Assembly (NCBI GenBank): GCA_040902765.1
Contig: JBBDWO010000025.1
Location: forward strand, 14,132-78,131
Length of the DNA: 64,000 bases
Direction of reading: 5' to 3'
Origin: Acidimicrobiia bacterium
GTDB lineage: Bacteria; Actinomycetota; Acidimicrobiia; Spongiisociales; UBA11373
The notes under the pieces were generated by a model, which searched no databases, was not told the origin of the DNA, and worked only from the letters and a program-made list of their open reading frames with translations. The position numbers and the translations under genes are program-made. Position 1 is the stretch's first letter, and each line of letters begins with the position of its first letter. Below are positions 1-64,000 of the stretch, piece after piece.

Positions 1-746
1 ACGACGAGATCCTCGACGGAGTGATCACCCGCCGGCGAGCCGAAGACATGGGGCAGTACTCACTGTTCGGCAGCAACGAGCCGGCGGTGTCGAACGGTGA
101 CGTCGAGATCGAGCAGGTCGAGTGGGACAAGATGATCAAGCTCGGATTCGAGAAGGAGATGCTCGGTCTGTACGTGTCCGACCATCCACTGTTCGGGATC
201 GAAGGGGCCTTGCGGGCCATGGCACCGGTCGCCATCGCGGCGCTGCCCGAGCAGGAGGATCGAGCCCTGGTCACCATCGCCGGGGTCGTCGGGTCGGTGA
301 GTCGCCGGTACACCAAGGCGGGTGAGCCCATCCTGTGGGCGCAGGTGGAGGACCTGGCCGCCAGCGTCGAGGTGGTCTGCTTTCCGAAGGTGGTGCACGA
401 GTTCGGTCCGCTCATCCGCGAGGACGCCATCCTCCTGGTACGGGGCTACATCGATCGGGGCATGGACGAAGTCAAGGTGATCGCTCAGCAGATCCGGGAA
501 CCGAATCTGGAGGTCGGCCAGGCGGTGCGTCTGCGGGTCCCGGCGCCGACGATGTCGGCGGAGCTGGTGGGGAGCCTGCGGGCGGTGCTGACCCAGCACC
601 CGGGAAGCGTGCCGGTCTTCTTGCACCTCGCCGGCAGCGGGCAGGACACCGTGGTACGGCTCGGACAGGAGCTGCTGGTCGAGCCGAGGACCGCGCTCTA
701 CGCCCAACTCCGCGAGCTCCTGGGCACAGATGCGGTCATGGGATGA
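1..746 (+). CDS. dnaE: DNA polymerase III alpha subunit, C-terminal part (5' end lies outside the window)
   Basis: The frame is open from the window edge. The C-terminal DnaE signature is visible (QYSLFG..., EKEMLGLYVSDHPL, OB-fold/tau-binding tail). Confidence 0.8.
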   Translation, partial: DEILDGVITRRRAEDMGQYSLFGSNEPAVSNGDVEIEQVEWDKMIKLGFEKEMLGLYVSDHPLFGIEGALRAMAPVAIAALPEQEDRALVTIAGVVGSVSRRYTKAGEPILWAQVEDLAASVEVVCFPKVVHEFGPLIREDAILLVRGYIDRGMDEVKVIAQQIREPNLEVGQAVRLRVPAPTMSAELVGSLRAVLTQHPGSVPVFLHLAGSGQDTVVRLGQELLVEPRTALYAQLRELLGTDAVMG

Positions 747-921
747 GTGCCTACCCTTGTAGGGACGAGTCGAGAGGATGAGGCGTGGCTGAGTTCGACG
801 TCGAGGCATTCAAGGACCGGTTCCGTGATCGGGCCGAGGCCGTGCGAGACCGGGGGGTACCCCCCTTGGAAGGTGAGGCGCGTCGGAAGTTCTTGCTGGC
901 CGCCCAGCAGGACTTCGTCGA

Positions 922-2640
922 CTACTCGCTGGTAGCCGACTCGTCGATCGCCATAGAGGGTTCTGAGCTCGTCTTCAGGATTCCGCTCGCCGACGGGGAC
1001 TGATCGGGGCCCCCACCTACAGCACCGGAGCGGCGAGCTTCGGCTGCCCGCTCCGTCTCCAACCGACCGAGTTCGACATCGGAAGCATCCACGAAGCTCA
1101 TGGCATCGGCGATGGCGGTGTGACCGGCCTGATCTCTGATAAGGCGGTGCATCTCCAGGCAGACTCGGCGGTAGTCGGGATGCCCGCCCTGGGCGGTGCG
1201 GAGTTCGATGAGGTGGAACGCCTCCCGGGCATTGAGCTGCATGTAGAAACGGATCCTGAAGGCGAAGGGGACCGCGTACTGCGCCACCATCGGATCGAGG
1301 TCGGCGGCGAGGTCGCCGTACAGCTCGGCGGCCGCACCGATGGCGTCGTGCCACGCCGGCTCGGCGTCGATGTCGCCGATCGACGCCGGCGTGACGTACC
1401 CATGGGCGGTACCGAGCCGCTGCCAATCGAGGGAGAGGATCCGGTGGCGCTGGAGATCGCGGAAGATCCCGTAGTCGCAAAGGATGTCGAACCGGTAGTC
1501 ACTGCGTTCCATGCCCCTCCCGGGCCGGTGCCGGCGGTTGGAGCGATCGCCGGCGTAGGTGAGCAGGATCCGACGCCTCTCGTCCGGGGGCATGGCCCGG
1601 ACGACTTCCAGGAGCACATCGTCGGGGAGGTCCGTGTGGGGGTACAGCGCGGCGGCCACCACCTTGGTCTCGGCTTCCGGATCCCAGTCGACCAGGGTGA
1701 CCTCCGGTCGTTCGGGGATGTCGTCCGGTAGGGCGGCGGCGACGGCGGCGGTGGCGTCGGCAGTGGCCCGCAGGTAGGCAGACCAGGTCTCGCCCCGATC
1801 GGGCAGGTCCACCCGCTTGAAGAAGGCCGGGGCGACGAGTCGCAGCTCGCGCAGCATGGCGTCGGCGTACGCTCGAGCTTCGGCAAGCGGATGGGCGCGC
1901 ATGCGCAAGAGGACCGCTTCGTATGCCTGACCGTTGGCGTAGATGCCGACGTTGGAGCGGGTGGCGGCCGGCAGCAGGCCGCGCAGGTCGTCGCAGACCC
2001 GGGCCCGGATCGTCGACCGGTAGATGAAGTCGGAGTCGCCGTCGGCCTTGGGGAATCGCCTCCGGTAGTGCTTGGTGAGGCTCCCGGTGAGTGAGGCGTA
2101 GGTATCGAACAGGTGGTCGAGAACGCTTCGGTACCGGTCGGCCACCGGGTGGGCGGCCACCTCGGGTGGCACCAGGTAGCGATAGGAGTCCCCGAGCCGC
2201 TCGTCGTAGAACATGTAGCGGGTGCTCTGCTCGAGATAGGCGGCGAGGCGACCGCGCTCGAGGATCTTGGTGAGGAGGTTCGAGGCCTGTTCGCAGGCGA
2301 GGTGGATTCCCCCGAGCTGCGCTACCGAGTCGTCGCCGTACTGGGTGAAGACCCGGTGGTAGAGCTCGTCGGCGCGTGCCGTGCCGGTATGCCCTTCGGC
2401 GGCACCCACATCCGCCGTCGGGTCGTAGAACTCGTCGAGAAAGAGGCGGCGCAGGGATTTCGGCGACCGGCTGTACCGGGCGAAGAGGGCGCCCTTGACC
2501 ACCTCGGGGAGCCCGACGAGGGCAAAGACCGGCTCGGTGGTGTTGGTGAAGTGACGCGCCAGGATCGCGGTTTCCTCGTCGGTGAAGTCCTCTCGGAAGG
2601 GCGAGAGGCCGGGCGGGGGGGCCTGGTCTGCGGCGGTCAT
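922..2640 (-). CDS. ThyX-like (FAD-dependent thymidylate synthase family) protein, apparently two tandem ThyX-type domains, 572 aa
   Basis: Long clean ORF with two RHR-containing motifs (RRHRPGRGMERS and QRHRILS) resembling the ThyX RHRxxxxxxxS signature. It is about twice the length of canonical ThyX. Confidence 0.45.
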   Translation of the reverse strand: MTAADQAPPPGLSPFREDFTDEETAILARHFTNTTEPVFALVGLPEVVKGALFARYSRSPKSLRRLFLDEFYDPTADVGAAEGHTGTARADELYHRVFTQYGDDSVAQLGGIHLACEQASNLLTKILERGRLAAYLEQSTRYMFYDERLGDSYRYLVPPEVAAHPVADRYRSVLDHLFDTYASLTGSLTKHYRRRFPKADGDSDFIYRSTIRARVCDDLRGLLPAATRSNVGIYANGQAYEAVLLRMRAHPLAEARAYADAMLRELRLVAPAFFKRVDLPDRGETWSAYLRATADATAAVAAALPDDIPERPEVTLVDWDPEAETKVVAAALYPHTDLPDDVLLEVVRAMPPDERRRILLTYAGDRSNRRHRPGRGMERSDYRFDILCDYGIFRDLQRHRILSLDWQRLGTAHGYVTPASIGDIDAEPAWHDAIGAAAELYGDLAADLDPMVAQYAVPFAFRIRFYMQLNAREAFHLIELRTAQGGHPDYRRVCLEMHRLIRDQAGHTAIADAMSFVDASDVELGRLETERAAEARRSGAVGGGPDQSPSASGILKTSSEPSMAIDESATSE

Positions 2641-2720
2641 CTGACACGAGTGTAATTCGGGTCAGGCGCCGGGCGCCGGGGTCGCCGGCTCAGTGGCACC
2701 TTCGCGGTACGCTCGCCGGT

Positions 2721-3008
2721 ATGACGGCGCTTCGCTTCGGGATCGGTACGGTGATCACGCTGATGGTGCTGGTGGCCCTGCTGCCGCTGGTGGTCCTGCT
2801 CGACCTCGCCGGTGGCGGCACCGGCATGGGCCTATGCGAGGGCGGGCTGGCGAGTTGTCGCACCTCCTACTTCGACGGCCCGGAGCTCCTCGGGATCCTG
2901 GTCCTGGTCTTGCTGCTCCTCGGGGCCGTGTTGCGCACGCTCCTCAAGGTATGGGAGCTCGTCGAACCCCCGGTCGGCGAGCGACCCCGCAGGCGGAGCC
3001 CCCTTTAG
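2721..3008 (+). CDS. small hydrophobic membrane protein, hypothetical
   Basis: 95-aa ORF with two strongly hydrophobic helices. It is divergent from the thyX-like gene. Confidence 0.4.
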   Translation: MTALRFGIGTVITLMVLVALLPLVVLLDLAGGGTGMGLCEGGLASCRTSYFDGPELLGILVLVLLLLGAVLRTLLKVWELVEPPVGERPRRRSPL

Positions 3009-3042
3009 GTCCGGGAGACGTGGTTGGCGGTAGCCTGGGGGG

Positions 3043-3528
3043 ATGCCCGAAGACCGCCGAATGAGTTTCACGGAGCGTCGGCGCTACGACGTGCGCAATC
3101 GGGAGTTCGTCACCGAAGAGCCGCTGCGCGAGCGCTTCCCCACCTACCTGAAGGTGTTCGCCCTCGGCCTGGCCTTCGTGCTGGCCGTCGCCGGGATCGT
3201 GATGATCTTCGGTACGGCTGGCTTCGACCGGGCCTTCGGGTACTCGGCGATCTTCTTCGGGACGCTCCTGCTCCTGCTCGGCGGTGCCCGTGGTGGTGGC
3301 TACTCCAATCTCGGGGTCGGCGCCGTCGAGGCGCTGGTCGGCGGTCGCAATCGGGTCGACGAGGACCTGCAGACCGACGCTGGCGCCCGCAGGGGTATGC
3401 CGACCGGGCAGCGCGACCCGATGGCGCGGCTGCGCCGGGGGCTTCGTCCGCCACCCAACCCGGCGGCGTTCTGGCAGTCGATCGCCGGGTTCGTGTACAT
3501 CGCCCTTGGCGTTCCGTTCACGCTCTGA
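3043..3528 (+). CDS. hypothetical membrane protein
   Basis: 161-aa ORF with two TM helices (LKVFALGLAFVLAVAGIVMIF, AIFFGTLLLLLGGA) and plausible coding composition. Confidence 0.45.
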   Translation: MPEDRRMSFTERRRYDVRNREFVTEEPLRERFPTYLKVFALGLAFVLAVAGIVMIFGTAGFDRAFGYSAIFFGTLLLLLGGARGGGYSNLGVGAVEALVGGRNRVDEDLQTDAGARRGMPTGQRDPMARLRRGLRPPPNPAAFWQSIAGFVYIALGVPFTL

Positions 3529-3532
3529 CCTG

Positions 3533-4222
3533 TCAGGTGTCGGTCGGTTCGTCGTCGGCGACTCGCGGCGATGCCGGTTGGGCATCTTCCTGGAACCCGT
3601 CGGACCGATCCTCGATGGGCCACGGCTCGTCATAGTCGTCGGGAGCGGTGTCCCCGGACCTGAGGGATGGCACCTCTAATTCGAGGGAGTCGAACAGCGG
3701 CTCGCCGAACGGGTTCTCGTCGAGCCACGACATCTCCCTGGTTGGCTCGTCGGGATCGATGTGGTGGCGCTCGATCTCCTCGGGAGGCTGGGGCTGTTCC
3801 CCGGACGGCGGAGCGCTTTGGGCAACCCTGGGGGTTGGAGGGAGGTGTTCGGTGGGGTGTCGCCAGCCGAGGCCCACCCCGACCGCGGCAGCGGAGACTC
3901 CGGCGAGAACCAGCCACGGTCCGAAGCCGATCGATCCGCCCAGGGCACGGGCCAGGGTGACCGCCTCCAGGACCTTGATCAGCGCATAGGGAATTGCCAG
4001 GAGCAGAAGGGCGCTACCGATGAGTCGGTGTGCCGGGGAGAGCGGCCGGCTGCGGTCGGGGAGAACCGTGAGGACCACGAGCGGGGCGAGTAACCCGAGC
4101 AGGACCACGCCATCGCGCAGGCTCCAGGGTCGAGCGCCGGCCCCTGACGACACGAACGACAGGCTCAGCCCGGCGAGGGCCACGAGGACTCCAGCGTCGA
4201 TGACGATCCGGTGTGGGTGGAC
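3533..4222 (-). CDS. hypothetical membrane protein with acidic/Pro-rich cytoplasmic region (start uncertain)
   Basis: The ORF at 3533..4399 has multiple TM helices. The annotated 5' end would overlap xpt by ~100 nt on the same strand, so the true start is probably internal. Confidence 0.35.
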   Translation of the reverse strand, partial: VHPHRIVIDAGVLVALAGLSLSFVSSGAGARPWSLRDGVVLLGLLAPLVVLTVLPDRSRPLSPAHRLIGSALLLLAIPYALIKVLEAVTLARALGGSIGFGPWLVLAGVSAAAVGVGLGWRHPTEHLPPTPRVAQSAPPSGEQPQPPEEIERHHIDPDEPTREMSWLDENPFGEPLFDSLELEVPSLRSGDTAPDDYDEPWPIEDRSDGFQEDAQPASPRVADDEPTDT

Positions 4223-4299
4223 GGCCAGCGGCAGGGTCCCGTCTCTTGGAGTGTCAGCGGCGGACAACGAGGACTCCGGGGGCGCGGGGGTGCGGGAGG

Positions 4300-4926
4300 T
4301 TAGTCGGTGGTGAGTACAAGACCGGATCCCTCTCCGGCGACCGTCAGGCGTAGTACCGGGGTGAGGTCGGTGACGATCACCAGCGACTCGACCCGCCACC
4401 CCCTGCTCTCCAGCCGATCCCTGCCTTCCATGTAGCCCTTCTCGATGGCGAATCCGAAGCCGACGACCGAGCCGCCCGCTTCCTCCACGATCTCTCCGAG
4501 AGCTTCGGCGGTGCGGCCGCGTGACAGGAAGTCGTCGACGATGAGCACCGACGCTCCCGATGGCAGTACCCGGTGTGCCACCTCGACGCGGTAGTCGGCC
4601 CGCTTGGTGGGCGACGCGACCTCACGGGCGTACGCCGGGCGTTCTGAGGCGTATCGGGGGTACTTCTTGGCGTAGACACAGGCCACGCCAAGATGATCGG
4701 CGGCGGCTACGGCCGGGGCAATGCCGCTGGCTTCCGCGGTCAGCACCAGGTCGGGGCGGCTCTCGCGAAACTGCTCTGAGATGGCCCTCCCGATCGCCCG
4801 GATCAGGCCCGGCTCGACCCGGTGGTTGAGGAAGTCGTCGACCTTGATCAGCAATCCCTCGACTCGCCCGCGTTCCACGATCGCATCGGCGAGCATGCGG
4901 GAGCCGGATGGTGAGGTGTCAGCCAT
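4300..4926 (-). CDS. xpt: xanthine phosphoribosyltransferase
   Basis: MADTSPSGSRMLADAIVERGRV...LIVDDFLSRGRTAEAL matches the Xpt/PRTase type I fold with its PRPP-binding motif VLIVDDFLSRG. The ATG lies at 4926-4924. The upstream extension of the ORF track (to 5460) is out of context. Confidence 0.85.
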   Translation of the reverse strand: MADTSPSGSRMLADAIVERGRVEGLLIKVDDFLNHRVEPGLIRAIGRAISEQFRESRPDLVLTAEASGIAPAVAAADHLGVACVYAKKYPRYASERPAYAREVASPTKRADYRVEVAHRVLPSGASVLIVDDFLSRGRTAEALGEIVEEAGGSVVGFGFAIEKGYMEGRDRLESRGWRVESLVIVTDLTPVLRLTVAGEGSGLVLTTD

Positions 4927-4971
4927 ACGCGCAGCGTACCGGGACGGGCCGGTCGGTAGCATCGGCAGTCG

Positions 4972-5643
4972 ATGCCCGACGCGCCGGATCAGCCGACCCC
5001 GCAGGCTCGCCGCCGAGCGGCGCGCATCCTCGCCCGTCTCACCGAGCGCTATCCGGCCGCGGAGACCGCACTGCGCTACGACGATGCCTGGCAGCTGCTC
5101 GTGGCGACGGTGCTCAGCGCTCAGACCACCGACGAGATGGTCAACCGGGTGACGCCGCCTCTGTTCGCCCGTTGGCCGACACCCGAGGATCTCGCCAACG
5201 CAGACCCCGAGGAGGTGGAGGCCGTGGTGCGTTCCACCGGCTTCTTCCGGCAGAAGACCCGATCGATCATCAGCCTCAGTAGGGACCTGGTCGTGCGGTT
5301 CGGGGGGGTCGTGCCCGACGACCTGGACCGCTTGGTGGAATTGCGCGGCGCCGGACGCAAGACGGCGAGTGTGGTGCTGGCAGAGGCCTTCGGTGCCCCG
5401 GCCATCGCGGTGGACACCCATGTGAAACGGGTGGCGGGGCGCCTCGATCTGACCCGGCACCGGGATCCGACGAAGATCGAAGGAGATCTCAAGGCCCTGT
5501 TCCCCAGGCGCCTATGGGCAGGCGTGTCGATGCGCTTCATTCAGTTCGGCCGCGATGTCTGTGACGCCCGGCGCCCCCGGTGCTGGGAGTGTCCGCTGGC
5601 CCGCACCTGCCGCTGGCCGGACAAGGCGACGCGGCCGTCGTGA
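4972..5643 (+). CDS. nth: endonuclease III (DNA-(apurinic/apyrimidinic site) lyase)
   Basis: HhH-GPD motif LPGVGRKTA-like (LRGAGRKTASVVL) and a C-terminal 4Fe-4S cluster Cys ladder (CxxxxxxCxxCxxxxxC). Confidence 0.9.
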   Translation: MPDAPDQPTPQARRRAARILARLTERYPAAETALRYDDAWQLLVATVLSAQTTDEMVNRVTPPLFARWPTPEDLANADPEEVEAVVRSTGFFRQKTRSIISLSRDLVVRFGGVVPDDLDRLVELRGAGRKTASVVLAEAFGAPAIAVDTHVKRVAGRLDLTRHRDPTKIEGDLKALFPRRLWAGVSMRFIQFGRDVCDARRPRCWECPLARTCRWPDKATRPS

Positions 5644-6959
5644 GACTCGGCCGCTCGCCTCACGATGGGGCAATCGCCGCCCTAGCCATCCCGGCGCTCG
5701 GTTCGCTGATCGCCGACCCCCTGCTCAGCCTGGTGGACACGGCGTTCGTGGGCCGTCTCGGCACCGACGCCCTGGCCGCGCTCGGCGTGTCCGCTGCCGT
5801 GTTCGGCGTGGCCTTCTTCGTGTTCAATTTCCTCGAGTACGGCACGACGTCGGAGGTGGCCAAGGCGGTGGGGCGGGGGGACGGTGCGGCCGCGGGGAGG
5901 GCGGTGACCACCGCCCTCGGCCTGGCTGTCGTCTGCGGCGCGGCGGTGTCCCTGGGACTGATCGTGTCGGCCGAGAGCCTGGTGCGTCTCTTCGGTGGAA
6001 CGCCCGCGGTGGTGGCTCTGGGGGCGACGTATGTGGGCATCCGTGCGCTGGCAGCTCCTGCGGTGCTCTTCGTGCGGGCTGCCAACGGAGCCCTTCGTGG
6101 CTTCCAGGACACGACCACGCCGATGGTCGTGGCCATCGCCATCAACGCACTCAACCTGGCGCTGGACCCGATCCTCATATTCGGATTCGGCATGGGGATC
6201 GCCGGAGCCGCCTGGGCGACGGTCGCTGCTCAGTGGTGTGCCGCCGTCGCTTTCCTAATCATCTTCCGACGCAGGATGGCTCGGTACGGGATCGTCGGGG
6301 TCCGGCCGGTCGCCGGCGAAGTGCGACGGTTCCTGCGGGTGGGGAGGGATCTGGTGATACGGACGGCGTCATTGCTGGCCACCTTCACGCTCGCCACCGC
6401 CGTGGCGACCCGGGTGTCCAGCCTCGCTGTCGCCGCCCACCAGGTGATGTCGCAGCTGTTCCTTCTCATGGCCCTCGCCCTCGACGCCCTCGCCATCGCC
6501 GCCCAGGCGCTGGTCGGGCTCTACGTGGGTGCCGCTCGGAACGAGGAGGCCAGAGCCGTCGCCGACCGCCTCCTGGTCCTGGGCCTCGGGGTGGGAGTGA
6601 TGTTGTCCGGCGTCCTCGCCGCGGTCGGATGGGTCCTGCCGGGCTGGTTCAGCAGCGATCCCGACGTGCACGCCGCCATCGGTTCGGCGTATTGGATCCT
6701 CGTCGCCCTCCAACCGTTGGCCGCCGTGGTGTTCGTTTGGGACGGCGTCTTCATCGGCCTGGGTGACTTCCGGTTCCTCGCCCGGGCGATGGTGCTCTCA
6801 GCGCTGGTCGCCGGAGGCTCACTCCTGTTGGTGGTGCCCCTCGGGTTGGGGCTGCCCGGCGTGTGGTGGGGTCTGGTGCTCTTCCTCGCCGTTCGGGCGG
6901 TCACACTGGGATGGCGCCGGTGGGCGGATCGTTCCCCTCTGCGTGTTCATGGATCGTGA
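5640..6959 (+). CDS. MATE family efflux transporter (DinF/NorM-like)
   Basis: 12-TM topology with MATE N-terminal signature (IPALGSLIADPLLSLVDTAFVGRLG). A GTG start overlaps the nth stop (GTGA). Confidence 0.8.
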   Translation: MRLGRSPHDGAIAALAIPALGSLIADPLLSLVDTAFVGRLGTDALAALGVSAAVFGVAFFVFNFLEYGTTSEVAKAVGRGDGAAAGRAVTTALGLAVVCGAAVSLGLIVSAESLVRLFGGTPAVVALGATYVGIRALAAPAVLFVRAANGALRGFQDTTTPMVVAIAINALNLALDPILIFGFGMGIAGAAWATVAAQWCAAVAFLIIFRRRMARYGIVGVRPVAGEVRRFLRVGRDLVIRTASLLATFTLATAVATRVSSLAVAAHQVMSQLFLLMALALDALAIAAQALVGLYVGAARNEEARAVADRLLVLGLGVGVMLSGVLAAVGWVLPGWFSSDPDVHAAIGSAYWILVALQPLAAVVFVWDGVFIGLGDFRFLARAMVLSALVAGGSLLLVVPLGLGLPGVWWGLVLFLAVRAVTLGWRRWADRSPLRVHGS

Positions 6960-8154
6960 GCCCCTTGGTCTCGGGGAGCCCGACGAGAGCGGTGGTGGCA
7001 AGGGCAAGGGCAACACCGAGGGCGCCGATGGTCACCGACAGGCCCCAGGCGTCCACGGCGAATCGCCCGGCGGCGAATCCGATCAGACCGCCGGCGATGG
7101 CCGCGTTGACCAGCCACGCCGCCGCCGTGGACCTGATCTCGGTGGGGAAGAGCTCGGACCGGTGTGAGGCGAAGGCGGGAGCGAAGGCGGACCCTCCGAG
7201 AGTGGCGAGAAACATGGCGACGCCCAGGAGCCACCCCTCCACGGAGTAGAAGGCGACGCCGCCGACCACCCCCACGCCGATGGCAATCGCTTGTGTCGGG
7301 CGTCGTCCGGCGGTGTCGGCAAGTCGACCGCCGATGAGGAGGCCGAGGATCACCCCGGGCGTGCTGCTGAGAACCAGCATGAGCGATGCGGCTCCGGTCG
7401 ACCAGGCGAGACCGTTCTCCAGGCGGATGAGGGCCAGGTTGGCCACCGGGCTGCTGAAGGCCGACAGGGCGAACGAGAGCGCTGCCATCCTCCAGAACCG
7501 GCCGGCGTGCGTCGGGCCGAGGACGGCGGTGAGGCGCTGACGGCGGGGAGGCGGCGTGAAGGCACGGGATTCGCGGAGGCTGCGGGTGAGGAAGGGGAGT
7601 ACGAGGATCGGCGCCGAACTGAGCAGGAAGAGGAGCCGCCACGCGGTCGGATCGGCATCGGCGAGTGGTCTCAGCAGGAGTCCGAGCCCGGTGCCCATGG
7701 AGCCGAGGAGTGAGTAGAGGGCGATGGCGTAGCCGCGGATCGCCGGGGCCACCTCCTCGGCGAGTACGACGATGGCGAGGGCGCCGATGGCGATGGTCCC
7801 GATGCGGGCCACCGACTGGAGGGCGACGAAGGAGGCGAAGGAGGCGGTGAGGCCGGTCGCCAGGTTGCCGGCCGTGAGGATCAGCAGGGCGATGAGCAGC
7901 GGTCGGCGACGGCCGCGGTGATCACTCCACCATGACAGGACGATGGCCACCAGGGCCACGGCTCGCACGACGGCCATCAGGTCGAAGACGCGGGCATCGC
8001 TCAGGGCGAACTCGGTCTGGACGAAGGGCAACGCGTGGGTGATGGCCGAACCCGCCCATCCCTGGGTGATCCCGACGATGCCAAACAGGGCGAGGATCCG
8101 CCACTCCCGTCTGGTCACCGGTTGCGGGGGGCGGAGGGTCAGCGAGATCCCCAC
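6901..8154 (-). CDS. MFS transporter
   Basis: About 12 TM helices with MFS motif A-like loops (GxLaDrxGrr: WSDHRGRRRP, LADTAGRRP). Confidence 0.75.
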   Translation of the reverse strand: MGISLTLRPPQPVTRREWRILALFGIVGITQGWAGSAITHALPFVQTEFALSDARVFDLMAVVRAVALVAIVLSWWSDHRGRRRPLLIALLILTAGNLATGLTASFASFVALQSVARIGTIAIGALAIVVLAEEVAPAIRGYAIALYSLLGSMGTGLGLLLRPLADADPTAWRLLFLLSSAPILVLPFLTRSLRESRAFTPPPRRQRLTAVLGPTHAGRFWRMAALSFALSAFSSPVANLALIRLENGLAWSTGAASLMLVLSSTPGVILGLLIGGRLADTAGRRPTQAIAIGVGVVGGVAFYSVEGWLLGVAMFLATLGGSAFAPAFASHRSELFPTEIRSTAAAWLVNAAIAGGLIGFAAGRFAVDAWGLSVTIGALGVALALATTALVGLPETKGLTIHEHAEGNDPPTGAIPV

Positions 8155-8481
8155 TCAGGCGATCTCGCTGCCGGGGGGCACCGGCCGATCGGGTCTCAGG
8201 ACGACGACGCCGTCCTCGGTGACCGCGCCGAGGACGAGGACGTCCGACCGAAAGCCACCGACCCGGATCGGCTCGAAGCCGGTGACCGCGACCACCTGGG
8301 TTCCGACCAACTCCTCGGGGCGATAGAGGTCGGCGATCTTCGCCGACGACTGGAGGGTGCCCAGGTCGCCGAAATCGATCCACAGTCTGTAGGCGGTATC
8401 GCGGGCACCGTCGTTGATCTCGGCGCGCAGGACGGTGCCGGCGCGAACCGCGAGTCCATGCCAGTCGGTGATGGTCGGCAC
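8155..8481 (-). CDS. csaA: tRNA-binding protein (CsaA/EMAP-type OB-fold)
   Basis: The 108-aa sequence matches the CsaA/YgjH tRNA-binding domain pattern (WIDFGDLGTLQSSAKIADLYRPEELVGTQVVAVTGFEP...). Confidence 0.7.
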   Translation of the reverse strand: MPTITDWHGLAVRAGTVLRAEINDGARDTAYRLWIDFGDLGTLQSSAKIADLYRPEELVGTQVVAVTGFEPIRVGGFRSDVLVLGAVTEDGVVVLRPDRPVPPGSEIA

Positions 8482-8527
8482 CGGGCGAGGTTACCGGGAG
8501 CGCACCAAACCGGATACCGTGCTGGCC

Positions 8528-9274
8528 ATGGAGATCGCCGGCGTCAGCATCCTCGCCGCTTTCGTGTTCGGGGTTCTGTCGTTTCTGTCCCCGTGTGTGC
8601 TGCCGTTGCTCCCGGGCTATCTGGCGATGATGTCGGGGTACTCGGTGACCGAGGTGGCCGATGGCTCGGTGTCGACCCGCCGGATGCTGCGGGTCACGCT
8701 CCTCTTCGTCCTCGGCTTCACCGTGGTGTTCGTGGCTCTCGGGGCCACCGCCACCGCCGTCGGGTCGTCCCTGCTGCGCAACGCGATCGACATCGGCCGG
8801 ATCGCCGGATGGTTCGTGCTGGCGATGGGGTTGTTCCTGGTGGTCACCGGGATCTGGGCGCCCGGTTTCATGATGGGTCTCATGCGGGAGCGGCGTGCCG
8901 ACGTGTGGCCGTCCCGTCTCGGAGTGTGGGCACCCCCGGTCATGGGTGCTGCGTTCGGCTTCGCCTGGACGCCGTGTATCGGCCCGACCCTGGGAGCCAT
9001 CCTGACGGTGGCCGGCACTCAGAGCACCGTCGCTGCCGGGATGGTCCTGCTGTTCGCGTACAGCCTCGGTCTCGGGGTGCCCTTCGTCCTCGCCGGGGTC
9101 GGGATCGGGCGGCTCTATGGTGCCTTCGAGTGGCTGCGACGGCGCGCCCGGGTGATATCGGTGGTGTCGGGTGCCCTGCTCATGGCGTTCGGGGTGCTGA
9201 TGATCACCGGTGGCCTGTTCCGGGTCAGCTCCTGGTTCCAGCGGTGGCTCCCCGATATGTTCTGGAACGTGTAG
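8528..9274 (+). CDS. ccdA: cytochrome c biogenesis / thiol-disulfide transporter CcdA (DsbD transmembrane-domain family)
   Basis: The two conserved Cys-containing TM motifs are present (FLSPCVLPLLPGYL and AWTPCIGPTLGAIL) in a 6-TM protein. Confidence 0.85.
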   Translation: MEIAGVSILAAFVFGVLSFLSPCVLPLLPGYLAMMSGYSVTEVADGSVSTRRMLRVTLLFVLGFTVVFVALGATATAVGSSLLRNAIDIGRIAGWFVLAMGLFLVVTGIWAPGFMMGLMRERRADVWPSRLGVWAPPVMGAAFGFAWTPCIGPTLGAILTVAGTQSTVAAGMVLLFAYSLGLGVPFVLAGVGIGRLYGAFEWLRRRARVISVVSGALLMAFGVLMITGGLFRVSSWFQRWLPDMFWNV

Positions 9275-9368
9275 AGCGAGGAGCCAGGGGCGAGGGGCGA
9301 GGGGCCAAGAGGCGAAAGCCAGCCGGTCGAGGGTCTGGGACTCGGGGCATGCGGGGTAGCCTCTGACC

Positions 9369-10839
9369 GTGCGCTTCACGCCAGATCGCGACGACTTCAT
9401 CACCATGGCTGCCGACCACTCGATGGTGCCGGTTCGTCTCGAGCTGATCGCCGACCGGTGGACCCCGGTGGCGCTGTTCGAACGGCTCGCCGGTGATGGA
9501 CCCGCCTTCCTCCTCGAGTCGGTGGAGGGCGGCGAGCGCTGGGGTCGCTGGTCGTTCGTGGGTTGGGATCCGCTGTTCGTCGTGGAGGCCGAGGCTGACG
9601 GCGCGGTGATCTCGGAAGCGGGGACCGACCTGTCGGGTCTCGACCCGCTGCAGGCTCTGGAGACGGTGGTTGGTGCCCATCGAACACCTGATGCCCCCGG
9701 GCTGCCGCCCCTGCACAGCGGGCTGGTCGGCTATCTCGGCTACGACGCGGTGCGGTACATCGAGCATCTCCCCGATCGTCCACCCGACGACCGAGACCTG
9801 CCGCTCATGTCGTGGCAGGCGGTCGGATCGCTCGCCGCCTTCGACCATCTCCGCCAGCGGGTCACGCTGCTGCGCAACGTGATCGTGACCGGCGCCGATC
9901 CGGGCACTGGGTACGACGACGCCGTAGCTCGTCTCAGCGAGGCCGTGGCGGCGCTGGAGGCGCCCGGTCCGGTCGGCCGCCGTCGGCGGCTTCGATGGCG
10001 CCGGACCGATCGACGCCTCACCCACCCTGGGACGCGAGGAGTTCATGTCGATCGTGCGCTCGCTGAAGGAGCACATCGCCGCCGGGGACGCCTTCCAGGT
10101 GGTGCCCTCGGTGCGGTTCGACGTCGAAGACGTCGGCGACCCGTTTGCCGTGTACCGGGCACTCCGCCTCTCCAACCCGTCGCCCTACATGTTCTTCTTG
10201 AGAACCGCCTCGGTGACGATCGTCGGGTCGTCCCCGGAACTGATGGTGCGGGTGCGCGACGGGAAGGTGAGCAGCAGGCCCATCGCCGGTACGCGACCCC
10301 GAGGTGGCAACGAGGCCGAGGACGCCGCTCTCGAAGCGGAGCTGTGTGCCGACGAGAAGGAACGCGCCGAGCACGTGATGCTCGTGGACCTGGCCCGCAA
10401 CGATGTCGGGCGGGTGGCCCGGTACGGGACGGTGTCGGTCGACGAGTTGATGGTGGTCGAGCGGTACTCCCATGTGATGCACATCGTCTCGGCCGTCTCC
10501 GGCGATCTGCGCGACGGGGTGACCGCGGTCGACGTCGTGCGCGCCACGTTCCCTCACGGGACCGTCACCGGGGCCCCAAAGGTGCGGGCCATGCAGTTGA
10601 TCGATGAGATGGAGCCGACGGCCCGGGGACCGTACGCCGGCGCCGTTGGTTACCTGGACTTTTCCGGCAACCTCGACACCGCCATCGCCCTGCGCACCCT
10701 GATCACCCGGGACGGCGCCGGATGGGTGCAGGCGGGGGCGGGTGTGGTCGCCGACAGCGACCCTGCCGCTGAGTACGAGGAGTGCCGCGCCAAGGCGGCG
10801 GCGGTACTGGCGGCCATCGCGGCAGCACGCCATGTCTGA
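9369..10839 (+). pseudogene. trpE: anthranilate synthase component I; the reading frame is broken by a +1 shift near 9975 (authentic frameshift or sequencing error)
   Basis: The N-terminal TrpE region (up to ...LEAPGPVG) is in frame 0. The catalytic chorismate-binding region ([43 protein letters not shown]...[13 protein letters not shown]...) continues in frame +1 from about 9976. The frame 0 reading beyond 9977 is Arg-rich nonsense. Confidence 0.6.
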
Positions 10840-11779
10840 GTCGGTGTCGCCGCCGTCCTACGGGGACGTGACTGCGGAGTATGGAGCCCTGGTCGACGGG
10901 TGTGCCGCCATCGAGGGTTCCCGTCACCTGGTGTGGGTGAGGGGTTCGGATGCGGTGGCGTTTCTCGACGGTCAGATCAGCCAGGACGTCGCCGGGATGG
11001 AGCCCGGTACGGTCGCCCGGTCGTTCCTGCTCGAGCCCCGCGGAAAGATCGTCGCCCTCCTGTGGGTGCTGCGGGGTGAATCCGAAGTGGGCCTGGTCAT
11101 CGACGCCGGACGAACCCGGGAAGTCGTCGATGCCCTCGAGCGGTTCAGATTCCGGGTGGACGCCACCCTGGAGGAGGCGCTGCCGTTGGTGGAACTGTGG
11201 GGCCCGGAGACGGATGCCGCTCTCGACCGACTCGGACTGGGCGGTGTGGCGGGGTGGAGCCGCGTCGACGATGGCATCGTGGCCCGACTCCCGTCCCGGT
11301 CGCCCGTCGTGACCCTGACCGGGGTCGAGGCCGCCAGGCTCGACTCTGCTGGAGTGGTCCGGGTCGGGACCATCGCCGCCACCACCGTGCGGATCGAGTC
11401 GGGGGAGCCGGTCTCAGGGGTCGACATCGACGAGACGACGATTCCTCAGGAGACCGGCCTGGTCGATGAGGCGGTGTCGTTCACCAAGGGCTGCTTCCTG
11501 GGACAGGAGCTCGTCGCTCGCATCGACTCGCGGGGTCGGGTGAATCGCCATCTTCGTGGCGTCGTGATGACCGAGAATCTGATCCCACCGGTGGGGGCCA
11601 TCGTCGGGCACGAGGGGGTCGACGTGGGTCGCCTCACCTCGGTGGGCGAGTCACTGCGCGTCGGCGCGCCCATCGCCTTGGCCCTGGTGCGACGCGAGGT
11701 CGAGCCCGAAGCGACGGTGCGGGTGAGCTGGGACGGTGGCTCGGCTGGAGCCGTGGTGCGTAGCCTGCCCCTGGCGTGA
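10832..11779 (+). CDS. YgfZ/GcvT-like folate-binding (aminomethyltransferase family) protein
   Basis: The start overlaps the trpE stop in an ATGTCTGA arrangement. The sequence has a GcvT-like fold (EYGALVDG..., [34 protein letters not shown]). Confidence 0.6.
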
Positions 11780-11818
11780 TCGCGGGTCGTTGCACGCGGT
11801 AGGTACCGTGGGCCGACG

Positions 11819-12622
11819 ATGACGGCTGCCGACACCGATATCACCCCGCAGGCAGTGCTCCGGCGACTCGTCGACGGCTCGCGGGAACGAGCCGAGTCGT
11901 TGCGGCCTCATCTGGATCGGCTCGTCGGCCACTGCGCCACGATGGCGCCGGTGCGGAGCCTCGGAGCCGCTCTGCGACAGCCCGGCATGAGCATCATCGC
12001 CGAGATCAAGCGGCGCTCGCCGTCCGTCGGACCGATCGCCCCCGACGTCGATGCCATCGCCCTCGCCCATGCCTACCAGGCCGGTGGGGCGGCAGCGGTG
12101 TCGGTGCTCACCGAGCCGATCGGCTTCGGTGCCTGGCCGGCTGATCTACCCGCGGTGGCGCGTCACGCCGACCTACCCACGCTGCGCAAGGACTTCGTGG
12201 TCGAGGCCGTCCAGGTCTGGGAGACACGGGCAATGGGGGCGGACGCCGTGCTGCTGATCGTCGCCATCCTCGGCGATGGTGCCCTGGCGCGCCTGCTCGC
12301 CGAGGCCCGCGCCGCCGGGTTGGAGGCCCTCGTCGAAGCGCACACCGGGGCCGAGGTCGCCGCCGCGGTCGACGCCGGGGCCGACATCGTGGGTGTCAAC
12401 AACCGCGATCTCGGCACCTTTGCCGTCGATCTGGCCACTGCCGAGCGGCTGCGGGCTGCGATACCAGACGGCGTGGTCACGGTGGCCGAGAGCGGGGTGT
12501 CGTCGCCGGCGGCCGCCGCCCGCATGACCGACGCCGGATATGACGCCATCCTGGTCGGGGAGGCGGCGTCGCGGGCTGCCGATCCCACCGGCTTCATCGC
12601 CTCACTACGGACCGCTCGATGA
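11819..12622 (+). CDS. trpC: indole-3-glycerol phosphate synthase
   Basis: IGPS motifs are present (IIAEIKRRSPSVG, LTEP..F, LRKDFVV, NNRDL). Confidence 0.9.
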   Translation: MTAADTDITPQAVLRRLVDGSRERAESLRPHLDRLVGHCATMAPVRSLGAALRQPGMSIIAEIKRRSPSVGPIAPDVDAIALAHAYQAGGAAAVSVLTEPIGFGAWPADLPAVARHADLPTLRKDFVVEAVQVWETRAMGADAVLLIVAILGDGALARLLAEARAAGLEALVEAHTGAEVAAAVDAGADIVGVNNRDLGTFAVDLATAERLRAAIPDGVVTVAESGVSSPAAAARMTDAGYDAILVGEAASRAADPTGFIASLRTAR

Positions 12623-13221
12623 CCTGGGTTAAGCTCTGCGGGCTCACCAATCGCCCCGACGTCGACGTCTCGGTGGAGGCGGGGGCCGACGCCGTCGGCG
12701 TTGTCGTCGAGGCTGATTCGCCACGGTCGGTCGACCTGCGAGTGGCGGCGGAGCTGATCGCCGGACTCGAGGTGTCGACGGTGATGGTGACGGTCGACGA
12801 GCCCGCGGACCGACTGGTGGCGATCGCCAGCGAAGCGGGATTCACCGGCATCCAGCCACACGGCCGCCACGCCAGTGAGGCGGCGAAGGCCGGTATCGCG
12901 GCCGGCCTCCTCGTCTTGTTCCCGGTCGCGGTCGGCGCGGAGCCGCCGGATCTCTCTGCGGTGCCCGACGGAGCCGTGCCGCTGCTCGACACGGCCGAGC
13001 CGAAGCGCCATGGGGGCACGGGCCGGTCCTTCGACTGGGCGCTGGCCACTGACCCGGGTCGGCGCATCGTGCTGGCCGGGGGACTGACTCCGACGACGGT
13101 GGCCGGGGCGGTGGCCGCTGTCCACCCCTGGGGGGTCGACGTGGCTAGCGGGGTGGAGCGGTCGCCCGGCGTCAAGGATCACGATGCGGTCAGGTCGTTC
13201 GTGCGGGAGGCGAAGCGGTGA
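12619..13221 (+). CDS. trpF: phosphoribosylanthranilate isomerase
   Basis: WVKLCGLT N-terminus and C-terminal [10 protein letters not shown], consistent with a PRAI TIM barrel. The start overlaps the trpC stop (ATGA). Confidence 0.85.
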
Positions 13222-14384
13222 CCGTCATGAGCCGCCCCGACGATCGCGGACGATTCGGTGCCTATGGCGGCCGATTCGCCCCAGAAACCCTCATCCCGGC
13301 GTTGGAGGCGTTGGAGGAGGAGTTCGAGGCGGCGATGACGGATCCCGGGTTCCTGGGAGAGCTGTCCGATCTGCTCCGCGACTTCGTGGGAAGACCGACC
13401 CCACTGTACCAGGCGAGCCGTCTGTCGGAGACGTTGGGTGTTCAGGTGCTGCTCAAGCGGGAGGACCTCGCCCATACCGGCGCCCACAAGATCAACAACA
13501 CCGTCGGCCAGGGCCTGCTCGCCCGCCGGATGGGGAAGCCCCGGGTCATCGCCGAGACCGGGGCGGGCCAGCACGGGGTGGCGACGGCGACGGCCTGCGC
13601 CCTGTTCGGCCTCGAGTGCGAGGTCTTCATGGGCGCGGTCGACATCGAACGCCAGGCGATCAACGTCGACCGCATGCGGATGTTGGGAGCCACGGTGAAA
13701 CCGGTGACCGCCGGTGCCGGAACCCTGAAGGACGCGGTGAGCGCCGCCCTCCGCGATTGGGTGGCCACGGTCGAGACCACCCACTACATCATCGGGTCGG
13801 TAGTCGGTCCGCATCCTTTCCCGACCATCGTCAGGGAGTTCCAACGGGTGATCGGCGAGGAGACGTTGACCCAACTGGGGGATCGTCGCCCCGACGTGGT
13901 CGTGGCTTGCGTGGGTGGCGGGTCGAACTCGATGGGCATGTTCCATCCCTTCGCCGACCGCGAGGTGGACCTGGTGGGTGTCGAGGCCGGGGGAGACGGG
14001 CTGAGCAGCGGGCGCCATGGGGCGACGCTCTCCGCCGGCAGTCCCGGGGTCCTTCATGGCGCGATGACCTACATGCTCCAGGACGACGAGGGCCAGGTGC
14101 TCGAGGCCCACTCGATCTCGGCGGGCCTCGACTATCCCGGGGTCGGTCCGGAGCACGCCTACTTCAAGGATGCCGGCATCGCCCGGTACGAGTCGGTTAC
14201 CGATGACGAGGCGGTCGAGGCCATGACCCTGCTCTCGGCTCTCGAGGGCATCGTGCCCGCCCTCGAGTCGGCCCACGCCATCGCCTGGATCGCGCGGGAG
14301 CGAATCGCGCTGGCGGGCAAGACGGTGGTCGTGTGTCTCAGCGGCCGCGGGGACAAGGATCTCGACCTCGTGCGGAATCGATGA
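13218..14384 (+). CDS. trpB: tryptophan synthase beta chain
   Basis: [22 protein letters not shown] (PLP lysine) and GGGSNSMG motifs. Confidence 0.95.
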
Positions 14385-15172
14385 CTCTGGCGGCGGCGCT
14401 GCGCGCCGCCAGGTCGGAGGGGCGGACCCTGCTCCTCCCGTACCTCATGGCGGGTGTGCCGACCCGGGAGGCGACGGTCGATCTCTTCATGGCGATGACC
14501 GAGGCAGGTGCCGACGGGTTCGAGGTCGGGATCCCGTACGCCGATCCGCTCATGGACGGCCCGGTCATCGAGGCGGCAGGACGGTTGGCCCTCTCCTCGG
14601 GGACCACATTCGGCCGGGGGATGGAGTTGGCTGCACAGGTCGCCGACCGCACCGGGCTGCCGTGTGTGGTGATGACCTATGTGAACCCCATCCTGCGGCG
14701 GGGATACGAGCGCTTCTGTGCCGAGGTGGCCGCGGCGGGCCTCGACGGCATGATTGCCGCCGACCTCCCGGTGGACGAGGGTGAGCCACTGGCGATGGTC
14801 GCTAAGGAAGCCGGTGTCTCGCTCATACCGCTGGTGGCGCCGACGACGTCTCTCGAGCGGATCGGCCGCGCCGCCGCCATGGATCCGCCGTTCATCTACG
14901 CGGTGGCCGAGTTGGGAGTCACCGGCGAGCGCGCCGGGCCGAGCGAGGGTGCCTCCAGGCTGGTCGCTCGGATCCGCCAGGTGACCGACCTCCCGGTGGG
15001 GATGGGTGTGGGCATCTCGACCCCGGAACAGGCCCGGGACGCCGCCATGGTGGCCGACGCCGTGATTGTCGGGACGGCCGTGGTGCGCCGGGTCATGGAG
15101 GCCGGATCCAGCCGGGAGGCAACCCGGGCACTCACCGACCTGGTTGCTTCCCTGCGCGCCGCCATCGACTGA
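14381..15172 (+). CDS. trpA: tryptophan synthase alpha chain
   Basis: The start overlaps the trpB stop (ATGA). TrpA motifs are present ([18 protein letters not shown], ...GVSTPEQA...). Confidence 0.9.
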
Positions 15173-15210
15173 TCGCAGTGGCGGGTGGCGGCGCGCCTAG
15201 CCTGACCGCC

Positions 15211-16917
15211 ATGACCGACTTCTTGCGGGTTGCGGGCGCCCAGATCGACGTCAGCGTCGGAGATCTCGACGGCAATGGTGACCGCATCGTCGAGGCGATC
15301 GGATGGGCCGAGGAGATCGGCGCCGACGTCATTCTGTTTCCCGAGCTCGCGGTCACTGGCTATCCGCCGGAGGATCTGTTGCTCCGAGAGGCGTTCCTGA
15401 CCGCCAGCATCGAGACGCTGCATCGAATCGCCGCCGCTACCGGCAACACGACGGCGGTGGTCGGGTTCGTGGACCGCGGCTACTCGTCGGCGCGCCACGA
15501 CGCCGGCCCGCCCCGACTCCACAATGCAGCCGCGCTCCTCCAGGGCGGGCGGCTGCGCGGCGTGTATCACAAGCGCCTCCTCCCCAACTACGGGGTGTTC
15601 GACGAGGACCGCTACTTCGTGGCGGGTCGGTCCCCGGGGGCTCTCTGGGAGATCAACGGGGTCGTGGCCGGGGTGTCGATCTGCGAGGACATCTGGGTCG
15701 CCGATGGCCCCCACGCAGCGCAGGCGGACGCCGGAGCCGACATCCTGCTCAACATCAACGGTTCGCCGTTCCACCGGGGAAAGGGAGGGGAGCGGGCTGC
15801 GATGCTCGCCGAGCGAGCTCGAGCGACCGGTCTGCCGCTCGTCTACCTCAACATGATCGGGAGCCAGGACGAGCTGGTGTTCGATGGACAGAGCATGGTC
15901 TTCGACGCCGCGGGCTCGCTGCTGTACCGGGGGCCGCAGTTCGCCGAGGACCTCTTCTGGGTGGACGTGCCGCTCTCGGAGTCGGGGCGAGCCGGTGTGG
16001 AGGCGACGGTGGTGAGCAACGGGGATCTGCTTGAGGATGAGCCGGAACCGCCGCCGGCCAGCCATCCGCCGTTGGACGATCTCGCCGAAGTGTACGCAGC
16101 CCTCACTCACGGGCTCGAGGGCTATGTGCGCAAGAACGGGTTCAACGGCGTCGTCATCGGTCTCTCCGGGGGGATCGACTCGTCCCTCACGGCAGCCGTC
16201 GCAGCCGACGCGCTGGGCGCCGATGGTGTGTGGGGGGTGGCGATGCCGTCGCGCCACAGCAGCGGAGGTTCCATCACCGATGCCCGGGCGCTCGCCGAGA
16301 ACCTGGGGATCCGCTTCGACGTCGTGTCGATCGAGCCACCGTACACCGGATTCCTGGAGACCCTCGAGCCGCTCTTCGCCGGTCGTGAGCCCGGCGTCGC
16401 CCACGAGAACCTCCAGGCCCGCATCCGGGGGGCGATCCTCATGGCGCTGTCCAACGAGTTCGGCGGGATGCTGCTCACCACCGGTAACAAGTCGGAGATG
16501 TCCGTGGGCTACGCCACGCTCTACGGCGACATGGCGGGGGGCTTCTCGGTGCTCAAGGACGTCTACAAGACCCTGGTGTGGGATCTGGCCCGCTGGCGGA
16601 ATCGCGACGGGGAGGTCATCCCCCAGGCCAGCATCGACAAGCCGCCGTCGGCCGAGCTGCGTGACGACCAGTTGGACACCGACAGCCTGCCTCCCTACGC
16701 CGAGCTGGATCCGATCCTCGAGCAGTACATCGAGGGGGACGCGTCGGTGCGCAGCATCGTCGCCGACGGGTTCGACGCCGGTCTCGTCGCCCGCATCGCA
16801 CGCATGGTCGACGCCAACGAGTACAAGCGTCGCCAGGCGGCACCGGGCGTCCGGATCACCACGAAGGGCCTGGGCCGAGATCGGCGCCTGCCGATCACCA
16901 ACCACTTCCGAGGCTGA
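15211..16917 (+). CDS. nadE: glutamine-dependent NAD+ synthetase (N-terminal CN-hydrolase domain plus NAD synthase domain)
   Basis: Nitrilase-family N-terminus (LRVAGAQIDVSVGD, FPELAVTGYPPEDLL, ICEDIW) and PP-loop SGGIDSS in the C-terminal domain. Confidence 0.9.
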   Translation: MTDFLRVAGAQIDVSVGDLDGNGDRIVEAIGWAEEIGADVILFPELAVTGYPPEDLLLREAFLTASIETLHRIAAATGNTTAVVGFVDRGYSSARHDAGPPRLHNAAALLQGGRLRGVYHKRLLPNYGVFDEDRYFVAGRSPGALWEINGVVAGVSICEDIWVADGPHAAQADAGADILLNINGSPFHRGKGGERAAMLAERARATGLPLVYLNMIGSQDELVFDGQSMVFDAAGSLLYRGPQFAEDLFWVDVPLSESGRAGVEATVVSNGDLLEDEPEPPPASHPPLDDLAEVYAALTHGLEGYVRKNGFNGVVIGLSGGIDSSLTAAVAADALGADGVWGVAMPSRHSSGGSITDARALAENLGIRFDVVSIEPPYTGFLETLEPLFAGREPGVAHENLQARIRGAILMALSNEFGGMLLTTGNKSEMSVGYATLYGDMAGGFSVLKDVYKTLVWDLARWRNRDGEVIPQASIDKPPSAELRDDQLDTDSLPPYAELDPILEQYIEGDASVRSIVADGFDAGLVARIARMVDANEYKRRQAAPGVRITTKGLGRDRRLPITNHFRG

Positions 16918-17218
16918 TCAGTCGAGACGCGACAACAGCGTCGCCCGCTTCTCCTGGAGGCGTGCGAGCTGCCGCTCGAGCCGGTCGGTCACGGCTTGGA
17001 ATCGAGCCACATCGGCGCCGGTTATGCGAGCGTCCTCGCGTTCGATCGGTCCACCGACGGCGGCGTCACGCCGAGCATCGTCGTCCAGGTGTCGATGGAT
17101 GATCAACTCCTCTTTGGTGAGGCGGAGCTGCTCGTCGAGGGCGACGGTCTGGTCGGCGATGGCGAGAAGCCGTCGTTCGATGCGCTTCACGGAGGCATGG
17201 TACGCCGGGCGTATCATG
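16918..17218 (-). CDS. hypothetical coiled-coil protein (about 100 aa)
   Basis: The ORF is convergent with nadE and has coiled-coil-like composition ([21 protein letters not shown]). The longer ORF-track version (to 17433) runs antisense across tRNA-Leu, so it is truncated here at the ATG at 17218. Confidence 0.35.
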
Positions 17219-17228
17219 GCGAGGCCTC

Positions 17229-17311
17229 GCCGGGGTGGTGGAACGGCAGACACGATGGACTCAAAATCCATTGTCCGAAAGGACGTGCGGGTTCGACTCC
17301 CGCTCCCGGCA
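17229..17311 (+). tRNA. tRNA-Leu (anticodon CAA), class II tRNA with long variable arm
   Basis: GCCGGGG acceptor stem, D-arm GTGGTGGAACGGCAGAC, anticodon loop CTCAAAA, long variable arm, T-arm GCGGGTTCGACTCCCGC, and 3' acceptor strand TCCCGGC plus discriminator A. Confidence 0.85.
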
Positions 17312-17315
17312 CGGG

Positions 17316-17338
17316 CGTTCGGGCCTGCGGCCCGAACG
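17316..17338 (+). terminator. GC-rich hairpin immediately downstream of tRNA-Leu(CAA)
   Basis: Perfect inverted repeat CGTTCGGGCC-tg-CGGCCCGAACG. Confidence 0.5.
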
Positions 17339-17425
17339 CAGCTACCAGTGACCGGCTGCCAGCTACCAGCCAGAGAAGGGCCGACTCCGTTCTGGCTGGT
17401 AGCTGGCAGCCGGTAGCCTCCCTCT

Positions 17426-20050
17426 GTGCCCACCCTCGCTCTCCTCGACGGTCACTCACTGGCCTACCGCGCCTTCTACGCGCTGCCCAGCGACCTGGCC
17501 ACGGCATCCGGGCAGGTCACCAACGCGGTGTACGGGTTCACCTCGATGCTCATCAAGTTGCTCGGTGACGAGCGGCCCGACGCACTGGCCGTTGCCTGGG
17601 ACACGCCGAAGGCGACCTTTCGCAGCGAGCGGTTCCCGGACTACAAGGCACAGCGCGAGGCGGCCCCGGACCTCTTCAGGTCTCAGCTGCCGCTGATCCG
17701 GGAGGTCGCCGAGGTCTTGCGCATCCCGCAGTTTGAGGCTCCCGGATGGGAGGCCGACGACATCATCGCCACGCTGGCCCGTCGCGCCGACGAGGCGGGA
17801 TGGCAGGTGCTCGTGGTCACCGGCGACCGGGACGCCTTTCAGTTGATCGGCGGCGGGATTCGGGTCTACTACACGCGCCGGGGGATCACCGACACGATCA
17901 CCGCCGACGCCTCCTACGTTCAGGATCGGTACGGGGTCACTCCGGCGCAGTACGTCGACTATGCCGCCCTGCGCGGCGACTCCTCCGACAACCTTCCCGG
18001 GGTGCCGGGAGTGGGGGAGAAGACGGCCTCGCGGCTCATCTCCTCCTACGGCTCGCTGGAGGGCATCTACGAGCATCTCGACGAGCAGACGCCGAAGCTA
18101 CGCGAGAACCTCGAGGCAAACCGTGATCAGGCGTTCCTCAACCGTGAACTGACCCGACTGGTGGAGGATGTCGAGATCGATGCCGTACCGGATGATCTGG
18201 CCGTGCGGGAGTGGGATCCCACCGAGGTGCGGACGGTGTTCGATGGGCTCGCCTTTCGATCACTCTGGGATCGGCTGCGTGAGCTCGGTGGCGGCGAACC
18301 GATGGAGAGCGCCGAGCTGCTCGAGGTCGAGGTGGCGACGGTCGACGGCAACGCCTTGCCTGCGGGCGATCGGCTGGCTCTCGAAGGAGTGTGGGACGGG
18401 GCCGACCTGATCGGCTTCGCCGTCGCCGGCGACGATGGATCGGGTTGGTTCGTCCCGTTCGACCGCGCCATCGGCCTGACCGATCGCCTGTCTGATCCGG
18501 CTATCGGCAAGGCGATGCATGACGCCAAGCCGGTGATCCGCGCCTTGCTCGACGCAGGACTGGACCTGCAGGGCCTCACCTTCGACACGGCCCTGGCCGC
18601 CTACCTCATCGACCCGGCGCGTGGCACCCAGAGCCTGTCCGAGCTGGCAGGGCGACATCTCTCGGTCGACATCGAGACAGAGAGGGCGGGGACCGCCGCT
18701 GCCCAGGGAGCCCTCGACTTCGACGCTTCCGGACCCGACGTCGAGGGCGCGGTGCGTCGAGCAACCGCGGTGGCACGGCTCGTCGAACCGCTGGGCGAGC
18801 AAGTGGAGGCCCGGGGCGGTCGGGATCTGTACAACCTGGTGGAGCTCCCGCTGGTCCGCGTGCTGGCACGAATGGAGCAGGCGGGCATCCTCATCGACCG
18901 CGACTACCTGGAAACGCTCGGCACCGGTCTTCGGGATCGGCTCGCCACCCTCGAGGCCGACATCTACGAGAGTGCCGGTGAGCCGTTCAACATCAACTCC
19001 ACGCTCCAGCTGCGCGAGGTGCTATTCGACCGCCTCGGCCTGACCGTGACCAAGAAGACGCCGAAGGGCCTGCCGTCGACCGACGCCTCCGTGCTCCAGA
19101 AACTCGTCGATGAGCACCCGGTGGTCGAGCACCTGCTGCGGTTCCGGGAGCTGGAGAAGCTGCGGTCGACCTATGTCGACGGCCTGTTGCCGCTGCTCGA
19201 GGACGACGGACGGATCCGCTGCGTCTTCAACCAGACCGGCGCCGCCACCGGGCGCATCTCCTCGGAGCGACCGAACATGCAGAACATCCCGGTCAGGTCG
19301 GAGGAGGGCCGCACCATCCGTCGGGCCTTCGTGGCACCACCGGGATCGGTGTTCGTCGTGGCCGACTACAGCCAGATCGAGCTGCGGATACTGGCCCACA
19401 TGAGCGAGGACGCCGGTCTGGTCGGCGCCTTCGTGGAGGGGCAGGACATCCACACCGCCACCGCGGCGCGGGTGTTCGCTGTGGATCCGGGGGCGGTGAG
19501 CCCGGACCAGCGTCGGTTCGCCAAGGTGATCAACTTCGGACTGCTGTACGGCATGGAGGCGTACGGTCTCGCCCAGCGTCTTGAGATCGGCAACGACGAG
19601 GCGAAGGCTCACATAGAGGCGTACTTCTCGCAGTTCCCGGGGGTCAAGGACTTCATGGGTGGCATCGTCGCCGAGGCGCGCAACACCGGGTACACCGAGA
19701 CCATCCTGGGCCGGCGGCGCTACCTGCCTGAACTGACGTCGGACAACTTCCGGGAGCGTCAGGCGGGGGAGCGGATGGCCCTCAACGCCCCGATCCAGGG
19801 ATCCGCGGCAGACATCATCAAAAAGGCGATGGTGGATCTGGATGCCGAGATCGAGCGTGACCGCCTGCCGGCGGCGATGCTCCTGCAGGTGCACGACGAG
19901 TTGGTCCTCGAGGTGGAGGCGAGTGCAACGGACAGTCTCCTCGAGCGGGTCCGACGAGTCATGGAGGGCATCGTGGAGCTGCGGGTACCGCTCACCGTCG
20001 ACATCGGTGTCGGACCGTCGCTGGGGGAGATAGAGCGTCTCTCGCCGTGA
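17426..20050 (+). CDS. polA: DNA polymerase I
   Basis: 874 aa with an N-terminal 5'-3' exonuclease domain ([21 protein letters not shown]) and C-terminal family A polymerase motifs (DYSQIELR, ...HDE...). Confidence 0.95.
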
Positions 20051-20125
20051 TCGCGGTGTCGGGCCTGTCGGGCCTGTGATACGCTGGCGCCGTCTTCGGG
20101 CAGTCTGCTCGGAGAAGTCCCATCC

Positions 20126-21658
20126 TTGAGGTATCCAACTGCAATGACCGACGAGACCGTGACCGCGCCCGGAGACGAATCCGAAGCGCCCGAGGAGACC
20201 GCCCCTGAGGCGGCTCAGCCCGAAGCGACCATCGACGAGGCGACTGAAGCCGCCGAGAAGGTCGACATCGAAGAACCCGCCGAGGCACCGACACCGGCTG
20301 CAGCCCATGCCGGCGAGGCGGCTGCCCCCACCAGCGACCGCCTCAAGGTGGCCGATCTGGCCGCCGCCATGGCCGAACTGGGGGAGCTCGGGGATGACCT
20401 GTCCGAAGAGGCCTTTGCCGACGCCGTCGAGCGGACGGTCGTCGAGTTTTCCGAGGGCAGCCTGATCAGCGGCACCGTGGTTCGCATCGATCCGGACGAA
20501 GTCATGGTCGACATCGGGTTCAAGTCTGAGGGTGTCATCCCGGTCAAGGAACTGTCCATCCGCAACACGGTCAACCCCAACGACATCGTGTCGGTGGGCG
20601 ATCCGATCGAGGCGATGGTTCTCCAGATGGAGGACTCCGAGGGCCGGCTGATCCTGTCCAAGAAGCGCGCCCAGTACGAGCGCGCTTGGGGGCAGATCGA
20701 ACAGATCATGGAGTCGAAGGGAACCGTCACCGGCACGGTCATCGAGGTCGTCAAGGGCGGTCTCATCGTCGACATCGGGCTGCGCGGGTTCCTCCCCGCA
20801 TCCCTGGTGGAGCTGCGCCGGGTGCGTGACCTGCACCCCTACATCGGCCAGCCCCTCGAGGCGAAGGTGATCGAACTCGACAAGAGCCGCAACAACGTGG
20901 TGTTGTCCCGGCGCGCCTACCTGGAGGAGGAGCAGGCCGAACAGCGCCAGGCCTTCCTCGACGAGCTCAAGGAGGGCGAGATCCGCGAGGGCGTCGTGTC
21001 CTCGGTGGTGAACTTCGGAGCCTTCGTCGATCTCGGTGGCATGGATGGTCTGGTGCACGTCTCCGAGCTGTCGTGGCAGCACGTCAGCCACCCCTCCGAG
21101 ATGGTGTCGGTGGGGGACAAGGTGACCGTCAAGGTGCTCGAAGTCGACCTCGACCGGGAGCGGATCTCGCTGTCGGTCCGACAGACGAAGGACGACCCAT
21201 GGGCGACCTTCGGTGAGGCGCACCACGTCGGCGACGTGGTCGACGGCACGGTCACCAAGACGGTCCCGTTCGGCGCCTTCGTTTCCGTGGCCGACGGTGT
21301 CGAGGGGCTGGTGCATGTCTCCGAGATCGCCATGCACCATGTCGACAGCCCGGAGCTCGAGCTCTCCGTCGACCAAGCGGTACAGGTGAAGATCACCGAG
21401 ATCGACCCGGAGCGTCGCCGCATCAGTCTGTCGATCAAGCAGGCCATGCCCGAGTGGGAGAGTCGCAGCCAGTGGCAGGACGACGCCGACACCGGCGGTA
21501 GCCCGGAGCGCGGCGGCGCCAAGCGCAAGAAGTTGGATACCTTCGAAGCGGAGGACACCGAGAGCGACAGCGAGCCCGAACCGAGCAGCTTCAGCGCCGA
21601 CGCCTCCCTGGAGGCGATCCTCGAAGAGCTCAAGCAGCGGGGTATCGGCCGCAAGTAG
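20126..21658 (+). CDS. rpsA: 30S ribosomal protein S1
   Basis: Four consecutive S1 domains (G.V..I...G..VD.G pattern repeated) with an acidic N-terminal extension typical of actinobacterial RpsA. Confidence 0.9.
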   Translation: MRYPTAMTDETVTAPGDESEAPEETAPEAAQPEATIDEATEAAEKVDIEEPAEAPTPAAAHAGEAAAPTSDRLKVADLAAAMAELGELGDDLSEEAFADAVERTVVEFSEGSLISGTVVRIDPDEVMVDIGFKSEGVIPVKELSIRNTVNPNDIVSVGDPIEAMVLQMEDSEGRLILSKKRAQYERAWGQIEQIMESKGTVTGTVIEVVKGGLIVDIGLRGFLPASLVELRRVRDLHPYIGQPLEAKVIELDKSRNNVVLSRRAYLEEEQAEQRQAFLDELKEGEIREGVVSSVVNFGAFVDLGGMDGLVHVSELSWQHVSHPSEMVSVGDKVTVKVLEVDLDRERISLSVRQTKDDPWATFGEAHHVGDVVDGTVTKTVPFGAFVSVADGVEGLVHVSEIAMHHVDSPELELSVDQAVQVKITEIDPERRRISLSIKQAMPEWESRSQWQDDADTGGSPERGGAKRKKLDTFEAEDTESDSEPEPSSFSADASLEAILEELKQRGIGRK

Positions 21659-21730
21659 GGGAGGCGCGATTCGCAATTCGCGATTCGCAATTCGCAAGCC
21701 CGCGGTTCGCGACGCGTAACGTCTGACGCG

Positions 21731-22306
21731 ATGGCTGATGTGTTCATCATCACGGGTGGGATCGGGAGCGGGAAGAGCGCCGCGGCCCGGGTCTTTCGCG
21801 ACTTGGGAGCCGAGGTGATCTCGGCCGACGATGAGGGGCACGCCGTTCTGGCTTCTGATGGGGAGGCGTTTGCTGCGGTCAGCGAGCGGTGGCCGGGCGT
21901 GGTGAACGGCGGGACGATCGATCGGTCGGCTCTCGCCACCATCGTCTTCGCCGACCCGGTCGAGCTCGCCGCCCTGGAAGCGCTGACCCACCCGGCGATT
22001 CGGTCGCGGATCCTCTCCGCCATCGCTGCGTCCGACGCCGGATTCGTTGCGGTCGAGACGCCCATCCCGGCGTTCCTCCCCGCCGACTGGCCCCGTGTGG
22101 TCGTCGATGCTCCCTACGGGCTCAGAGTGGACCGGCTGCTCGGGAGGGGGATGGGTCCCGGCGACATCAAGGCCCGCATGGCGGCACAACCATCGCGTGG
22201 CGAGTGGCTTGCCCTCGCCGACCTGGTCGTCGACAACTCGGGCGACCTGACCACCCTGGCACACGAGTGCCATCTCGTCTGGAACGAGCTTCTGTCTGGA
22301 GCCTGA
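21731..22306 (+). CDS. coaE: dephospho-CoA kinase
   Basis: Walker A GGIGSGKS at the N-terminus and a 191-aa length typical of CoaE. The rpsA-coaE-uvrB synteny is common in Actinobacteria. Confidence 0.85.
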   Translation: MADVFIITGGIGSGKSAAARVFRDLGAEVISADDEGHAVLASDGEAFAAVSERWPGVVNGGTIDRSALATIVFADPVELAALEALTHPAIRSRILSAIAASDAGFVAVETPIPAFLPADWPRVVVDAPYGLRVDRLLGRGMGPGDIKARMAAQPSRGEWLALADLVVDNSGDLTTLAHECHLVWNELLSGA

Positions 22307-22339
22307 TCCGGAATCTGATCCTGACGGTATCGTCCTCCC

Positions 22340-24352
22340 GTGCGCCCCTTTCGCGTTCAGTCCGACTATCGACCGGCGGGTGACCAGCCGCGCGCCGTCG
22401 CCGAGCTCGCCGCAGGCATCGAGGCCGGGGAGCGGTTTCAGACGCTGCTCGGGATCACCGGCTCCGGGAAATCGGCGACGATCGCCTGGCTGATCGAGGC
22501 GGTGCAGCGGCCCGCCCTCATCCTGGCGCCCAACAAGGCACTCGGCGCTCAGCTGGCGAACGAGTTCCGGCAGTTCTTCCCCGAGAACCGCGTCGAGTAC
22601 TTCGTGTCGTATTACGACTACTACCAACCCGAGGCGTACCTACCGCAGAGCGACACCTACATAGAGAAGGACTCATCGGTCAACGACGAGATCGACCGAC
22701 TGCGACACTCGGCGACTGCCGCCCTGCTCACCCGACGAGACGTGGTCATCGTCGCCTCGGTGTCGGCGATCTATGGGCTGGGGTCGCCAGAACAGTACGA
22801 GGGTCACCTGCTCCGGCTGGTGAGGGGGGTGGAATACCCGATGGCGGACGCCGTGCGGCGGCTGGTCGGCATGCAGTACGAGCGCAACGAGATCAACCTC
22901 GCCCGCGGTCGCTTCCGGGTTCGCGGCGACACGCTGGAGATCCACCCCGCCAACGAGGAGGTCATCACCCGCGTCGAGTTCTTCGGGGACGAGGTCGAAC
23001 GCATCATGATGATGAACCCGGTCACCGGGGAGGTGGTCGAGGAGGCCAGCGAGGCCTGGGTGTATCCGGCCACCCATTACTCGACCACCCGGGACGCCTT
23101 GGACCGATCGATGGTCGCCATAGAGGAGGAGCTGGCAGACCGGTTGCGGTGGTTCGAACGACACGACAAGCTGCTCGAAGCGCAGCGGTTGCGCATGCGG
23201 ACCCATTACGACCTGGAGATGCTGCGCGAGCTCGGCTACTGCAACGGCATCGAGAACTATTCGCGCCATCTGGACGGCAGGGCTCCCGGCCAGGCGCCGT
23301 ACACCCTGCTCGACTACTTCCCCGACGACTTCCTCATGATTCTCGATGAGAGCCACGTCAGCATCCCTCAGCTACACGGCCAGTACGCCGGTGACCGCAG
23401 CCGCAAAGAGGTGCTCGTCGAGCACGGCTTCCGGCTCCCCTCCGCCATGGACAACCGACCGCTCGAGTTCAACGAGTGGCTGGAGCGGGTCGGTCAGGTC
23501 GTGTTCCTGTCGGCGACGCCCGGACCATGGGAACTCCAGCACTCGACGCGCATCGTCGAGCAGATCATCCGACCCACCGGGCTCGTTGACCCGGAAGTGA
23601 TCGTGCGCCCCACCAAGGGACAGATCGACGACCTCATGGGGGAGATCAACGCTTGCGTCGCCCAGGATCAGAGGGTCCTGGTGACGACGCTGACCAAGAA
23701 GATGGCCGAAGACCTGTCCGAGTACTTCTTGGAGATCGGAGTCAATGCCCGCTATCTGCACTCCGACATCGACACGCTCGAACGGGTGCAGATCCTGCGC
23801 GACCTGCGTCTGGGGGAGTTCGACGTCCTCATCGGTATCAACCTGTTGCGCGAGGGCCTCGACCTGCCGGAGGTGGGGATGGTGGCCATCCTCGACGCCG
23901 ACAAGGAGGGCTTCCTGAGGTCGGAGACCTCGCTCATCCAGACGATCGGGCGAGCGGCGCGCAACGTGGACGGTCAGGTCATCATGTACGCCGACTCGGT
24001 GACCGGCTCGATGCGCCGCGCCCTGGACGAGACCAACCGCCGGCGCGCCGTCCAGCAGGCGTACAACGAGGAGCACGGCATCGACCCGCAGACGATCCGC
24101 AAGAAGGTGTCGGACATCCTCGAGCTGGTGCAGAGTCGCGACGCCCCGTCGGTGGACCGCCGCCGCCGGGAGGTCGAGACCCGCGCCGCGCTCGACCTCC
24201 CGGTCGATGACCTCGACCGTCTCATCCGGAGTCTCGAGGAGGAGATGAAGGAGGCGGCCTCGGAGCTTCGGTTCGAGTACGCCGCTCGGCTGCGCGACGA
24301 GGTAAACGATCTGAAGCGGGAGTTGAAGGAGATGGCGGAGGCGGCACGATAG
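22340..24352 (+). CDS. uvrB: excinuclease ABC subunit B
   Basis: GITGSGKS Walker A, helicase motifs, the [10 protein letters not shown] beta-hairpin region, and a C-terminal UvrB/UvrC interaction domain. Confidence 0.95.
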
Positions 24353-24415
24353 GCGTGCCGCCGTTACCAGTTACCGGTTACCAGTTACCGGTTACCCGTT
24401 GCCTGTGTCCGCGGT

Positions 24416-24440
24416 AAGCGGCACGCGTGGCATGCCGCTT
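24416..24440 (+). terminator. hairpin downstream of uvrB
   Basis: Inverted repeat AAGCGGCA-cgcgtggca-TGCCGCTT, embedded between GTTRCCN heptad repeats. Confidence 0.4.
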
Positions 24441-24498
24441 GTTGCCGGTTGCCAGTTGCCCGTGCCCGCGACGCCCCGGCATGCCGTAGACTCGGCGC

Positions 24499-24726
24499 AT
24501 GTTCAGACAGATCGGTGCTGGTGAGATCCTCTTGATCCTTGCCGTGCTCATCCTCTTGTTCGGTGCCAAGAAGCTCCCCGAGCTGGCGCGTTCGCTCGGC
24601 AAGTCGGCCCGTGAGCTCCGCAAGGGCATGGAAGACGACACCGACGAAGAAGACGACGACGAGGAAGACGACGACAAGCCCGCCGCCACCGGCATTGCCA
24701 ACGACGACACCACCGATCTGACCTGA
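24499..24726 (+). CDS. tatA: twin-arginine translocase subunit TatA/E
   Basis: N-terminal TM helix plus amphipathic helix (GAGEILLILAVLILLFGAKKLPELARSLGKS), followed by an acidic tail. Confidence 0.85.
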   Translation: MFRQIGAGEILLILAVLILLFGAKKLPELARSLGKSARELRKGMEDDTDEEDDDEEDDDKPAATGIANDDTTDLT

Positions 24727-24844
24727 CCCCAGCGAGTCCTCTCTGGCTGGCAGCCGGCAGCCGGTAGCTACCTAATCCCACCGGTGGAATTCGCGACACC
24801 CCCTGTCGGTATCATGCCGGTCACCATCATGGAGGACGCTGGCC

Positions 24845-27670
24845 GTGTCGTCGGACTCGATCGTCATCCGGGGCGCGCGCGAGCACAACCTCAAGGACGT
24901 CTCGCTCGACCTACCCCGGGAAAAGTTGATCGTCTTCACCGGGCTATCCGGTTCGGGGAAGTCGTCCCTCGCTTTCGACACCATTTACGCCGAAGGGCAG
25001 CGTCGCTACGTCGAGAGCCTCTCGGCCTATGCCCGCCAGTTCCTCGGCCAGATGGAGAAGCCCAACGTCGAGTTCATCGAGGGATTGTCGCCGGCGATCT
25101 CGATCGACCAGAAGACATCGAGCCGTAATCCGCGGTCGACGGTGGGAACCGTCACCGAGATCCACGACTACCTCCGCCTCCTCTTCGCCCGCATCGGCGT
25201 GCCTCACTGCCCGAAGTGCGGGCGTCGCGTCGCCAGGCAGACCCCGCAGCAGATCGTCGACCAGATCCTGCTCCTCGACGAGGACACCCGGTTCCAGGTG
25301 CTCGCCCCGATCGTCCGCGGCCGCAAGGGGGAGTTCGAGCAGATGCTCAAGGAGCTCGGCAAGGAGGGTTTCAGCCGGGTCCGGATCGATGGTGAGGTGC
25401 GTGATCTGACCGAAGACATCAAGCTCGACCGGTACTACCAGCACAGCATCGAAGTGGTGGTCGACCGGCTGGTGCGCCGCGACGGCATCACCCGCAGGCT
25501 GACCGACTCGCTTGAAACGGCCCTCCGACTCGCCGGGGGCATGGCGGTGGTCGACATCGTCGACGGCCCGACCATCACGTTCAGTCAGCACCTCGCCTGC
25601 GACGACTGCGGGCTGTCGTTCGAGGAGCTCCAGCCCCGGAACTTCTCGTTCAACAGCCCCTACGGGGCCTGCCCGACCTGCAACGGCCTCGGCACCCGCT
25701 TCCAGGTCGACTGGAGGCTGGCCGTGCCCGACGACGAGCGGTCGCTGGCGGGCGGCGCCATCGTCCCGTGGGCGGGGCGCCACCGATCGTCGTACTACCA
25801 GCGGGTTCTCGAAGGGGTCGCCCGCGAGGTGGGCTTCTCGATGGACACGCCCTTCAAGAGGCTGACCAAGAAGGCGCTGACCGCAGTACTCGAAGGGTTC
25901 GGCGACGAGCAGGTCACCGTGTCCTACACCAATCGCTTCGGCCGGGAGCGCAAATACCAGACCGGCTACGAGGGCCTGATCCCATGGCTGCGCCGTCGCC
26001 ACGAGAGCGCCGAGACCGACAGCGCCCGCGAGAGCTACGAGCAGTTCATGCGGCTCGTGCCCTGCGACGACTGCGGCGGGGGCCGCCTCAATCCGGTTTC
26101 GCTCGCCGTCACCGTGGGAGATCGGTCGATCCACGATCTCTCGATCCTGCCGCTGCGAGACGCTCGTACGGTCATCGAGGGGCTCGAGCTGGACGATCGG
26201 GACCAGGCCATCGCCGAGGCGGTCGTGAAGGAGGTGCTGGCGCGGCTCCAGTTCCTCCTCGACGTGGGGTTGGAATACCTGACGCTGGCGCGCGGTGCGG
26301 CGACCCTCGCCGGTGGCGAGGCCCAACGAATCCGCCTCGCCACCCAGATCGGTTCCGGTCTCGTCGGTGTTCTCTACATCCTCGACGAGCCCTCGATCGG
26401 GCTCCATCAGCGCGACAACCATCGCCTCATCGAGACGCTGATCAGGCTGCGCGACCTGGGCAACACGGTCATCGTGGTCGAGCACGACGAGCAGACCATG
26501 CGCACCGCCGACCACATCGTGGACATCGGCCCCGGCGCCGGTGAGCACGGCGGCCGGATCGTCGCCGAGGGTTCCGTCGACGACATCGTCGCCGAACCGT
26601 CCTCGATCACCGGCGACTATCTCGCCGGTCGCCGGCAGATCACCACGCCGGAGCGGCGCCGCCAGCCGGACGGGAGGGTGCTGCGCATCGTCGGGGCCGC
26701 CGAGAACAACCTCGCCGACATCGACGTCGACATCCCCCTCGGAGTGTTCGTCGCCGTGACCGGCGTGTCCGGGAGCGGCAAGTCGTCCCTGGTGAGCGAG
26801 GTCCTGGCCAAGGCGCTGCGCGCCAGTCTGTATGGATCCCGGGACCTGCCCGGGATCCATCGTCGGGTCGAGGGCCTGGAGCACATCGACAAGGCGATCG
26901 ACATCGATCAGTCGCCGATCGGGCGTACCCCACGCTCCAACCCTGCCACCTACACGAAGGTGTTCGACCGGATCCGAGCCCTGTTCGCTTCCGTTCCCGA
27001 GGCCAAGGCTCGCGGCTACCAACCGGGGCGGTTCTCGTTCAACGTGGCCGGCGGTCGGTGCGCCGCGTGCAGCGGCGACGGAACGATTCGTATCGAGATG
27101 CACTTCCTCCCCGACGTGTACATCGCCTGCGACGCCTGCAAGGGACGGCGGTACAACCGGGAGACCCTCGAGGTCCTGTGGAAGGGGCACTCGATCGCCG
27201 ACGTGCTCGACATGTCCATCGAGGAGGCGCTCACCTTCTTCGAGCATCAGCCGCCCATAGCGCGGGTGATGCAGACCCTGTACGACGTCGGGCTCGGCTA
27301 CGTCCGCCTCGGCCAGTCGGCACCGACCCTGTCGGGCGGCGAGGCACAGCGGGTCAAGCTCGCCAGCGAGTTGGGCAAGCGTTCCACCGGCCGCACCTTC
27401 TACATCCTCGACGAGCCGACCACCGGCCTGCACTTCGAGGACGTGCGCAAACTGCTCGGGGTGCTCCAGCGGCTGGTAGACAGCGGGAACACGGTCCTGG
27501 TCATCGAGCACAACCTCGATGTGATCAAGTCGGCGGATTGGATCATCGACCTGGGACCCGAAGGCGGCGGTGAGGGCGGTCGACTGGTCGCCGAGGGCTC
27601 TCCGGAGACCGTCGCCCGCGTCTCCGGGTCGTACACGGGCAAGTTCCTGAGTGAGGTGTTGGCGGGATGA
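24845..27670 (+). CDS. uvrA: excinuclease ABC subunit A
   Basis: 941 aa with two ABC ATPase modules ([18 protein letters not shown]), zinc-finger Cys clusters and a GTG start. Confidence 0.95.
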
Positions 27671-28368
27671 CGGGGTGGTCGGGGGACCTCGCCGACTGGT
27701 GGATCGGCGAGTCGGCCTCCGACCCTGTCTACCGCACACAGGTGCTGCCGCTGGCGCTGGCGCTGCTCGACCCGCGGCCCGGAGAGCGGTACCTGGACCT
27801 TGGTTGCGGCGAAGGCCCGCTGCTCCGTGAGCTGGCTGGCGTCGGTGCTACGGCCATCGGAATGGATGCCTCGGTGGCCCTGGCGCGCCGGGCTGCCGAC
27901 CACTCGCCGACGGTGGTGGGACTCATGCCGGAGCTGGGATTCATCCGAGACCGCGCCGTGGACGGAGTGGCCATCGTCCTCGTCCTCGAGCACGTCGAGG
28001 ACGCAGGTCGCCTGTTGGCCGAAGCACACCGGGTGACCCGACCCGGGGGAGCGCTCGTCCTCGTGGTGAACCACCCCCTGCTCACCGCGCCCGGGTCGGG
28101 ACCCTTCCTGGATCCGGACGACGGCGAGGTGCTCTGGCGCTGGGGCTCCTATCTCAGCGGAACCCACACCGACGAACCGGCGGGCGATGGCACCGTCCGA
28201 TTCCACCATCGGTCGTTGTCGGAGTTGATGAGCGCGGCCGCCAGCGCTGGCTGGGCGCTGCAGAGGATGACGGAGGTGGGCTACGACCCGCACGGTGCGG
28301 ACCCTCTCTTCGCCGTGCAGTCAGAGGTGCCACGCCTGCTCGGCGCCAGGTGGGTGCGGCCCGGCTGA
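27667..28368 (+). CDS. class I SAM-dependent methyltransferase
   Basis: Motif [11 protein letters not shown] and a Rossmann-like layout. The start overlaps the uvrA stop (ATGA). Confidence 0.7.
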
Positions 28369-31184
28369 CCGTTGACAGCATCGGCGGAAGTTCCTACCGT
28401 CGCCCGATCATCACTGGGGAGTGGGACCTGATCCGACCACGACGCATCGCCGCCACCAGGGTCACCGGCGGCACGCTGGCGCTGGCTCTGGCCCTGGTCT
28501 TCGCGCTCGTCCTCCCTTCGGGGCTCACTCCTTCCGATGCATCCGGAATCACGCGTGAGCCCCTCGAACGGATCCTCGTTGGCGGGCTCGGGTTCGACAC
28601 CGACGCGGTCCCGGAGTGGGACCGCGGTCTGGTCTCGGTCGATGGAAACTGGAGCCCCTTCGGCATCGGCGGCGACGCCTCGGTTCCTCCCACGCTCGAC
28701 CTCGACGAGGTTCCGTGGACCGAGCCGATCATGCTGGGCGTCAACTACGTCCGGTGGACCGATCCGGAGATCGTGACCCTCTACCCGGATGGCTTCGAGA
28801 TCAACGGCATGCTCCTGGGTCCCGGGTCGCTCGGCGGACCCCGTGTAGACGCCACCTACCTGGTGGGCACGTTCGTCATGGGCGACGACATCCCCTTCGA
28901 CTTCGATCGGAGCTACTTCGCCCAGTTCGACCTGGTGCTCGACGTCCCGGGCCGCGAGAAGTGGCAGGCGCACGAGATGTACCCCGACGACACCTGGCAC
29001 AACGGCTCTCTCGTCATGAGTCTGCGCCTCGGTTTCGAAGACACCGCCTTCGACGTGTACTCGTTCTCCTCCGGCAGCATCATCACCGAGGAGCACAACG
29101 GGTTCGCCTTCGTCGACGGCAACGCCATCGTCATGGGCTTCGAGGTCGACGAGAACACGTTCCCGGAGGGGCGCGCCGACATCCAGGGACGGTTCGCCCT
29201 CGACGTGCGCACCGCCGGCTTCCCGCCCGAGGGGCATCGGGTGGTGACGGCGCCGTCGGTCCCGCTCGACGCCAACGGCTTCTTCCCCTACCTGGGCAGG
29301 ACCCGGGTGTTGACCCCGGGCTACCCGGGCATGCTCGACTTCACCTCGGCGCAGGTGCTCGAGGGCCCCGACGGCAACATGTGGTTCGGGCTGACGCCGA
29401 GGGAGCCATGGGACGGCGGCCCACCGTCGGACCCCTTCAGCGACTTCTTCCTCGTCGGCTTCGCCCCGCTCGACGAGAGTCCGACCATCTTTTTCGGATT
29501 CCAGACCCACGACGGCATGGACGAGACGTTCAAGGAGGAGAGCGGGTCGCGCACCGCCTCACCGGGTCTCCCTGCGATCGTCACCGACGCCGGTGACATC
29601 GTCATCGGCACCGATCTCCCGTTCCAGGGAGGGGACGGGGTCATCTATGTGCAGTCGGGCTTCCTGGTCGAGGAGTCGAGTCCCTTCCAATCGCGCACCG
29701 ACCAGTTCCGGGTCACCTCCAGCGATGTGGTCACCGGCGATCCGTATTCCTTCGGTGGGTCCATCCCGGTCTACGACCTTGCGACCGGTACCGAGATCGA
29801 ACCGCCAGCGACCACCACGACCATGGCGGTGACCACCACCGTGGTCGCCCAGGAGCCGGCGGACGGGGCCGGCGGCACCTCGTTGGTCGTGGTGGCCATC
29901 CTCATCGCCATCTTCATCCTCCTGCTCCTGTGGTGGCTGTGGTACCGGTCGCAAAGTCAGTCTGAGGACGAGAAGGACATCTACCGCTTCGGACCAACCC
30001 GGGAGAGGGGGCGCACCACCACCGGGGAAGGCGAGGACGACCCGCGCGACGCGCCGCCGCCGGTGGTGTACGGCGAGGAGATCGACGAGCACGCCGCCTG
30101 CGGATGGGGCCTCTACTTCCACGACGGCACCCGGGAGATCCCGCTGCGCGAGCCCGCCATGCACGAGCATCTGTGCTGCAAGTACGTGGTCCGGGTGACC
30201 ACCGACGTCAAGACCCATGTGCAGGCGGCGCGGGGCCGCCAGGACGCCGGGGCCGAGCGCCTCCGCATCCCCGACTTCGACTACGACTGGCGTTGGGTAG
30301 ACCTGAAGGCCAACACCTCGGCCCGCAGTGGCCCGGCGGGGAGGCTCGACTGGATGCAGGGGCTGGGCGACTCCATTGAGCAGGCCGACCTGGCCTCGGA
30401 CGACGGGTACTGGCAGCGGGCCCAGGGCGAGGAGCCCCCGGAGGTGGCCGCTCACCTGTACCACCGGGAGATCACCGACGTCGACATCACGCTCGAGCCG
30501 GGCTGCCCGGAGTACAAGAACCTCTACAGCGCGGAGGCCGGCAGCCAGCTCCACGTGCTGGCCACCCACGAGTGCACCAACGACGCCGGCGACCCGTGCC
30601 CGGTGGAGCTGAACGCCTTCGGGTTCATCGGCGGGTGGATCATGGGCCCGGGGAACCTGTTCACCGGGGTGGCCGACATGACCGGGACCGACCCCGACGA
30701 GCTGGAGCGGTCGCCCCGCGCCGGGGACGGGCAGGGCCCGGTGCCCCGGCCGCCGTGGGACGGGCACGACCATGCAGAGAGGGATCGGGGCACCTACGAG
30801 CGTTCCGAGCAAGACATCGCCAGCGACGCTCTGGAGCAGGACAACCTGCTGGTCTCGATCGAAAACGACGTCGAGATCGACGCCGGGCAGATCGTGCCCG
30901 TCGCCGTCTATCCGACGACCGAGCGGGTCACCGCCCACATCGAGGGTGACCTGAAGCACAACCTGGAGATCCAGGTCGACCTGACACCGATCAACTGCGA
31001 GGCCAACGGCTGCGGCGGGCACGGCCCGTGCAACTGTCAGGCCCAGTGGAAGATGCAGGTCAGCGGGACCGGCGGGTCATGGATCGATGCCGGCGACGGC
31101 CCCTTCGAGATCCTCCGGCAGCCCACAGGCGGCGACCGCCGCGAGCCGTTCACCGGCCGGAAGAGTTGGACGGGGAAGAGCTGA
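28350..31184 (+). CDS. large hypothetical bitopic membrane protein (944 aa). It has an N-terminal signal/anchor, an extracytoplasmic domain of about 470 aa, one TM helix, and a Cys-rich cytoplasmic domain of about 420 aa.
   Basis: Long clean ORF with an N-region RPRRIAATR followed by a hydrophobic h-region, and a mid-protein TM helix LVVVAILIAIFILLLLWWLWY followed by positive charges. The C-terminal half carries Cys clusters (HAACGWGLYFHDG, HEHLCCKY, PGCPEYKNLY, HECTNDAGDPCP, INCEANGCGGHGPCNCQ). I recognise no known family. Confidence 0.6.
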   Translation: MGAARLTVDSIGGSSYRRPIITGEWDLIRPRRIAATRVTGGTLALALALVFALVLPSGLTPSDASGITREPLERILVGGLGFDTDAVPEWDRGLVSVDGNWSPFGIGGDASVPPTLDLDEVPWTEPIMLGVNYVRWTDPEIVTLYPDGFEINGMLLGPGSLGGPRVDATYLVGTFVMGDDIPFDFDRSYFAQFDLVLDVPGREKWQAHEMYPDDTWHNGSLVMSLRLGFEDTAFDVYSFSSGSIITEEHNGFAFVDGNAIVMGFEVDENTFPEGRADIQGRFALDVRTAGFPPEGHRVVTAPSVPLDANGFFPYLGRTRVLTPGYPGMLDFTSAQVLEGPDGNMWFGLTPREPWDGGPPSDPFSDFFLVGFAPLDESPTIFFGFQTHDGMDETFKEESGSRTASPGLPAIVTDAGDIVIGTDLPFQGGDGVIYVQSGFLVEESSPFQSRTDQFRVTSSDVVTGDPYSFGGSIPVYDLATGTEIEPPATTTTMAVTTTVVAQEPADGAGGTSLVVVAILIAIFILLLLWWLWYRSQSQSEDEKDIYRFGPTRERGRTTTGEGEDDPRDAPPPVVYGEEIDEHAACGWGLYFHDGTREIPLREPAMHEHLCCKYVVRVTTDVKTHVQAARGRQDAGAERLRIPDFDYDWRWVDLKANTSARSGPAGRLDWMQGLGDSIEQADLASDDGYWQRAQGEEPPEVAAHLYHREITDVDITLEPGCPEYKNLYSAEAGSQLHVLATHECTNDAGDPCPVELNAFGFIGGWIMGPGNLFTGVADMTGTDPDELERSPRAGDGQGPVPRPPWDGHDHAERDRGTYERSEQDIASDALEQDNLLVSIENDVEIDAGQIVPVAVYPTTERVTAHIEGDLKHNLEIQVDLTPINCEANGCGGHGPCNCQAQWKMQVSGTGGSWIDAGDGPFEILRQPTGGDRREPFTGRKSWTGKS

Positions 31185-31321
31185 CCCCGCGGATCTCCGT
31201 AAGGCGTCGAGCAGTCCAAGCGCGCCTCCGGGCCCCGGTGCTCCTCTATTGCGTCCACGGCGGCCTGATGTGATGCCGCTGAGCGGCGGGCACGGCCCCG
31301 GCCGGTTCGTACACTCGTCTC

Positions 31322-33178
31322 ATGGTCGAGCGGCCCTCTCCCAACGAGATCCCCAACGCCCCAGGGGCGTACCTCTTCCGCGACGACCACGGCGCGGTGG
31401 TGTACGCCGGAAAGGCGAAGTCGCTGCGCAAGCGCGTCACCAGCTACTTCGTCGGTGATCACGAGGTGCGGACCCGCGCCATGCTCGAAGCGGCGGCGTC
31501 GGTGGAGTGGATCTCCACCGCCACCGAGGTCGAAGCGATCATGCTCGAGTACACGCTGATCCACCAGCACGCGCCCCGGTTCAACATCCGGCTCCGCGAC
31601 GACAAGTCGTATCCCTTCCTGGTCCTCACCGACACCGACGAGTGGCCCCGCGCCGCAGTGGTGCGCGGGCGTCACCGCAAGGGCAATCGTTACTTCGGGC
31701 CATACGCTCACGCCTACGCCATCCGACAGACGCTCGACCTGGTGCTGCGAACCTTTCCGGTGCGGACCTGCTCCGACACCAAGTTCCGTCGCCACGAGGC
31801 GCGGGGCCGCCCCTGTCTGCTCTTCGACATCGAGCGCTGCTCGGGCCCCTGCGTCGGTGCGGTCGACCGTGCCGACTATGACGGTTACGTGGAGGGCCTG
31901 GCCCGTTTCCTCGATGGGGACAGCGACGCCATGGTGGCCACCCTCCAGGCCGAGATGCAGGCGGCCTCGGAGGCGCTCGAGTTCGAGCGGGCGGCACGCG
32001 TTCGCGACCGCATCGCCGCGGTGGAACGGGCCCTCGCCACCCAGGAGGTCGTGTCGTCGAACCGCGAGGACTTCGACCTCTTCGCCATCGCCGAGGACGA
32101 CCTGGAAGCGGCGCTGGTGGTGCTCACGATTCGCCATGGGCGAGTGGTGGGGCGCCGGGCATCCATCATCGACAAGGTCGAGGATCTGGCCACCGCCGAT
32201 CTGATCGGTCGGATGATCGAGGATGCCTACGGGGACGGCCAGCCCCCGAAGCAGGTGCTGGTGGCGGAGCTCCCCGACGACGCAAGTATCTGGGAGGCGT
32301 GGCTGGCACATCGACGGGGGAGTGCCGTGTCGTTGCGCGTCCCGCGGCGGGGAGCGAAGCGTCGGCTGATGGAGACGGCCCGCCGCAATGCCGAGGAGGA
32401 GTTCCAGCGCCACCGGCTCAAGCGAGCCTCCGACCACAACGCTCGTGCTGCTGCACTGCGGAACCTGCAGGAGCGGCTCGACCTGCCAGACCCGCCGCTG
32501 CGCATCGAGGCGTACGACATCTCCACCATCCAGGGCACCGACACGGTGGGGTCGATGGTGGTGATGGAGGACGGACTGCCCAAGCGGCGGGACTACCGCC
32601 GCTTCAAGGTGCGCAGCGTCTCCGGCCAGGACGACTTTGCGGCGATGGAGGAGGTACTCACCCGGCGACTGACCGCTCACCTCTCCGAGCGCCGACAGCC
32701 GGTCGAGGAACGCGGTTCGTTCGCCTATCCGCCGTCGCTCCTGCTCGTGGACGGAGGAGCCGGGCAGCTGGGCCGAGCCGTCTCCGTACTCGCCACCCTC
32801 GGCCTCGACATTCCGGTGGTCGGCCTGGCCAAGCGACTCGAGGAGGTCTACGTGCCGGGCCGCCCCGAGCCGCTCCGGATTCCTCGCGGGGAGCCCGCGC
32901 TCCACCTTCTCCAGCAGATTCGCGACGAGGCCCACCGCTTCGCCATCGGCTACCACCGGACGCTGCGCAGCCGCCGTATGGTGGGGTCGGTCCTCGACGA
33001 CGTTCCCGGAATCGGTCCCGAGAGGAGGAAGGCCCTCATGCGACGCTTCGGGTCGATCAAGCGCATGCGAGAGGCCACCGTGGACGAACTCGCCTCTGTG
33101 GTACCGGCACGGGTCGCCACCGACCTCCACTCCGTCCTCGTGGGGGACCGACCCTCCGGAACGCGGGAGACGACATGA
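31322..33178 (+). CDS. uvrC: excinuclease ABC subunit C
   Basis: N-terminal GIY-YIG domain (GAYLFRDDHGAVVYAGKAKSLRKRV), a UvrBC-interaction domain, and a C-terminal RNaseH-like/HhH region. Confidence 0.95.
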   Translation: MVERPSPNEIPNAPGAYLFRDDHGAVVYAGKAKSLRKRVTSYFVGDHEVRTRAMLEAAASVEWISTATEVEAIMLEYTLIHQHAPRFNIRLRDDKSYPFLVLTDTDEWPRAAVVRGRHRKGNRYFGPYAHAYAIRQTLDLVLRTFPVRTCSDTKFRRHEARGRPCLLFDIERCSGPCVGAVDRADYDGYVEGLARFLDGDSDAMVATLQAEMQAASEALEFERAARVRDRIAAVERALATQEVVSSNREDFDLFAIAEDDLEAALVVLTIRHGRVVGRRASIIDKVEDLATADLIGRMIEDAYGDGQPPKQVLVAELPDDASIWEAWLAHRRGSAVSLRVPRRGAKRRLMETARRNAEEEFQRHRLKRASDHNARAAALRNLQERLDLPDPPLRIEAYDISTIQGTDTVGSMVVMEDGLPKRRDYRRFKVRSVSGQDDFAAMEEVLTRRLTAHLSERRQPVEERGSFAYPPSLLLVDGGAGQLGRAVSVLATLGLDIPVVGLAKRLEEVYVPGRPEPLRIPRGEPALHLLQQIRDEAHRFAIGYHRTLRSRRMVGSVLDDVPGIGPERRKALMRRFGSIKRMREATVDELASVVPARVATDLHSVLVGDRPSGTRETT

Positions 33179-34035
33179 CGGCGAAGCTGGTCGTCATCAC
33201 CGGCATGTCCGGTGCGGGCCGCTCTCTCGCCGCCAAGGCGCTCGAGGACCTGGGACTGTTCGTGGTCGACAATGTCCCCGCCGAGATGGTCGGGAGTGTC
33301 GTGGAACGCGCCATGCGACCGGACCGGGGCCGCGACCGGGTTGCGGCGGTGGTGGATGCCCGTAGCGGGCTCGACTTCGCTGCGTTGTCCGACGAGCTCG
33401 AGGCGATCCGGTCCGGGGGGATCGAGACCCAGGTGTTGTTCCTGGACGCCGACGACGCTGTGCTGGTTCGACGCTTCGAGGAGACCCGCCGCCCCCATCC
33501 GGTCGAGGGGAGCACGCTGGAGGAGTCGATCGTTCGCGAACGCGATGCCCTGACGCCGATGCGGGCACAGGCCGACCTGGTGATCGACACCTCGGCGCGC
33601 ACGGTCCACGACCTGCGCGCCCACGTTCAGACGATGCTCGCCGATCTCGGCGGCGACAGCACGCTGCGCATCGAAGTCCAGTCCTTCGGCTTCAAGCACG
33701 GGGTTCCCCGGGTTCTCGACCTGCTGTTCGACGTTCGATTCCTCCCCAATCCGCACTGGGAGGACGATCTTCGGCCCCTCACCGGACTCGACGAGCCGGT
33801 GGTCCGTCACGTCCTCGACACTCCCGACGCCACCGCCTTCCTGGAGCGAGTCGAGGATCTCCTCGCCTTCCTCCTGCCCCGGTACGGCGGGGAGGGAAAG
33901 GCCTATCTCACGATCGGTTTGGGGTGCACCGGGGGCCGCCACCGGTCGGTGGCCCTGGCGGAGGCGTTGGCCCGGTGGTTGGAGGGCCGGGATGGCGTGA
34001 CGGTGACGGTGACCCACCGGGATCTCGATCGATGA
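33175..34035 (+). CDS. rapZ: RNase adapter protein RapZ (YvcJ family P-loop NTPase)
   Basis: Walker A GMSGAGRS. The start overlaps the uvrC stop (ATGA), and the uvrC-rapZ-yvcK synteny is conserved. Confidence 0.9.
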   Translation: MTAKLVVITGMSGAGRSLAAKALEDLGLFVVDNVPAEMVGSVVERAMRPDRGRDRVAAVVDARSGLDFAALSDELEAIRSGGIETQVLFLDADDAVLVRRFEETRRPHPVEGSTLEESIVRERDALTPMRAQADLVIDTSARTVHDLRAHVQTMLADLGGDSTLRIEVQSFGFKHGVPRVLDLLFDVRFLPNPHWEDDLRPLTGLDEPVVRHVLDTPDATAFLERVEDLLAFLLPRYGGEGKAYLTIGLGCTGGRHRSVALAEALARWLEGRDGVTVTVTHRDLDR

Positions 34036-34988
34036 CGGCACCTCGCCCCGAGCTGGAACTGCTCGCCGAGATCGACCTGATCGCCTCCGATGGTCCGGTG
34101 GTGGTGGCCATCGGTGGTGGGCACGGACTGGCGAGGGCGTTGGAGGCGGTGACCGCCTACGCCGGCGCGGTCACCGCCATCGTCACCGTCGCCGACGACG
34201 GTGGGTCCTCGGGGCGCCTCACGCCGGCACTCGAGGTGCCCCCACCGGGCGACGTCCGGCGTGCGCTGCTGGCCCTGACCGATGCCGACTCGCCGTGGCG
34301 CGACCTGGTGGCCTACCGCTTCGCCGATGGGGACGTCGCCGGCCACTCGCTGGGCAACCTGATCCTCGCCGCGCTGACTGATCTGTTGGGTGACTTCGAG
34401 TCTGCGGTCGATGCCGTGGGGGCGATGCTCGGCGCCCGGGGGATCGTGGTTCCGTCGGCGTCGGTGCCGCTGACCCTCTGCGCCGACGTGGATGGCACCG
34501 AGGTCCGGGGTCAGGTGGCGATCGCCCGCTCCCGGGGGCATGTCGAGCGCCTCTGGGTCGACCCGCCCGCAGCCGCCACACCCGCCGCGCTCCGGGCGAT
34601 CTCCGCCGCCGACCAGATCGTCCTGGCACCGGGGAGTCTCTACACGTCGCTGCTCGCCGTGCTCGTCGTCGACGGCGTGGTCGAGGCGATCAACGCGTCG
34701 TCGGGAGCGCTCGTCCAGGTGGCGAACCTCACCACCCAGGACGGAGAGACACTGGGCCTCACCGGCTCCGACCACGTGGACGAGTTGACGCGGGTATCCG
34801 GCGTGCGGCCACCCGATCGGGTCATCGTTCACGACGGTCCGCTCGAGGTGCCCGAGGGCCTGGTGGCCCCGACCCTCGACGACGGCCCGGCGGTGGTGAG
34901 AGCCGACGTCGCCGATGCCGCCGCTGGCCATCCTCAACACAATCCGGCGCGCCTCGCTGCGGTGTTGCGGCGGCTCGTCGGGGGCTGA
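34032..34988 (+). CDS. gluconeogenesis factor / UPF0052 (YvcK, CofD-like) family protein
   Basis: VVAIGGGHGL N-terminal motif of the CofD/YvcK family. The start overlaps the rapZ stop (ATGA). Confidence 0.85.
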   Translation: MTAPRPELELLAEIDLIASDGPVVVAIGGGHGLARALEAVTAYAGAVTAIVTVADDGGSSGRLTPALEVPPPGDVRRALLALTDADSPWRDLVAYRFADGDVAGHSLGNLILAALTDLLGDFESAVDAVGAMLGARGIVVPSASVPLTLCADVDGTEVRGQVAIARSRGHVERLWVDPPAAATPAALRAISAADQIVLAPGSLYTSLLAVLVVDGVVEAINASSGALVQVANLTTQDGETLGLTGSDHVDELTRVSGVRPPDRVIVHDGPLEVPEGLVAPTLDDGPAVVRADVADAAAGHPQHNPARLAAVLRRLVGG

Positions 34989-35098
34989 TCGACGGGCAGT
35001 ACGATTGGCTCCCCGCCGAGCGAAGGACACATGCCCCGCGATCGTCGATCGACGTCGACCCCGCCACCCCCGGAGCAGGTTCCAGCGCGGATGGTTCT

Positions 35099-36295
35099 GT
35101 GAGTCCGGTGAGTCTCCCCACCATCGACCAGCTCGACGTGGCGGGCAGGGTGGTTCTCGTCCGGGCGGATCTCAACGTACCCCTCGAGGACGGCCAGATC
35201 GCCGACGACTTTCGGATCGTGGCAGCCCTCCCGACGATCCACGAGCTGAGGCGGCGTGGAGCGCGCGTTGTGGTGGCCAGCCATCTCGGGCGGCCCTCCG
35301 GCGCTGACCCCTCCCTGTCGATGGCCCCAGTGGCCGAAACCCTGGCGACCCTGGGAGGCTTCCCGGTGGCTCTGGCCGACGACGTCGTCGGCGACTCGGC
35401 GCTCAAACACTCTCGGGCTGAAGGCCGGATCGGCGACCCGGCCGATCCCGTGGTAGTGCTGGAGAACACCCGCTTCGAGCCGGGTGAGACCAAGAACGAC
35501 TCCGCCCTGGCCGACAGACTCGCCGCCCTCGCCGACTGCTTCGTCATGGATGCTTTCGGGTCAGCCCACCGCGCCCATGCCTCGACGGTCGGGGTGGCCG
35601 AACGCCTTCCGTCGGCTGCAGGTCCGCTGATGCTCGCCGAGGTCGAGGCGTTCGATCGCCTGCTTCACGATCCGGCACGGCCCTTCGTGGTCGTCCTCGG
35701 TGGGGCCAAGGTGTCGTCGAAGATCGGGGTCATCGAGCGGCTGGTGGAGCGGGTGGACCGCCTCCTGGTCGGCGGGGCGATGTGTTTCACCCTGCTGGCT
35801 GCCCGGGGGGAGCCCACCGGGGCGGGGATGATCGAGGATGGCATGGTCGATCGAGTACGAGGCCTGATGGATGCCCACGGCGATCGCATAGTGCTTCCGA
35901 CGGATCTGGTGGTGGGGGAGTCGTTCGAGGCAGACACACCACACCGGGTGGCTCGGGTGACCGAATTGGAGCCATCGGATCTCGGGCTCGACATCGGGCC
36001 AGAGACGACGGCCGAGTTCGCCGCTGCCATCGGTGGTGCAGCCACCCTGTTCTGGAACGGCCCGCTCGGGGTCGCCGAGTGGGGGCCGTTCGCCGGGGGG
36101 AGCCGCGGCGTGGCCGACGCCATCGCGGCGGGCGAGGCGTACTCGGTGGTCGGCGGAGGCGATACGGTTGCGTTCCTGCGGTCGATGGGGATGGAGCACA
36201 CGGTGCGCCATCTGTCGACCGGAGGGGGAGCCGGACTCGAGCTCATCGATCACGGGTCGCTCCCGGGAATCGACGTGCTGCGAGGCAAGCAATGA
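35099..36295 (+). CDS. pgk: phosphoglycerate kinase
   Basis: PGK signature RADLNVPL and a C-terminal GGGA/GGGD motif (SVVGGGDTVA). Confidence 0.95.
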   Translation: MSPVSLPTIDQLDVAGRVVLVRADLNVPLEDGQIADDFRIVAALPTIHELRRRGARVVVASHLGRPSGADPSLSMAPVAETLATLGGFPVALADDVVGDSALKHSRAEGRIGDPADPVVVLENTRFEPGETKNDSALADRLAALADCFVMDAFGSAHRAHASTVGVAERLPSAAGPLMLAEVEAFDRLLHDPARPFVVVLGGAKVSSKIGVIERLVERVDRLLVGGAMCFTLLAARGEPTGAGMIEDGMVDRVRGLMDAHGDRIVLPTDLVVGESFEADTPHRVARVTELEPSDLGLDIGPETTAEFAAAIGGAATLFWNGPLGVAEWGPFAGGSRGVADAIAAGEAYSVVGGGDTVAFLRSMGMEHTVRHLSTGGGAGLELIDHGSLPGIDVLRGKQ

Positions 36296-37062
36296 CGCGA
36301 AGAGATCTCATCGTCGGCAATTGGAAGATGCACGCCACCCACCTGGATGCAATCCAGATGGTGCAGAAGCTCTCCTACCGGCTCGACCCTGGCGACTACG
36401 ACCGGGTCGACGTCGTCGTCTGCCCCCCGTTCACCGCGCTGCGCTCGGTCCAGACCGTCATCGAGTCGGACCATCTCCGCATCGGTCTCGGTGCCCAGGA
36501 CGTCGACTGGCGATCTGAGGGAGCGTTCACCGGCCAGATCGCGCCCAAGATGCTGTCGGCCCTCGGTGTGCGCATGGTGATCGTCGGGCACTCGGAACGC
36601 CGTGCTCTCTTCGACGAGGACGACGCCACTGTTGCTCGCAAGGCGCGGGCTGTCCTCGACGCCGGGATGACACCGATCGTGGCCGTTGGCGAGACCGAGG
36701 TCGAACGCGACGCCGGCAGCACCGACGCCGTGATCGCCGCCCAGCTGACGACGGCGCTCAAGGGCCTCGACGCCGAGGCGGTCGCCAGGATCGCGGTCGC
36801 CTATGAGCCCGTGTGGGCGATCGGAACCGGCAGGACCGCCGATGCGGACACCGCCGCCGACGCCATCGGCCACCTCCGTGCCACGATCGAGAGCAGCCAC
36901 GGGCACGACGCATCGCGCAGCGTCCGGATGCTCTATGGCGGGTCGGTCAATCCGGGCAATATCGCCGCCTTCATGGCCAAGCAGGACATCGACGGCGCAC
37001 TCGTCGGCGGAGCCTCGCTCGACTCCGACCAGTTCGCCGCAATAGTGCGGTACTGGGTCTAA
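36292..37062 (+). CDS. tpiA: triosephosphate isomerase
   Basis: VGNWKMH, VIVGHSERR, AYEPVWAIGTG and YGGSV motifs. The start overlaps the pgk stop (ATGA). Confidence 0.95.
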   Translation: MTRRDLIVGNWKMHATHLDAIQMVQKLSYRLDPGDYDRVDVVVCPPFTALRSVQTVIESDHLRIGLGAQDVDWRSEGAFTGQIAPKMLSALGVRMVIVGHSERRALFDEDDATVARKARAVLDAGMTPIVAVGETEVERDAGSTDAVIAAQLTTALKGLDAEAVARIAVAYEPVWAIGTGRTADADTAADAIGHLRATIESSHGHDASRSVRMLYGGSVNPGNIAAFMAKQDIDGALVGGASLDSDQFAAIVRYWV

Positions 37063-37171
37063 AGGAGATTGAATCCGTGATGCTCACCTGGGTGACGGCA
37101 GATGGCAGAGGGCGGACGGCAGTGGTTCTCGGCCTTCTGCTGTCTGCTGTCTGCCATCTGGAGGCCATCTG

Positions 37172-37921
37172 ATGGCGTCCTGTCTCGTCCTGCTGCGTCA
37201 CGGCGAGAGCGAGTGGAACCTCGCCAATCGGTTCACCGGCTGGACTGATGTCGGCCTGACCGAGCGGGGCGTCGCCGAGGCCATCTCTGCCGGGGAGTCC
37301 CTGCTGTCCGAGGGCTTTGAACCGGCGATCGCCCACATGTCGGTCCTCACCCGGGCCATCGCCACCGCCCACCACACCCTCGAGACCATGGACCGGCTCT
37401 GGATTCCCGAGGTCAAGGACTGGCGGCTCAACGAACGCCACTACGGCGATCTCCAGGGGCTCGACAAGGCCGAGACCGCGGCCCGGTACGGGGACGACCA
37501 GGTGCTCGAGTGGCGGCGATCGTTCCGCACGGCCCCGCCGCCACTCGCCGTAGACGACCCGCGACACCCCAGCCACGATCCGAGGTATGCCGACCTGCCG
37601 TCCGAGGAGGTGCCCGCCTCCGAGAGCCTCGCCGACGTGATCGAGCGATTCATGCCCTACTGGCACGATCGCATCGTCCCGGACCTGGTTGCGCTCGAGC
37701 AGGTGCTCGTCGTCGCACACGGGAATTCCCTGCGGGGGCTGGTCAAACACCTCGACGGGATCTCCGACGAGGACATCCCTGCCCTCAACATCCCGACCGG
37801 CATCCCGCTGGTGTACGAGTTCGACGACGACCTCGAAGTCACCCGGCGTGAGTACCTGGCGGAGGCCGAGGTGGTCGAAGCTGCCGCTCGCGCGGTCGCC
37901 GAGCAGCATAAAGCGCGCTGA
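37172..37921 (+). CDS. gpmA: 2,3-bisphosphoglycerate-dependent phosphoglycerate mutase
   Basis: [12 protein letters not shown] catalytic His motif, RHYG, and C-terminal [12 protein letters not shown]. Confidence 0.95.
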
Positions 37922-38032
37922 AATCATCAGGAAGATAGTTCTGAGCGCGACTTGCGGTTGGTAGTGGCCTCATTCATACTTGATTTGTCCGACCCGCGTC
38001 CAAGTGGGTCGGCGTCATGGAAGGGTCACGTC

Positions 38033-38269
38033 TTGATCGCAGCAGTCGCCATCGCGACACACCTGATCCTGTCCCTCGCACTCATCGGCCTGATCCTGCT
38101 TCATGCGGGACGCGGCGGTGGCCTGTCCGACGCCTTTGGCGGCGGCATGGGCCCGGCGGGCGGCCTCTCGGGGTCGACCCTGGTGGAGCGAAACCTGGAC
38201 AGGCTCACGGTGGTGGTGGCGCTCTTGTTCGCGACGACGACGTTCGCGCTCGCGTGGGTGTTGGCTTGA
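38033..38269 (+). CDS. secG: preprotein translocase subunit SecG
   Basis: LILSLALIGLILLHAGRGGGLSDAFGGG matches the SecG signature. A TTG start at 38033 is probable. The upstream ORF extension to 37952 is unlikely. Confidence 0.75.
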   Translation: MIAAVAIATHLILSLALIGLILLHAGRGGGLSDAFGGGMGPAGGLSGSTLVERNLDRLTVVVALLFATTTFALAWVLA

Positions 38270-38298
38270 CGCGGCCCTTTCATAATCGACAAGGAGGA

Positions 38299-40134
38299 AT
38301 GCACTTGAAACAACTGTGGCAACGTCGCAATGTGGCGTGGCTCGGTCTTCTCCTCGCGTTCGCCCTCGTAGTCGCAGCATGCGGCGACGACGGCGGCGGG
38401 GCGACGACCACCACGGCAGCGCCGACCACGACAGCTGCTCCGACGACGACGACCGAAGCACCTTTCCAGAAGCCGTATGGCGGAGAGGTTTCCTACGGCC
38501 AGGACCAGGAGCCCCCGACGCTGAATACGTTCGTGCCGGGTGGTAACAACTTCGTGGTCTCGATCATCGGTAACAGCTACTGGACCGGAGTCTCGACGGT
38601 GGACGGATTCACCCTCGAGCTCATCCCGATCGTCGTGACCGAGCTGCCGAACGTCGCCAACGGTGGCGTCACGGTGAACGCGGACGGGACGATGACCGTT
38701 CGGTATCAGATCGTGGAAGAGGCTCAGTGGGCTGATGGCGTCCCCATTTCGGGTGACGACTTCAGGTTCACCTACGACACGATTATGGATCCCGAACTGC
38801 CGATCGACAAGACCATCTACGAGGACATCATTCCTGAGTCCATCGTGGTCGGTCCGAAGACGTTCGAGTACACCATGACCGCACCGACCGTTCAGTTCGA
38901 GTTCCTGTTCGGCGTCCTGCTTCCCAAGCATGACGTCGAAGGCAGCGACTTCGTGAACGACTACAACGACTCCATGTGGGTGTCGGGTGGTCCGTTCATA
39001 TTGGATGAGTGGCAGAAGGGCTCGTTCCTGCGGGTCGTTCGGAACGACAACTACTGGCGGACCGACGCGGAGACCGGTCAGCAGCTGCCCTACCTGGACA
39101 GCGTGCTGTTCCCGTTCACCCCGGCGACCGAGACCCTGATCAACGCGTTCAGGGAGCGTGAGGTTGACATCATCAACCCGCCGCCCGCGATCGCCACGAT
39201 CGAGGACCTGCAGACGCTGGAGGCCGAAGGCGCCCGCATCGAGGTTCTGTCGGGTCCGATCTGGGAGCACTTGAACTTCTCGTTCTCCGAGAAGTCGCTC
39301 ATCCGTAACCCGAACTCGTACAACGCTCATATCGAGTACCGCAAGGCCGTGGCCCACGCGATCGACAAGCAGCTCATCGTCGATGAGATCCTTGCCGGCC
39401 AGGTGGAGCCGATGTCCTCGTACGTCGATGCGTACTCACCGACCCTCTCGCAGGGTTCGTGGGACCAGTACGACTACAACCCGGCTACGGCGATCGGGTA
39501 CATCGAAGAGCTCTGCGCGAAGGAAGGCGTCGACTGTGACGCCATGCCCGTGACCGCAGTGTTCAGCACGACCTCCGGCAACGCCGCTCGTGAGCAGCTC
39601 TCTGAGCTGTTCGCCGAGATGTTCGCTGCCATTGGCGTGGTGTACGAGATCCAGCTCGAGCCGAGCACGCTCTTCTTCGGAGAGACGCTCGACTCAGGTG
39701 GTTGGGACCTGGGCGAGTGGGCGTGGGTCGGTACCCCCGGCTTCGCCGGCTTGATCGGCATCCACGACCTCTTCGATCCTGAGGGTCCGCCCCCGCTCGG
39801 TGGTAACAACTACCGCTGGGGCACCCCCGCCGTCGAGGGTGAAGAGGATGTGTTCAACCAGGGTCCGGGTCTCGTCAACAACGAGGCCACGGCGCGCAGC
39901 GGTGAGCTGCGTGACCTGATGAACGAGACGATCGACACGGACACACTCATTGGGTATCTCAACGAGTTCGAACAGCTCCTGGCCGATAACGTCGTGATCT
40001 ACCCGCTCTACCAGCGCCTCGATCCGGGTGCCGTGTGGGCTGATACGGTTGGTGGCTTCAAGCACAACCCGTCGTCCTCCGCACTGACCTGGAACATGGA
40101 GGGTTGGTACCGCGTGGACCTGATGGAGGGCTAG
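38299..40134 (+). CDS. ABC transporter substrate-binding lipoprotein, family 5 (oligopeptide/dipeptide/nickel type)
   Basis: AAGGAGGA RBS, a signal peptide with lipobox VVAACG, a Thr/Ala-rich linker, and a family-5 solute-binding-protein fold of about 560 aa. The upstream part of ORF 38017..40134 is out of context. Confidence 0.85.
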   Translation: MHLKQLWQRRNVAWLGLLLAFALVVAACGDDGGGATTTTAAPTTTAAPTTTTEAPFQKPYGGEVSYGQDQEPPTLNTFVPGGNNFVVSIIGNSYWTGVSTVDGFTLELIPIVVTELPNVANGGVTVNADGTMTVRYQIVEEAQWADGVPISGDDFRFTYDTIMDPELPIDKTIYEDIIPESIVVGPKTFEYTMTAPTVQFEFLFGVLLPKHDVEGSDFVNDYNDSMWVSGGPFILDEWQKGSFLRVVRNDNYWRTDAETGQQLPYLDSVLFPFTPATETLINAFREREVDIINPPPAIATIEDLQTLEAEGARIEVLSGPIWEHLNFSFSEKSLIRNPNSYNAHIEYRKAVAHAIDKQLIVDEILAGQVEPMSSYVDAYSPTLSQGSWDQYDYNPATAIGYIEELCAKEGVDCDAMPVTAVFSTTSGNAAREQLSELFAEMFAAIGVVYEIQLEPSTLFFGETLDSGGWDLGEWAWVGTPGFAGLIGIHDLFDPEGPPPLGGNNYRWGTPAVEGEEDVFNQGPGLVNNEATARSGELRDLMNETIDTDTLIGYLNEFEQLLADNVVIYPLYQRLDPGAVWADTVGGFKHNPSSSALTWNMEGWYRVDLMEG

Positions 40135-40162
40135 TCGATCTGAGATCGACTGGTTCATGACC

Positions 40163-40192
40163 GGAAGGGGCCCGCTTCGGCGGGCCCCTTCC
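40163..40192 (+). terminator. intrinsic terminator-like GC hairpin after the solute-binding gene
   Basis: Perfect inverted repeat GGAAGGGGCCCGC-ttcg-GCGGGCCCCTTCC. Confidence 0.55.
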
Positions 40193-40346
40193 GCGTCCGC
40201 TGACGGTCCGCTGCGGTGTGGGCTTATGGGTCCGAAACCGGACACATAAGGCTTTACTCCGCGGTTACGACGGCGGAGTAGGGTCACCGGTATAATCCCG
40301 CAACCGTCGCCCACGGTGGCGCATGGACCGATGGAGGTGAGTTCCG

Positions 40347-41348
40347 ATGATGCAATATGTGCTGAGGCGATTGGTCTACGGGATCGTCACGGTCATCGCC
40401 CTGTCCGTGATCACCTTCACCCTGCTGCAGAACACCGGCGGCACGCCGCTGGACCGGTTGAAGGCGAACCCTCGAATAACCCGGTCCACCATCGAGGAGA
40501 TGTCGCGGTTCTACGGCCTGGACCAGCCGGCGACCCAGCAGTACTTCACCTGGGCCAAGAACTTCGTCCAGGTGTGGAACTACCCGTCCGCCTGGGGGCG
40601 CTCCTTTCAGGGGCCCGAGCACGTGCAGCTGCTCGTGTTCAGCCGCCTCGGTGGAACCGTGCGCCTCATGGTGACCGCGCTGTTCCTGGCCCTGATCATC
40701 GGGATCCCGCTCGGGATCTACCAAGCGATACGACAATATTCGTTCTTGGATCAGGCGGCGACGACCTTCTCGTTCGTCGCCTTCTCGACCCCGATTTTCG
40801 TCGTTGGGTTGGGTCTGCAGATCATCTTCGCGGTGTATCTGTCGAGATGGACGGGCGTGAAGCTGTTCTACACGTCTCAGATGAACAGCCCCAACTACGC
40901 CGACTTCAACTTCTGGGCACGGATCGGCGACACCGCGCAGCACCTGTTCCTCCCGGCGATCTCGATCGCCCTGATCTCGGTGGCCGCCTACTCACGGTTC
41001 CAACGGGCGTCGATGCTCGAGGTGCTCCACAGTGACTACCTGCGCACGGCAAAAGCCAAGGGCCTCACCCGGCGCACGGTGATCGTCAAGCACGCGCTGC
41101 GCAATGCCCTGATCCCGGTCGTGACCCTGGTATCCCTCGACATCGCCGGCCTGCTCGGCGGAGCGGTGATCACCGAGACGATCTTCGCCTGGCCGGGGAT
41201 GGGCCGGCTGTACATCCAGGCGGTAGGACAGAACGACTGGCCGATAATCATGGCCGTGGTGATGATCATCGGCTTCATGGTGATCCTCATGAACCTGCTC
41301 GCCGACCTCGCCTACGGATGGCTGGATCCGCGGGTCCGGTATGACTGA
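40347..41348 (+). CDS. ABC transporter permease (DppB/OppB type)
   Basis: 6-TM permease with an EAA-like loop (YLRTAKAKGLTRRTVIVKHALRNALIPVVT). Confidence 0.9.
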   Translation: MMQYVLRRLVYGIVTVIALSVITFTLLQNTGGTPLDRLKANPRITRSTIEEMSRFYGLDQPATQQYFTWAKNFVQVWNYPSAWGRSFQGPEHVQLLVFSRLGGTVRLMVTALFLALIIGIPLGIYQAIRQYSFLDQAATTFSFVAFSTPIFVVGLGLQIIFAVYLSRWTGVKLFYTSQMNSPNYADFNFWARIGDTAQHLFLPAISIALISVAAYSRFQRASMLEVLHSDYLRTAKAKGLTRRTVIVKHALRNALIPVVTLVSLDIAGLLGGAVITETIFAWPGMGRLYIQAVGQNDWPIIMAVVMIIGFMVILMNLLADLAYGWLDPRVRYD

Positions 41349-42300
41349 GCCAGGTACCGACTCGGCTGAGTACACCGCCCTCGACCTCGCCGAGGGAATG
41401 GCGGTCGAGCCGATCACACAGTGGAAGCTGTTCACGCGCCGCCTGCGGAGCCACCGCCTGGCGATGGTGTCGGTGTTCGTACTCGGGACCATCGCAGCGA
41501 TCGTCTTGTTCGCCGACCTTCTGCCGCTCAAGGATCCCCTGTCGCAGCTTCGCGACTCGGGTGGGCGCCCGGCGAACCTGCTCAGCCCGAGGGCGGAGTA
41601 TTGGTTCGGGACCGACGAGATCGGGCGCGACATCCTCTCCCGCGTCGTATACGGGGGGCGCACCAGCCTGACGGTCGCCGGCCTGACCGGCCTGATGGTC
41701 GCCACCTTCGGCACGACGGTGGGCGCCATCGCCGGCTACTACGGCGGCTGGATCGACACCGTGCTCATGCGCTTCGTCGACCTGATCCTGAGCCTTCCGC
41801 TGCTGCCCGTGGCCATCGTGGCCGCAGCCTGGATGCGGGATGCGTTCCGCGGAAGGGAGGCGCTGTCTCTCGCGGTACTCCTCGGGGTCCTGCTGTGGGG
41901 CGGCCTCGCCCGAATCGTGCGGGCCGAGTTCCTGTCGCTGCGTGAGAAGGAATTCGTCGAAGCGGCGCGAGCCACCGGGGCCAGGGATCGGCGGATCATC
42001 TTCCGCCACATCCTTCCCAACGCCCTCAGCCCGATCATCGTCAACACCACGCTGGTCGTCGGTACCGCGATCATTCTCGAGGCAGCGCTCTCCTTCCTCG
42101 GTTTCGGTGTGCGGGTGCCGACCCCGGCATGGGGTCAGATGACCGCCCAGGGCGGCACCCTGGCCGTCGGCGGCGCCAGCGCCTGGTGGGTGCTCGTCTT
42201 CCCGGCAGTCGCGCTGGTGACCACCGTGCTTTCCGTCAACTTTCTCGGCGACGGGTTGCGAGACGCCCTGGATCCGACGCAGACCATCGAGCGCAGGTAG
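41341..42300 (+). CDS. ABC transporter permease (DppC/OppC type)
   Basis: N-terminal TM anchor and a BPD transporter motif (EFVEAARATGARDRRIIFRHILPNAL). Confidence 0.9.
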   Translation: MTEPGTDSAEYTALDLAEGMAVEPITQWKLFTRRLRSHRLAMVSVFVLGTIAAIVLFADLLPLKDPLSQLRDSGGRPANLLSPRAEYWFGTDEIGRDILSRVVYGGRTSLTVAGLTGLMVATFGTTVGAIAGYYGGWIDTVLMRFVDLILSLPLLPVAIVAAAWMRDAFRGREALSLAVLLGVLLWGGLARIVRAEFLSLREKEFVEAARATGARDRRIIFRHILPNALSPIIVNTTLVVGTAIILEAALSFLGFGVRVPTPAWGQMTAQGGTLAVGGASAWWVLVFPAVALVTTVLSVNFLGDGLRDALDPTQTIERR

Positions 42301-42311
42301 GCTGCCGGGTC

Positions 42312-43325
42312 GTGTCGACGCCACTCCTCGAAGTTCGCAACCTGCGCACCTATTTCTCCACGCAGGAGGGGGTGGTGCGAGCCGTCGACGGCATCTCGTT
42401 CCAGATCGGCCATGGTGAACGTTTCGGAGTGGTGGGGGAGTCCGGATCCGGCAAGTCAGTGACCGCGCTCTCGATCATGCGTCTCATCGAGGCTCCGGCG
42501 GGTGAGATCGTCACCGGCGAGATCCTCTTCAACGGTGTGAATCTCCTCACGCTCGACGAGGACGAGATGCGGGAGATCCGGGGAGGCGAGATCGCGATGA
42601 TCTTCCAGGACCCGATGACCGCGCTCAACCCGGTCTACAACGTAGGCAACCAGCTGATGGAGGCGATCATGCTCCATCAGAACGTGGGCAAGAAGGAGGC
42701 CTTCGAGATCGGCGTTTCTGCCCTTGACGACGTCCAGATCCCGAATTCCCGTGAGCGGATGTACGACTACCCGCACCAGCTGTCTGGCGGGATGCGCCAG
42801 CGGGTCATGATCGCCATGGGCCTGTCCTGCAACCCACAACTGCTCATCGCCGACGAGCCGACCACCGCTCTCGATGTGACAACGCAGGCGCAGATCCTCG
42901 ACCTGATGCTCGGCCTGTGTGATGAGCGCAACACCGCCGTCATGCTCATCACCCACGACCTCGGCGTCGTTGCAGGCTTCTGCCAGACGGTCCAGGTCAT
43001 GTACGGAGGCCGCATCGCCGAACGCGGTAAGAACGAGGAGTTGTTCGACGAAACGCTCCACCCGTACACCGCGGGCCTGCTCGGCTCGATGACCCGTCTC
43101 GACGAAGTGCGCGACGAGAGGCTCTACTCGATCCGCGGGGCCCCGCCCTCGCTCATCGACCCGCCCACCGGATGCCGGTTCAAGGCCCGGTGCGACTTCG
43201 CCCAGGACATCTGCAAGACAGACGTCCCGCCAGTGCGTGAGTTCACGCCCGGGCACGTGGCCGCCTGCCACTTCGCCCCCAACCTGGACCTCGCCCGGAT
43301 CAAGCGCGAGCAGGTGGTGTCGTGA
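42312..43325 (+). CDS. ABC transporter ATP-binding protein (DppD/OppD type)
   Basis: Walker A GESGSGKS, signature LSGGMRQR, Walker [13 protein letters not shown], and a C-terminal oligopeptide-ATPase extension. GTG start. Confidence 0.9.
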
Positions 43326-44407
43326 CCACCGAGCAGATGCACGACGGTGTCGGCACAGGCGATCTCGGTCCGGACACGCTCATCCGGGTCAACGACCTCG
43401 TAAAACACTTTCCGATCACCAAGGGCGTCTTCTTTCGCAAGCAGATCGGGGCCGTTCAGGCGGTCTCCGGCATTTCCTTCGAGATCAAGAAGGGCGAGAC
43501 GCTCGGGCTGGTGGGAGAGTCGGGATGCGGCAAGTCCACCACCGCCCGCTGCCTGCTGCGCCTGATCGAACCGACCTCGGGCAAGGTGCTGTACCGGGCC
43601 ATGACGAAGGGCAAGGGGAGGGGCGCCGAGGAGGTCGAGGAGGTCATCGACATCGCCTCCGCCGACAAGGACACGATGCGACGGCTGCGCCGGGACATGC
43701 AGATCGTCTTCCAGGACCCTTACGCTTCGCTCAACCCCCGCATGACGGTCGCCAGCATCATCTCGGAGCCCCTGGTGGTGCACGGCATCGGCAACCACGA
43801 CGATCAGATGGAGAGGGTCAAGGAGCTCCTCAAGGTGGTGGGCCTCAACCCTGAGCACACCAATCGCTACCCGCACGAGTTCTCCGGCGGTCAGCGGCAG
43901 CGTATCGGTGTCGCTCGCGCCCTGGCCCTCAACCCGTCGTTCATGGTTCTCGACGAGCCGGTCTCCGCCCTCGACGTGTCCATTCAGGCCCAGGTGCTCA
44001 ACCTGATGGAGGACCTCCAGGAGGAGTTCGACCTCACCTACCTGTTCATCGCCCACGATCTGTCCGTGGTGCGGCACGTCTCCGACCGGGTGGCGGTCAT
44101 GTACCTGGGGCGGATCGCCGAAATGGCCGACCGTGACACCCTCTACCAGCGTCCCATGCATCCGTACACCCACGCCCTCATGTCGGCGGTGCCGATCCCG
44201 GACCCGGTCAAGGAGCGGACTCGCAAGCGGATCATCCTCGAAGGCGACATCCCGTCACCGATCAACCCGCCCTCCGGATGTCGGTTCCACACCCGGTGCC
44301 CCCGCGCCGAGTTCCCCCTGTGTAGCACCGAGGAGCCGCAGCTCCGGGAGATCGAGCCTGGCCACTACGTGGCCTGCCACTTCCCTGAGATCCAGAGGCT
44401 GGTGTAG
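43322..44407 (+). CDS. ABC transporter ATP-binding protein (DppF/OppF type)
   Basis: Walker [10 protein letters not shown], signature FSGGQRQR and Walker [16 protein letters not shown] start overlaps the upstream stop. Confidence 0.9.
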
Positions 44408-44456
44408 GGGCCTTTCGGGCTTTGCCCTAATGGCGTTACCGGTTGCCCGTTTCCAG

Positions 44457-46034
44457 TCACCCGGGAAGAACCGACGGCTGGGTCCGTTGGAAATACTGGC
44501 GGCGGGGGACTGGGGACTGGCGGCTAATCTCTGCCGCCCACGTCGGAGTGGCGGAACTGGTAGACGCGCTAGGTTGAGGGCCTAGTGGGCGAAAGCTCGT
44601 GGAGGTTCGAGTCCTCTCTCCGACACGCTGAAAACCCGACCCTCCGGTGAGGCCCACCTCCTGGAGGGTCACGTTCATTCGGGGAGCGCCTGACACCTTC
44701 ACCTCCAGATGGTCCGGGAAGATCGCGATCTCATCGAGGAGATCTGAGGCGATGATCCACCGCTCCCGGTCCGTGGCCTCGTTCCAGATCTCCTCGATGT
44801 CGATGTCGGCCAGATGCCGAGCGACATCCTCGAAAGCCTGCGCGATAGCACCGCTCTCCTCGAGCCGCCGCCTCTCTCCGGCCAACTCGCCCTCGAGCCG
44901 CTCCAACTGGGTCGTGAGCTCGCCCTCCTCCTCGGCGAAGAGGTCGGCGCTGACCTGACCTGCGTAGTGCAGCTGGAGCAGTTGACGCCGCCGCTCCCGG
45001 AGCTCACCGACCTGCGTAGCCGCCCGGCCGTCCGCCAGTTTGGCGGCTCGGCCGGACGCCATCCGCATGTGCCGGCGAATCGCATCCTGGAGCGCATCGT
45101 CCCTGCCCACCAGCCTCAATCCGAGGAGCCCGGCCCGCTCGATGCCCTTCACCGACCTCCGCGGCTGATCACACCCCGACCCACGATGAATGCACCGGTA
45201 GAAGCGCCCCCCTTGCCCGTTGCTGTCTACGCCAGCCACTCGCCGACACAACCCGCAGCGCACCACGCCGGAGAGGGGATGACGGCTCTGCCTCTTGCGG
45301 CCCGCAACCCAACCCCGTTGAGCACGCTTCCACTCCTCCTCGGTCACAATCGCTCGATGTCGGCCAGGGAACCAATCGCCCCTCCACACAACCTCGCCTA
45401 GGTACACCCGCGACCCGAGGATCCCTCGCGCCGTCGAATACTTCACACCGGTACGACGCTCGATGTCGGTGTAGGAACACCCCTCCGCACGCAATTGAAA
45501 AATGTGACGCACCACGTCGGCATCGCCGTTGGGCACAAGCTCGCCGTCGATGAGGTCATACCCCGTCTTGGGCCGGTTGATCCACTTGCCCTCCTGCACC
45601 GCTCGAGTCATGCCCATCACCACGTTCTCGGCGAGCTGCTCCCGGTAGAACTGTGCGAACGAACCGAGCACGTTGTAGAACATGCGCCCGGTCGCCGACG
45701 ACAGATCGAGGCGCTCGGTGAACGAGTGCAGCGCGACGTCGGCCTTCCCGAAGGTGTCGGCGAGCAGGATGAGGTCCCCGAGGTTCCGTGACAGCCGATC
45801 GAGCCGCCACACCAAGACGTGTCCGACGCGACCCTCCTCGATCATCGCGAGTACCTGTCGCAGGCCGGGCCGCTCGAGGTTCTTCCCCGACGCGCCCGGG
45901 TCTTCCACCACCGACACCGGTCCCAGGTCGTGGAGCTCGGCGTAGGCACGCAACTTGTCGGCCTGGCCCTGGATCGAGAAGCCCTCGGCCGCCTGCTCCT
46001 CAGTCGACACACGGCAGTAGGCAACGGTCAGCAC
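44457..46034 (-). CDS. large serine recombinase (serine integrase)
   Basis: AGGAGGG RBS and a GTG start at 46034. The catalytic motif VAYCRVSTEEQ is present with the downstream VLVWRLDRLSRN, a recombinase domain, and a zinc-ribbon CGLCRR...YRCIHRGSGC. The ORF has no stop before the tRNA and runs antisense through it, so the true C-terminus is uncertain. Confidence 0.8.
   Translation of the reverse strand: MLTVAYCRVSTEEQAAEGFSIQGQADKLRAYAELHDLGPVSVVEDPGASGKNLERPGLRQVLAMIEEGRVGHVLVWRLDRLSRNLGDLILLADTFGKADVALHSFTERLDLSSATGRMFYNVLGSFAQFYREQLAENVVMGMTRAVQEGKWINRPKTGYDLIDGELVPNGDADVVRHIFQLRAEGCSYTDIERRTGVKYSTARGILGSRVYLGEVVWRGDWFPGRHRAIVTEEEWKRAQRGWVAGRKRQSRHPLSGVVRCGLCRRVAGVDSNGQGGRFYRCIHRGSGCDQPRRSVKGIERAGLLGLRLVGRDDALQDAIRRHMRMASGRAAKLADGRAATQVGELRERRRQLLQLHYAGQVSADLFAEEEGELTTQLERLEGELAGERRRLEESGAIAQAFEDVARHLADIDIEEIWNEATDRERWIIASDLLDEIAIFPDHLEVKVSGAPRMNVTLQEVGLTGGSGFQRVGERTRTSTSFRPLGPQPSASTSSATPTWAAEISRQSPVPRRQYFQRTQPSVLPG
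44542..44625 (+). tRNA. tRNA-Leu (anticodon GAG), class II tRNA. It is the integration target of the downstream element.
   Basis: Acceptor strands GTCGGAG/CTCCGAC are perfectly complementary. D-arm TGGCGGAACTGGTAGACGCG, anticodon stem-loop CTAGG-TTGAGGG-CCTAG, long variable arm, and T-arm GGAGGTTCGAGTCCTCT. Confidence 0.8.
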
Positions 46035-46119
46035 GCGTCGCCCTCCTCTAGCCGCTTGCGCACGATCCGAAGACTCACCGCCACGAGCACCGACGCTACC
46101 CGCTCGAGGTCGCGCTCGC

Positions 46120-47220
46120 TCACAGCCCCCACTCCATCCTCCGGCGCTTCTTCGCCACTCGCTCGGTGAAGGGAATCCCAGTCTCGAGCTCCCACTCATG
46201 CAACACACCGGACGCGCTTCCCAGCGCATCATCAAGCGTCCCAATCTCGCGCAGGGCAGCAAAGCTGGACAGATAGCCGCAGAGCCCCGCGACGATCCGG
46301 CGCTCCGATGCCGCGCGCCGCGCCCCCGACACGCGACCGATGGTGACTGGACGATCCCGCAGCGAAGCCAAGCGAACCTGCTCCCACTCCTCTGCCACCG
46401 GCCACCGTGACCGAGTCGCGTCTCCTGTCGGAGCTCTCATCGACAGCCACTCCGTCCCGTACCCCCACAGCCCACCCGTCTCCCGAAGGAGATCAGCCGG
46501 CGAGTCAACCGAGCATTCCCGCAGCACCGACCGACCGAACTCGAACTCAACACGGACCACCGGATCCCCGTTCCGATAATTCGCCCCCCACCGATCGAAC
46601 CACCAGGTCGTACCGGTCCGGCGAGCCTGCCCCGACTTCTCGTAGATGCGGGCGGAGAGCCCGCCCCCAGACCGACGCCCGATCTGGAACCCAGTCCAGT
46701 GTCCTGCATCCTCATAGGTGGTCAACGTCTTGGCTCGCGTGACGAACCGATTCCGAGTCTCAGCGCTCAGCGTCAGCCCCTGGAAGTCGGCGTACAGGTC
46801 AGCCCTCGACACCGACCAATCGACACTGCACACCGACCCGACCACGTCCGAAAACGCATCCACAGCCGCTTGCGGACCCAGACCGGCCAGCAACTCGGCC
46901 CGAGGCTGCACACGCACCGCAGGCAAGTGCTGACTCGCCGTGAACCCCAGCAACCCATAGCTGTGCGACAACCGATACGCGTACTTCCCCCAGCCATGGC
47001 CGGACAGACCAAACTCGACACCGCCCAACTTGAACGGCACCGGCTCTCCCGCCTCAGCCGCTCGAGCCTTCCCCAGCTCCAGCATCCTGAGCAACGCCAC
47101 AGGCAGATTCCCTCGACCCGATAGGTACAACGCATCGATACCCGAGGCCAGCTCACGCACTCGCACAAGTGCGACTAGCGGAGACTGCAGAACGGCCTGG
47201 GTGGGGGAGTGACCGACCAT
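46120..47220 (-). CDS. replication initiator protein, Rep_trans-like (rolling-circle type) of the integrative element
   Basis: SRADLYADFQG resembles the Rep_trans sRiDla.D active-site region. The gene is co-oriented with and adjacent to the integrase, as in actinomycete integrative elements. Confidence 0.45.
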   Translation of the reverse strand: MVGHSPTQAVLQSPLVALVRVRELASGIDALYLSGRGNLPVALLRMLELGKARAAEAGEPVPFKLGGVEFGLSGHGWGKYAYRLSHSYGLLGFTASQHLPAVRVQPRAELLAGLGPQAAVDAFSDVVGSVCSVDWSVSRADLYADFQGLTLSAETRNRFVTRAKTLTTYEDAGHWTGFQIGRRSGGGLSARIYEKSGQARRTGTTWWFDRWGANYRNGDPVVRVEFEFGRSVLRECSVDSPADLLRETGGLWGYGTEWLSMRAPTGDATRSRWPVAEEWEQVRLASLRDRPVTIGRVSGARRAASERRIVAGLCGYLSSFAALREIGTLDDALGSASGVLHEWELETGIPFTERVAKKRRRMEWGL

Positions 47221-47228
47221 CGAACGAG

Positions 47229-47594
47229 CTACTCCTCCGAGCCCTTGGCTTCGAGGTAGTGCTCCCAGAACGCGACCGGATCGAGCTGCACCCCGACCAC
47301 CTTGTACTCATCCGGATGCATGCCAAAGATCGTCCGGAACCGCTTCAGCTTCCGATAGATCGTCGCCCGATGCCAGCCAGCACGCTCGAGCCCCTCAAAG
47401 CCTCCATACAGATGCCACGACGCCCAGAACCCCAGCATGTCGGCACTCCACCTGGCGGTCAGCCTCGCGACCGCATCCCTACGGATGCCGTCGGTCGCTG
47501 AATACGCCGTGTCCAAGTACCTGTCCCATGCACGCCGCGCCAAACCGCGGCCCTCAGCAGACTCCGACCGCTTCTTCCGAAGATCGTCATTCAT
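47229..47594 (-). CDS. small HTH DNA-binding protein (excisionase/regulator-like)
   Basis: 121 aa with the HTH HRATIYRKLKRF. It lies immediately upstream of rep on the same strand (xis-rep-int-like order). Confidence 0.45.
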   Translation of the reverse strand: MNDDLRKKRSESAEGRGLARRAWDRYLDTAYSATDGIRRDAVARLTARWSADMLGFWASWHLYGGFEGLERAGWHRATIYRKLKRFRTIFGMHPDEYKVVGVQLDPVAFWEHYLEAKGSEE

Positions 47595-47727
47595 AGTCGC
47601 ATCCTAGCGACCACAAACGACAAGGATGTAATCCTGTCGTCAACTTCCTGTACGATGCAGTTTGAGGGTGCTGTGATACAGGACACGCACCCGCTGGCTC
47701 TATTGTCGAATCGAAACGAGGACGCCT

Positions 47728-47946
47728 ATGGACAAGCAGGAGGAAATGGTTCGGTTGCTCGCTCTCCAGTTTCGGGCGATGGTTCCGAACCAGGCCGAAG
47801 CGATCCGACAATTGAGCAAGCTCAAGTTTGGGACGAAGCGGATCGCCGAGCTCTTGGGTACTACAGCGAACACTGTGAACGTGACCCTCCAGCAAGCCAG
47901 GAAGGCCCCCTCGAAGGCAGCAAAGGACACTCGGAAGAATGGCTGA
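47728..47946 (+). CDS. small HTH protein (sigma-70 region-4-like), first gene of the TIR operon
   Basis: 72 aa with KRIAELLGTTANTVNVTLQQARK. Confidence 0.45.
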   Translation: MDKQEEMVRLLALQFRAMVPNQAEAIRQLSKLKFGTKRIAELLGTTANTVNVTLQQARKAPSKAAKDTRKNG

Positions 47947-48238
47947 CGAAGAGATCACCCGACGCCTTGACGCAATCATTGCGATTCTCAAGCTCGCTCA
48001 CAGCGACTCCCTGACTGCCACGCGAGAGTCGTTGCTCCGCAATGAGGTAATCGCAGCCATTCTTGACGTTACTCGTGACGACTTCGTACCGTCCGGTGAT
48101 ATCAAGGCTGCCGTGAGTAAGAGCACGAGTGCGAAGGATAAGACCATCCAGCGCCGCCTGACCGACTTGGTTGCCATGGGGGTGCTCGAGAAGAAGCCGC
48201 ACGCGCGCGCCGCCTATCGGTCAACGGGTGTCGTTTGA
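47939..48238 (+). CDS. small winged-helix protein, second gene of the TIR operon
   Basis: 99 aa with KTIQRRLTDLVAMGVLEKK. The start overlaps the upstream stop (ATGGCTGA). Confidence 0.45.
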   Translation: MADEEITRRLDAIIAILKLAHSDSLTATRESLLRNEVIAAILDVTRDDFVPSGDIKAAVSKSTSAKDKTIQRRLTDLVAMGVLEKKPHARAAYRSTGVV

Positions 48239-48241
48239 CGC

Positions 48242-48676
48242 ATGAGTGAGTCGCTCGACGCCTTTGCTGAACTCCAGGCAATTCGCAGCCGGCTTGATGG
48301 GATCGAGCACCGCCAGGAAATGCTCGTCCGGGCTCAAGCCGAGGAGATCCTGGCGGCGATCTGGACCATCATGGATAACGACCCCATGCTCGCGCCCACG
48401 TACCTGCTCGTTGACGGATCGCGTACGCAGCAACAGATCGCAAAGGAGCTCAGGCAAGGCGGCCATCCCGCGAGCGACGCAAGCATCTCTCGCAAACTCA
48501 AGCGTCTGAGAAATGACTTGGGGTTAGTGGAGCTCCTAGAACATACGGCAGCCGGAAAGGCCTATGGTAAGTCTGCCCTGGATCGGATTCTCAACCTAAC
48601 GCCAAAGGTCGAAAAGCGGGTAGAGGCACGCACGAAGGCGCGTGCCAAACCCAAGAAGACGAAGTCGTCTGGATGA
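48242..48676 (+). CDS. small winged-helix protein, third gene of the TIR operon
   Basis: 144 aa with SRTQQQIAKEL...SISRKLKRLRNDLGLVELL and a Lys-rich tail. Its stop overlaps the TIR gene start (ATGA). Confidence 0.45.
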   Translation: MSESLDAFAELQAIRSRLDGIEHRQEMLVRAQAEEILAAIWTIMDNDPMLAPTYLLVDGSRTQQQIAKELRQGGHPASDASISRKLKRLRNDLGLVELLEHTAAGKAYGKSALDRILNLTPKVEKRVEARTKARAKPKKTKSSG

Positions 48677-49407
48677 CGCAGCCGAGCGAGCCGAGCGAGC
48701 GGGAGCTCCTGAGTCAGCTGAACCACGAGTTCCGGCGCCGCGGGTGGCGCGACAACGAGAACACTGCGCTAGCCATCGTGCGCGCGATCGAGGAGACCCG
48801 AGGCCGCGTCAATGTTGCTCGCTTGGCCAGAGTCCCATCCCGCACGTTCCTAAGTGACAATGCAGCGACCAGAAGGGATGTCAGGCAGGCCGTCAACTCG
48901 GCCATAGGTGAGTCCGATCTCATCTTGATCCGGGCGAAGCTTGGGGAGATCGCGTCTCGGCTTGACGATCTCGATTCCGAGCAGTCGCGGGCAGCGAGGG
49001 AGTTTGATGTCTTCATCTGCCACGCGAGCGAAGACAAGGATGACTTTGTTCGCCCACTCGCCTTGTCCCTGCGCGCCGAGGGGCTCACCGTCTGGTACGA
49101 CGAGTTCGAGCTGCATCTAGGTGACAGCGTGCGGAGGAAGATCGACGCCGGAATTGCCAACAGCCGCTTCGGCGTGATCATTCTCTCGCCGAGCTTCTTC
49201 TCGAAGAGCTGGCCCCAGCACGAGCTCGACGGCCTGGTGACCCGCTCTGTCAGCGGGGTTCAAGTGCTCCTACCGATCTGGCATGGAGTCACACAGGAGG
49301 ACGTGATGGTCTTCAGCCCCTCACTGGCTGACAAGTACGCAGCCCAAAGCGACATGTTCACGGTTGATGAGATTGCTGCTCAGATCGCGTACGTTGTACA
49401 CCGCTAG
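48673..49407 (+). CDS. TIR-domain protein (N-terminal domain of unknown function of about 115 aa plus C-terminal TIR); putative antiphage effector/sensor
   Basis: Canonical bacterial TIR motifs are present (FDVFICHASEDKDDFVRPLALSLRAEGLTVWYDEFELHLGDSVRRKIDAGIANSRFGVIILSPSFFSKSWPQHELDGL...LPIWHGV), including the catalytic Glu in the SPSFF.KSW.Q.EL region. The region has lower GC than the chromosome. Confidence 0.8.
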   Translation: MTQPSEPSERELLSQLNHEFRRRGWRDNENTALAIVRAIEETRGRVNVARLARVPSRTFLSDNAATRRDVRQAVNSAIGESDLILIRAKLGEIASRLDDLDSEQSRAAREFDVFICHASEDKDDFVRPLALSLRAEGLTVWYDEFELHLGDSVRRKIDAGIANSRFGVIILSPSFFSKSWPQHELDGLVTRSVSGVQVLLPIWHGVTQEDVMVFSPSLADKYAAQSDMFTVDEIAAQIAYVVHR

Positions 49408-49629
49408 TCAGGGGGCGTCGGCACGGATGCGCCCGGGTCTCAGACCACGCAATTAACCAGTCGTAGTAGCCGATACCCCACTCTTGCCCGGGGAGCAGAG
49501 GCCCAACCCCCAAAGGCTCGGGAGTGACGTCGGACTCGTCGACCGACGCCTGACTTACAGTCGAGACTCAGATCCCACGGCCTAAGCCTCCATGCGTTGT
49601 CTGCTTGATCACCCGACGGCTCCCCACTC

Positions 49630-52383
49630 CTAAGTCCCCCCCACCATGTCGTTGTAGAGCCCCAGCAGATGACTCACTCGCTCGGCGTCACTCCCAAGTC
49701 GACGCCTGCCCACATATGACCGCTCTACCGCTCGATCCAATGCTGCGTGTGCCTGCACGAGGTCACGCGGCATTGCGAGGTGATCGTACATGGCGGCGAG
49801 CGAAGCATCTGGATACTGCCTCCTCCTAGCCACCACAGCCTCAGCAGCCTCCTCGATACCGCCATCGGGCGATCGCTCCGGCCATGGGAATGGGTTGTAG
49901 ACAGTGCCAGGCGAGAGCTGCAGACGGCTCTCGAGCCGGCCCGACACCGTCCGGAGCCAAGCCATGAACATGCTCGACTGCATCACGCCGAACAGCCACG
50001 AGTCCGCGTCTGGGACGCACCAGGACGGCGCCCGGACGAGTGCTTTGGGGCCACAGATTGCCATCGGGACGATCGGACGGAGTTCGGAGCTCACGTAGGG
50101 AACAAGGAGAAACGAAGCGCCGACGTCGCGTGGCTCCGTGAAGAGGTGAGGCGTCGCCGCAGCCTCTCGAGTCGCGGCTCTGGAACTTGCCTGGCGATAT
50201 TGCTTAACAGCCTCCACACGCTCGCGGATCAGTCGGGAACCGCGAAGCTCGCCCGGGGTCGCGCTCTCGAGCCACAGCGCCCATCGTTTGTGACCATGAA
50301 GGAGCTCCTTACCGCCCAGGTACGGCCGCAGGAAGCGCGCAGCCACAGGATCGCTCAGAGCCGCGCCAACGTTTGTCTCGTCGAACAATAGATGGCCGCC
50401 GTCATTGGCCATGCTGCCGTACTTGGCAGACGGTACGGAGTCCGTAAGGAGGGAACGTGATTGGGCAACGAGGACCGGTTCTCCATCTATCAGGTACGGA
50501 CTTATCTGCTCAGCAGACAGTTCGACGGGATCTCCTCGGTAGTGCGCGTAGTCGAAGATCCGCCTCTCGGTGTCCACAACGCCCATCGAGAATCCGACAA
50601 TGACAACGTGAACTGCCGCGCGACCGCTTGCCTCACTGGTCCATGCGAAGGGACGGTGAGCGAAGTCGATCTTCACCCCAGCTTCAAGAAGCCTGGGCCA
50701 CAGCGCACCGACATTCTGGCCCTGGCTGATCGAATTCGTAGCCACGAACGCGCAGCGTGCGCTTGTGCCCGAGATATATGTCGCTGCCTTCGAAAGCCAG
50801 GCAGCGACATAATCCAGCACACCGTGACCCGGTGCGTTATCGAAGGCGATACGCATGTCCTCCTGCTGTTCCGCGGTCCGGTACTGCCGCCCCCCGAAAG
50901 GGGGATTACCAATCACGTACGACACGTCGGAAGGCGCGACCACCGACGCCCAGTCAAGGCGCAGTGCGTTCCCTATCTTTATTTGGGGTGAAGATGGGAT
51001 CGGAAACCTCACGTAGTGCTGTCCGAACTCCGCGGACACGGCTCGGTTGGCCATATGGTCCATCAGGTAGAGGGCTGTTCGCGCGATTCGCGCCGGAAAC
51101 TCCTCGATCTCGATCCCGTAGAACTGGTCGACGGCTACGCGACAGAGCAGGTCAAGGTCTGACGTCAGCTGACCACCGACCTCCCGGCGCCCTGATCGTC
51201 CGGCAGTCTGGAGCCGTCGCAGGGCCTCTGTCTCTAGTCGGCGAAGCTCCCGGTAGCTCACTACTAGGAAGTTGCCGCACCCGCAGGCTGGATCGAGGAT
51301 CCTAAGAGAGGCGATGCGATCTAGGAATGCCTGAAGCTTCGGCCGACTGCGTGCCTGCTCAAGTTCCTGTTCAAAGTCGTCGAGGAACAGAGGTCGGATT
51401 GTCCTGAGAATGTTCTCCTCTGACGTGTAGTGCGCACCCAGTTGACGTCGCTCGGCAGCTGTCATCACGTTCTGGAACATCGAACCGAAGATGGCAGGGC
51501 TAATAGCGGCCCAGTTGAACCGACAGGCATCCAGGAGTGCGTTGCGGATCTCCTCGGTACAGGAGGGGATAGGTAGCCGAGTCTCGAAAATGTCCCCATT
51601 GATGTACGTGAACCCCGACAAGTCCTCGTCGAGGTTGGGAGATCGCTCTTCCTCAGGAGTGTCAAGCACTTGGAAGATCTCAGCAAGTCGAGAGCCCAGG
51701 TCACTGCCGTCGACTCGTGTCTGATGGACCACGAACGAGTGAAACAGCGCGCGCTCCCAGACCCCCGTGTCATCGGCGAATAGACAGAAGAGAACTCGCG
51801 TGAGCCACTCGCGGGTTGGAGCTTCTTCGTAGCCCGAGTCCGCCAGGGCATCGTGGATGTTGGCCATGAGCTGGGTCGCTGCGAGGTTGACGTCCTCGTC
51901 GTTTGCGAATGCCTCATTCGGGGCAGCGTGCCCCGCCATCCACCAGAACAGATGAACGTGATCAGCCAAGTCCCTGAGAGCGAATGACCCTTGGGTGCCA
52001 TCCACGAGATTGCGCCACCGGAACTTCCGAAAGTCGCACACGACGAGGAGCCAAGGTGACTCGGACTGGTGCAGGGTGGGCAGATAGTCGATCACTTGGT
52101 CCATCGCCTGGTCGAGACTCTGACCTGCTGACTTGTGCTCGACGGCCATGTGGCCCGGGTATAGAAGGTCGATCCAGCCCACGTTTCCCGTGGAAGCGCG
52201 CTCGGCGAGTAGCTCGAACTTGCCAACGAGCCTCCGATCGATGCCGAAGATGGCGAAGAACTCGTTCCAGAACGTCTGCTTCTCGGCGCTCTCCTGGACC
52301 GCGTCCTGCCAGCGACTGGCGAAAGAGGTCGCGCGCTCGCGAACTGTGTGTTTCGCGATGTCAGCGGTCACCGCGTCTGGCAT
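49630..52383 (-). CDS. Type IIL (IIG) restriction-modification enzyme, MmeI family (fused PD-(D/E)XK endonuclease plus N6-adenine methyltransferase plus TRD), 917 aa
   Basis: N-terminal D...EHK nuclease motif (WIDLLYPGHMAVEHKS). MmeI-family blocks are present (LFCLFADDT, NLDEDLSGFTYINGDIF, SPAIFGSMFQNVM, RRQLGAHYTSE, DPACGCGNFLVVSYRELRRLE, QFYGIEIEEFPARIA, VIGNPPFGG, CAFVATNSISQGQNVGALWP, IDFAHRPFAWTSEASGRAAVHVVIVGF, YNPFPWP). The size is nearly identical to MmeI (919 aa). Confidence 0.8.
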   Translation of the reverse strand: MPDAVTADIAKHTVRERATSFASRWQDAVQESAEKQTFWNEFFAIFGIDRRLVGKFELLAERASTGNVGWIDLLYPGHMAVEHKSAGQSLDQAMDQVIDYLPTLHQSESPWLLVVCDFRKFRWRNLVDGTQGSFALRDLADHVHLFWWMAGHAAPNEAFANDEDVNLAATQLMANIHDALADSGYEEAPTREWLTRVLFCLFADDTGVWERALFHSFVVHQTRVDGSDLGSRLAEIFQVLDTPEEERSPNLDEDLSGFTYINGDIFETRLPIPSCTEEIRNALLDACRFNWAAISPAIFGSMFQNVMTAAERRQLGAHYTSEENILRTIRPLFLDDFEQELEQARSRPKLQAFLDRIASLRILDPACGCGNFLVVSYRELRRLETEALRRLQTAGRSGRREVGGQLTSDLDLLCRVAVDQFYGIEIEEFPARIARTALYLMDHMANRAVSAEFGQHYVRFPIPSSPQIKIGNALRLDWASVVAPSDVSYVIGNPPFGGRQYRTAEQQEDMRIAFDNAPGHGVLDYVAAWLSKAATYISGTSARCAFVATNSISQGQNVGALWPRLLEAGVKIDFAHRPFAWTSEASGRAAVHVVIVGFSMGVVDTERRIFDYAHYRGDPVELSAEQISPYLIDGEPVLVAQSRSLLTDSVPSAKYGSMANDGGHLLFDETNVGAALSDPVAARFLRPYLGGKELLHGHKRWALWLESATPGELRGSRLIRERVEAVKQYRQASSRAATREAAATPHLFTEPRDVGASFLLVPYVSSELRPIVPMAICGPKALVRAPSWCVPDADSWLFGVMQSSMFMAWLRTVSGRLESRLQLSPGTVYNPFPWPERSPDGGIEEAAEAVVARRRQYPDASLAAMYDHLAMPRDLVQAHAALDRAVERSYVGRRRLGSDAERVSHLLGLYNDMVGGT

Positions 52384-52460
52384 TGGTCTTCCCTAGGCAG
52401 AACGCTGAGCTCGCAGGGCGCAACTGTTATTACGCTCGTCACTGACGACACCGGCGAAGA

Positions 52461-52645
52461 CTAAGTCCTCCGAGCATTCAGCCGCCACTCTGCAACATGG
52501 CGCAGCGGTCGCTCACGGATGGGAATTGACCACGGCCTAAGCCGCCACTCTGTTTCACAGCCCGAAGGTTCGCTTACCGCCCGCAACCCGACCACGGCTT
52601 GAGCCGCCACTCTGTTTGATCGCCCGAAGGCTCTCCGACACTCGT
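52461..52645. repeat. three tandem degenerate direct repeats (about 60-70 bp units containing AGCCGCCACTCTG...GCCCGAAGG). The last ends in an 11-nt copy of the tRNA-Leu 3' end.
   Basis: The units are at about 52461-52520, 52521-52585 and 52586-52645. They share GACCACGGCYTRAGCCGCCACTCTGTTTSAYMGCCCGAAGGYTC. A related copy lies at 49571-49625 on the other side of the MmeI-like gene. Confidence 0.6.
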
Positions 52646-52908
52646 CTCAACTACACGCGGCCGGGATGCGACGACGACCCGCCCGTCTTGGTGGTAGGTG
52701 ACATCTATCCCCATCTCGGCGTTTACCTTGGCCTTGTCGGTGGGGTCGGCGGCGGCCAGGGTTGCGGTGGTGTCTTGAGGCCGGCGCCGCTAGCTGCTCA
52801 GAGTACGCCAGAGATCGATAGCGTCCGCTCGTTACTGGCACATCCGTCCATTTTGAGTAGGCTGTTGGGCACAAGGTCGCCTGACGCCTGTTCGACGGCA
52901 GGAGGCGC

Positions 52909-53499
52909 GTGACGATCGGAGGTTCTCCCATGGGAGTTCGAAGCAACTGGAGACGCTTCGCCGCCCTTGCATTCGTGGGAGCCTTCTGGGCAGGTTCCAT
53001 GGCGGGCGTCGCGACTGCATCGAACAGGTTCCCGACGAACAACAAGGCAGGTGCCAACTCAACTGTGACGTTCCGGCACCTCAACCTAGCTTCCACCTTT
53101 CATGATGCGGCTCACGACACTGATACGACGGATGTAGAGCCAACCGACGTATACACCCTGATTTACCACGATGGAACACGCGAGGTGACGATTAACGACT
53201 ACGATTACAACAACCCGTACGGCTACGGGTGGTACGAATGCCATGACGAGTATCTGAGTGGCGGACTGCTCATTTGTCTGGACAGTCATGTACACATCGA
53301 CACGTACCTGTATGGCAATACACAGAATCCTCCAGGCACGAGCTATAGCACAACCGAAGCCAGGTCGCTCATGTGCGAGGAGGTAGGCCATGCGATCGGC
53401 CTAGCTCATTCATCCGAAGCGAACTCGTGTATGTCCCAGGACTGGGGCGAAACCGACTGGACTGTTCATGATGACGGTGTTGTCAACTCCATCTACTGA
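52909..53499 (+). CDS. secreted metzincin-like small protein with a degenerate zinc-binding motif
   Basis: Signal peptide (FAALAFVGAFWAGSMAGVATA). The C-terminal CEEVGHAIGLAHS resembles the snapalysin-type HExxHxxGxxH motif, but the first His is replaced (EEVGH). The region is low in GC. Confidence 0.4.
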   Translation: MTIGGSPMGVRSNWRRFAALAFVGAFWAGSMAGVATASNRFPTNNKAGANSTVTFRHLNLASTFHDAAHDTDTTDVEPTDVYTLIYHDGTREVTINDYDYNNPYGYGWYECHDEYLSGGLLICLDSHVHIDTYLYGNTQNPPGTSYSTTEARSLMCEEVGHAIGLAHSSEANSCMSQDWGETDWTVHDDGVVNSIY

Positions 53500-53555
53500 A
53501 ATCGGTACAGCAGCCGCCCTACTGACGTGTCTGTGCTGGAGAGGATCGACATCAC

Positions 53556-54200
53556 ATGCTGACTAAGAGACTGAATGCACGGGTGGTGCGACTCTCTGCC
53601 CTGTGGCTCGTCGGTTTTGCAGCTGTCGGTGTAGCAGGCTTTGCCCTAACCCTGTCAACGTTCACTAACAACAACAGGAGCACCATCCACGATCAAACGG
53701 CGGCTCCCGTGGTTGCACCACATGTGCGGCGCGTAGTTTTGTCTTCCCTCGACGAACTTGTGGCGGCTAGTGACCTCGTTGTTGTAGGCACCGTCGTCGG
53801 AGTGGAGCCGGGCCGGGTAGCGGGAGATCCGGCGGACGGAGAAGCCGGTCAGGTTCAATTTCACGATGCAGTAATCCGTGTTGATGACGTGCTTGCTGGA
53901 TCAACAGCACGGGACAGCATCAGGGTGGAGGTATTCTTCCTTCCGAATTCCCCGCCTGGAAGCATGACAGACATTGCCAGCGCCTGGTGGCGGCGCGGCG
54001 CGAGTTCCGTCTTCTTCGTTCGGTGGGACGCGACTGCGCCAGGTCGGGAAGCCGTTCTTCCCAGTTATGACGGTGTCTACCACTTACCGAGTGGCGTCGA
54101 CGGTCCGGCTCGATCGGCCGGGACCGCACCGATCGCAGGCCTTGAGGGACGAACAGTCGAGGAAATACGGGCTGCGATCAGAGCCCTGGCCAGTGACTGA
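53556..54200 (+). CDS. secreted/membrane-anchored hypothetical protein
   Basis: 214 aa with an N-terminal signal anchor (LSALWLVGFAAVGVAGFALTL), inside the island cargo region. Confidence 0.4.
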   Translation: MLTKRLNARVVRLSALWLVGFAAVGVAGFALTLSTFTNNNRSTIHDQTAAPVVAPHVRRVVLSSLDELVAASDLVVVGTVVGVEPGRVAGDPADGEAGQVQFHDAVIRVDDVLAGSTARDSIRVEVFFLPNSPPGSMTDIASAWWRRGASSVFFVRWDATAPGREAVLPSYDGVYHLPSGVDGPARSAGTAPIAGLEGRTVEEIRAAIRALASD

Positions 54201-54691
54201 TAGAGTGCCTCGATCCTCGACTTGGTAGAAAACCGCCTTCTGCCTCCACAGTGCCCTGTGGGTCGAGGATCTGCTGGTTCTTCGATATCACACAGATACG
54301 TCACGGATTGGGGCTTAACGTCGACAAGCGAGAAGTGCGCCGCTTGGCGCCTGGCAGCAGGCTCGGCGTACCAGATGACCCGGGGCTGTCGTGAGCTGGG
54401 CATCGGTGGTCACGAGGGCGGTGTGAAGAGTCTCGCTACGGCTGATGAAGACGGTGTTTTCGACGGTGAGGGTGCCGCGCAGTTCCGGATGCGGTCTGCC
54501 AGCGGGTTAGGTGGATACCGGGTGATAGCGAAGGCGACCTCCAGGAGAGGCAGTGACGCGCTCACCGATGAATCGACCTGGTTGCGAACGACGTCACCAG
54601 TGCCGGCGCTGGTGTAGTCCCCGGCCCCCGACGCTTCTCCGACACGCGAACTAATCCCGAATCTGTCACACCCGGGCCGTACGGTGTCTGC

Positions 54692-55777
54692 ATGTTGGAT
54701 ACCGCGCTCGTGTCACGAGCCGACCTCCTCGCCGAGATCCACGGATGCGAGCGGGATGTCGCCGCGGCGCGGGCTCGTCAGGTAGTGGTGCTGCGGGAGC
54801 TCATGCGTCGTGGTCAGGAGCCCGGCGCCGCCGAGCTGGCCGCTCTGCTCGATGCCTCGGCCCGCACGGCCCGTGATCTGCTGGAGACGGCGCGCCGGAC
54901 GCCCGAACGCTCGGTGTCGATGGAGCGGCTGTCCGCAGGCGACTCGTCGTTCGATCGCGCTGCTGCCGTCGCCTTCCTCATCGGGGCGGGGGCCGACGAT
55001 GAAACCGTGGCCACAGCCGAATACCGCGACATCGCGGGCGTCGAGCGGCTGCGCGCCCTACAGCGCAAGATCACCCGCCGCAGCGAGCTGGAGGCTCACC
55101 AGCAGCGTTCGGTGCGCTGCTGGCCGTCGCTGGACTCGGCGGTCGGCTTCATTCACGCCGAGCTGACCGGCACCGACTGGCAGCTCGTGACCGGAGCACT
55201 CGACAGCCGCGGCGACCGACTTCCTCGCGACGAGGTGGCCACCGCGGAGCAGCGCCGCGCCGATGCGCTCGTCGCGCTGGCCCACGACTGGCTCGACGGC
55301 CGCCACTGCCCGACCGAGGAGTCCTCGTCGACAGCGATCGTCACCGTTCTCGTCGACCCCGAGCTCGCCTCGGCCACCAACGGCGAGGCCGGTGTGACGA
55401 TCCCCGCCGGTCCCAGGGTCGGGCCATCCACCCTCGACGAGATCATGTGCGGTGGGGCGGTCGAGGTGGTCCTATCAGCCGACTCTGGCGTTCCGCTCGC
55501 GGTCGGCCCGACGACTCGGGTGGTGCCGCCGAAGGTGCGGAGATTCGTTCTCGCTCGTGACGGCGGATGCGTCGTCGAAGGATGCACCAGCCGTTATCGC
55601 CTCGAAGTGCACCACGTGATTCCCCGATCCCAAGGCGGCATCCATGACGCCGACAACCTCGTCACCCTGTGCTGGTATCACCACCACGTCGCCGTGCACG
55701 GCCGGGGTGAGCAGCTCGACCGTCAGAGTCCACCCGCTAGGCGGCGCCTCATCCCCGCCCGGGATCGCGACCCCTGA
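54692..55777 (+). CDS. DUF222-HNH endonuclease family protein (13E12-repeat type)
   Basis: C-terminal HNH motif (CVVEGCTSRYRLEVHHVIPRSQGGIHDADNLVTLCWYHHHVAVH) preceded by an Ala/Arg-rich DUF222-like region, as is typical of actinobacterial HNH proteins. Confidence 0.75.
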   Translation: MLDTALVSRADLLAEIHGCERDVAAARARQVVVLRELMRRGQEPGAAELAALLDASARTARDLLETARRTPERSVSMERLSAGDSSFDRAAAVAFLIGAGADDETVATAEYRDIAGVERLRALQRKITRRSELEAHQQRSVRCWPSLDSAVGFIHAELTGTDWQLVTGALDSRGDRLPRDEVATAEQRRADALVALAHDWLDGRHCPTEESSSTAIVTVLVDPELASATNGEAGVTIPAGPRVGPSTLDEIMCGGAVEVVLSADSGVPLAVGPTTRVVPPKVRRFVLARDGGCVVEGCTSRYRLEVHHVIPRSQGGIHDADNLVTLCWYHHHVAVHGRGEQLDRQSPPARRRLIPARDRDP

Positions 55778-55850
55778 CGAGGGGCGCCGTGGTCGCCTCG
55801 GACCACACCCTCTCTTCCGCTGGCTCGGTCTGCGACCCGCAGACGCGTCC

Positions 55851-56054
55851 TCACTCGTCCAGGACGAAGGTGACCAGCATGTTGACCTGGTACTCGGTGG
55901 CCTTGCCGTCGGTGACCTTGACCTGCTGCTCCTTGATCCAGGCTGCCTTGACGTTGCGCAGGGTCTGGTTGGCTCGCTTGATGCCTGTCTTTACGGCGTC
56001 TTCGAAGCTCTTCGGCGAGGTGGCGCTGATCTCGGTTACTCGGGCTACGGACAT
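55851..56054 (-). CDS. dodecin family flavin-binding protein
   Basis: 67-aa MSVARVTEISATSPKSFEDAVKTGIKRANQTLRNVKAAWIKEQQVKVTDGKATEYQVNMLVTFVLDE matches the dodecin fold pattern. A GGAGG RBS lies upstream. The longer ORF 55851..56615 is an upstream artefact. Confidence 0.7.
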   Translation of the reverse strand: MSVARVTEISATSPKSFEDAVKTGIKRANQTLRNVKAAWIKEQQVKVTDGKATEYQVNMLVTFVLDE

Positions 56055-56186
56055 GTTCCGCCTCCAGGGTGGATGGACCCCCTCACGGTAGGTGGTGTCC
56101 GCGCCCTCTGGTGAATCGAGGCAGCGCGGCACACCCCGACGGCAGCCGGTAGCCTCTCGCCACCGCCGAACGAGTGGAGGAGTGCC

Positions 56187-56576
56187 GTGGACGCCGACGC
56201 CTTGAAGGACGTGCCGATCTTCGCCGACCTGTCCCGTAGGGCCCGACGACTCGCCGCCGAGCACTGTGACCTGATCGAAGTCGACGCAGGGGAGACCCTC
56301 ATCGAACAGGGCGACCTCGCCCACGAGTTCTACATCATCATCGACGGCCAGGTCGACGTTCTCGTCGCCGGCGTGAAGGCGGCGACGCTCGGCGCTGGCG
56401 ACGTGATGGGCGAGATCGGTGTGCTCGACACCCACAAGCGCACCGCCACCGTGGTCACCACGACCCCGACTCGTCTGATCATGATGGACGGGCGGGCGCT
56501 CCGGGCGATCGCCGACACGGATAAGGACGTGGCCGACGAGATCCGCGCCATCATCAACGCCCGCACCGCCGACTGA
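56187..56576 (+). CDS. cyclic nucleotide-binding domain protein (stand-alone cNMP-binding domain)
   Basis: FYIIIDGQVDV...GDVMGEIGVLDTHKRTATVVTTTPTRLIMM matches the cNMP-binding beta-roll/PBC pattern. No DNA-binding domain follows. Confidence 0.7.
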   Translation: MDADALKDVPIFADLSRRARRLAAEHCDLIEVDAGETLIEQGDLAHEFYIIIDGQVDVLVAGVKAATLGAGDVMGEIGVLDTHKRTATVVTTTPTRLIMMDGRALRAIADTDKDVADEIRAIINARTAD

Positions 56577-56613
56577 ACCAGCACGCCAGGCTCGCGACGC
56601 GTAGCCTTGGGGC

Positions 56614-56997
56614 ATGGTCGAGCGGACCGCTGCCGAGCGCTGGGTGGAGGCGTACGTCCACGCCTGGCTGACTTACGACCCAACGGCGATCGGGGCGCTC
56701 TTCAGCGATGACGCCGAATACCGCTTCCATCCCGACGGCAACCCGGTGGTGGGTCGTGACGCCATCGTCCAATCGTGGCTCGACGAACGCGACGATCCCG
56801 GCACCTATCACGCCGACTACGGCGTGTTCGCTCTCGAAGGGGACCGCGCCGCCATCACCGGGACCACCACCTACTTCGCCAACGACACCCACGAGTCGAT
56901 CGTCAACGTCTACGACAACTGCTTCCTCGTCGAATTCGATGACGAAGGCACCTGTTGTCGGTTCACTGAGTGGTTCGTGGAGCGGTCGGAGGGTTGA
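56614..56997 (+). CDS. SnoaL/NTF2-like domain protein
   Basis: 127 aa, with AERWVEAYVHAW...DDAEYRFHP typical of SnoaL-like polyketide cyclase-fold proteins. Confidence 0.55.
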   Translation: MVERTAAERWVEAYVHAWLTYDPTAIGALFSDDAEYRFHPDGNPVVGRDAIVQSWLDERDDPGTYHADYGVFALEGDRAAITGTTTYFANDTHESIVNVYDNCFLVEFDDEGTCCRFTEWFVERSEG

Positions 56998-57913
56998 CCT
57001 CACCCCGGGCGCGCTCTGCCCGGCTGGTCGACCAGGCTCCGAGCAGCACCAATCCGCCGCCGAAGAGGGTCAACACGGTGATCCGCTCGTCGCGCAAGGC
57101 GGCTCCGAGGATCACCGACACCACCGGCACGATGTAGATGGTCACCGACGCTCGAGTGGCGCCGGTTCGGCGAGCCAGTTCCCCCATGAAGACCAGGGCG
57201 AACCCGGAACTGAGGACTCCTAGGAAGGCGATGGCGGCGAAGCCGCCCCAGGTGGCCGTGGAGTACTGAACGCCCCACAGCCCGATGGGGATGAGGGCGA
57301 TCAGGGCAGCCGCTTGAGCGCGCACGATCACCGCCAGAGACCCATACTTCTGCACTAGCGGCACGGTGAGGTTGACCGCCAGCCCGTAGCACATGGCCGC
57401 CAGGACGAGCAGAACCACCCCGAAAAGACTCTGACCCCCGACGCGGACCGACTGGACGGTGATCACGGTCACCCCAATGAATCCTACGACCAGCCCCGCG
57501 GCCTGCAAGGGCCCGGGTCGGCGGCGCAGCAGGATGGCGGCGATCGTGCCCGCCCAGATCGGCATCGAGCCGTTGATCAGCCCGGCGATGGACGAGTCCA
57601 CCCACTGCTGGGCGATGGGGAACAGCAGGAACGGAATGGCGATCCACACCAGGCCGATGAGCGCCAGCCCCGGATAGTCCTCCCGGTCCACCGGCCGACG
57701 AGCCCGCGGGATCAGCGATATGGCCAGCGCACCCAGGGCCACGCGCCCGAGGGTGATCACCGTCGGGTGCAGGGTCTCCAGGCCGACGGCGATCAGCACG
57801 AACGACGATCCCCACATCATTGCGGTGGCGAGCATCAGGCTCCACTCGACGGGTCCGAACGCAGCCGCCGAGGTGCCATCGGCCGTGGAGAGGAGGCGCC
57901 GGCGCTCGGTCAC
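56963..57913 (-). CDS. DMT superfamily (EamA-like) transporter
   Basis: About 10 TM helices with two EamA-like halves. A GTG start overlaps the stop of the upstream MFS gene (GTGA). Confidence 0.7.
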   Translation of the reverse strand: MTERRRLLSTADGTSAAAFGPVEWSLMLATAMMWGSSFVLIAVGLETLHPTVITLGRVALGALAISLIPRARRPVDREDYPGLALIGLVWIAIPFLLFPIAQQWVDSSIAGLINGSMPIWAGTIAAILLRRRPGPLQAAGLVVGFIGVTVITVQSVRVGGQSLFGVVLLVLAAMCYGLAVNLTVPLVQKYGSLAVIVRAQAAALIALIPIGLWGVQYSTATWGGFAAIAFLGVLSSGFALVFMGELARRTGATRASVTIYIVPVVSVILGAALRDERITVLTLFGGGLVLLGAWSTSRAERARGEVNPPTAPRTTQ

Positions 57914-59154
57914 CTGGTGCTCGCGCCCAGCTCGTAGGCGGCAGTGTCGGCGCGCACCCGCCACAGCGGTCCGAAGATGAGCAGGGCGGCTGCGACGGCG
58001 ATCACGGCACCACCACCCACGAAGAGCGGGCGCAAGCCGATGGCTTCACCGAGTACGCCACCGAGCGCTGCACCGATCGGAATCCCGGCGAAGGAGATGG
58101 TCCGCGAAGCCGCCACCACCCGACCGAGGCGATCCGGAGGCGCCAGGCGCTGACGAAGGGTGACGAAGGCGACCTGATTGATCGACACCCCGGCCATGGC
58201 GAGTCCGAACGGGAGCACGGTCAACGGGCCTTCGGAGACCCCGGCGCCCATGGCGCCGAAGCCAAACAACACGCCGCCGGCCACCACTGACCGGCCCAGA
58301 CCGATGGCCGCCACCAACCTGGGTGCTAGCGACACCCCCACGGCCCCGATGGCGGCGAACCCGGCAAAGAGCATGCCCAGTGATAGGTCGGTGACCACGC
58401 CGAGTTCCTCCTGGGCGTACAGCACCATCACCGCAGCCAGCGGGGCGAAGGCAAGGTTGATGGCGAAGGCGGACAGGGTTGCCCAGCGCAGCGGCGCCGA
58501 CTGCCATAGCGTGACGATCCCGTGGCGGAGTGCCGACCACACCGCCTCGCGGCGGGCGACCGGACGGGGTCGTATCTCCCGGAGCATGAGGATCCCTCCG
58601 ACCGAGACCAGGTAGGTGACCGCCTGGAAGGCGAAGGCGGTGGCAATCCCCCCACCCCAAGCGAGGACGGCCCCACCGACCACGAAACCCAGGGTCTGGG
58701 CCAGGTTGCGCCCCACCTGAAGCCGGCTGTTGGCGACCACCAGCAGTTCGTCGGTGAGCACGGTGGGAACGTACGACTCGAGTCCGGTGTCGAACACCGT
58801 GGCCATCGAGCCCACCAGGAAGGCCACGGTGAAGGCCATCCACACGGTGCCTATCCCGGCGGCGACGGCGAGTGCCAGTAGCCCGAAAGCGACGGCGCGC
58901 AGCAGGTCGGCGATGACCAGGGCGCGGCGGACCCGCACCCGATCGACCAGCACCCCGGCGATGAACCCGAATAGCAGCACCGCCGCCGTCTCGAACATCG
59001 CCAGCAACCCCAACTGCGTTGCCGATCCGGTGAGGTCGCGGACGAAGACGGGCAGGGCGAAGAAGAGAGCCAGGTAATCCCCGAACTGAGAAACGGACTG
59101 TCCGACGACGAGCGGCCATGTGTTGCGGCGGGCCACCGCGGTCGGGTCGGACAT
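57910..59154 (-). CDS. MFS transporter
   Basis: 12-TM protein with an MFS D-R-x-x-R-R-like motif (VLVDRVRVRRAL). The start is the ATG at 59154. Confidence 0.75.
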   Translation of the reverse strand: MSDPTAVARRNTWPLVVGQSVSQFGDYLALFFALPVFVRDLTGSATQLGLLAMFETAAVLLFGFIAGVLVDRVRVRRALVIADLLRAVAFGLLALAVAAGIGTVWMAFTVAFLVGSMATVFDTGLESYVPTVLTDELLVVANSRLQVGRNLAQTLGFVVGGAVLAWGGGIATAFAFQAVTYLVSVGGILMLREIRPRPVARREAVWSALRHGIVTLWQSAPLRWATLSAFAINLAFAPLAAVMVLYAQEELGVVTDLSLGMLFAGFAAIGAVGVSLAPRLVAAIGLGRSVVAGGVLFGFGAMGAGVSEGPLTVLPFGLAMAGVSINQVAFVTLRQRLAPPDRLGRVVAASRTISFAGIPIGAALGGVLGEAIGLRPLFVGGGAVIAVAAALLIFGPLWRVRADTAAYELGASTR

Positions 59155-59220
59155 CGGCCGCAGCGTACCAAGCTCAGGCAGGCCGGGGGAGTCGCGGTTT
59201 CCGGGTACGCTTGAGTTCAT

Positions 59221-59512
59221 GGCAGAGACACGCGACATCCCGGAGATGGTTGGCGAGTTCTTCGACCTCGCCAAGCGGTACCTCCGCGAGCAGACCCTGG
59301 GTCCGGCCAAGCGTCTCGGTCGCCTCGCCGCCTTCAGCCTCCTCGCCTCGATCATGTTCGTCCTCGCCATCCTGTTCCTGTCGGTGGCGGCGATGCGCGT
59401 GATCGTCGGAGCCATGCCCGATGGTGCCATCTGGAGCGGGCTCGGCTACATCGCTTCGGCGATCGCCCTTCTCGTCCTGACCGCCATCATCATGTGGAGG
59501 GCAGCCCGATGA
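59221..59512 (+). CDS. small membrane protein (putative holin-X-like)
   Basis: About 97 aa with two TM helices. It is translationally coupled (ATGA) to the next small membrane ORF. Confidence 0.4.
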
Positions 59513-59706
59513 GCGTCAGCCGCGGTGACCTGGAGGCGAAGCTGGAGGAGATCCGGGGTGCGGTCGAGGAGACCGCCGAAGGCGCCCGGAACGCCGGGAT
59601 CCTCATCGCCATGGGCGTGGTGGCGTTGGTCCTGATCGCTTTCCTCAACGGCCGGCGCCGCGGCCGCAAGGGAGTGGCGCGAGTCGAGGTCTACCGCCTG
59701 CGCTGA
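59509..59706 (+). CDS. small membrane protein, hypothetical
   Basis: 65 aa with an N-terminal amphipathic region followed by one TM helix (ILIAMGVVALVLIAFL). Confidence 0.35.
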   Translation: MSVSRGDLEAKLEEIRGAVEETAEGARNAGILIAMGVVALVLIAFLNGRRRGRKGVARVEVYRLR

Positions 59707-59903
59707 CGGCCCTTGGGTGGCACTGCCACCACGATGCGGCCACCCGGACGGAGCCGCTGGGAGTGCACCATCTGGCGCTTGGACTCGTCGAGCCATCTGG
59801 CGAACGCGATGGCGAGCAGAGCCGCACCCAGGAAAGTGCGCAGATGGTCGCCTCGCCTGATCCCTTTGGCGAGCAACTTCCACCCGGTGGGGACGATGAA
59901 CAT
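59691..59903 (-). CDS. small hypothetical membrane-associated protein
   Basis: 70-aa ORF with a hydrophobic core (FLGAALLAIAFARWL). Weak support. Confidence 0.25.
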   Translation of the reverse strand: MFIVPTGWKLLAKGIRRGDHLRTFLGAALLAIAFARWLDESKRQMVHSQRLRPGGRIVVAVPPKGRQRRR

Positions 59904-60041
59904 GAGCCGATGCTACCCCCGGTTGGCGTCGCTCTAGAGTCGGGGCATGTTCCGAAACCGCGAACGCATGGTGAGAGTCCTCGGAATCCTCCTCGCCGCC
60001 GCGCTGGCGATCACGCTGGTGCTGCCCTTCCTCGGTAGGAC

Positions 60042-60875
60042 GTGACCGACCGCTTCGCCGACGGGGACCTCTGCCTCCTCATCGATGCGAAGGGTCGCAA
60101 GCACCTCGTCGACCTCCAACCCGGCCGCACCTTCCAGTTCCACGCCGGGGTGATCCGACACGAGGACATCATCGGTGCCGAGGCTGGTGTGGTGGTGCGC
60201 ACCGGCACCGGCGCCAAGGTGGCGGCGCTGCGCCCCCGCCTGGCCGACTACGTGCTGACCATGCGTCGCGGCGCCCAGGTGGTGTATCCGAAGGACCTGG
60301 GGCCGATGATCCACTGGGGCGACGCCCGGCCCGGACACCTGGTCGTCGAGGCCGGGACCGGCTCGGGTGCCCTCACCATGGCCCTCCTCGCCGCCGTGGG
60401 GCCGACCGGACGGGTGGTCTCGGTGGATCGGCGTGAGGATCACCAGGAGCACGCCCGGGGGGTCATGGAGCGGCTGCTGGGGGAGTTGCCCGCCAACCTG
60501 GAGCTGGTGGTGGGCGACGTGGCCGAGGTCGTGGCCGATCATCGGCCCGATCGGGTGTTCCTCGACCTGCCCGAGCCCTGGCACGTGGTGCCCCCGGCAG
60601 CCGAGGCGCTCACGCCCGGCGGGGTCCTGTGTGCCTATCTCCCCACCATCCCGCAGGTCATGCACCTGCACGACGCGCTGCGCCGCGCCCGGCGCTACGC
60701 CGCGGTCGAGACCTTCGAGACGCTCCATCGGGAGTGGCAGTTCGAAGGCCGATCCGTACGCCCCCGCAGCCAGATGGTCGGTCACACCGGGTTCATCACC
60801 GTGGCCCGGTCCGTCGTCGGAGAGGCACTCGACGAGGACGAGTACGACGCGGCGGAGGACGATCAGGATGCGTGA
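60042..60875 (+). CDS. trmI: tRNA (adenine58-N1)-methyltransferase
   Basis: GCD14/TrmI-like beta-barrel N-terminus and a SAM motif (VVEAGTGSGALT). It lies immediately upstream of arc as in other Actinobacteria. An acidic tail is present. Confidence 0.8.
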   Translation: MTDRFADGDLCLLIDAKGRKHLVDLQPGRTFQFHAGVIRHEDIIGAEAGVVVRTGTGAKVAALRPRLADYVLTMRRGAQVVYPKDLGPMIHWGDARPGHLVVEAGTGSGALTMALLAAVGPTGRVVSVDRREDHQEHARGVMERLLGELPANLELVVGDVAEVVADHRPDRVFLDLPEPWHVVPPAAEALTPGGVLCAYLPTIPQVMHLHDALRRARRYAAVETFETLHREWQFEGRSVRPRSQMVGHTGFITVARSVVGEALDEDEYDAAEDDQDA

Positions 60876-60910
60876 AGCGCTGACCGACTTTCCACCGGTC
60901 GGTCGTCGGG

Positions 60911-60995
60911 GGTGAGCGAATAGGTCGCTGGCTTCATCAGGTTCCGGCTTGTGGCAAGCCGGAACCTGATCCCGGGGCGAGCCTATTCGCTCACC
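60911..60995. promoter_or_regulatory. 85-nt nested perfect palindrome in the trmI-arc intergenic region
   Basis: Outer arms GGTGAGCGAATAGG (60911-60924) and CCTATTCGCTCACC (60982-60995). Inner hairpin ATCAGGTTCCGGCTTG-tgg-CAAGCCGGAACCTGAT (60936-60970). Confidence 0.5.
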
Positions 60996-61062
60996 CCCGT
61001 ATACTCGGACCCGGACCGGGTGCGCCCGGTCCACGGTCGTCAGACGACCGGAGAGGATCGAG

Positions 61063-62778
61063 ATGAGCGACCAGCAGATCGACGAGCTGCGGACAACCAT
61101 CCGGATGCTCGAGGACGAGATCGCCATTCTCAGGCGGCGACTCCAGGATGCTCCGCGCCGCGTTCGCATCCTCGAAGAGCGACTCCTCGAGGCGAAGGGC
61201 CGCCTCAACCAGTCGCTCGGCCAGAACGAGAAGCTCTCGGTGGCGCTCGAAGAGACCCGGGAGCAGCTGGCCATCCTGCGCGACGAGGTCGAAAAGCTCA
61301 CCGCACCGCCCAACCCGTTCGGAGTGGTCCACGGCGTCAACTCCGACGGCACCATCGACGTCCTTACCAGCGGCCGCAAGCTCCGGGTGACCGTCGAGCC
61401 GACCATCGAGATCAAGGAGCTCGAGATCGGTCAGGAGGTCGTCCTCAACGAGGCGATGAACGTCATCGACATCCGGGCCTTCGAGCCGACCGGCGACGTG
61501 ATGAGCGTCAAGGAGATCCTCGACGAGCGCCGCGTCATCGTCCTCGGCCGCGGTGACGAGGAGCGGGTCGTCGAGCTCGCCGGACCGATGCGCGGCGCCT
61601 TCCTGCGGGTCGGCGACCACGTTCGGGTGGACATGCGCACCGGTCTCATCCACGAACGGCTGATCCGACCCGAGGTCGAGGAGTTGGTGCTCGAGGAGGT
61701 CCCCGACGTGTCCTACGAGGACATCGGCGGGCTCGAAGAGCAGATCACCGCCATTCGGGACGCGGTCGAGTTGCCGTACCTCCACAAGGACCTGTTCGAC
61801 GAGTACGCCCTCAGCGCCCCGAAGGGGATCCTCCTCTACGGGCCGCCCGGATGCGGCAAGACGCTCATCGCCAAGGCGGTGGCGAACTCCCTGGCGACAG
61901 CGGTGGCCAGCAAGACGGGGCGCGGGGATGCTCGATCGTACTTCCTCAACGTCAAGGGCCCCGAGCTGCTCAACAAGTACGTGGGTGAGACGGAGCGTCA
62001 GATCCGGCTCATCTTCGTCCGGGCCAAGGAGAAGTCCGATGAGGGAGTCCCGGTGATCGTCTTCTTCGACGAAATGGACTCGCTGTTCCGTACCCGGGGC
62101 ACCGGCATCTCGTCGGATGTCGAGTCGACGATCGTCCCCCAGTTGCTCTCCGAGCTCGACGGCGTCGAGGCCCTCAAGAACGTGATCGTGATCGGCGCCT
62201 CCAACCGTGAGGACCTGATCGATCCGGCGATCCTGCGGCCTGGTCGGCTCGACGTGAAGATCAAGATCGAGCGGCCCACCATCGAGGCCGCCCGCGCCAT
62301 CTTCGGCGTCTACATCGACGCTGCCGTGCCCCTCGATGCCGTCGAGCTTGCCGGGTCGGACGGCGATGTCCCTGGTCATCTGGATCATCTCATCGACAAG
62401 GTGGTCGCCGACATGTACTCGACGGCGGACCACAACCGCTTCCTCGAGGTGACCTACGCCGGTGGCGACAAGGAGATCCTGTACTTCAAGGACTTCGTGT
62501 CCGGGGCCATGATCGAGAACGTGGTGCGGCGTGCCAAGAAGGAGGCGATCAAGCGGGAAATCGCCGAGGGCGTGCGTGGCGTCCGTCTCGCCGACCTGCT
62601 CGCAGCCATCAAGCAGGAGTTCCGCGAGCACGAGGACTTGCCCAACACCACCAACCCGGACGACTGGGCCCGGATCTCGGGCAAGAAGGGCGAGCGGATC
62701 GTCTACGTCCGCACGCTCATGGGCGGAGACGGCGAAGGTCGCAGCATCGAGGCCATCACCACCGGCCAGTACCTGTGA
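61063..62778 (+). CDS. arc: proteasome-associated AAA+ ATPase ARC/Mpa
   Basis: N-terminal coiled coil, tandem OB domains, Walker A GPPGCGKT, a second-region-of-homology segment, and a C-terminal GQYL proteasome-docking tail. Confidence 0.95.
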
Positions 62779-64000
62779 GCGCAGACCCGGGACCTCGTGT
62801 CCTCGGTACCGAAACCGAGTTCGGCATCACGGTGCGCAACCAGGTCGACTTCAACCCGGTGCTCGCCTCCAGTCTGGTGATCAACTCGTACTCGGGCTCG
62901 GCATCACGCATCCAGTGGTCGTTCGAGGAGGAGACACCGGGCCGCGACGCCCGCGGCTTCGGATACGAACCGCCTCCGACGGCGGACTTCGACGCCGGTC
63001 TGGTCAACGTGGTGCTCACCAACGGCGCCCGCTTCTACGTGGACCATGCCCACCCCGAGTACGCCACGCCCGAGTGCGTCGACGCCCGCGAGGCCGCCCT
63101 CCACGACAAGGCCGGAGAGGTGGTGCTGGCGCGTGCCGCCGCTGCCGCCACCGAGTCACTCCCCGAGGGGCGGCGCCTGCTCATCCACAAGAACAACAGC
63201 GACGGCAAGGGCAACTCGTACGGGGCCCATGAGAACTACCTGGTGCCCCGGTCGGTGCCATTCGCCGATCTGGTGCACCACATGACGCCGTTTCTGGTGT
63301 CGCGTCAGATATTCACCGGGGCGGGGAAGGTGGGGGCGGAGAACGGCAGACCCGCCGTCGAGTTCCAGCTGTCCCAGCGAGCCGACTTCTTCGAGGAGGA
63401 GATCGGCCTCGAGACCACCCTGAAGCGACCCATCGTCAACACCCGCGACGAGCCGCACGCCGATCCGGCGAAGTATCGGAGACTCCACGTCATCATCGGA
63501 GATGCCACCCTGAGCGAAGTGCAGACGTTCCTCAAGCTGGGGAGCGCCTCACTGGTCCTCGCCGCCATCGAGGCGGGCGCTCTGGGCGATCCCATCGTCC
63601 TGCGCCGGCCCGTCGATGCGGTCTGGCAGGTCAGCCACGATCCGACCCTGCGCACGACGATCGAACTCGACGACGGCTCCTCCGCCACGGCCCTCGACAT
63701 CCAGTGGTTGTTCTTCGAGCGGGTGTCGAAGCACGTGGAGTCCGCCGGGGGTACCGACGTCGACCGTGAGGTCCTCCGGGTGTGGGAGGAAATCCTCACC
63801 GACCTGGAGGCGGACCCGTCCCGCACCCGCGACCGCCTCGACTGGGCGGCGAAGCGCTACCTGCTCGAAGGGTTCCGCCAGCGCGACGCCCTCGGCTGGG
63901 GAGACCCGAAGATGCGCCTCCTCGACCTCCAGTACCACGACGTCGACCCGGCGAGAGGCCTATACCACCGGCTCGCCGGATCCGGGAGGATGCAGCGCCT
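62775..64000 (+). CDS. dop: Pup deamidase/depupylase Dop (3' end lies beyond the window)
   Basis: A GTG start overlaps the arc stop. The PafA/Dop-family N-terminal motif LGTETEFGI is present, together with the Dop-type insertion and the position directly after arc. Confidence 0.85.

Follow-up and report, generated by a model that had tools for sequence, protein, structure and literature searches.

Gene content of the locus

The window (the whole 64,000-nucleotide stretch of DNA analysed here) carries a tRNA-Leu(GAG) gene followed by the features below, given as coordinates, strand and description.

44457..46034, minus: Int, large serine recombinase (LSR), 525 aa as integrated, starting with GTG at 46034
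44542..44626, plus: tRNA-Leu(GAG), the integration target (ARAGORN; Rfam RF00005, 51.7 bits)
44616..44626, plus: attL core CTCTCCGACAC, the final 10-11 nt of the tRNA, identical to 52631-52641
46120..47220, minus: Rep, predicted Rep_trans-fold rolling-circle initiator or relaxase, 366 aa, R191-I-Y193-x-K195 conserved
47229..47594, minus: helical protein with a probable HTH (…HRATIYRKLKRF…), 121 aa
47666..47692, no strand: hairpin between the divergent promoters, GGGTGC-15 nt-GCACCC, non-coding and a conserved block
47728..47946, plus: HTH protein of 72 aa, sigma-70 region 4-like (weak Sigma70_r4_2 match in L001)
47939..49407, plus: cargo 1, three overlapping genes (99, 144 and 244 aa), the last a TIR-domain defence protein
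49575..49632, minus: damaged att copy, P arm encoding GEPSGDQADNAWRLRPW, core lacking 2 nt (CTCCCC--ACTC)
49630..52383, minus: cargo 2, MmeI-family type IIG restriction-modification enzyme, 917 aa
52477..52571, minus: tandem P-arm duplicates without core, period of ~62 nt
52574..52641, minus: attR of the 8-kb unit, core 52631-52641 plus P arm, boundary set by L002 and L003
52642..52789, minus: remnant of a second-type serine recombinase, last ~50 codons (…GIDVTYHQDGRVVVASRPRVVETSVGE), left end of the older element
52909..54200, plus: older-element cargo, a secreted 196-aa protein (weak metalloprotease motif) and a secreted 214-aa protein
54560..54645, minus: attR of the older element, where the island ends on the right; core TTCTCCGACAC plus P arm encoding VGEASGAGDYTSAGTGDV…

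Repeats and boundaries of the island

The original prediction described an integrative, composite island at this tRNA gene, bounded by a 12-nt repeat of the tRNA 3' end. This description is largely correct, and its main claims all stood up to testing. Exact copies of TCTCCGACACGC do lie at 44617-44628 and 54636-54647, against a shuffle expectation of 0.03 copies, and two copies occurred in 0 of 100 shuffles. The repeat that they have in common is nevertheless 10-11 nt long, as its last GC comes from two different flanks. The 11-nt copy of CTCTCCGACAC predicted at 52631-52641 is genuine, being identical to 44616-44626, while the proposed total of three att-like copies was too low: a fourth, damaged copy lies at 49575-49632, and coreless duplicates occupy 52477-52571. 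At the right edge, TTCTCCGACAC (54635-54645) matches the core at 10 of 11 positions. When one mismatch was allowed, the 12-mer reached at least three copies in 7 of 100 shuffles. The three-copy pattern alone is not significant, and proof of the repeats therefore rests on the comparison with relatives.

The island was to be checked by searching related genomes for an empty site, and such sites were found. In L002 (93.6% nucleotide identity in the flank) and L003, the tRNA-Leu(GAG) gene abuts a homologue of window positions 52642-52790, with no 8-kb unit between them. The L002 alignment jumps between core copies precisely at 44616..44626, and the 11-nt repeat delimits the inserted segment 44627-52641 exactly. 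On the other side, L117 and L109 contain the tRNA, an int-less 1.37-kb cassette and an att copy, followed by DNA that is 87-91% identical to window 54628-55778; directly after the att copy come the counterpart of 54646 onward and an HNH gene. Translation of the P arm on the left side of the 54635 copy gives the tail of a second-type LSR (14/29 residues matching the P0181 tail, E 4e-5). The relatives thus fix both edges of the island, which extends over 44627-54645 (about 10 kb). All of them are metagenome assemblies, where misassembly at a repeat-rich hotspot is possible; four independent contigs agree on both boundaries.

The shuffles with one mismatch would suit a reading in which the repeats are a chance occurrence and the region is merely a variable part of the chromosome in which a recombinase resides. 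This is hardly credible: the breakpoints against L002, L003, L117 and L109 coincide exactly with the repeats, and conserved P-arm coding sequence flanks the repeats in 30 independent copies, which refutes it. The locus instead carries the signature of an integrative element at a tRNA (Islander/TIGER), namely an intact tRNA, a displaced copy of its 3' end, an adjoining int and an unoccupied site in relatives. The tRNA stays intact because an identical 3' end comes from the element. The low GC of the prediction holds for the cargo (0.595-0.611, against 0.648 and 0.678 in the flanks), but not for the int-rep module, which at 0.649 is not below the flanks.

The serine integrase and its split tail

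The predicted serine integrase was confirmed. Int combines the Pfam domains Resolvase (1.7e-36), Recombinase (8.4e-8) and Zn_ribbon_recom (2.4e-5, about at the cut-off), the domain set of an LSR, with the motif YCRVSTEEQ, and matches the PHROG_95 integrase over residues 80-522 (2.3e-87). The best NCBIfam match of its catalytic domain is CcrB (9.1e-37), far below the cut-off. Int aligns over its full length with the integrases of L082, L084 and L086. To our knowledge, there are hardly any known cases of serine integrases that use tRNA genes.

Residues 1-473 of Int finish in ...FQRVGE at nucleotide 44616, and the final 52 residues are read from the antisense strand of the tRNA and from upstream DNA. 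That the Int ORF crosses the att core and continues antisense through the tRNA was missed in the first reading and is added here. Family integrases all end in …NVTLxEVGLxxGSxFQRVGE, in which V-G-E corresponds to the tRNA end read antisense; here it is encoded by the attL core. The 11-bp common core, defined for putative att recombination by the junctions with relatives, falls within the int reading frame, and integration therefore shifts the last ~18 codons to the far end of the element. The attR P arm there holds the detached int 3' end, PSGDQTEWRLKPWSGCGR plus a stop codon. This relocation of a conserved Int tail by integration is new.

The relocated tail is a conserved D-x-x-W-R-L-K-P-W of ~18-25 residues, and it is conserved as coding sequence. 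Thirty distinct P arms encode GEPS-x7-W-R-[LI]-x-x-W with codon-position entropies of 0.63, 0.53 and 0.88, indels keep the frame, and six different codons are used for the invariant Arg. At least seven called proteins have the Int C-terminus contiguous with the conserved tail; those whose context is visible belong to chromosomal arrays that are tandem or decayed (L088, L093). Integrated Int, with 52 foreign residues replacing its native tail, may be impaired, and any function of the tail swap is presumptive.

Layers of the island

The island consists of three layers, probably laid down by repeated site-specific integration of small elements into the tRNA-Leu(GAG) 3' end. The first is an intact element of ~5 kb with the LSR, the Rep_trans-fold initiator, the HTH proteins and the TIR operon. 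The second is a fused MmeI cassette beyond the damaged att copy at 49575-49632, and the third is a 2-kb remnant of an older element with a second LSR type. Of the two tandem elements originally proposed, the second is supported by the LSR remnant at 52642-52789 and the matching tail left of 54635, but the first is itself two fused units.

The tRNA-proximal unit (44627-52641, 8,015 bp) comprises an apparently intact operon of the 121-aa, Rep and LSR genes and a divergent, HTH-led operon. Annotated genes occupy its full length, and there is no further recombinase in it. The damaged att copy marks the former right end of the int-rep-TIR unit. The MmeI cassette is best explained as a formerly separate unit, now fused with the int-rep-TIR unit through damage to the att copy that separated the two. 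One of the coreless P-arm duplicates (52528-52571) still encodes EPSGCETEWRLRPW. At E ≤ 0.001, the representative library yields 91 relatives for the second-type LSR remnant. The 8-kb unit adjoins this remnant of another element and lacks a pristine right half-site; as far as we know, well-studied large serine recombinases would not be expected to accept a remnant in its place.

A module shared among Acidimicrobiia

The module of ~122-aa, ~365-aa and LSR genes recurs in L082-L092. It is located at tRNA-Leu(GAG) in L084, L086, L088, L089/90 and L091/92, in at least two chromosomal neighbourhoods, and in L082 it adjoins a degenerate tRNA-like fragment, not an intact tRNA. The cargo at these sites differs and includes HEPN, SIR2/DUF4917, AbiJ, UvrD and others. 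Loci contain three (L084), four (L086) or two (L088) att copies, and L117 has one gene between att copies without int. Decay is seen in the frameshifted int of L003, the int fragments of L093 and the int-less cassettes of L117. Also new is the repeated occurrence of one int-rep module at tRNA-Leu(GAG) across several contigs of Acidimicrobiia, with cargo that differs each time.

Putative replication module

Rep gave no match to Pfam, NCBIfam or PHROG profiles. Among its relatives, 6 of 51 sequences hit Rep_trans (PF02486) below threshold, scoring 11-13 bits where the cut-off is 29.6, with a best E of 0.0068. Its predicted structure (AF2, pLDDT 92) matches 4cij in Foldseek (E 4.5e-11, probability 1.0) and has the Rep_trans fold, a pseudo-twofold TBP-like sheet (cf. 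RepSTK1, RepDE). The Rep_trans initiator named in the original prediction is thus correct by fold, although sequence profiles do not detect it. Fold and weak sequence signals together point to membership of Rep_trans. Residues R191, Y193, K195, D141, D145 and E225, which include candidates for the catalytic tyrosine and the metal-binding acids of an origin-nicking enzyme, are invariant in 51/51 sequences, and we take the R-I-Y-x-K motif to resemble the active-site motif of pT181 RepC/RepD.

Alternatively, Rep could mainly be a MOB_T-type relaxase and the element an integrative mobilizable element (IME) that borrows the conjugation pore of another and does not replicate itself; we regard this as possible, if on balance doubtful. 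Rep_trans proteins act as relaxases in Tn916, ICEBs1, ICESt3 and streptococcal IMEs (PMC5704250, PMC7563843), the Rep family member P0054 has an N-terminal HTH_17 domain like MOB_T relaxases, and the island lacks genes for partition or copy control. However, a conjugation system is neither known nor seen here, in Acidimicrobiia hosts, and a Rep homologue is the sole large ORF on the 1.7-kb plasmid pTHEBA.01, where it must therefore act in replication. The two roles are not mutually exclusive.

The 121-aa gene leads the 121aa-rep-int operon and adjoins rep, an arrangement conserved in L082-L090. None of its 54 homologues is annotated, no family matches it, and a fold search with its AF2 model (pLDDT 82) returned no match. 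The small minus-strand HTH protein of the prediction therefore stands as a helical protein with a probable HTH, but not as a member of any family or fold. It could be an accessory or directionality factor, as the xis-rep-int-like order of the prediction would have it. The hairpin block is kept in the window, L082, L084/85 and L088 and is also matched in L102 and L104; it is a candidate replication origin/nick site or operator.

Cargo

The 72-aa HTH gene is divergent from the rep operon and first in the TIR operon, similar small HTH genes occur in L084 and L085, and its product is likely a regulator. The TIR operon and MmeI-like enzyme were both predicted correctly. The TIR protein matches TIR_2 (1.3e-20), PADLOC PDC-S66 (4.2e-66), ThsB (2.8e-38) and PHROGs 9211 and 15646. 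We rejected Thoeris (TIR plus a ThsA-type effector) as its identity: a ThsA-like partner is absent, and the adjacent genes encode small HTH-like proteins. The restriction-modification enzyme has the full set of five Pfam MmeI domains above cut-off, and PADLOC REase_MTase_IIG covers residues 11-914 (3.9e-302), which places it in the MmeI family. The secreted 196-aa protein, thought to be metzincin-like, has only a weak match to Peptidase_M10 (2.8e-4), below the cut-off; the GC content of this older-element cargo is 0.595.

Int and the TIR protein both match PHROGs, in the case of Int a phage integrase, and defence cargo is typical for prophages and satellites, as it would be if the island were a degraded prophage or phage satellite at a tRNA. 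We think this very improbable, since capsid, terminase, portal, tail and lysis genes are absent and the other ORFs have no PHROG match. Rep matched none of 50,697 phage records, an IMG/VR scan was empty, and the conserved core of eight relatives is limited to int-rep-HTH.

Proposed cycle

Judging from the junctions, Int would cross over within the 11-bp core common to the tRNA end and the element, with the tRNA always regenerated. Excision would yield an 8-kb circle in which the int frame regains its own last 18 codons (…VGE|PSGDQTEWRLKPWSGCGR), and the attP junction expected in this circle is …CCCGAAGGCTCTCCGACACGCTGAAAACC…. Nicking of an origin by the Rep_trans-like protein, perhaps at the hairpin 47666-47692, would follow and lead to rolling-circle replication or transfer of the circle, which would re-integrate at some tRNA-Leu(GAG) gene. 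The defence genes would be cargo paying the host. Exact-junction scans found no circular contig or clean attP junction, and neither of the two Int forms turned up in exact look-ups, so that Int activity and current mobility are presumptive. The data do establish the boundaries, the layering, the family, the fold of Rep and the coding conservation of the tail; excision and replication at the present day, the nick site and the role of the 121-aa protein are presumed.

The same LSR could also have built a stack that is now fixed, with Int inactive without its native tail and excision impossible except in trans by a related incoming element. The results of the junction scans fit this reading, as do the frequent decay in the family (L003, L093, L117) and the damaged internal att copy. 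Archaeal integrases that split their own gene, moreover, require an intact copy in trans (PMC8371274). We nevertheless judge such a fossil island unlikely. Neither truncation nor frameshift affects Int residues 1-473, Rep or the 121-aa gene, which retain all family-invariant residues, and the outer att cores match perfectly (11/11). The exchanged tail is a short stretch beyond the last folded domain, so no catalytic part is swapped. Finally, the absence of the 8-kb unit from L002 at its flank identity implies recent gain or loss. We favour an element that may still move.

Comparison with known systems

The island shares the rep-(xis)-int-attP order at tRNA genes with actinomycete-type AICEs (pSAM2-type), but it has a serine rather than a tyrosine recombinase, its Rep belongs to a different family, and it has no TraB/FtsK gene. 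As predicted, there is no conjugation gene, for which the annotated genes leave no space; the genes between the att sites are all accounted for and none has a TraB/FtsK domain, so we rejected AICE identity.

Staphylococcal SCC (CcrA/B/C at the rlmH 3' end) resembles the island in its serine recombinase, a conserved target gene that is entered at its 3' end and kept functional, short direct repeats for each unit and tandem stacks that include recombinase-less pseudo-elements. SCC carries a Cch/primase module, in place of which a Rep_trans initiator is found here. The island further differs in its tRNA target, single recombinase, att core within the recombinase ORF, and cargo for defence, not resistance. 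As in the accretion of ICEs with cis-mobilizable elements, tandem accretion at a single att site has left att copies inside the stack and units without a recombinase.

Streptococcal IMEs such as IMESag-rpsI are small, have a Rep_trans-HTH-integrase module and variable cargo, and lack transfer pore genes (PMC5704250). Together with an element on Bacillus cereus plasmid NZ_CP085507, they share with our element the small size, missing pore genes, divergent HTH, variable cargo and the order of Rep_trans, small protein and integrase adjoining att. Both, in contrast, use tyrosine integrases at 3' gene ends in Firmicutes, whereas here an LSR is present in Acidimicrobiia, with a Rep too divergent for the Pfam model.

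A crossover inside the integrase ORF at a tRNA target, by which integration alters the gene product, has parallels in Mx8 IntP, whose gene spans attP according to the account of Tojo 1996 in PMC4383910, and in the SSV-type 'suicidal' integrases, whose gene splitting is described as exclusive to archaea (PMC8371274). Both are tyrosine recombinases, and SSV splitting destroys the enzyme, whereas here the exchange is limited to a conserved tail of ~18-25 residues of a bacterial LSR. In the integration-dependent immunity of mycobacteriophages, which are likewise actinobacterial, a regulatory gene contains attP in its 3' end, with a tRNA as the site of integration (Broussard 2013, as summarized in PMC8092301). 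Free and integrated forms differ in their C-termini there as well, and in that summary the difference is a state switch; the split gene is a repressor with an ssrA-like degradation tag, alongside a tyrosine integrase, while in our element the split gene is the serine integrase itself.

Insertion at tRNA-Leu(GAG)

The island begins at the 3' end of a tRNA gene:

44542-44626, plus strand, tRNA-Leu(GAG), identified by ARAGORN and Rfam

The 12-mer TCTCCGACACGC from this 3' end has exactly two copies, at 44617 and 54636 (0.03 expected by shuffling), and the 11-nt CTCTCCGACAC at 52631-52641 is the same sequence as 44616-44626. A three-copy pattern with one mismatch was reached in 7 of 100 shuffles and is not significant alone, so decisive evidence was needed from related genomes. 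All relatives compared were metagenome assemblies. One genome per species was scanned using the upstream OppF-like protein as the query, and this placed the host among the Acidimicrobiia. The closest contig, L002, was 93.6% identical at the nucleotide level across 3.5 kb. Window 41074-44626 aligned to L002 1-3545 and window 52631-52761 to L002 3535-3665, and the two alignments share exactly the 11-nt core; a second contig, L003, is arranged likewise. Therefore, 44627-52641 (8,015 bp) was either inserted or deleted cleanly, with the 11-nt repeat at its edges, and in these contigs the tRNA site lacks the unit, as in the empty-site comparison that the original prediction had proposed. The junctions have an 11-bp core in common, and insertion into the tRNA 3' end is site-specific.

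The right edge was sought in a metagenome scan with a pattern of the core plus the P arm, the element sequence beside it, which returned contigs L117 and L109. Both contain the same tRNA (97% identity), followed by just 1.37 kb with one 368-aa gene and without int or rep, then an att copy and DNA 87-91% identical to window 54628-55778. The right flank shared by the window and both contigs consists of GCGAA(C/T)T(A/C)ATCCCGAATCTGTCACACCCGG and a DUF222-HNH gene. Together, the left and right junctions place the island at 44627-54645. All three att copies of the original prediction are real, as judged from these junctions in relatives.

Three other contigs (L004, L006 and L007) had clean tRNA ends, and with no usable downstream synteny they were of no use in placing the right boundary. 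In exact look-ups, the protein of the left flank matched nothing, and that of the right flank matched only the window's own Logan contig. Contigs often end at the tRNA-int junction (L001, L083, L085, L087, L002 and L005), which fits site heterogeneity in the population and proves nothing. Dyad symmetry was seen by eye in the pristine attB (GTTCGAGT…ACGCGAAC), with nothing consistent in attP, and was not relied on.

The smallest occupant of the tRNA-Leu site lies at L117 2070-3445, and likewise but reversed in L109. Its 368-aa gene, with no assigned function, lies between the tRNA end and the att copy with no integrase or rep, and this one-gene cassette looks as though it could be mobilised in trans. 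The DUF222-HNH endonuclease gene (window 54692-55777), 45 nt past the island edge, belongs to the family of the mycobacterial REP13E12 repeats. L117 and L109 both keep it beside the att site, and L084 has a 50%-identical copy 1.4 kb past the last att copy.

The integrase reading frame crosses the attachment site

The large serine recombinase gene (int) lies on the minus strand and adjoins the tRNA. In the window, its ORF has no stop before the tRNA and reads …NVTLQEVGLTGGSGFQRVGE, followed by 52 more residues of antisense tRNA and beyond. All related ints end alike, V-G-E being the antisense of CTCTCCGAC. At the far end of the element, the P arm codes a protein tail: reading from core to P arm gives a conserved peptide, which in the window is PSGDQTEWRLKPWSGCGR and a stop. 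Thirty distinct P arms, drawn from the window, family loci and metagenome matches, all code GEPS-x7-W-R-[LI]-x-x-W with a stop 3-10 codons further. Entropy at the three codon positions was 0.63, 0.53 and 0.88, the third position being the most variable. The invariant Arg is encoded by CGG, AGG, AGA, CGA, CGC and CGT, Leu, Lys and Pro codons vary synonymously, and length differences are multiples of three. These sequence patterns point to selection on the translated tail and not on the DNA site only.

The Int C-terminus was contiguous with the tail in at least seven independently called proteins (P0122, P0123, P0133, P0135, P0136, P0159 and P0163); the contexts that could be inspected were tandem or decayed arrays (L088 and L093), not circles. 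A search with the Int C-terminal fragment returned short ORFs only, and was used for tails, being uninformative on full-length proteins. Since the core lies inside the int frame, the conserved C-terminal peptide would be made only by the excised or tandem form. It is possible, although short of probable, that a clade of serine integrases uses tRNA 3' ends as attB with the core in its own frame, the D-x-x-W-R-[LI]-x-x-W peptide coming only from the excised or tandem form and the integrated copy having an arbitrary tRNA-antisense tail. On integration, int splits its own gene and loses a tail whose protein sequence is conserved, which points to a simple state switch, undescribed for serine integrases. 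If the tail governs stability, partner binding or directionality, it would be a built-in integration-state sensor.

Sister ints (~50% identity in the C-terminal part) end in …GWQFRGVGGG(I/T)RT… (P0141-P0158, P0162, P0164, P0166 and P0168). This ending looks like the antisense of another tRNA 3' end, and suggests that tRNA genes are the targets of the whole clade, in an identical frame relationship.

The int 3' end and a 72-aa HTH gene each hold one arm of a perfect 17-nt inverted repeat (44661-44677 and 47876-47892), and both arms code N-V-T-L-Q. Inversion across it would exchange the C-termini of these two genes. We set it aside as a recombination or inversion site since it is absent from all relatives; it could be chance (roughly 0.01-0.03 for the region) or a conversion patch.

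The island is layered

The island was layered through repeated insertion. Right of the middle att copy, the minus strand of 52642-52789 codes …GIDVTYHQDGRVVVASRPRVVETSVGE, the C-terminal end of a large serine recombinase of a second type, which also reads through into the tRNA in the same frame. Frameshifted pieces of this second type (recombinase and zinc-ribbon domains) are present in L003. When 1.84 billion representatives were searched in full with HMMER, 91 relatives were found, for the most part short remnant ORFs. One relative, P0181, runs beyond VGE as ASGLADYTGRPTGGDV. The translation left of the 54635 copy is VGEASGAGDYTSAGTGDV, with 14 identities over 29 residues to the P0181 tail (E 4e-5). 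With the second-type C-terminus at its left and a matching tail at its right, 52642-54645 is what is left of a wrecked older element, whose two ends can still be recognised; this upholds the tandem insertion proposed earlier.

The 8-kb unit contains further att-like sequences:

49575-49632, damaged att copy, just right of the MmeI stop codon
52477-52571, two P-arm duplicates without core

The P arm of the damaged copy is ~80% identical to 52590-52630, and its core lacks two bases. These internal copies indicate that an int-rep-TIR element and an MmeI cassette have fused into the 8-kb unit. The first of the two predicted tandem elements is therefore itself made of two units, and could now move only in one piece.

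Gene content of the island

The genes were as originally described, apart from weaker evidence for the metalloprotease: of two secreted proteins, one has a metalloprotease motif, only sub-threshold, where a secreted metzincin-like protein had been predicted. The int-rep module is intact. Int has Resolvase, Recombinase and Zn ribbon domains and a PHROG integrase match (2.3e-87), and the 366-aa and 121-aa ORFs had no family match in Pfam, NCBIfam or PHROG. A plus-strand operon of four genes ends with a TIR protein, and the MmeI-type enzyme is complete (PADLOC 3.9e-302). GC was 0.595-0.611 in the cargo, 0.648 and 0.678 in the flanks and 0.649 in the int-rep module. The predicted low GC therefore applies to the cargo, but the int-rep module is not below the flanks.

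In the TIR operon, 99- and 144-aa proteins (window 47939-48676), whose sole family signal was a faint winged-helix match, are translationally coupled upstream of the TIR gene. With the 72-aa HTH gene they form an unclassified four-gene TIR operon, in which PADLOC called the TIR protein alone, as PDC-S66. A 30-34-aa ORF was called repeatedly across the rep end and int start (window about 46030-46130; L083 11095-11187; also L084, L085, L087, L088 and L092). This ORF may encode a genuine coupling peptide or be an overlap artefact.

A Rep_trans-like protein and upstream hairpins

We modelled the 366-aa protein (Rep) with AlphaFold2 from a 51-sequence alignment (pLDDT 92). Its top Foldseek matches in the PDB were the rolling-circle initiators RepSTK1 (4cij, E 4.5e-11) and RepDE (4cwe). 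Pfam Rep_trans matched 6 of the 51 relatives weakly, over a region with an invariant R-I-Y-x-K. In tblastn, Rep was similar to a 'replication initiation factor' of Bacillus cereus-group megaplasmids (E 7e-24), which is part of an HTH / Rep / small HTH / tyrosine integrase module, and to the sole large ORF in pTHEBA.01, a 1,724-bp plasmid of Mesotoga prima (E 4e-15). At the sequence level, Rep had no links to solved structures, only spurious OspA matches. The predicted 'Rep_trans-like' initiator is thus backed by fold and distant homology, but falls below the curated family threshold. A Rep_trans-like annotation can now replace the label 'hypothetical', which this family bears throughout.

The 121-aa protein is helical and probably contains an HTH. 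It had no PADLOC match either, and the best fold match to its confident model was only E 2.4. Without a family or fold match, the 'xis' role suggested for it is a guess. A GGGTGC-15 nt-GCACCC hairpin (47666-47692) in the conserved non-coding block upstream of its gene is common to the window, L082, L084/85, L088, L102 and L104, and is a candidate origin or operator.

Another short hairpin, on the minus strand within 47595-47727, overlaps the start codon of the 121-aa gene and its ribosome-binding region. The hairpin stem has paired substitutions, being GTCGC/GCGAC in the window and L082, and CTGCC/GGCAG or CTGTC/GGCAG in L084, L088 and L090. This hairpin may serve in translational control or as an operator.

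Related elements carry different cargo

At least 229 clusters, none of them annotated, are homologous to the 366-aa protein. Context look-ups revealed a conserved module of a ~122-aa protein, a ~365-aa protein, a tiny ORF and the serine recombinase. The recombinase gene abuts tRNA-Leu(GAG), as called by ARAGORN, in L084, L086, L088, L089/90 and L091/92, at sites beside the opp operon or beside secG; in L082, its neighbour is a degenerate tRNA-like fragment. Cargo was different at every locus and included HEPN_Swt1, DUF4917/SIR2, a STAND-like cyclase, AbiJ, UvrD and IS. There were three att copies in L084, four in L086 and two in L088. In L088 (ENA k141_4084406, seen at both contig ends), another int 3' end with slight divergence comes after the distal att copy, which identifies this locus as a tandem of two full elements. 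Among its cargo are an IS3-type transposase and a UvrD-like helicase.

A proposed cycle of excision and re-integration

The predicted attP is …GATCGCCCGAAGG-CTCTCCGACAC-GCTGAAAACCCGACC…. Its exact junction, GAAGGCTCTCCGACACGCTGAAA, had no matches in IMG/VR and JGI metagenomes, and exact cluster look-ups matched neither the integrated nor the circular-form Int; no circular form was detected in these scans and look-ups. We propose that the serine recombinase would cut out the 8-kb unit as a circle, restoring its own reading frame, and that the Rep_trans-like protein would replicate or mobilise the circle from a nearby origin before the element goes back into tRNA-Leu(GAG). Older units would shed the recombinase and persist as cis-mobilisable cassettes. 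The 8-kb unit sits between the tRNA and the int remnant of another element and not beside the pristine right flank, so the enzyme appears to rely mainly on the tRNA half-site and seems to depend little on the right half-site.

Comparison with known systems

The element is small, integrative, defence-carrying and probably replicative or mobilisable. It is unusual in that a serine integrase is paired with a tRNA target and that the integrase tail is coded across attP. The Islander paper knew only tyrosine integrases to target tRNA genes (PMC4383910). In the TIGER survey, 14 of 297 serine-integrase islands were at t(m)RNA genes, a finding described there as unreported and still to be proved by experiment (PMC7192596). 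Serine-recombinase IMEs have been described as gene-disrupting (PMC5704250), and an extensive survey of serine recombinases leaves tRNA targets unmentioned (PMC10083194). The family described here has base-pair-resolved junctions at tRNA-Leu(GAG) in occupied, differently occupied and nearly empty sites, and is a concrete test system for the recognition of a tRNA gene by a serine integrase. Serine integrases with tRNA targets and short att sites would be useful for genome engineering. The locus is also a defence-gene hotspot of a poorly studied, uncultured actinobacterial class.

The tandem stacking of the island is similar to SCC composite islands and to ICE/CIME accretion. Self-splitting integrases are described as exclusively archaeal and are tyrosine enzymes (PMC8371274), and the integrases of Mx8 and SSV are described as reaching across attP (PMC4383910). 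In the integration-dependent immunity described for mycobacteriophages, attP lies in the repressor gene, whose C-terminus is altered on integration (PMC8092301); this is the closest conceptual parallel to the int tail swap. A state-sensing int would resemble both Mx8 IntP/IntX and integration-dependent immunity, but in another recombinase superfamily.

Follow-up and report, generated by a model that had tools for sequence, protein, structure and literature searches.

Four consecutive genes from an Acidimicrobiia MAG form a shortened member of a rare and apparently undescribed cassette family, in which small proteins with predicted DNA-binding folds precede a last protein that joins a common N-terminal domain to one of several interchangeable modules. 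The stretch of DNA analysed, referred to here as the window, is 64 kb long, and the last gene of its cassette carries a TIR domain. The reading we prefer, with a probability of roughly 0.55, is that the cassette is a conflict module that acts through a toxic effector, as abortive-infection or toxin-antitoxin systems do, and that TIR is one of its swappable effectors. A design of small DNA-binding proteins, an adaptor-like domain and an interchangeable module would be typical of bacterial anti-virus or toxin systems, and it is this architecture, together with the genomic context, that suggests an antiphage function. A sequence-only reading of the same DNA had proposed a candidate undescribed TIR-based antiphage system. 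A conserved cassette outside the described multi-gene systems was indeed found, but the cassette is not TIR-based, because the C-terminal half of the last protein is filled by at least four interchangeable modules, TIR among them, and most relatives carry another, unrecognised domain; by sequence, the TIR half itself belongs to a known clade, the AbTir/TcpB and DUF1883-TIR group.

Layout and conservation of the cassette

The canonical form of the family has six genes, A-B-C-D-E-F, and the window carries B-C-E-F (Table 1). The sequence-only reading had described four co-oriented genes that are translationally coupled or overlap, and all ORF sizes and junctions agree with that description: B and C share an 8-nt overlap (ATGGCTGA, 47939-47946), a 3-nt gap separates C from E (48239-48241), and E and F overlap in the 4-nt ATGA (48673-48676), giving spacings of -8, +3 and -4 nt. 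The window ORFs were recognised by the family HMMs for B (5e-35), C (1.3e-41), E (4.7e-66) and the N-domain of F (4e-35), and all four are full length when compared with their homologues. The family is defined by an E gene directly upstream of an N-domain gene, preceded by B- and C-type genes in the same orientation and with tight spacing, which is the arrangement seen in the window.

Table 1. Positions of the cassette genes, the parts of F and the neighbouring features in the window.
Feature	Position	Strand	Basis or remark
Large serine recombinase	44457..46262	-	Pfam Resolvase 1.7e-36, Recombinase, Zn_ribbon_recom; adjoins tRNA-Leu(gag)
133-nt region upstream of gene B	47595..47727	.	without gene A and without the family upstream motif
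Gene B (72 aa)	47728..47946	+	ORF; small basic protein, predicted sigma-70 region-4-like HTH
Gene C (99 aa)	47939..48238	+	ORF; predicted N-terminal helix and winged helix
Gene E (144 aa)	48242..48676	+	predicted long N-terminal helix, winged helix, C-terminal helices, basic tail
Gene F, W_g4 (244 aa)	48673..49407	+	family N-domain, linker, TIR
N-domain of F (residues 8-90)	48694..48942	+	five-helix, adaptor-like; common to all cassette F proteins
Linker of F (residues 85-110)	48925..49002	+	homologous to the DUF1883-TIR linker (BLASTP)
TIR domain of F (residues 111-242)	49003..49398	+	AbTir/TcpB/PdTIR clade; Pfam, PADLOC and PDB matches
GAG codon of Glu184 of F, predicted catalytic (WPQHELDGL)	49222..49224	+	alignment with AbTir
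MmeI-family type IIG restriction-modification enzyme	49630..52383	-	convergent with the cassette; five MmeI Pfam domains, PADLOC

Homologues of the window genes occur in the same order in 16 other loci (L001, L003-L006, L008-L015, L017, L020 and L021), which come from soil metagenomes and from MAGs of Solirubrobacterales and Chloroflexota, and a fragment of the cassette survives in L007. Intergenic spacing in the cassettes ranges from -8 to +13 nt, and the 4-nt overlap between E and F is kept in 7 of 9 loci. E lies directly upstream of the N-domain protein in every locus with both ends visible, and these two form the only pair that is invariant across cassettes. The flanks differ: L003, L004 and L009 are flanked by housekeeping genes, L001 by mobile-element genes (Toprim/AAA_25), and L008 by a tyrosine integrase together with AbiEi/AbiEii; for several cassettes, the surrounding 6-8 kb contain no mobile-element genes. 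The sequence-only reading had allowed that the small genes might be ordinary mobile-element regulators. In 16 other loci, whose flanks vary, they are conserved together with the effector gene, which speaks against it.

The family is rare. About 27 homologues of gene E were collected, at 52-63% identity, and a metagenome scan with the E alignment returned three short contigs only. No E-family relative was found among 185,579 GTDB species genomes, nor any relative of gene E in IMG/VR viral contigs, GenBank phages or PLSDB plasmids.

The window copy lies on an island whose left end is marked by a tRNA-Leu(gag) gene (44542-44626) adjoining the large serine recombinase. Together with the MmeI-type enzyme (PADLOC REase_MTase_IIG, 3.9e-302) and a fall in GC to 0.58-0.62 over 47.0-54.5 kb, these features bear out the island setting beside a restriction-modification enzyme that had been read from the sequence. 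Scans for promoter and terminator consensus sequences were uninformative, and an Rfam scan of the window returned no family besides two tRNAs. The divergent 121-aa and 366-aa genes of the island were considered as parts of the system and rejected, as they are not linked to the cassette in other loci. Anecdotally, the context fits defence genes, with the tRNA-linked island and MmeI enzyme at the window and AbiE with an integrase at L008; several cassettes lie among housekeeping genes, outside recognisable defence islands.

As judged from sequence profiles, A and B are probably sigma-region-4-like HTH paralogues, C and D winged-helix paralogues, and E a winged helix with additional long helices. 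HTH or winged-helix folds had been assigned to the three small window proteins from the sequence; Pfam alone leaves these calls below threshold, and they are supported by the combination of model and profile evidence. Gene B matches Sigma70_r4_2 at 1.3e-5 with 25.2 bits, below the cutoff of 25.7, and the HTH matches of genes C and E have E-values of 0.003 and 0.016. The families A and B are paralogous (hhalign 96%), and window gene B has 52-58% identity to its counterparts in L001, L003 and L004 and 55% to that in L012. Gene C is 44-49% identical to C genes elsewhere and 34-38% to the paralogous D genes, and hhalign related C to D at 99.9% and C to E at 71% across the winged helix. The AlphaFold model of gene E (pLDDT 87.7) retrieved PadR, MarR and Fur winged helices in Foldseek. 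None of the small cassette proteins matched PADLOC, and no family-level similarity of the cassette to known antitoxins was detected.

The common N-domain and the exchangeable half of F

All F proteins begin with a five-helix domain of about 75 aa, which is followed by a variable C-terminal half. In the window protein this region had been described as an unrecognised helical domain of about 115 aa; it is indeed unrecognised, but it consists of the domain (residues ~8-80) and a linker of about 25 aa. The window N-domain has 43-49% identity to the N-terminal part of F in L001, L003 and L004, and in the homologue P0151 it was modelled at pLDDT 90-98. An exhaustive profile search found the domain in 82 representative clusters; an earlier word-indexed search had given two fragments only and missed known members. 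Giant SprB-repeat proteins among the matches were discarded as spurious repeat matches. The N-domain had no Pfam match, either alone or across 74 family members, and none of the 74 matched the Pfam EAD, bDLD or TRADD-N models, which places the domain outside the curated EAD/Death-like families. For the F-protein domain without a recognised family, sequence searches of Pfam, PADLOC and the PDB were empty, and the BFVD viral fold library gave no significant match. Stand-alone N-domain genes lie beside F in L015, L020 and L021, so that these loci hold several copies of the domain, whereas the 64-kb window, the six-gene cassettes and most cassettes hold one.

Among the loci whose last gene was readable, the C-terminal half of F is unrecognised, possibly with an Mrr-like nuclease fold, in nine, and it is a TIR domain in the window and in L012. 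A CHAT protease takes its place in one locus and hydrophobic or membrane-type tails (Gly-rich hydrophobic, TM-rich) in three.

The fourth window gene had been said to encode a canonical TIR domain, and the database matches agree: Pfam TIR_2 at 1.3e-20 over residues 113-205 (74.5 bits, cutoff 28), Pfam TIR at 46.8 bits (cutoff 21.3), and in the PDB AbTir (8g83/7uwg) at an E-value of 2e-47, with further matches to 7uxr, 4lzp and 3h16. E184, W180, G150 and S152 of F align with E208, W204, G174 and S176 of AbTir, Glu184 with the Glu of the AbTir motif 'WtnyELdG' and Gly150 and Ser152 with the BB-loop positions. Mutation of any of these four AbTir residues lowers or abolishes NADase activity, and the E208A mutant is inactive; the enzyme needs self-association for activity and makes 2'cADPR, with the Trp being linked to cyclase activity (10.1101/2022.05.07.491051). 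Because of the strength of the AbTir match and the alignment of the four functional residues, the window TIR looks catalytically competent, with its NADase active site intact.

The closest sequence relatives of the linker and TIR are DUF1883-TIR proteins, at 58-69% identity. The PADLOC model of this architecture, PDC-S66, matched F at 4e-66 over residues 99-242 only, corresponding to profile positions 137-280 of 282, and real identity to P0016 and P0005 begins at about residue 85 (BLASTP). We rejected the N-terminus of window F as a diverged DUF1883, because identity is absent up to residue ~85 and because this part is helical and homologous to the cassette F proteins; PF08980 did not match it at E-values up to 1, whereas the true member P0016 matches DUF1883 at 9e-26. 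The F protein of L012 is 44% identical to that of the window over both domains. The TIR domains of the two are 55% identical to each other and up to 69% (window) and 61% (L012) identical to DUF1883-TIR proteins. Each being nearer to the DUF1883-TIR proteins than to the other cassette TIR, this suggests that TIR was captured or exchanged repeatedly in the cassette family.

Possible modes of action

In the conflict-module reading, F would be kept inactive by, or recruited to, its DNA-binding partners through the N-domain, and its main partner would be E, whose gene invariably adjoins that of F and in most cases is translationally coupled to it. A trigger, for example phage infection, would release or cluster F, allowing the TIR domains to self-associate and destroy NAD+, possibly with a cADPR isomer as an additional product, and the infected cell would stop growing after the loss of NAD+. 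The docking role of the N-domain is a conjecture, because the domain has no detectable similarity to the cassette partner proteins (hhalign <3%) or to curated adaptor families. No part of the cassette outside the TIR half matched a known defence family.

It should be noted that five DNA-binding proteins exceed the needs of a toxin-antitoxin pair, and that nothing points to what they sense. We can entertain, tentatively, an NTPase-free immune system in which the paralogous DNA-binding proteins act as the sensor and the new adaptor domain couples them by induced proximity to interchangeable effectors, which would be a TIR NADase, a CHAT protease, a nuclease-like domain or a membrane disruptor. 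Sensing might then occur by assembly on invading DNA, or the proteins might act as decoys for phage proteins whose targets are transcription factors of the host.

Rather unlikely is an addiction module that mainly serves to stabilise the island or the cassette itself, with E, perhaps together with other HTH proteins, as antitoxin and autorepressor, F as toxin, and phage defence as an incidental effect. This would account for a DNA-binding gene coupled to a downstream gene with a toxic domain, for the invariance of the pair of E and N-domain protein, and for the movement of the cassette as a compact unit into varied sites, in the window onto an integrative island. Autorepression is also compatible with a conserved motif, AC[AG][CT][AG][CT]GTT[CT]G[CGT]TA (ACryryGTTyGnTA), which was found 9 times in the upstream regions of other cassettes, against ~0.15 occurrences expected, and which would fit a shared (auto)regulation exerted by the HTH proteins. 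However, classical type II systems consist of two genes, and here three to five extra HTH genes are present, in paralogous pairs; the lack of nearby mobile-element genes at several cassettes fits poorly with an addiction role, and the stand-alone N-domain genes beside F suit an adaptor logic better. The toxin-antitoxin and abortive-infection readings overlap, since abortive infection is the way in which many toxin-antitoxin modules act.

Compared with the canonical form, the window copy is reduced: genes A and D and the upstream motif are missing. No homologue of gene A was found in the window by tblastn with protein A, the motif is missing upstream of window gene B but present in 9 other cassettes, including the TIR-type L012 (A-B-C-E-F), and just 133 nt lie between gene B and a divergent, unrelated gene. 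Because gene A and the motif are missing, the window copy may differ in its expression or be disabled in part. We regard it as unlikely that it is a decaying or silent remnant of a real family, made nonfunctional by the loss of A, D and the native promoter/operator during island assembly. Its ORFs are full length, their overlaps are preserved and the TIR catalytic residues are intact; gene D is also missing from L012, L008 and L006, which makes its absence a normal variant, and the 133-nt region could contain a promoter of its own.

Very improbable is a Thoeris-like arrangement, in which the TIR domain would make a cADPR-type signal on infection that activates a ThsA-like effector elsewhere in the genome, while the HTH proteins only regulate expression. 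The ThsB1 models of PADLOC do match the TIR half (3e-38), and the closest solved relative, AbTir, produces 2'cADPR and has a cyclase-linked Trp that is conserved here. Nevertheless, no ThsA, SIR2, SLOG or Macro gene was found in the ORFs between 43.3 and 59.4 kb, and sister cassettes fill the same slot with CHAT, nuclease-like and membrane-type tails, that is, with terminal effectors rather than signal generators, which makes it an effector slot. Chance adjacency, in which the small genes would simply regulate the integrative element and TIR would be unrelated single-gene cargo (PDC-S66 or a ThsB-like orphan), can be given almost no credence despite the recombinase on the same island, the match of the TIR half to a single-gene PADLOC candidate and the weak HTH matches, as it is already refuted by the synteny of the other loci, with and without mobile-element genes, by the absence there of the island's 121-aa and 366-aa genes from the cassette neighbourhood, and by the N-domain, which window F has in common with the final gene product of every one of those cassettes.

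Comparison with known systems

The window TIR matches the NADases AbTir, TcpB (BtpA), PdTIR and BtTir at E-values of 1e-40 to 1e-48 over residues ~106-242 and has the same key residues as the AbTir group, namely the Glu of catalysis, the Trp linked to cyclase activity, and Gly and Ser in the BB loop. In that group, self-association is needed for activity. Those proteins have an N-terminal coiled coil and are encoded by single genes, whereas window F has the five-helix domain and is the last gene of a coupled HTH operon. PDC-S66, an untried single-gene candidate in PADLOC, has the linker and TIR half in common with window F but is a stand-alone gene, and its DUF1883 (PF08980) is replaced by the cassette N-domain in window F, which is accordingly not a full-length PDC-S66 member.

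The sequence-only reading had found none of the known TIR partners within 10 kb and had left room for the TIR protein to fall into a described multi-gene system. PADLOC and Pfam searches of the ORFs at 43.3-59.4 kb (±10 kb) found no ThsA, STING, SAVED, NLR or reverse-transcriptase partner, in agreement with the first point, and with no ThsA-type partner nearby and small proteins that do not match PADLOC, the second is answered in the negative. The window TIR has ThsB1-type HMM similarity and could probably make cADPR isomers, as in Thoeris; Thoeris differs in pairing ThsB with an adjacent ThsA, where the window TIR is accompanied by small HTH proteins. CBASS, Pycsar, retron-TIR, TIR-NLR and TIR-SAVED do not describe the cassette either, as their PADLOC matches cover TIR residues only and no cyclase, reverse transcriptase, STAND NTPase or SAVED domain was found in F or its neighbours. 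Literature searches on PDC-S66, DUF1883 with TIR, HTH-partnered EAD and TIR/CHAT/HTH defence returned no description of the cassette.

Like type II toxin-antitoxin systems and AbiE, the cassette is a compact mobile unit: a winged-helix gene is directly followed by a gene for a protein with a toxic-type domain, the two are translationally coupled, and an upstream motif could serve autoregulation. It differs from them in its four to six genes, its paralogous HTH pairs and the adaptor-like domain on its putative toxin.

The EAD/Death-like conflict systems (Kaur, Burroughs, Iyer, Aravind; eLife 2020, 2021) likewise place a small all-helical terminal domain on TIR, caspase-like, nuclease-like and membrane effectors, have stand-alone copies of the domain, sometimes in the same locus as in L015, L020 and L021, and occur mostly in Actinomycetota and Chloroflexota. 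The cassette F proteins follow the same principle, by functional analogy, of a small terminal domain on many unrelated effectors. They differ in that the N-domain does not match the curated models, that the window and most cassettes have a single copy of it, and that the cassette has no NTPase, vWA-MoxR, STAND or GTPase core, its partners being small HTH proteins only. Should the cassette prove to work as a conflict system, the family would have small DNA-binding proteins as its only non-effector parts and would do without an NTPase, cyclase, protease or helicase as sensor; its adaptor-type domain would be new and would be joined to at least four classes of unrelated effectors. It would also offer a compact and tractable case (four to six genes, <3 kb) of the silencing and activation of TIR, CHAT and nuclease effectors. 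Profiles of the E family and the N-domain could serve as markers for more loci in Actinomycetota and Chloroflexota, which are poorly covered in current catalogues of defence systems, and the logic of the effector-associated domain would extend past NTPase-centred systems.

Four window genes in a recurring operon

The sequence-only reading had described four co-oriented, coupled or overlapping ORFs, and their sizes, coordinates and junctions all proved accurate: genes 1 and 2 overlap by 8 nt (ATGGCTGA), genes 2 and 3 are 3 nt apart, and genes 3 and 4 share a 4-nt overlap, ATGA. It had also seen HTH signatures in the three small proteins, an assignment that stands by structure modeling and profile-profile comparison, although the matches in Pfam/NCBIfam were sub-threshold (gene 1 to Sigma70_r4_2 with 25.2 bits against a cutoff of 25.7, gene 2 to HVO_A0261_N at 0.003, and gene 3 to Arg_repressor at 0.016). 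The AlphaFold model of gene 3, built with 25 homologues as input, is confident (pLDDT 87.7) and shows a long N-terminal helix followed by a winged helix and C-terminal helices, with PadR, MarR and Fur winged-helix regulators as the top structural matches. In profile-profile comparison, the winged helix connects gene 2 with gene 3, and gene 1 is linked to a sigma-region-4-like family of paralogues.

About 27 proteins are related to that of gene 3 (52-63% identity), and their contigs carry a recurring compact operon, which we labeled A-B-C-D-E-F. Against family HMMs, gene B of the window scores 5e-35, C 1.3e-41, E 4.7e-66 and the N-terminal domain of F (the N-domain) 4e-35; the HMMs revealed no further cassette-gene copies in the 64-kb window. 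Neighbouring cassette genes are spaced by -8 to +13 nt at every locus, the 4-nt E/F overlap recurs in seven of nine, and context look-ups placed N-domain fusions at the end of homologous cassettes too. E followed by an N-domain protein is the sole invariant pair among all variants. The small genes are thus conserved with the F gene elsewhere and are not mere mobile-element regulators, and comparison across loci provides good evidence that the cassette is real and conserved.

In the L020 chromosome (OY970300.1), six consecutive A/B-type sigma-region-4-like HTH genes precede E and F and no C-type gene is present; this array is an unusual local amplification of small HTH paralogues. In contig L007, an E-family gene is intact over its first 25 codons, then runs into unrelated sequence and adjoins a gene on the opposite strand; either the cassette has been disrupted or the metagenome contig is chimeric.

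Features of the window and of related loci (window positions unless a locus is named)
Feature	Position	Strand	Content	Family size	Relation to window
tRNA-Leu(gag)	44542-44626
17-nt inverted repeat, arm 1	44661-44677		CTGGAGGGTCACGTTCA
17-nt inverted repeat, arm 2	47876-47892		TGAACGTGACCCTCCAG
Island gene, 366 aa	46120-47220	-
Island gene, 121 aa	47229-47594	-
Gene A			HTH	67-85 aa	no equivalent
Gene 1 (B)	47728-47946	+	ORF, 72 aa; sigma-region-4-like HTH	64-79 aa	52-58% identical
Gene 2 (C)	47939-48238	+	ORF, 99 aa; winged helix	97-111 aa	44-49% identical
Gene D			C paralogue	99-102 aa	no equivalent
Gene 3 (E)	48242-48676	+	ORF, 144 aa; winged helix and long helices	129-147 aa	56-61% identical
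Gene 4 (F)	48673-49407	+	ORF, 244 aa; N-domain and variable C-terminal module	203-285 aa
Partial repeat copy, 18 nt	49575-49592		CCACGGCCTAAGCCTCCA
~60-nt repeat, three tandem copies	52477-52633		core CCACGGCYTRAGCCGCCACTCTG
HNH endonuclease with DUF222	54692-55777
L007, E-family fragment	156-320
L012			A-B-C-E-F(TIR)
L013			...B-E-F(CHAT)
L014			A-B-C-(113 aa HTH)-E-F(hydrophobic tail)
L015			two HTH genes-C-E-F(truncated N-domain and unknown domain)-stand-alone N-domain
L018, ~340-aa protein	9431-10465
L019, ~340-aa protein	5401-6402
L020, Solirubrobacterales chromosome	11266-13070 (HTH array)		six A/B-like genes-E-F and stand-alone N-domain gene
L021, Ca. Limnocylindrales, Chloroflexota			stand-alone N-domain, two HTH genes, C-E-F(TM-rich)

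The N-domain and its exchangeable modules

The gene 4 product is a two-part protein. Its residues 8-90 are 43-49% identical to the N-termini of other F proteins (E 1e-13 to 1e-18), and the C-terminal halves are unrelated. An exhaustive profile search yielded 82 representative clusters of N-domain relatives, with the consensus LVDEFERRGWRD..ALAIVRA.E..GG....LA..VP..FL..N..TR.DV..AL; a handful of matches to SprB-repeat giants were rejected as spurious. The domain stands alone in proteins of 66-129 aa or is joined at the N-terminus to TIR (the window protein and P0155), CHAT (P0197, P0205 and P0229; Pfam 1e-10 to 1e-14), an unrecognised domain of the relatives (P0151, P0225 and two partial sequences), a ~130-aa region with a terminal Gly-rich hydrophobic helix (about 13 clusters), or other TM-rich or unknown tails. 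The model of P0151 shows the N-domain as a five-helix bundle (pLDDT 90-98), for which structural matches are weak and only HRDC- and Nab2-N-like. None of 74 members matched Pfam, curated EAD, Death-like and TRADD-N families included, and hhalign found no similarity to A-E (below 3%).

A C-domain with the motifs DWGGE.SD, AF.LKG, G.NGDQ and QH occurs at nine loci, which are most of the visible cassettes, and has no match in Pfam, PADLOC or PDB sequence searches. It is also C-terminal in ~340-aa proteins of a Bacteroidota MAG (L018) and a Solirubrobacterales MAG (L019), where the N-terminal region differs from the N-domain. This marks the C-domain as a mobile module in its own right, one without a Pfam family.

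The canonical TIR domain first read from the sequence of gene 4 was recovered by Pfam (TIR_2, 1.3e-20, residues 113-205). The exact protein was found in one NCBI MAG record only (Acidimicrobiia), and its closest relatives are abundant ~260-aa DUF1883-TIR proteins (58-69% identity), which align only from about residue 85 on, covering linker and TIR. The best PADLOC model, PDC-S66, belongs to an untested set of 145 "phage defence candidates" and matched only at positions 137-280 of 282; a profile search detected DUF1883 in a true family member and not in the window protein. Among solved structures, the TIR half matched the bacterial NADase AbTir (8g83/7uwg, 2e-47), 7uxr, TcpB/BtpA and PdTIR. NADase activity of AbTir-type TIRs requires self-association (10.1101/2022.05.07.491051). 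Glu184 in WPQHELDGL aligns with AbTir E208, whose alanine mutant is inactive, Trp180 with W204, which is linked to cyclase activity, and Gly150 and Ser152 with the BB-loop residues G174 and S176, which are needed for activity (10.1101/2022.05.07.491051). Because of these matches, the window TIR domain looks catalytically competent.

The F proteins of the window and L012 are 44% identical across 218 aa with both domains aligned, and their TIR domains are 55% identical. Each TIR is nearer to DUF1883-TIR proteins (maximum identity 69% for the window, 61% for L012), and the DUF1883-TIR-type linker is kept in the window protein and absent from L012. These values, which are identities and not a phylogeny, suggest that TIR modules have been repeatedly captured or exchanged from a DUF1883-TIR pool.

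Island setting of the window cassette

The setting given in the sequence-only reading, an integrative island beside a restriction-modification enzyme, also proved accurate: a large serine recombinase adjoins tRNA-Leu(gag), an MmeI-family type IIG enzyme is convergent with the cassette (five-domain Pfam match; PADLOC 3.9e-302), and GC is 0.58-0.62 over ~47.0-54.5 kb against 0.65-0.70 outside. The recombinase ORF (minus strand, stop 44457) crosses the entire tRNA gene antisense, so that its last ~57 codons lie outside the island proper; a fusion across the attachment junction on integration may explain this. Its listed start, 46262, is probably too far upstream, as the Resolvase domain starts at residue 80. 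Between recombinase and cassette, two minus-strand genes encode a 366-aa protein with no match in Pfam, NCBIfam or PADLOC and a 121-aa protein with a weak C-terminal Fis-type HTH; they probably serve replication or excision of the element, and neither is associated with the cassette at other loci.

The restriction-modification gene is bracketed by a ~60-nt repeat, with the tandem copies directly upstream and the partial copy directly downstream. Its 23-nt core is absent from the rest of the window, where 0 occurrences would be expected by chance. The repeat had no match in Rfam. One arm of a perfect 17-nt inverted repeat falls near the tRNA, where the C-terminal part of the recombinase is encoded, and the other inside gene B. 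Both arms encode the peptide NVTLQ, each in its own gene, so that the match may be a codon-bias coincidence; conceivably it is a recombination relic tied to the missing gene A. Near the return of GC to the genome level, the HNH gene, of the actinobacterial 13E12-type mobile HNH family, may mark the distal boundary of the variable region.

Function and relation to known systems

The conserved operon is translationally coupled. Across cassettes, one constant N-domain has TIR, CHAT, nuclease-like and membrane-type modules as its interchangeable partners, and the cassette is associated with AbiE and an integrase at L008 and with a primase/helicase-type mobile element at L001. We favor, at a probability of roughly 0.55, the general statement that this is a conflict module with F as a regulated toxic effector; any specific trigger of F deserves much less confidence. 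The N-domain would be a docking or regulatory domain tying F to its DNA-binding partners, among which E is the prime candidate. Upon a trigger, F would be released or clustered, which in the window would deplete NAD+, possibly generate a cADPR isomer, and arrest growth. All four effector types commonly work as oligomers. Given this and TIR self-association, the most economical common mechanism is that effectors are brought together on a scaffold bound to DNA, or are set free from a complex in which E inhibits them.

That the cassette acts purely in an addiction or toxin-antitoxin role seems unlikely to us, and somewhat less likely still is that this particular window holds a silent remnant. 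Nine other cassettes share the motif AC[AG][CT][AG][CT]GTT[CT]G[CGT]TA, after which comes a TAnnnT hexamer; 215 kb of sequence gave nine matches, when about 0.15 would be expected. The motif always precedes the first cassette gene and lies on its coding strand, 44-46 nt from that gene's start when the cassette has six genes and 114-153 nt from it when the cassette is of a short form, L012 included. Neither this motif nor gene A was found in the window, 133 nt separate the start of gene B from an unrelated gene in divergent orientation, and the 5' end of the copy is rearranged. D is also missing in L012, L008 and L006, which is normal for the short form. The four full-length ORFs and the intact TIR active site argue that the window copy is probably functional. 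A Thoeris-like signal to a remote effector is improbable, because sister cassettes fill the same slot with terminal effectors and ThsA is absent within ±10 kb. Chance adjacency of the small genes and the TIR gene, scarcely credible, is refuted by synteny.

The cassette family is rare: no E-family relatives were found among GTDB species genomes; four related loci were recovered only with the F alignment. Phage, plasmid and IMG/VR collections likewise yielded no E-family relative. The small proteins and non-TIR F proteins had no PADLOC match, and our literature search found no description of the cassette. As the sequence-only reading had supposed, the TIR gene falls outside the described multi-gene systems; the cassette does not belong to Thoeris, CBASS, Pycsar, retron-TIR or TIR-NLR, since none of the respective partners was found within ±10 kb. 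The TIR half belongs to the known AbTir/TcpB and DUF1883-TIR/PDC-S66 clade, but the whole protein, lacking DUF1883, is not a PDC-S66 member. The design is like the effector-associated-domain principle of Kaur et al. (PMC7159879, PMC8195603), whose systems have NTPase or vWA-MoxR cores that the cassette lacks, and curated EAD families did not match its N-domain. We regard the cassette as a modular effector unit, set apart by a new, putative adaptor domain and by unusual partners that are all HTH proteins.
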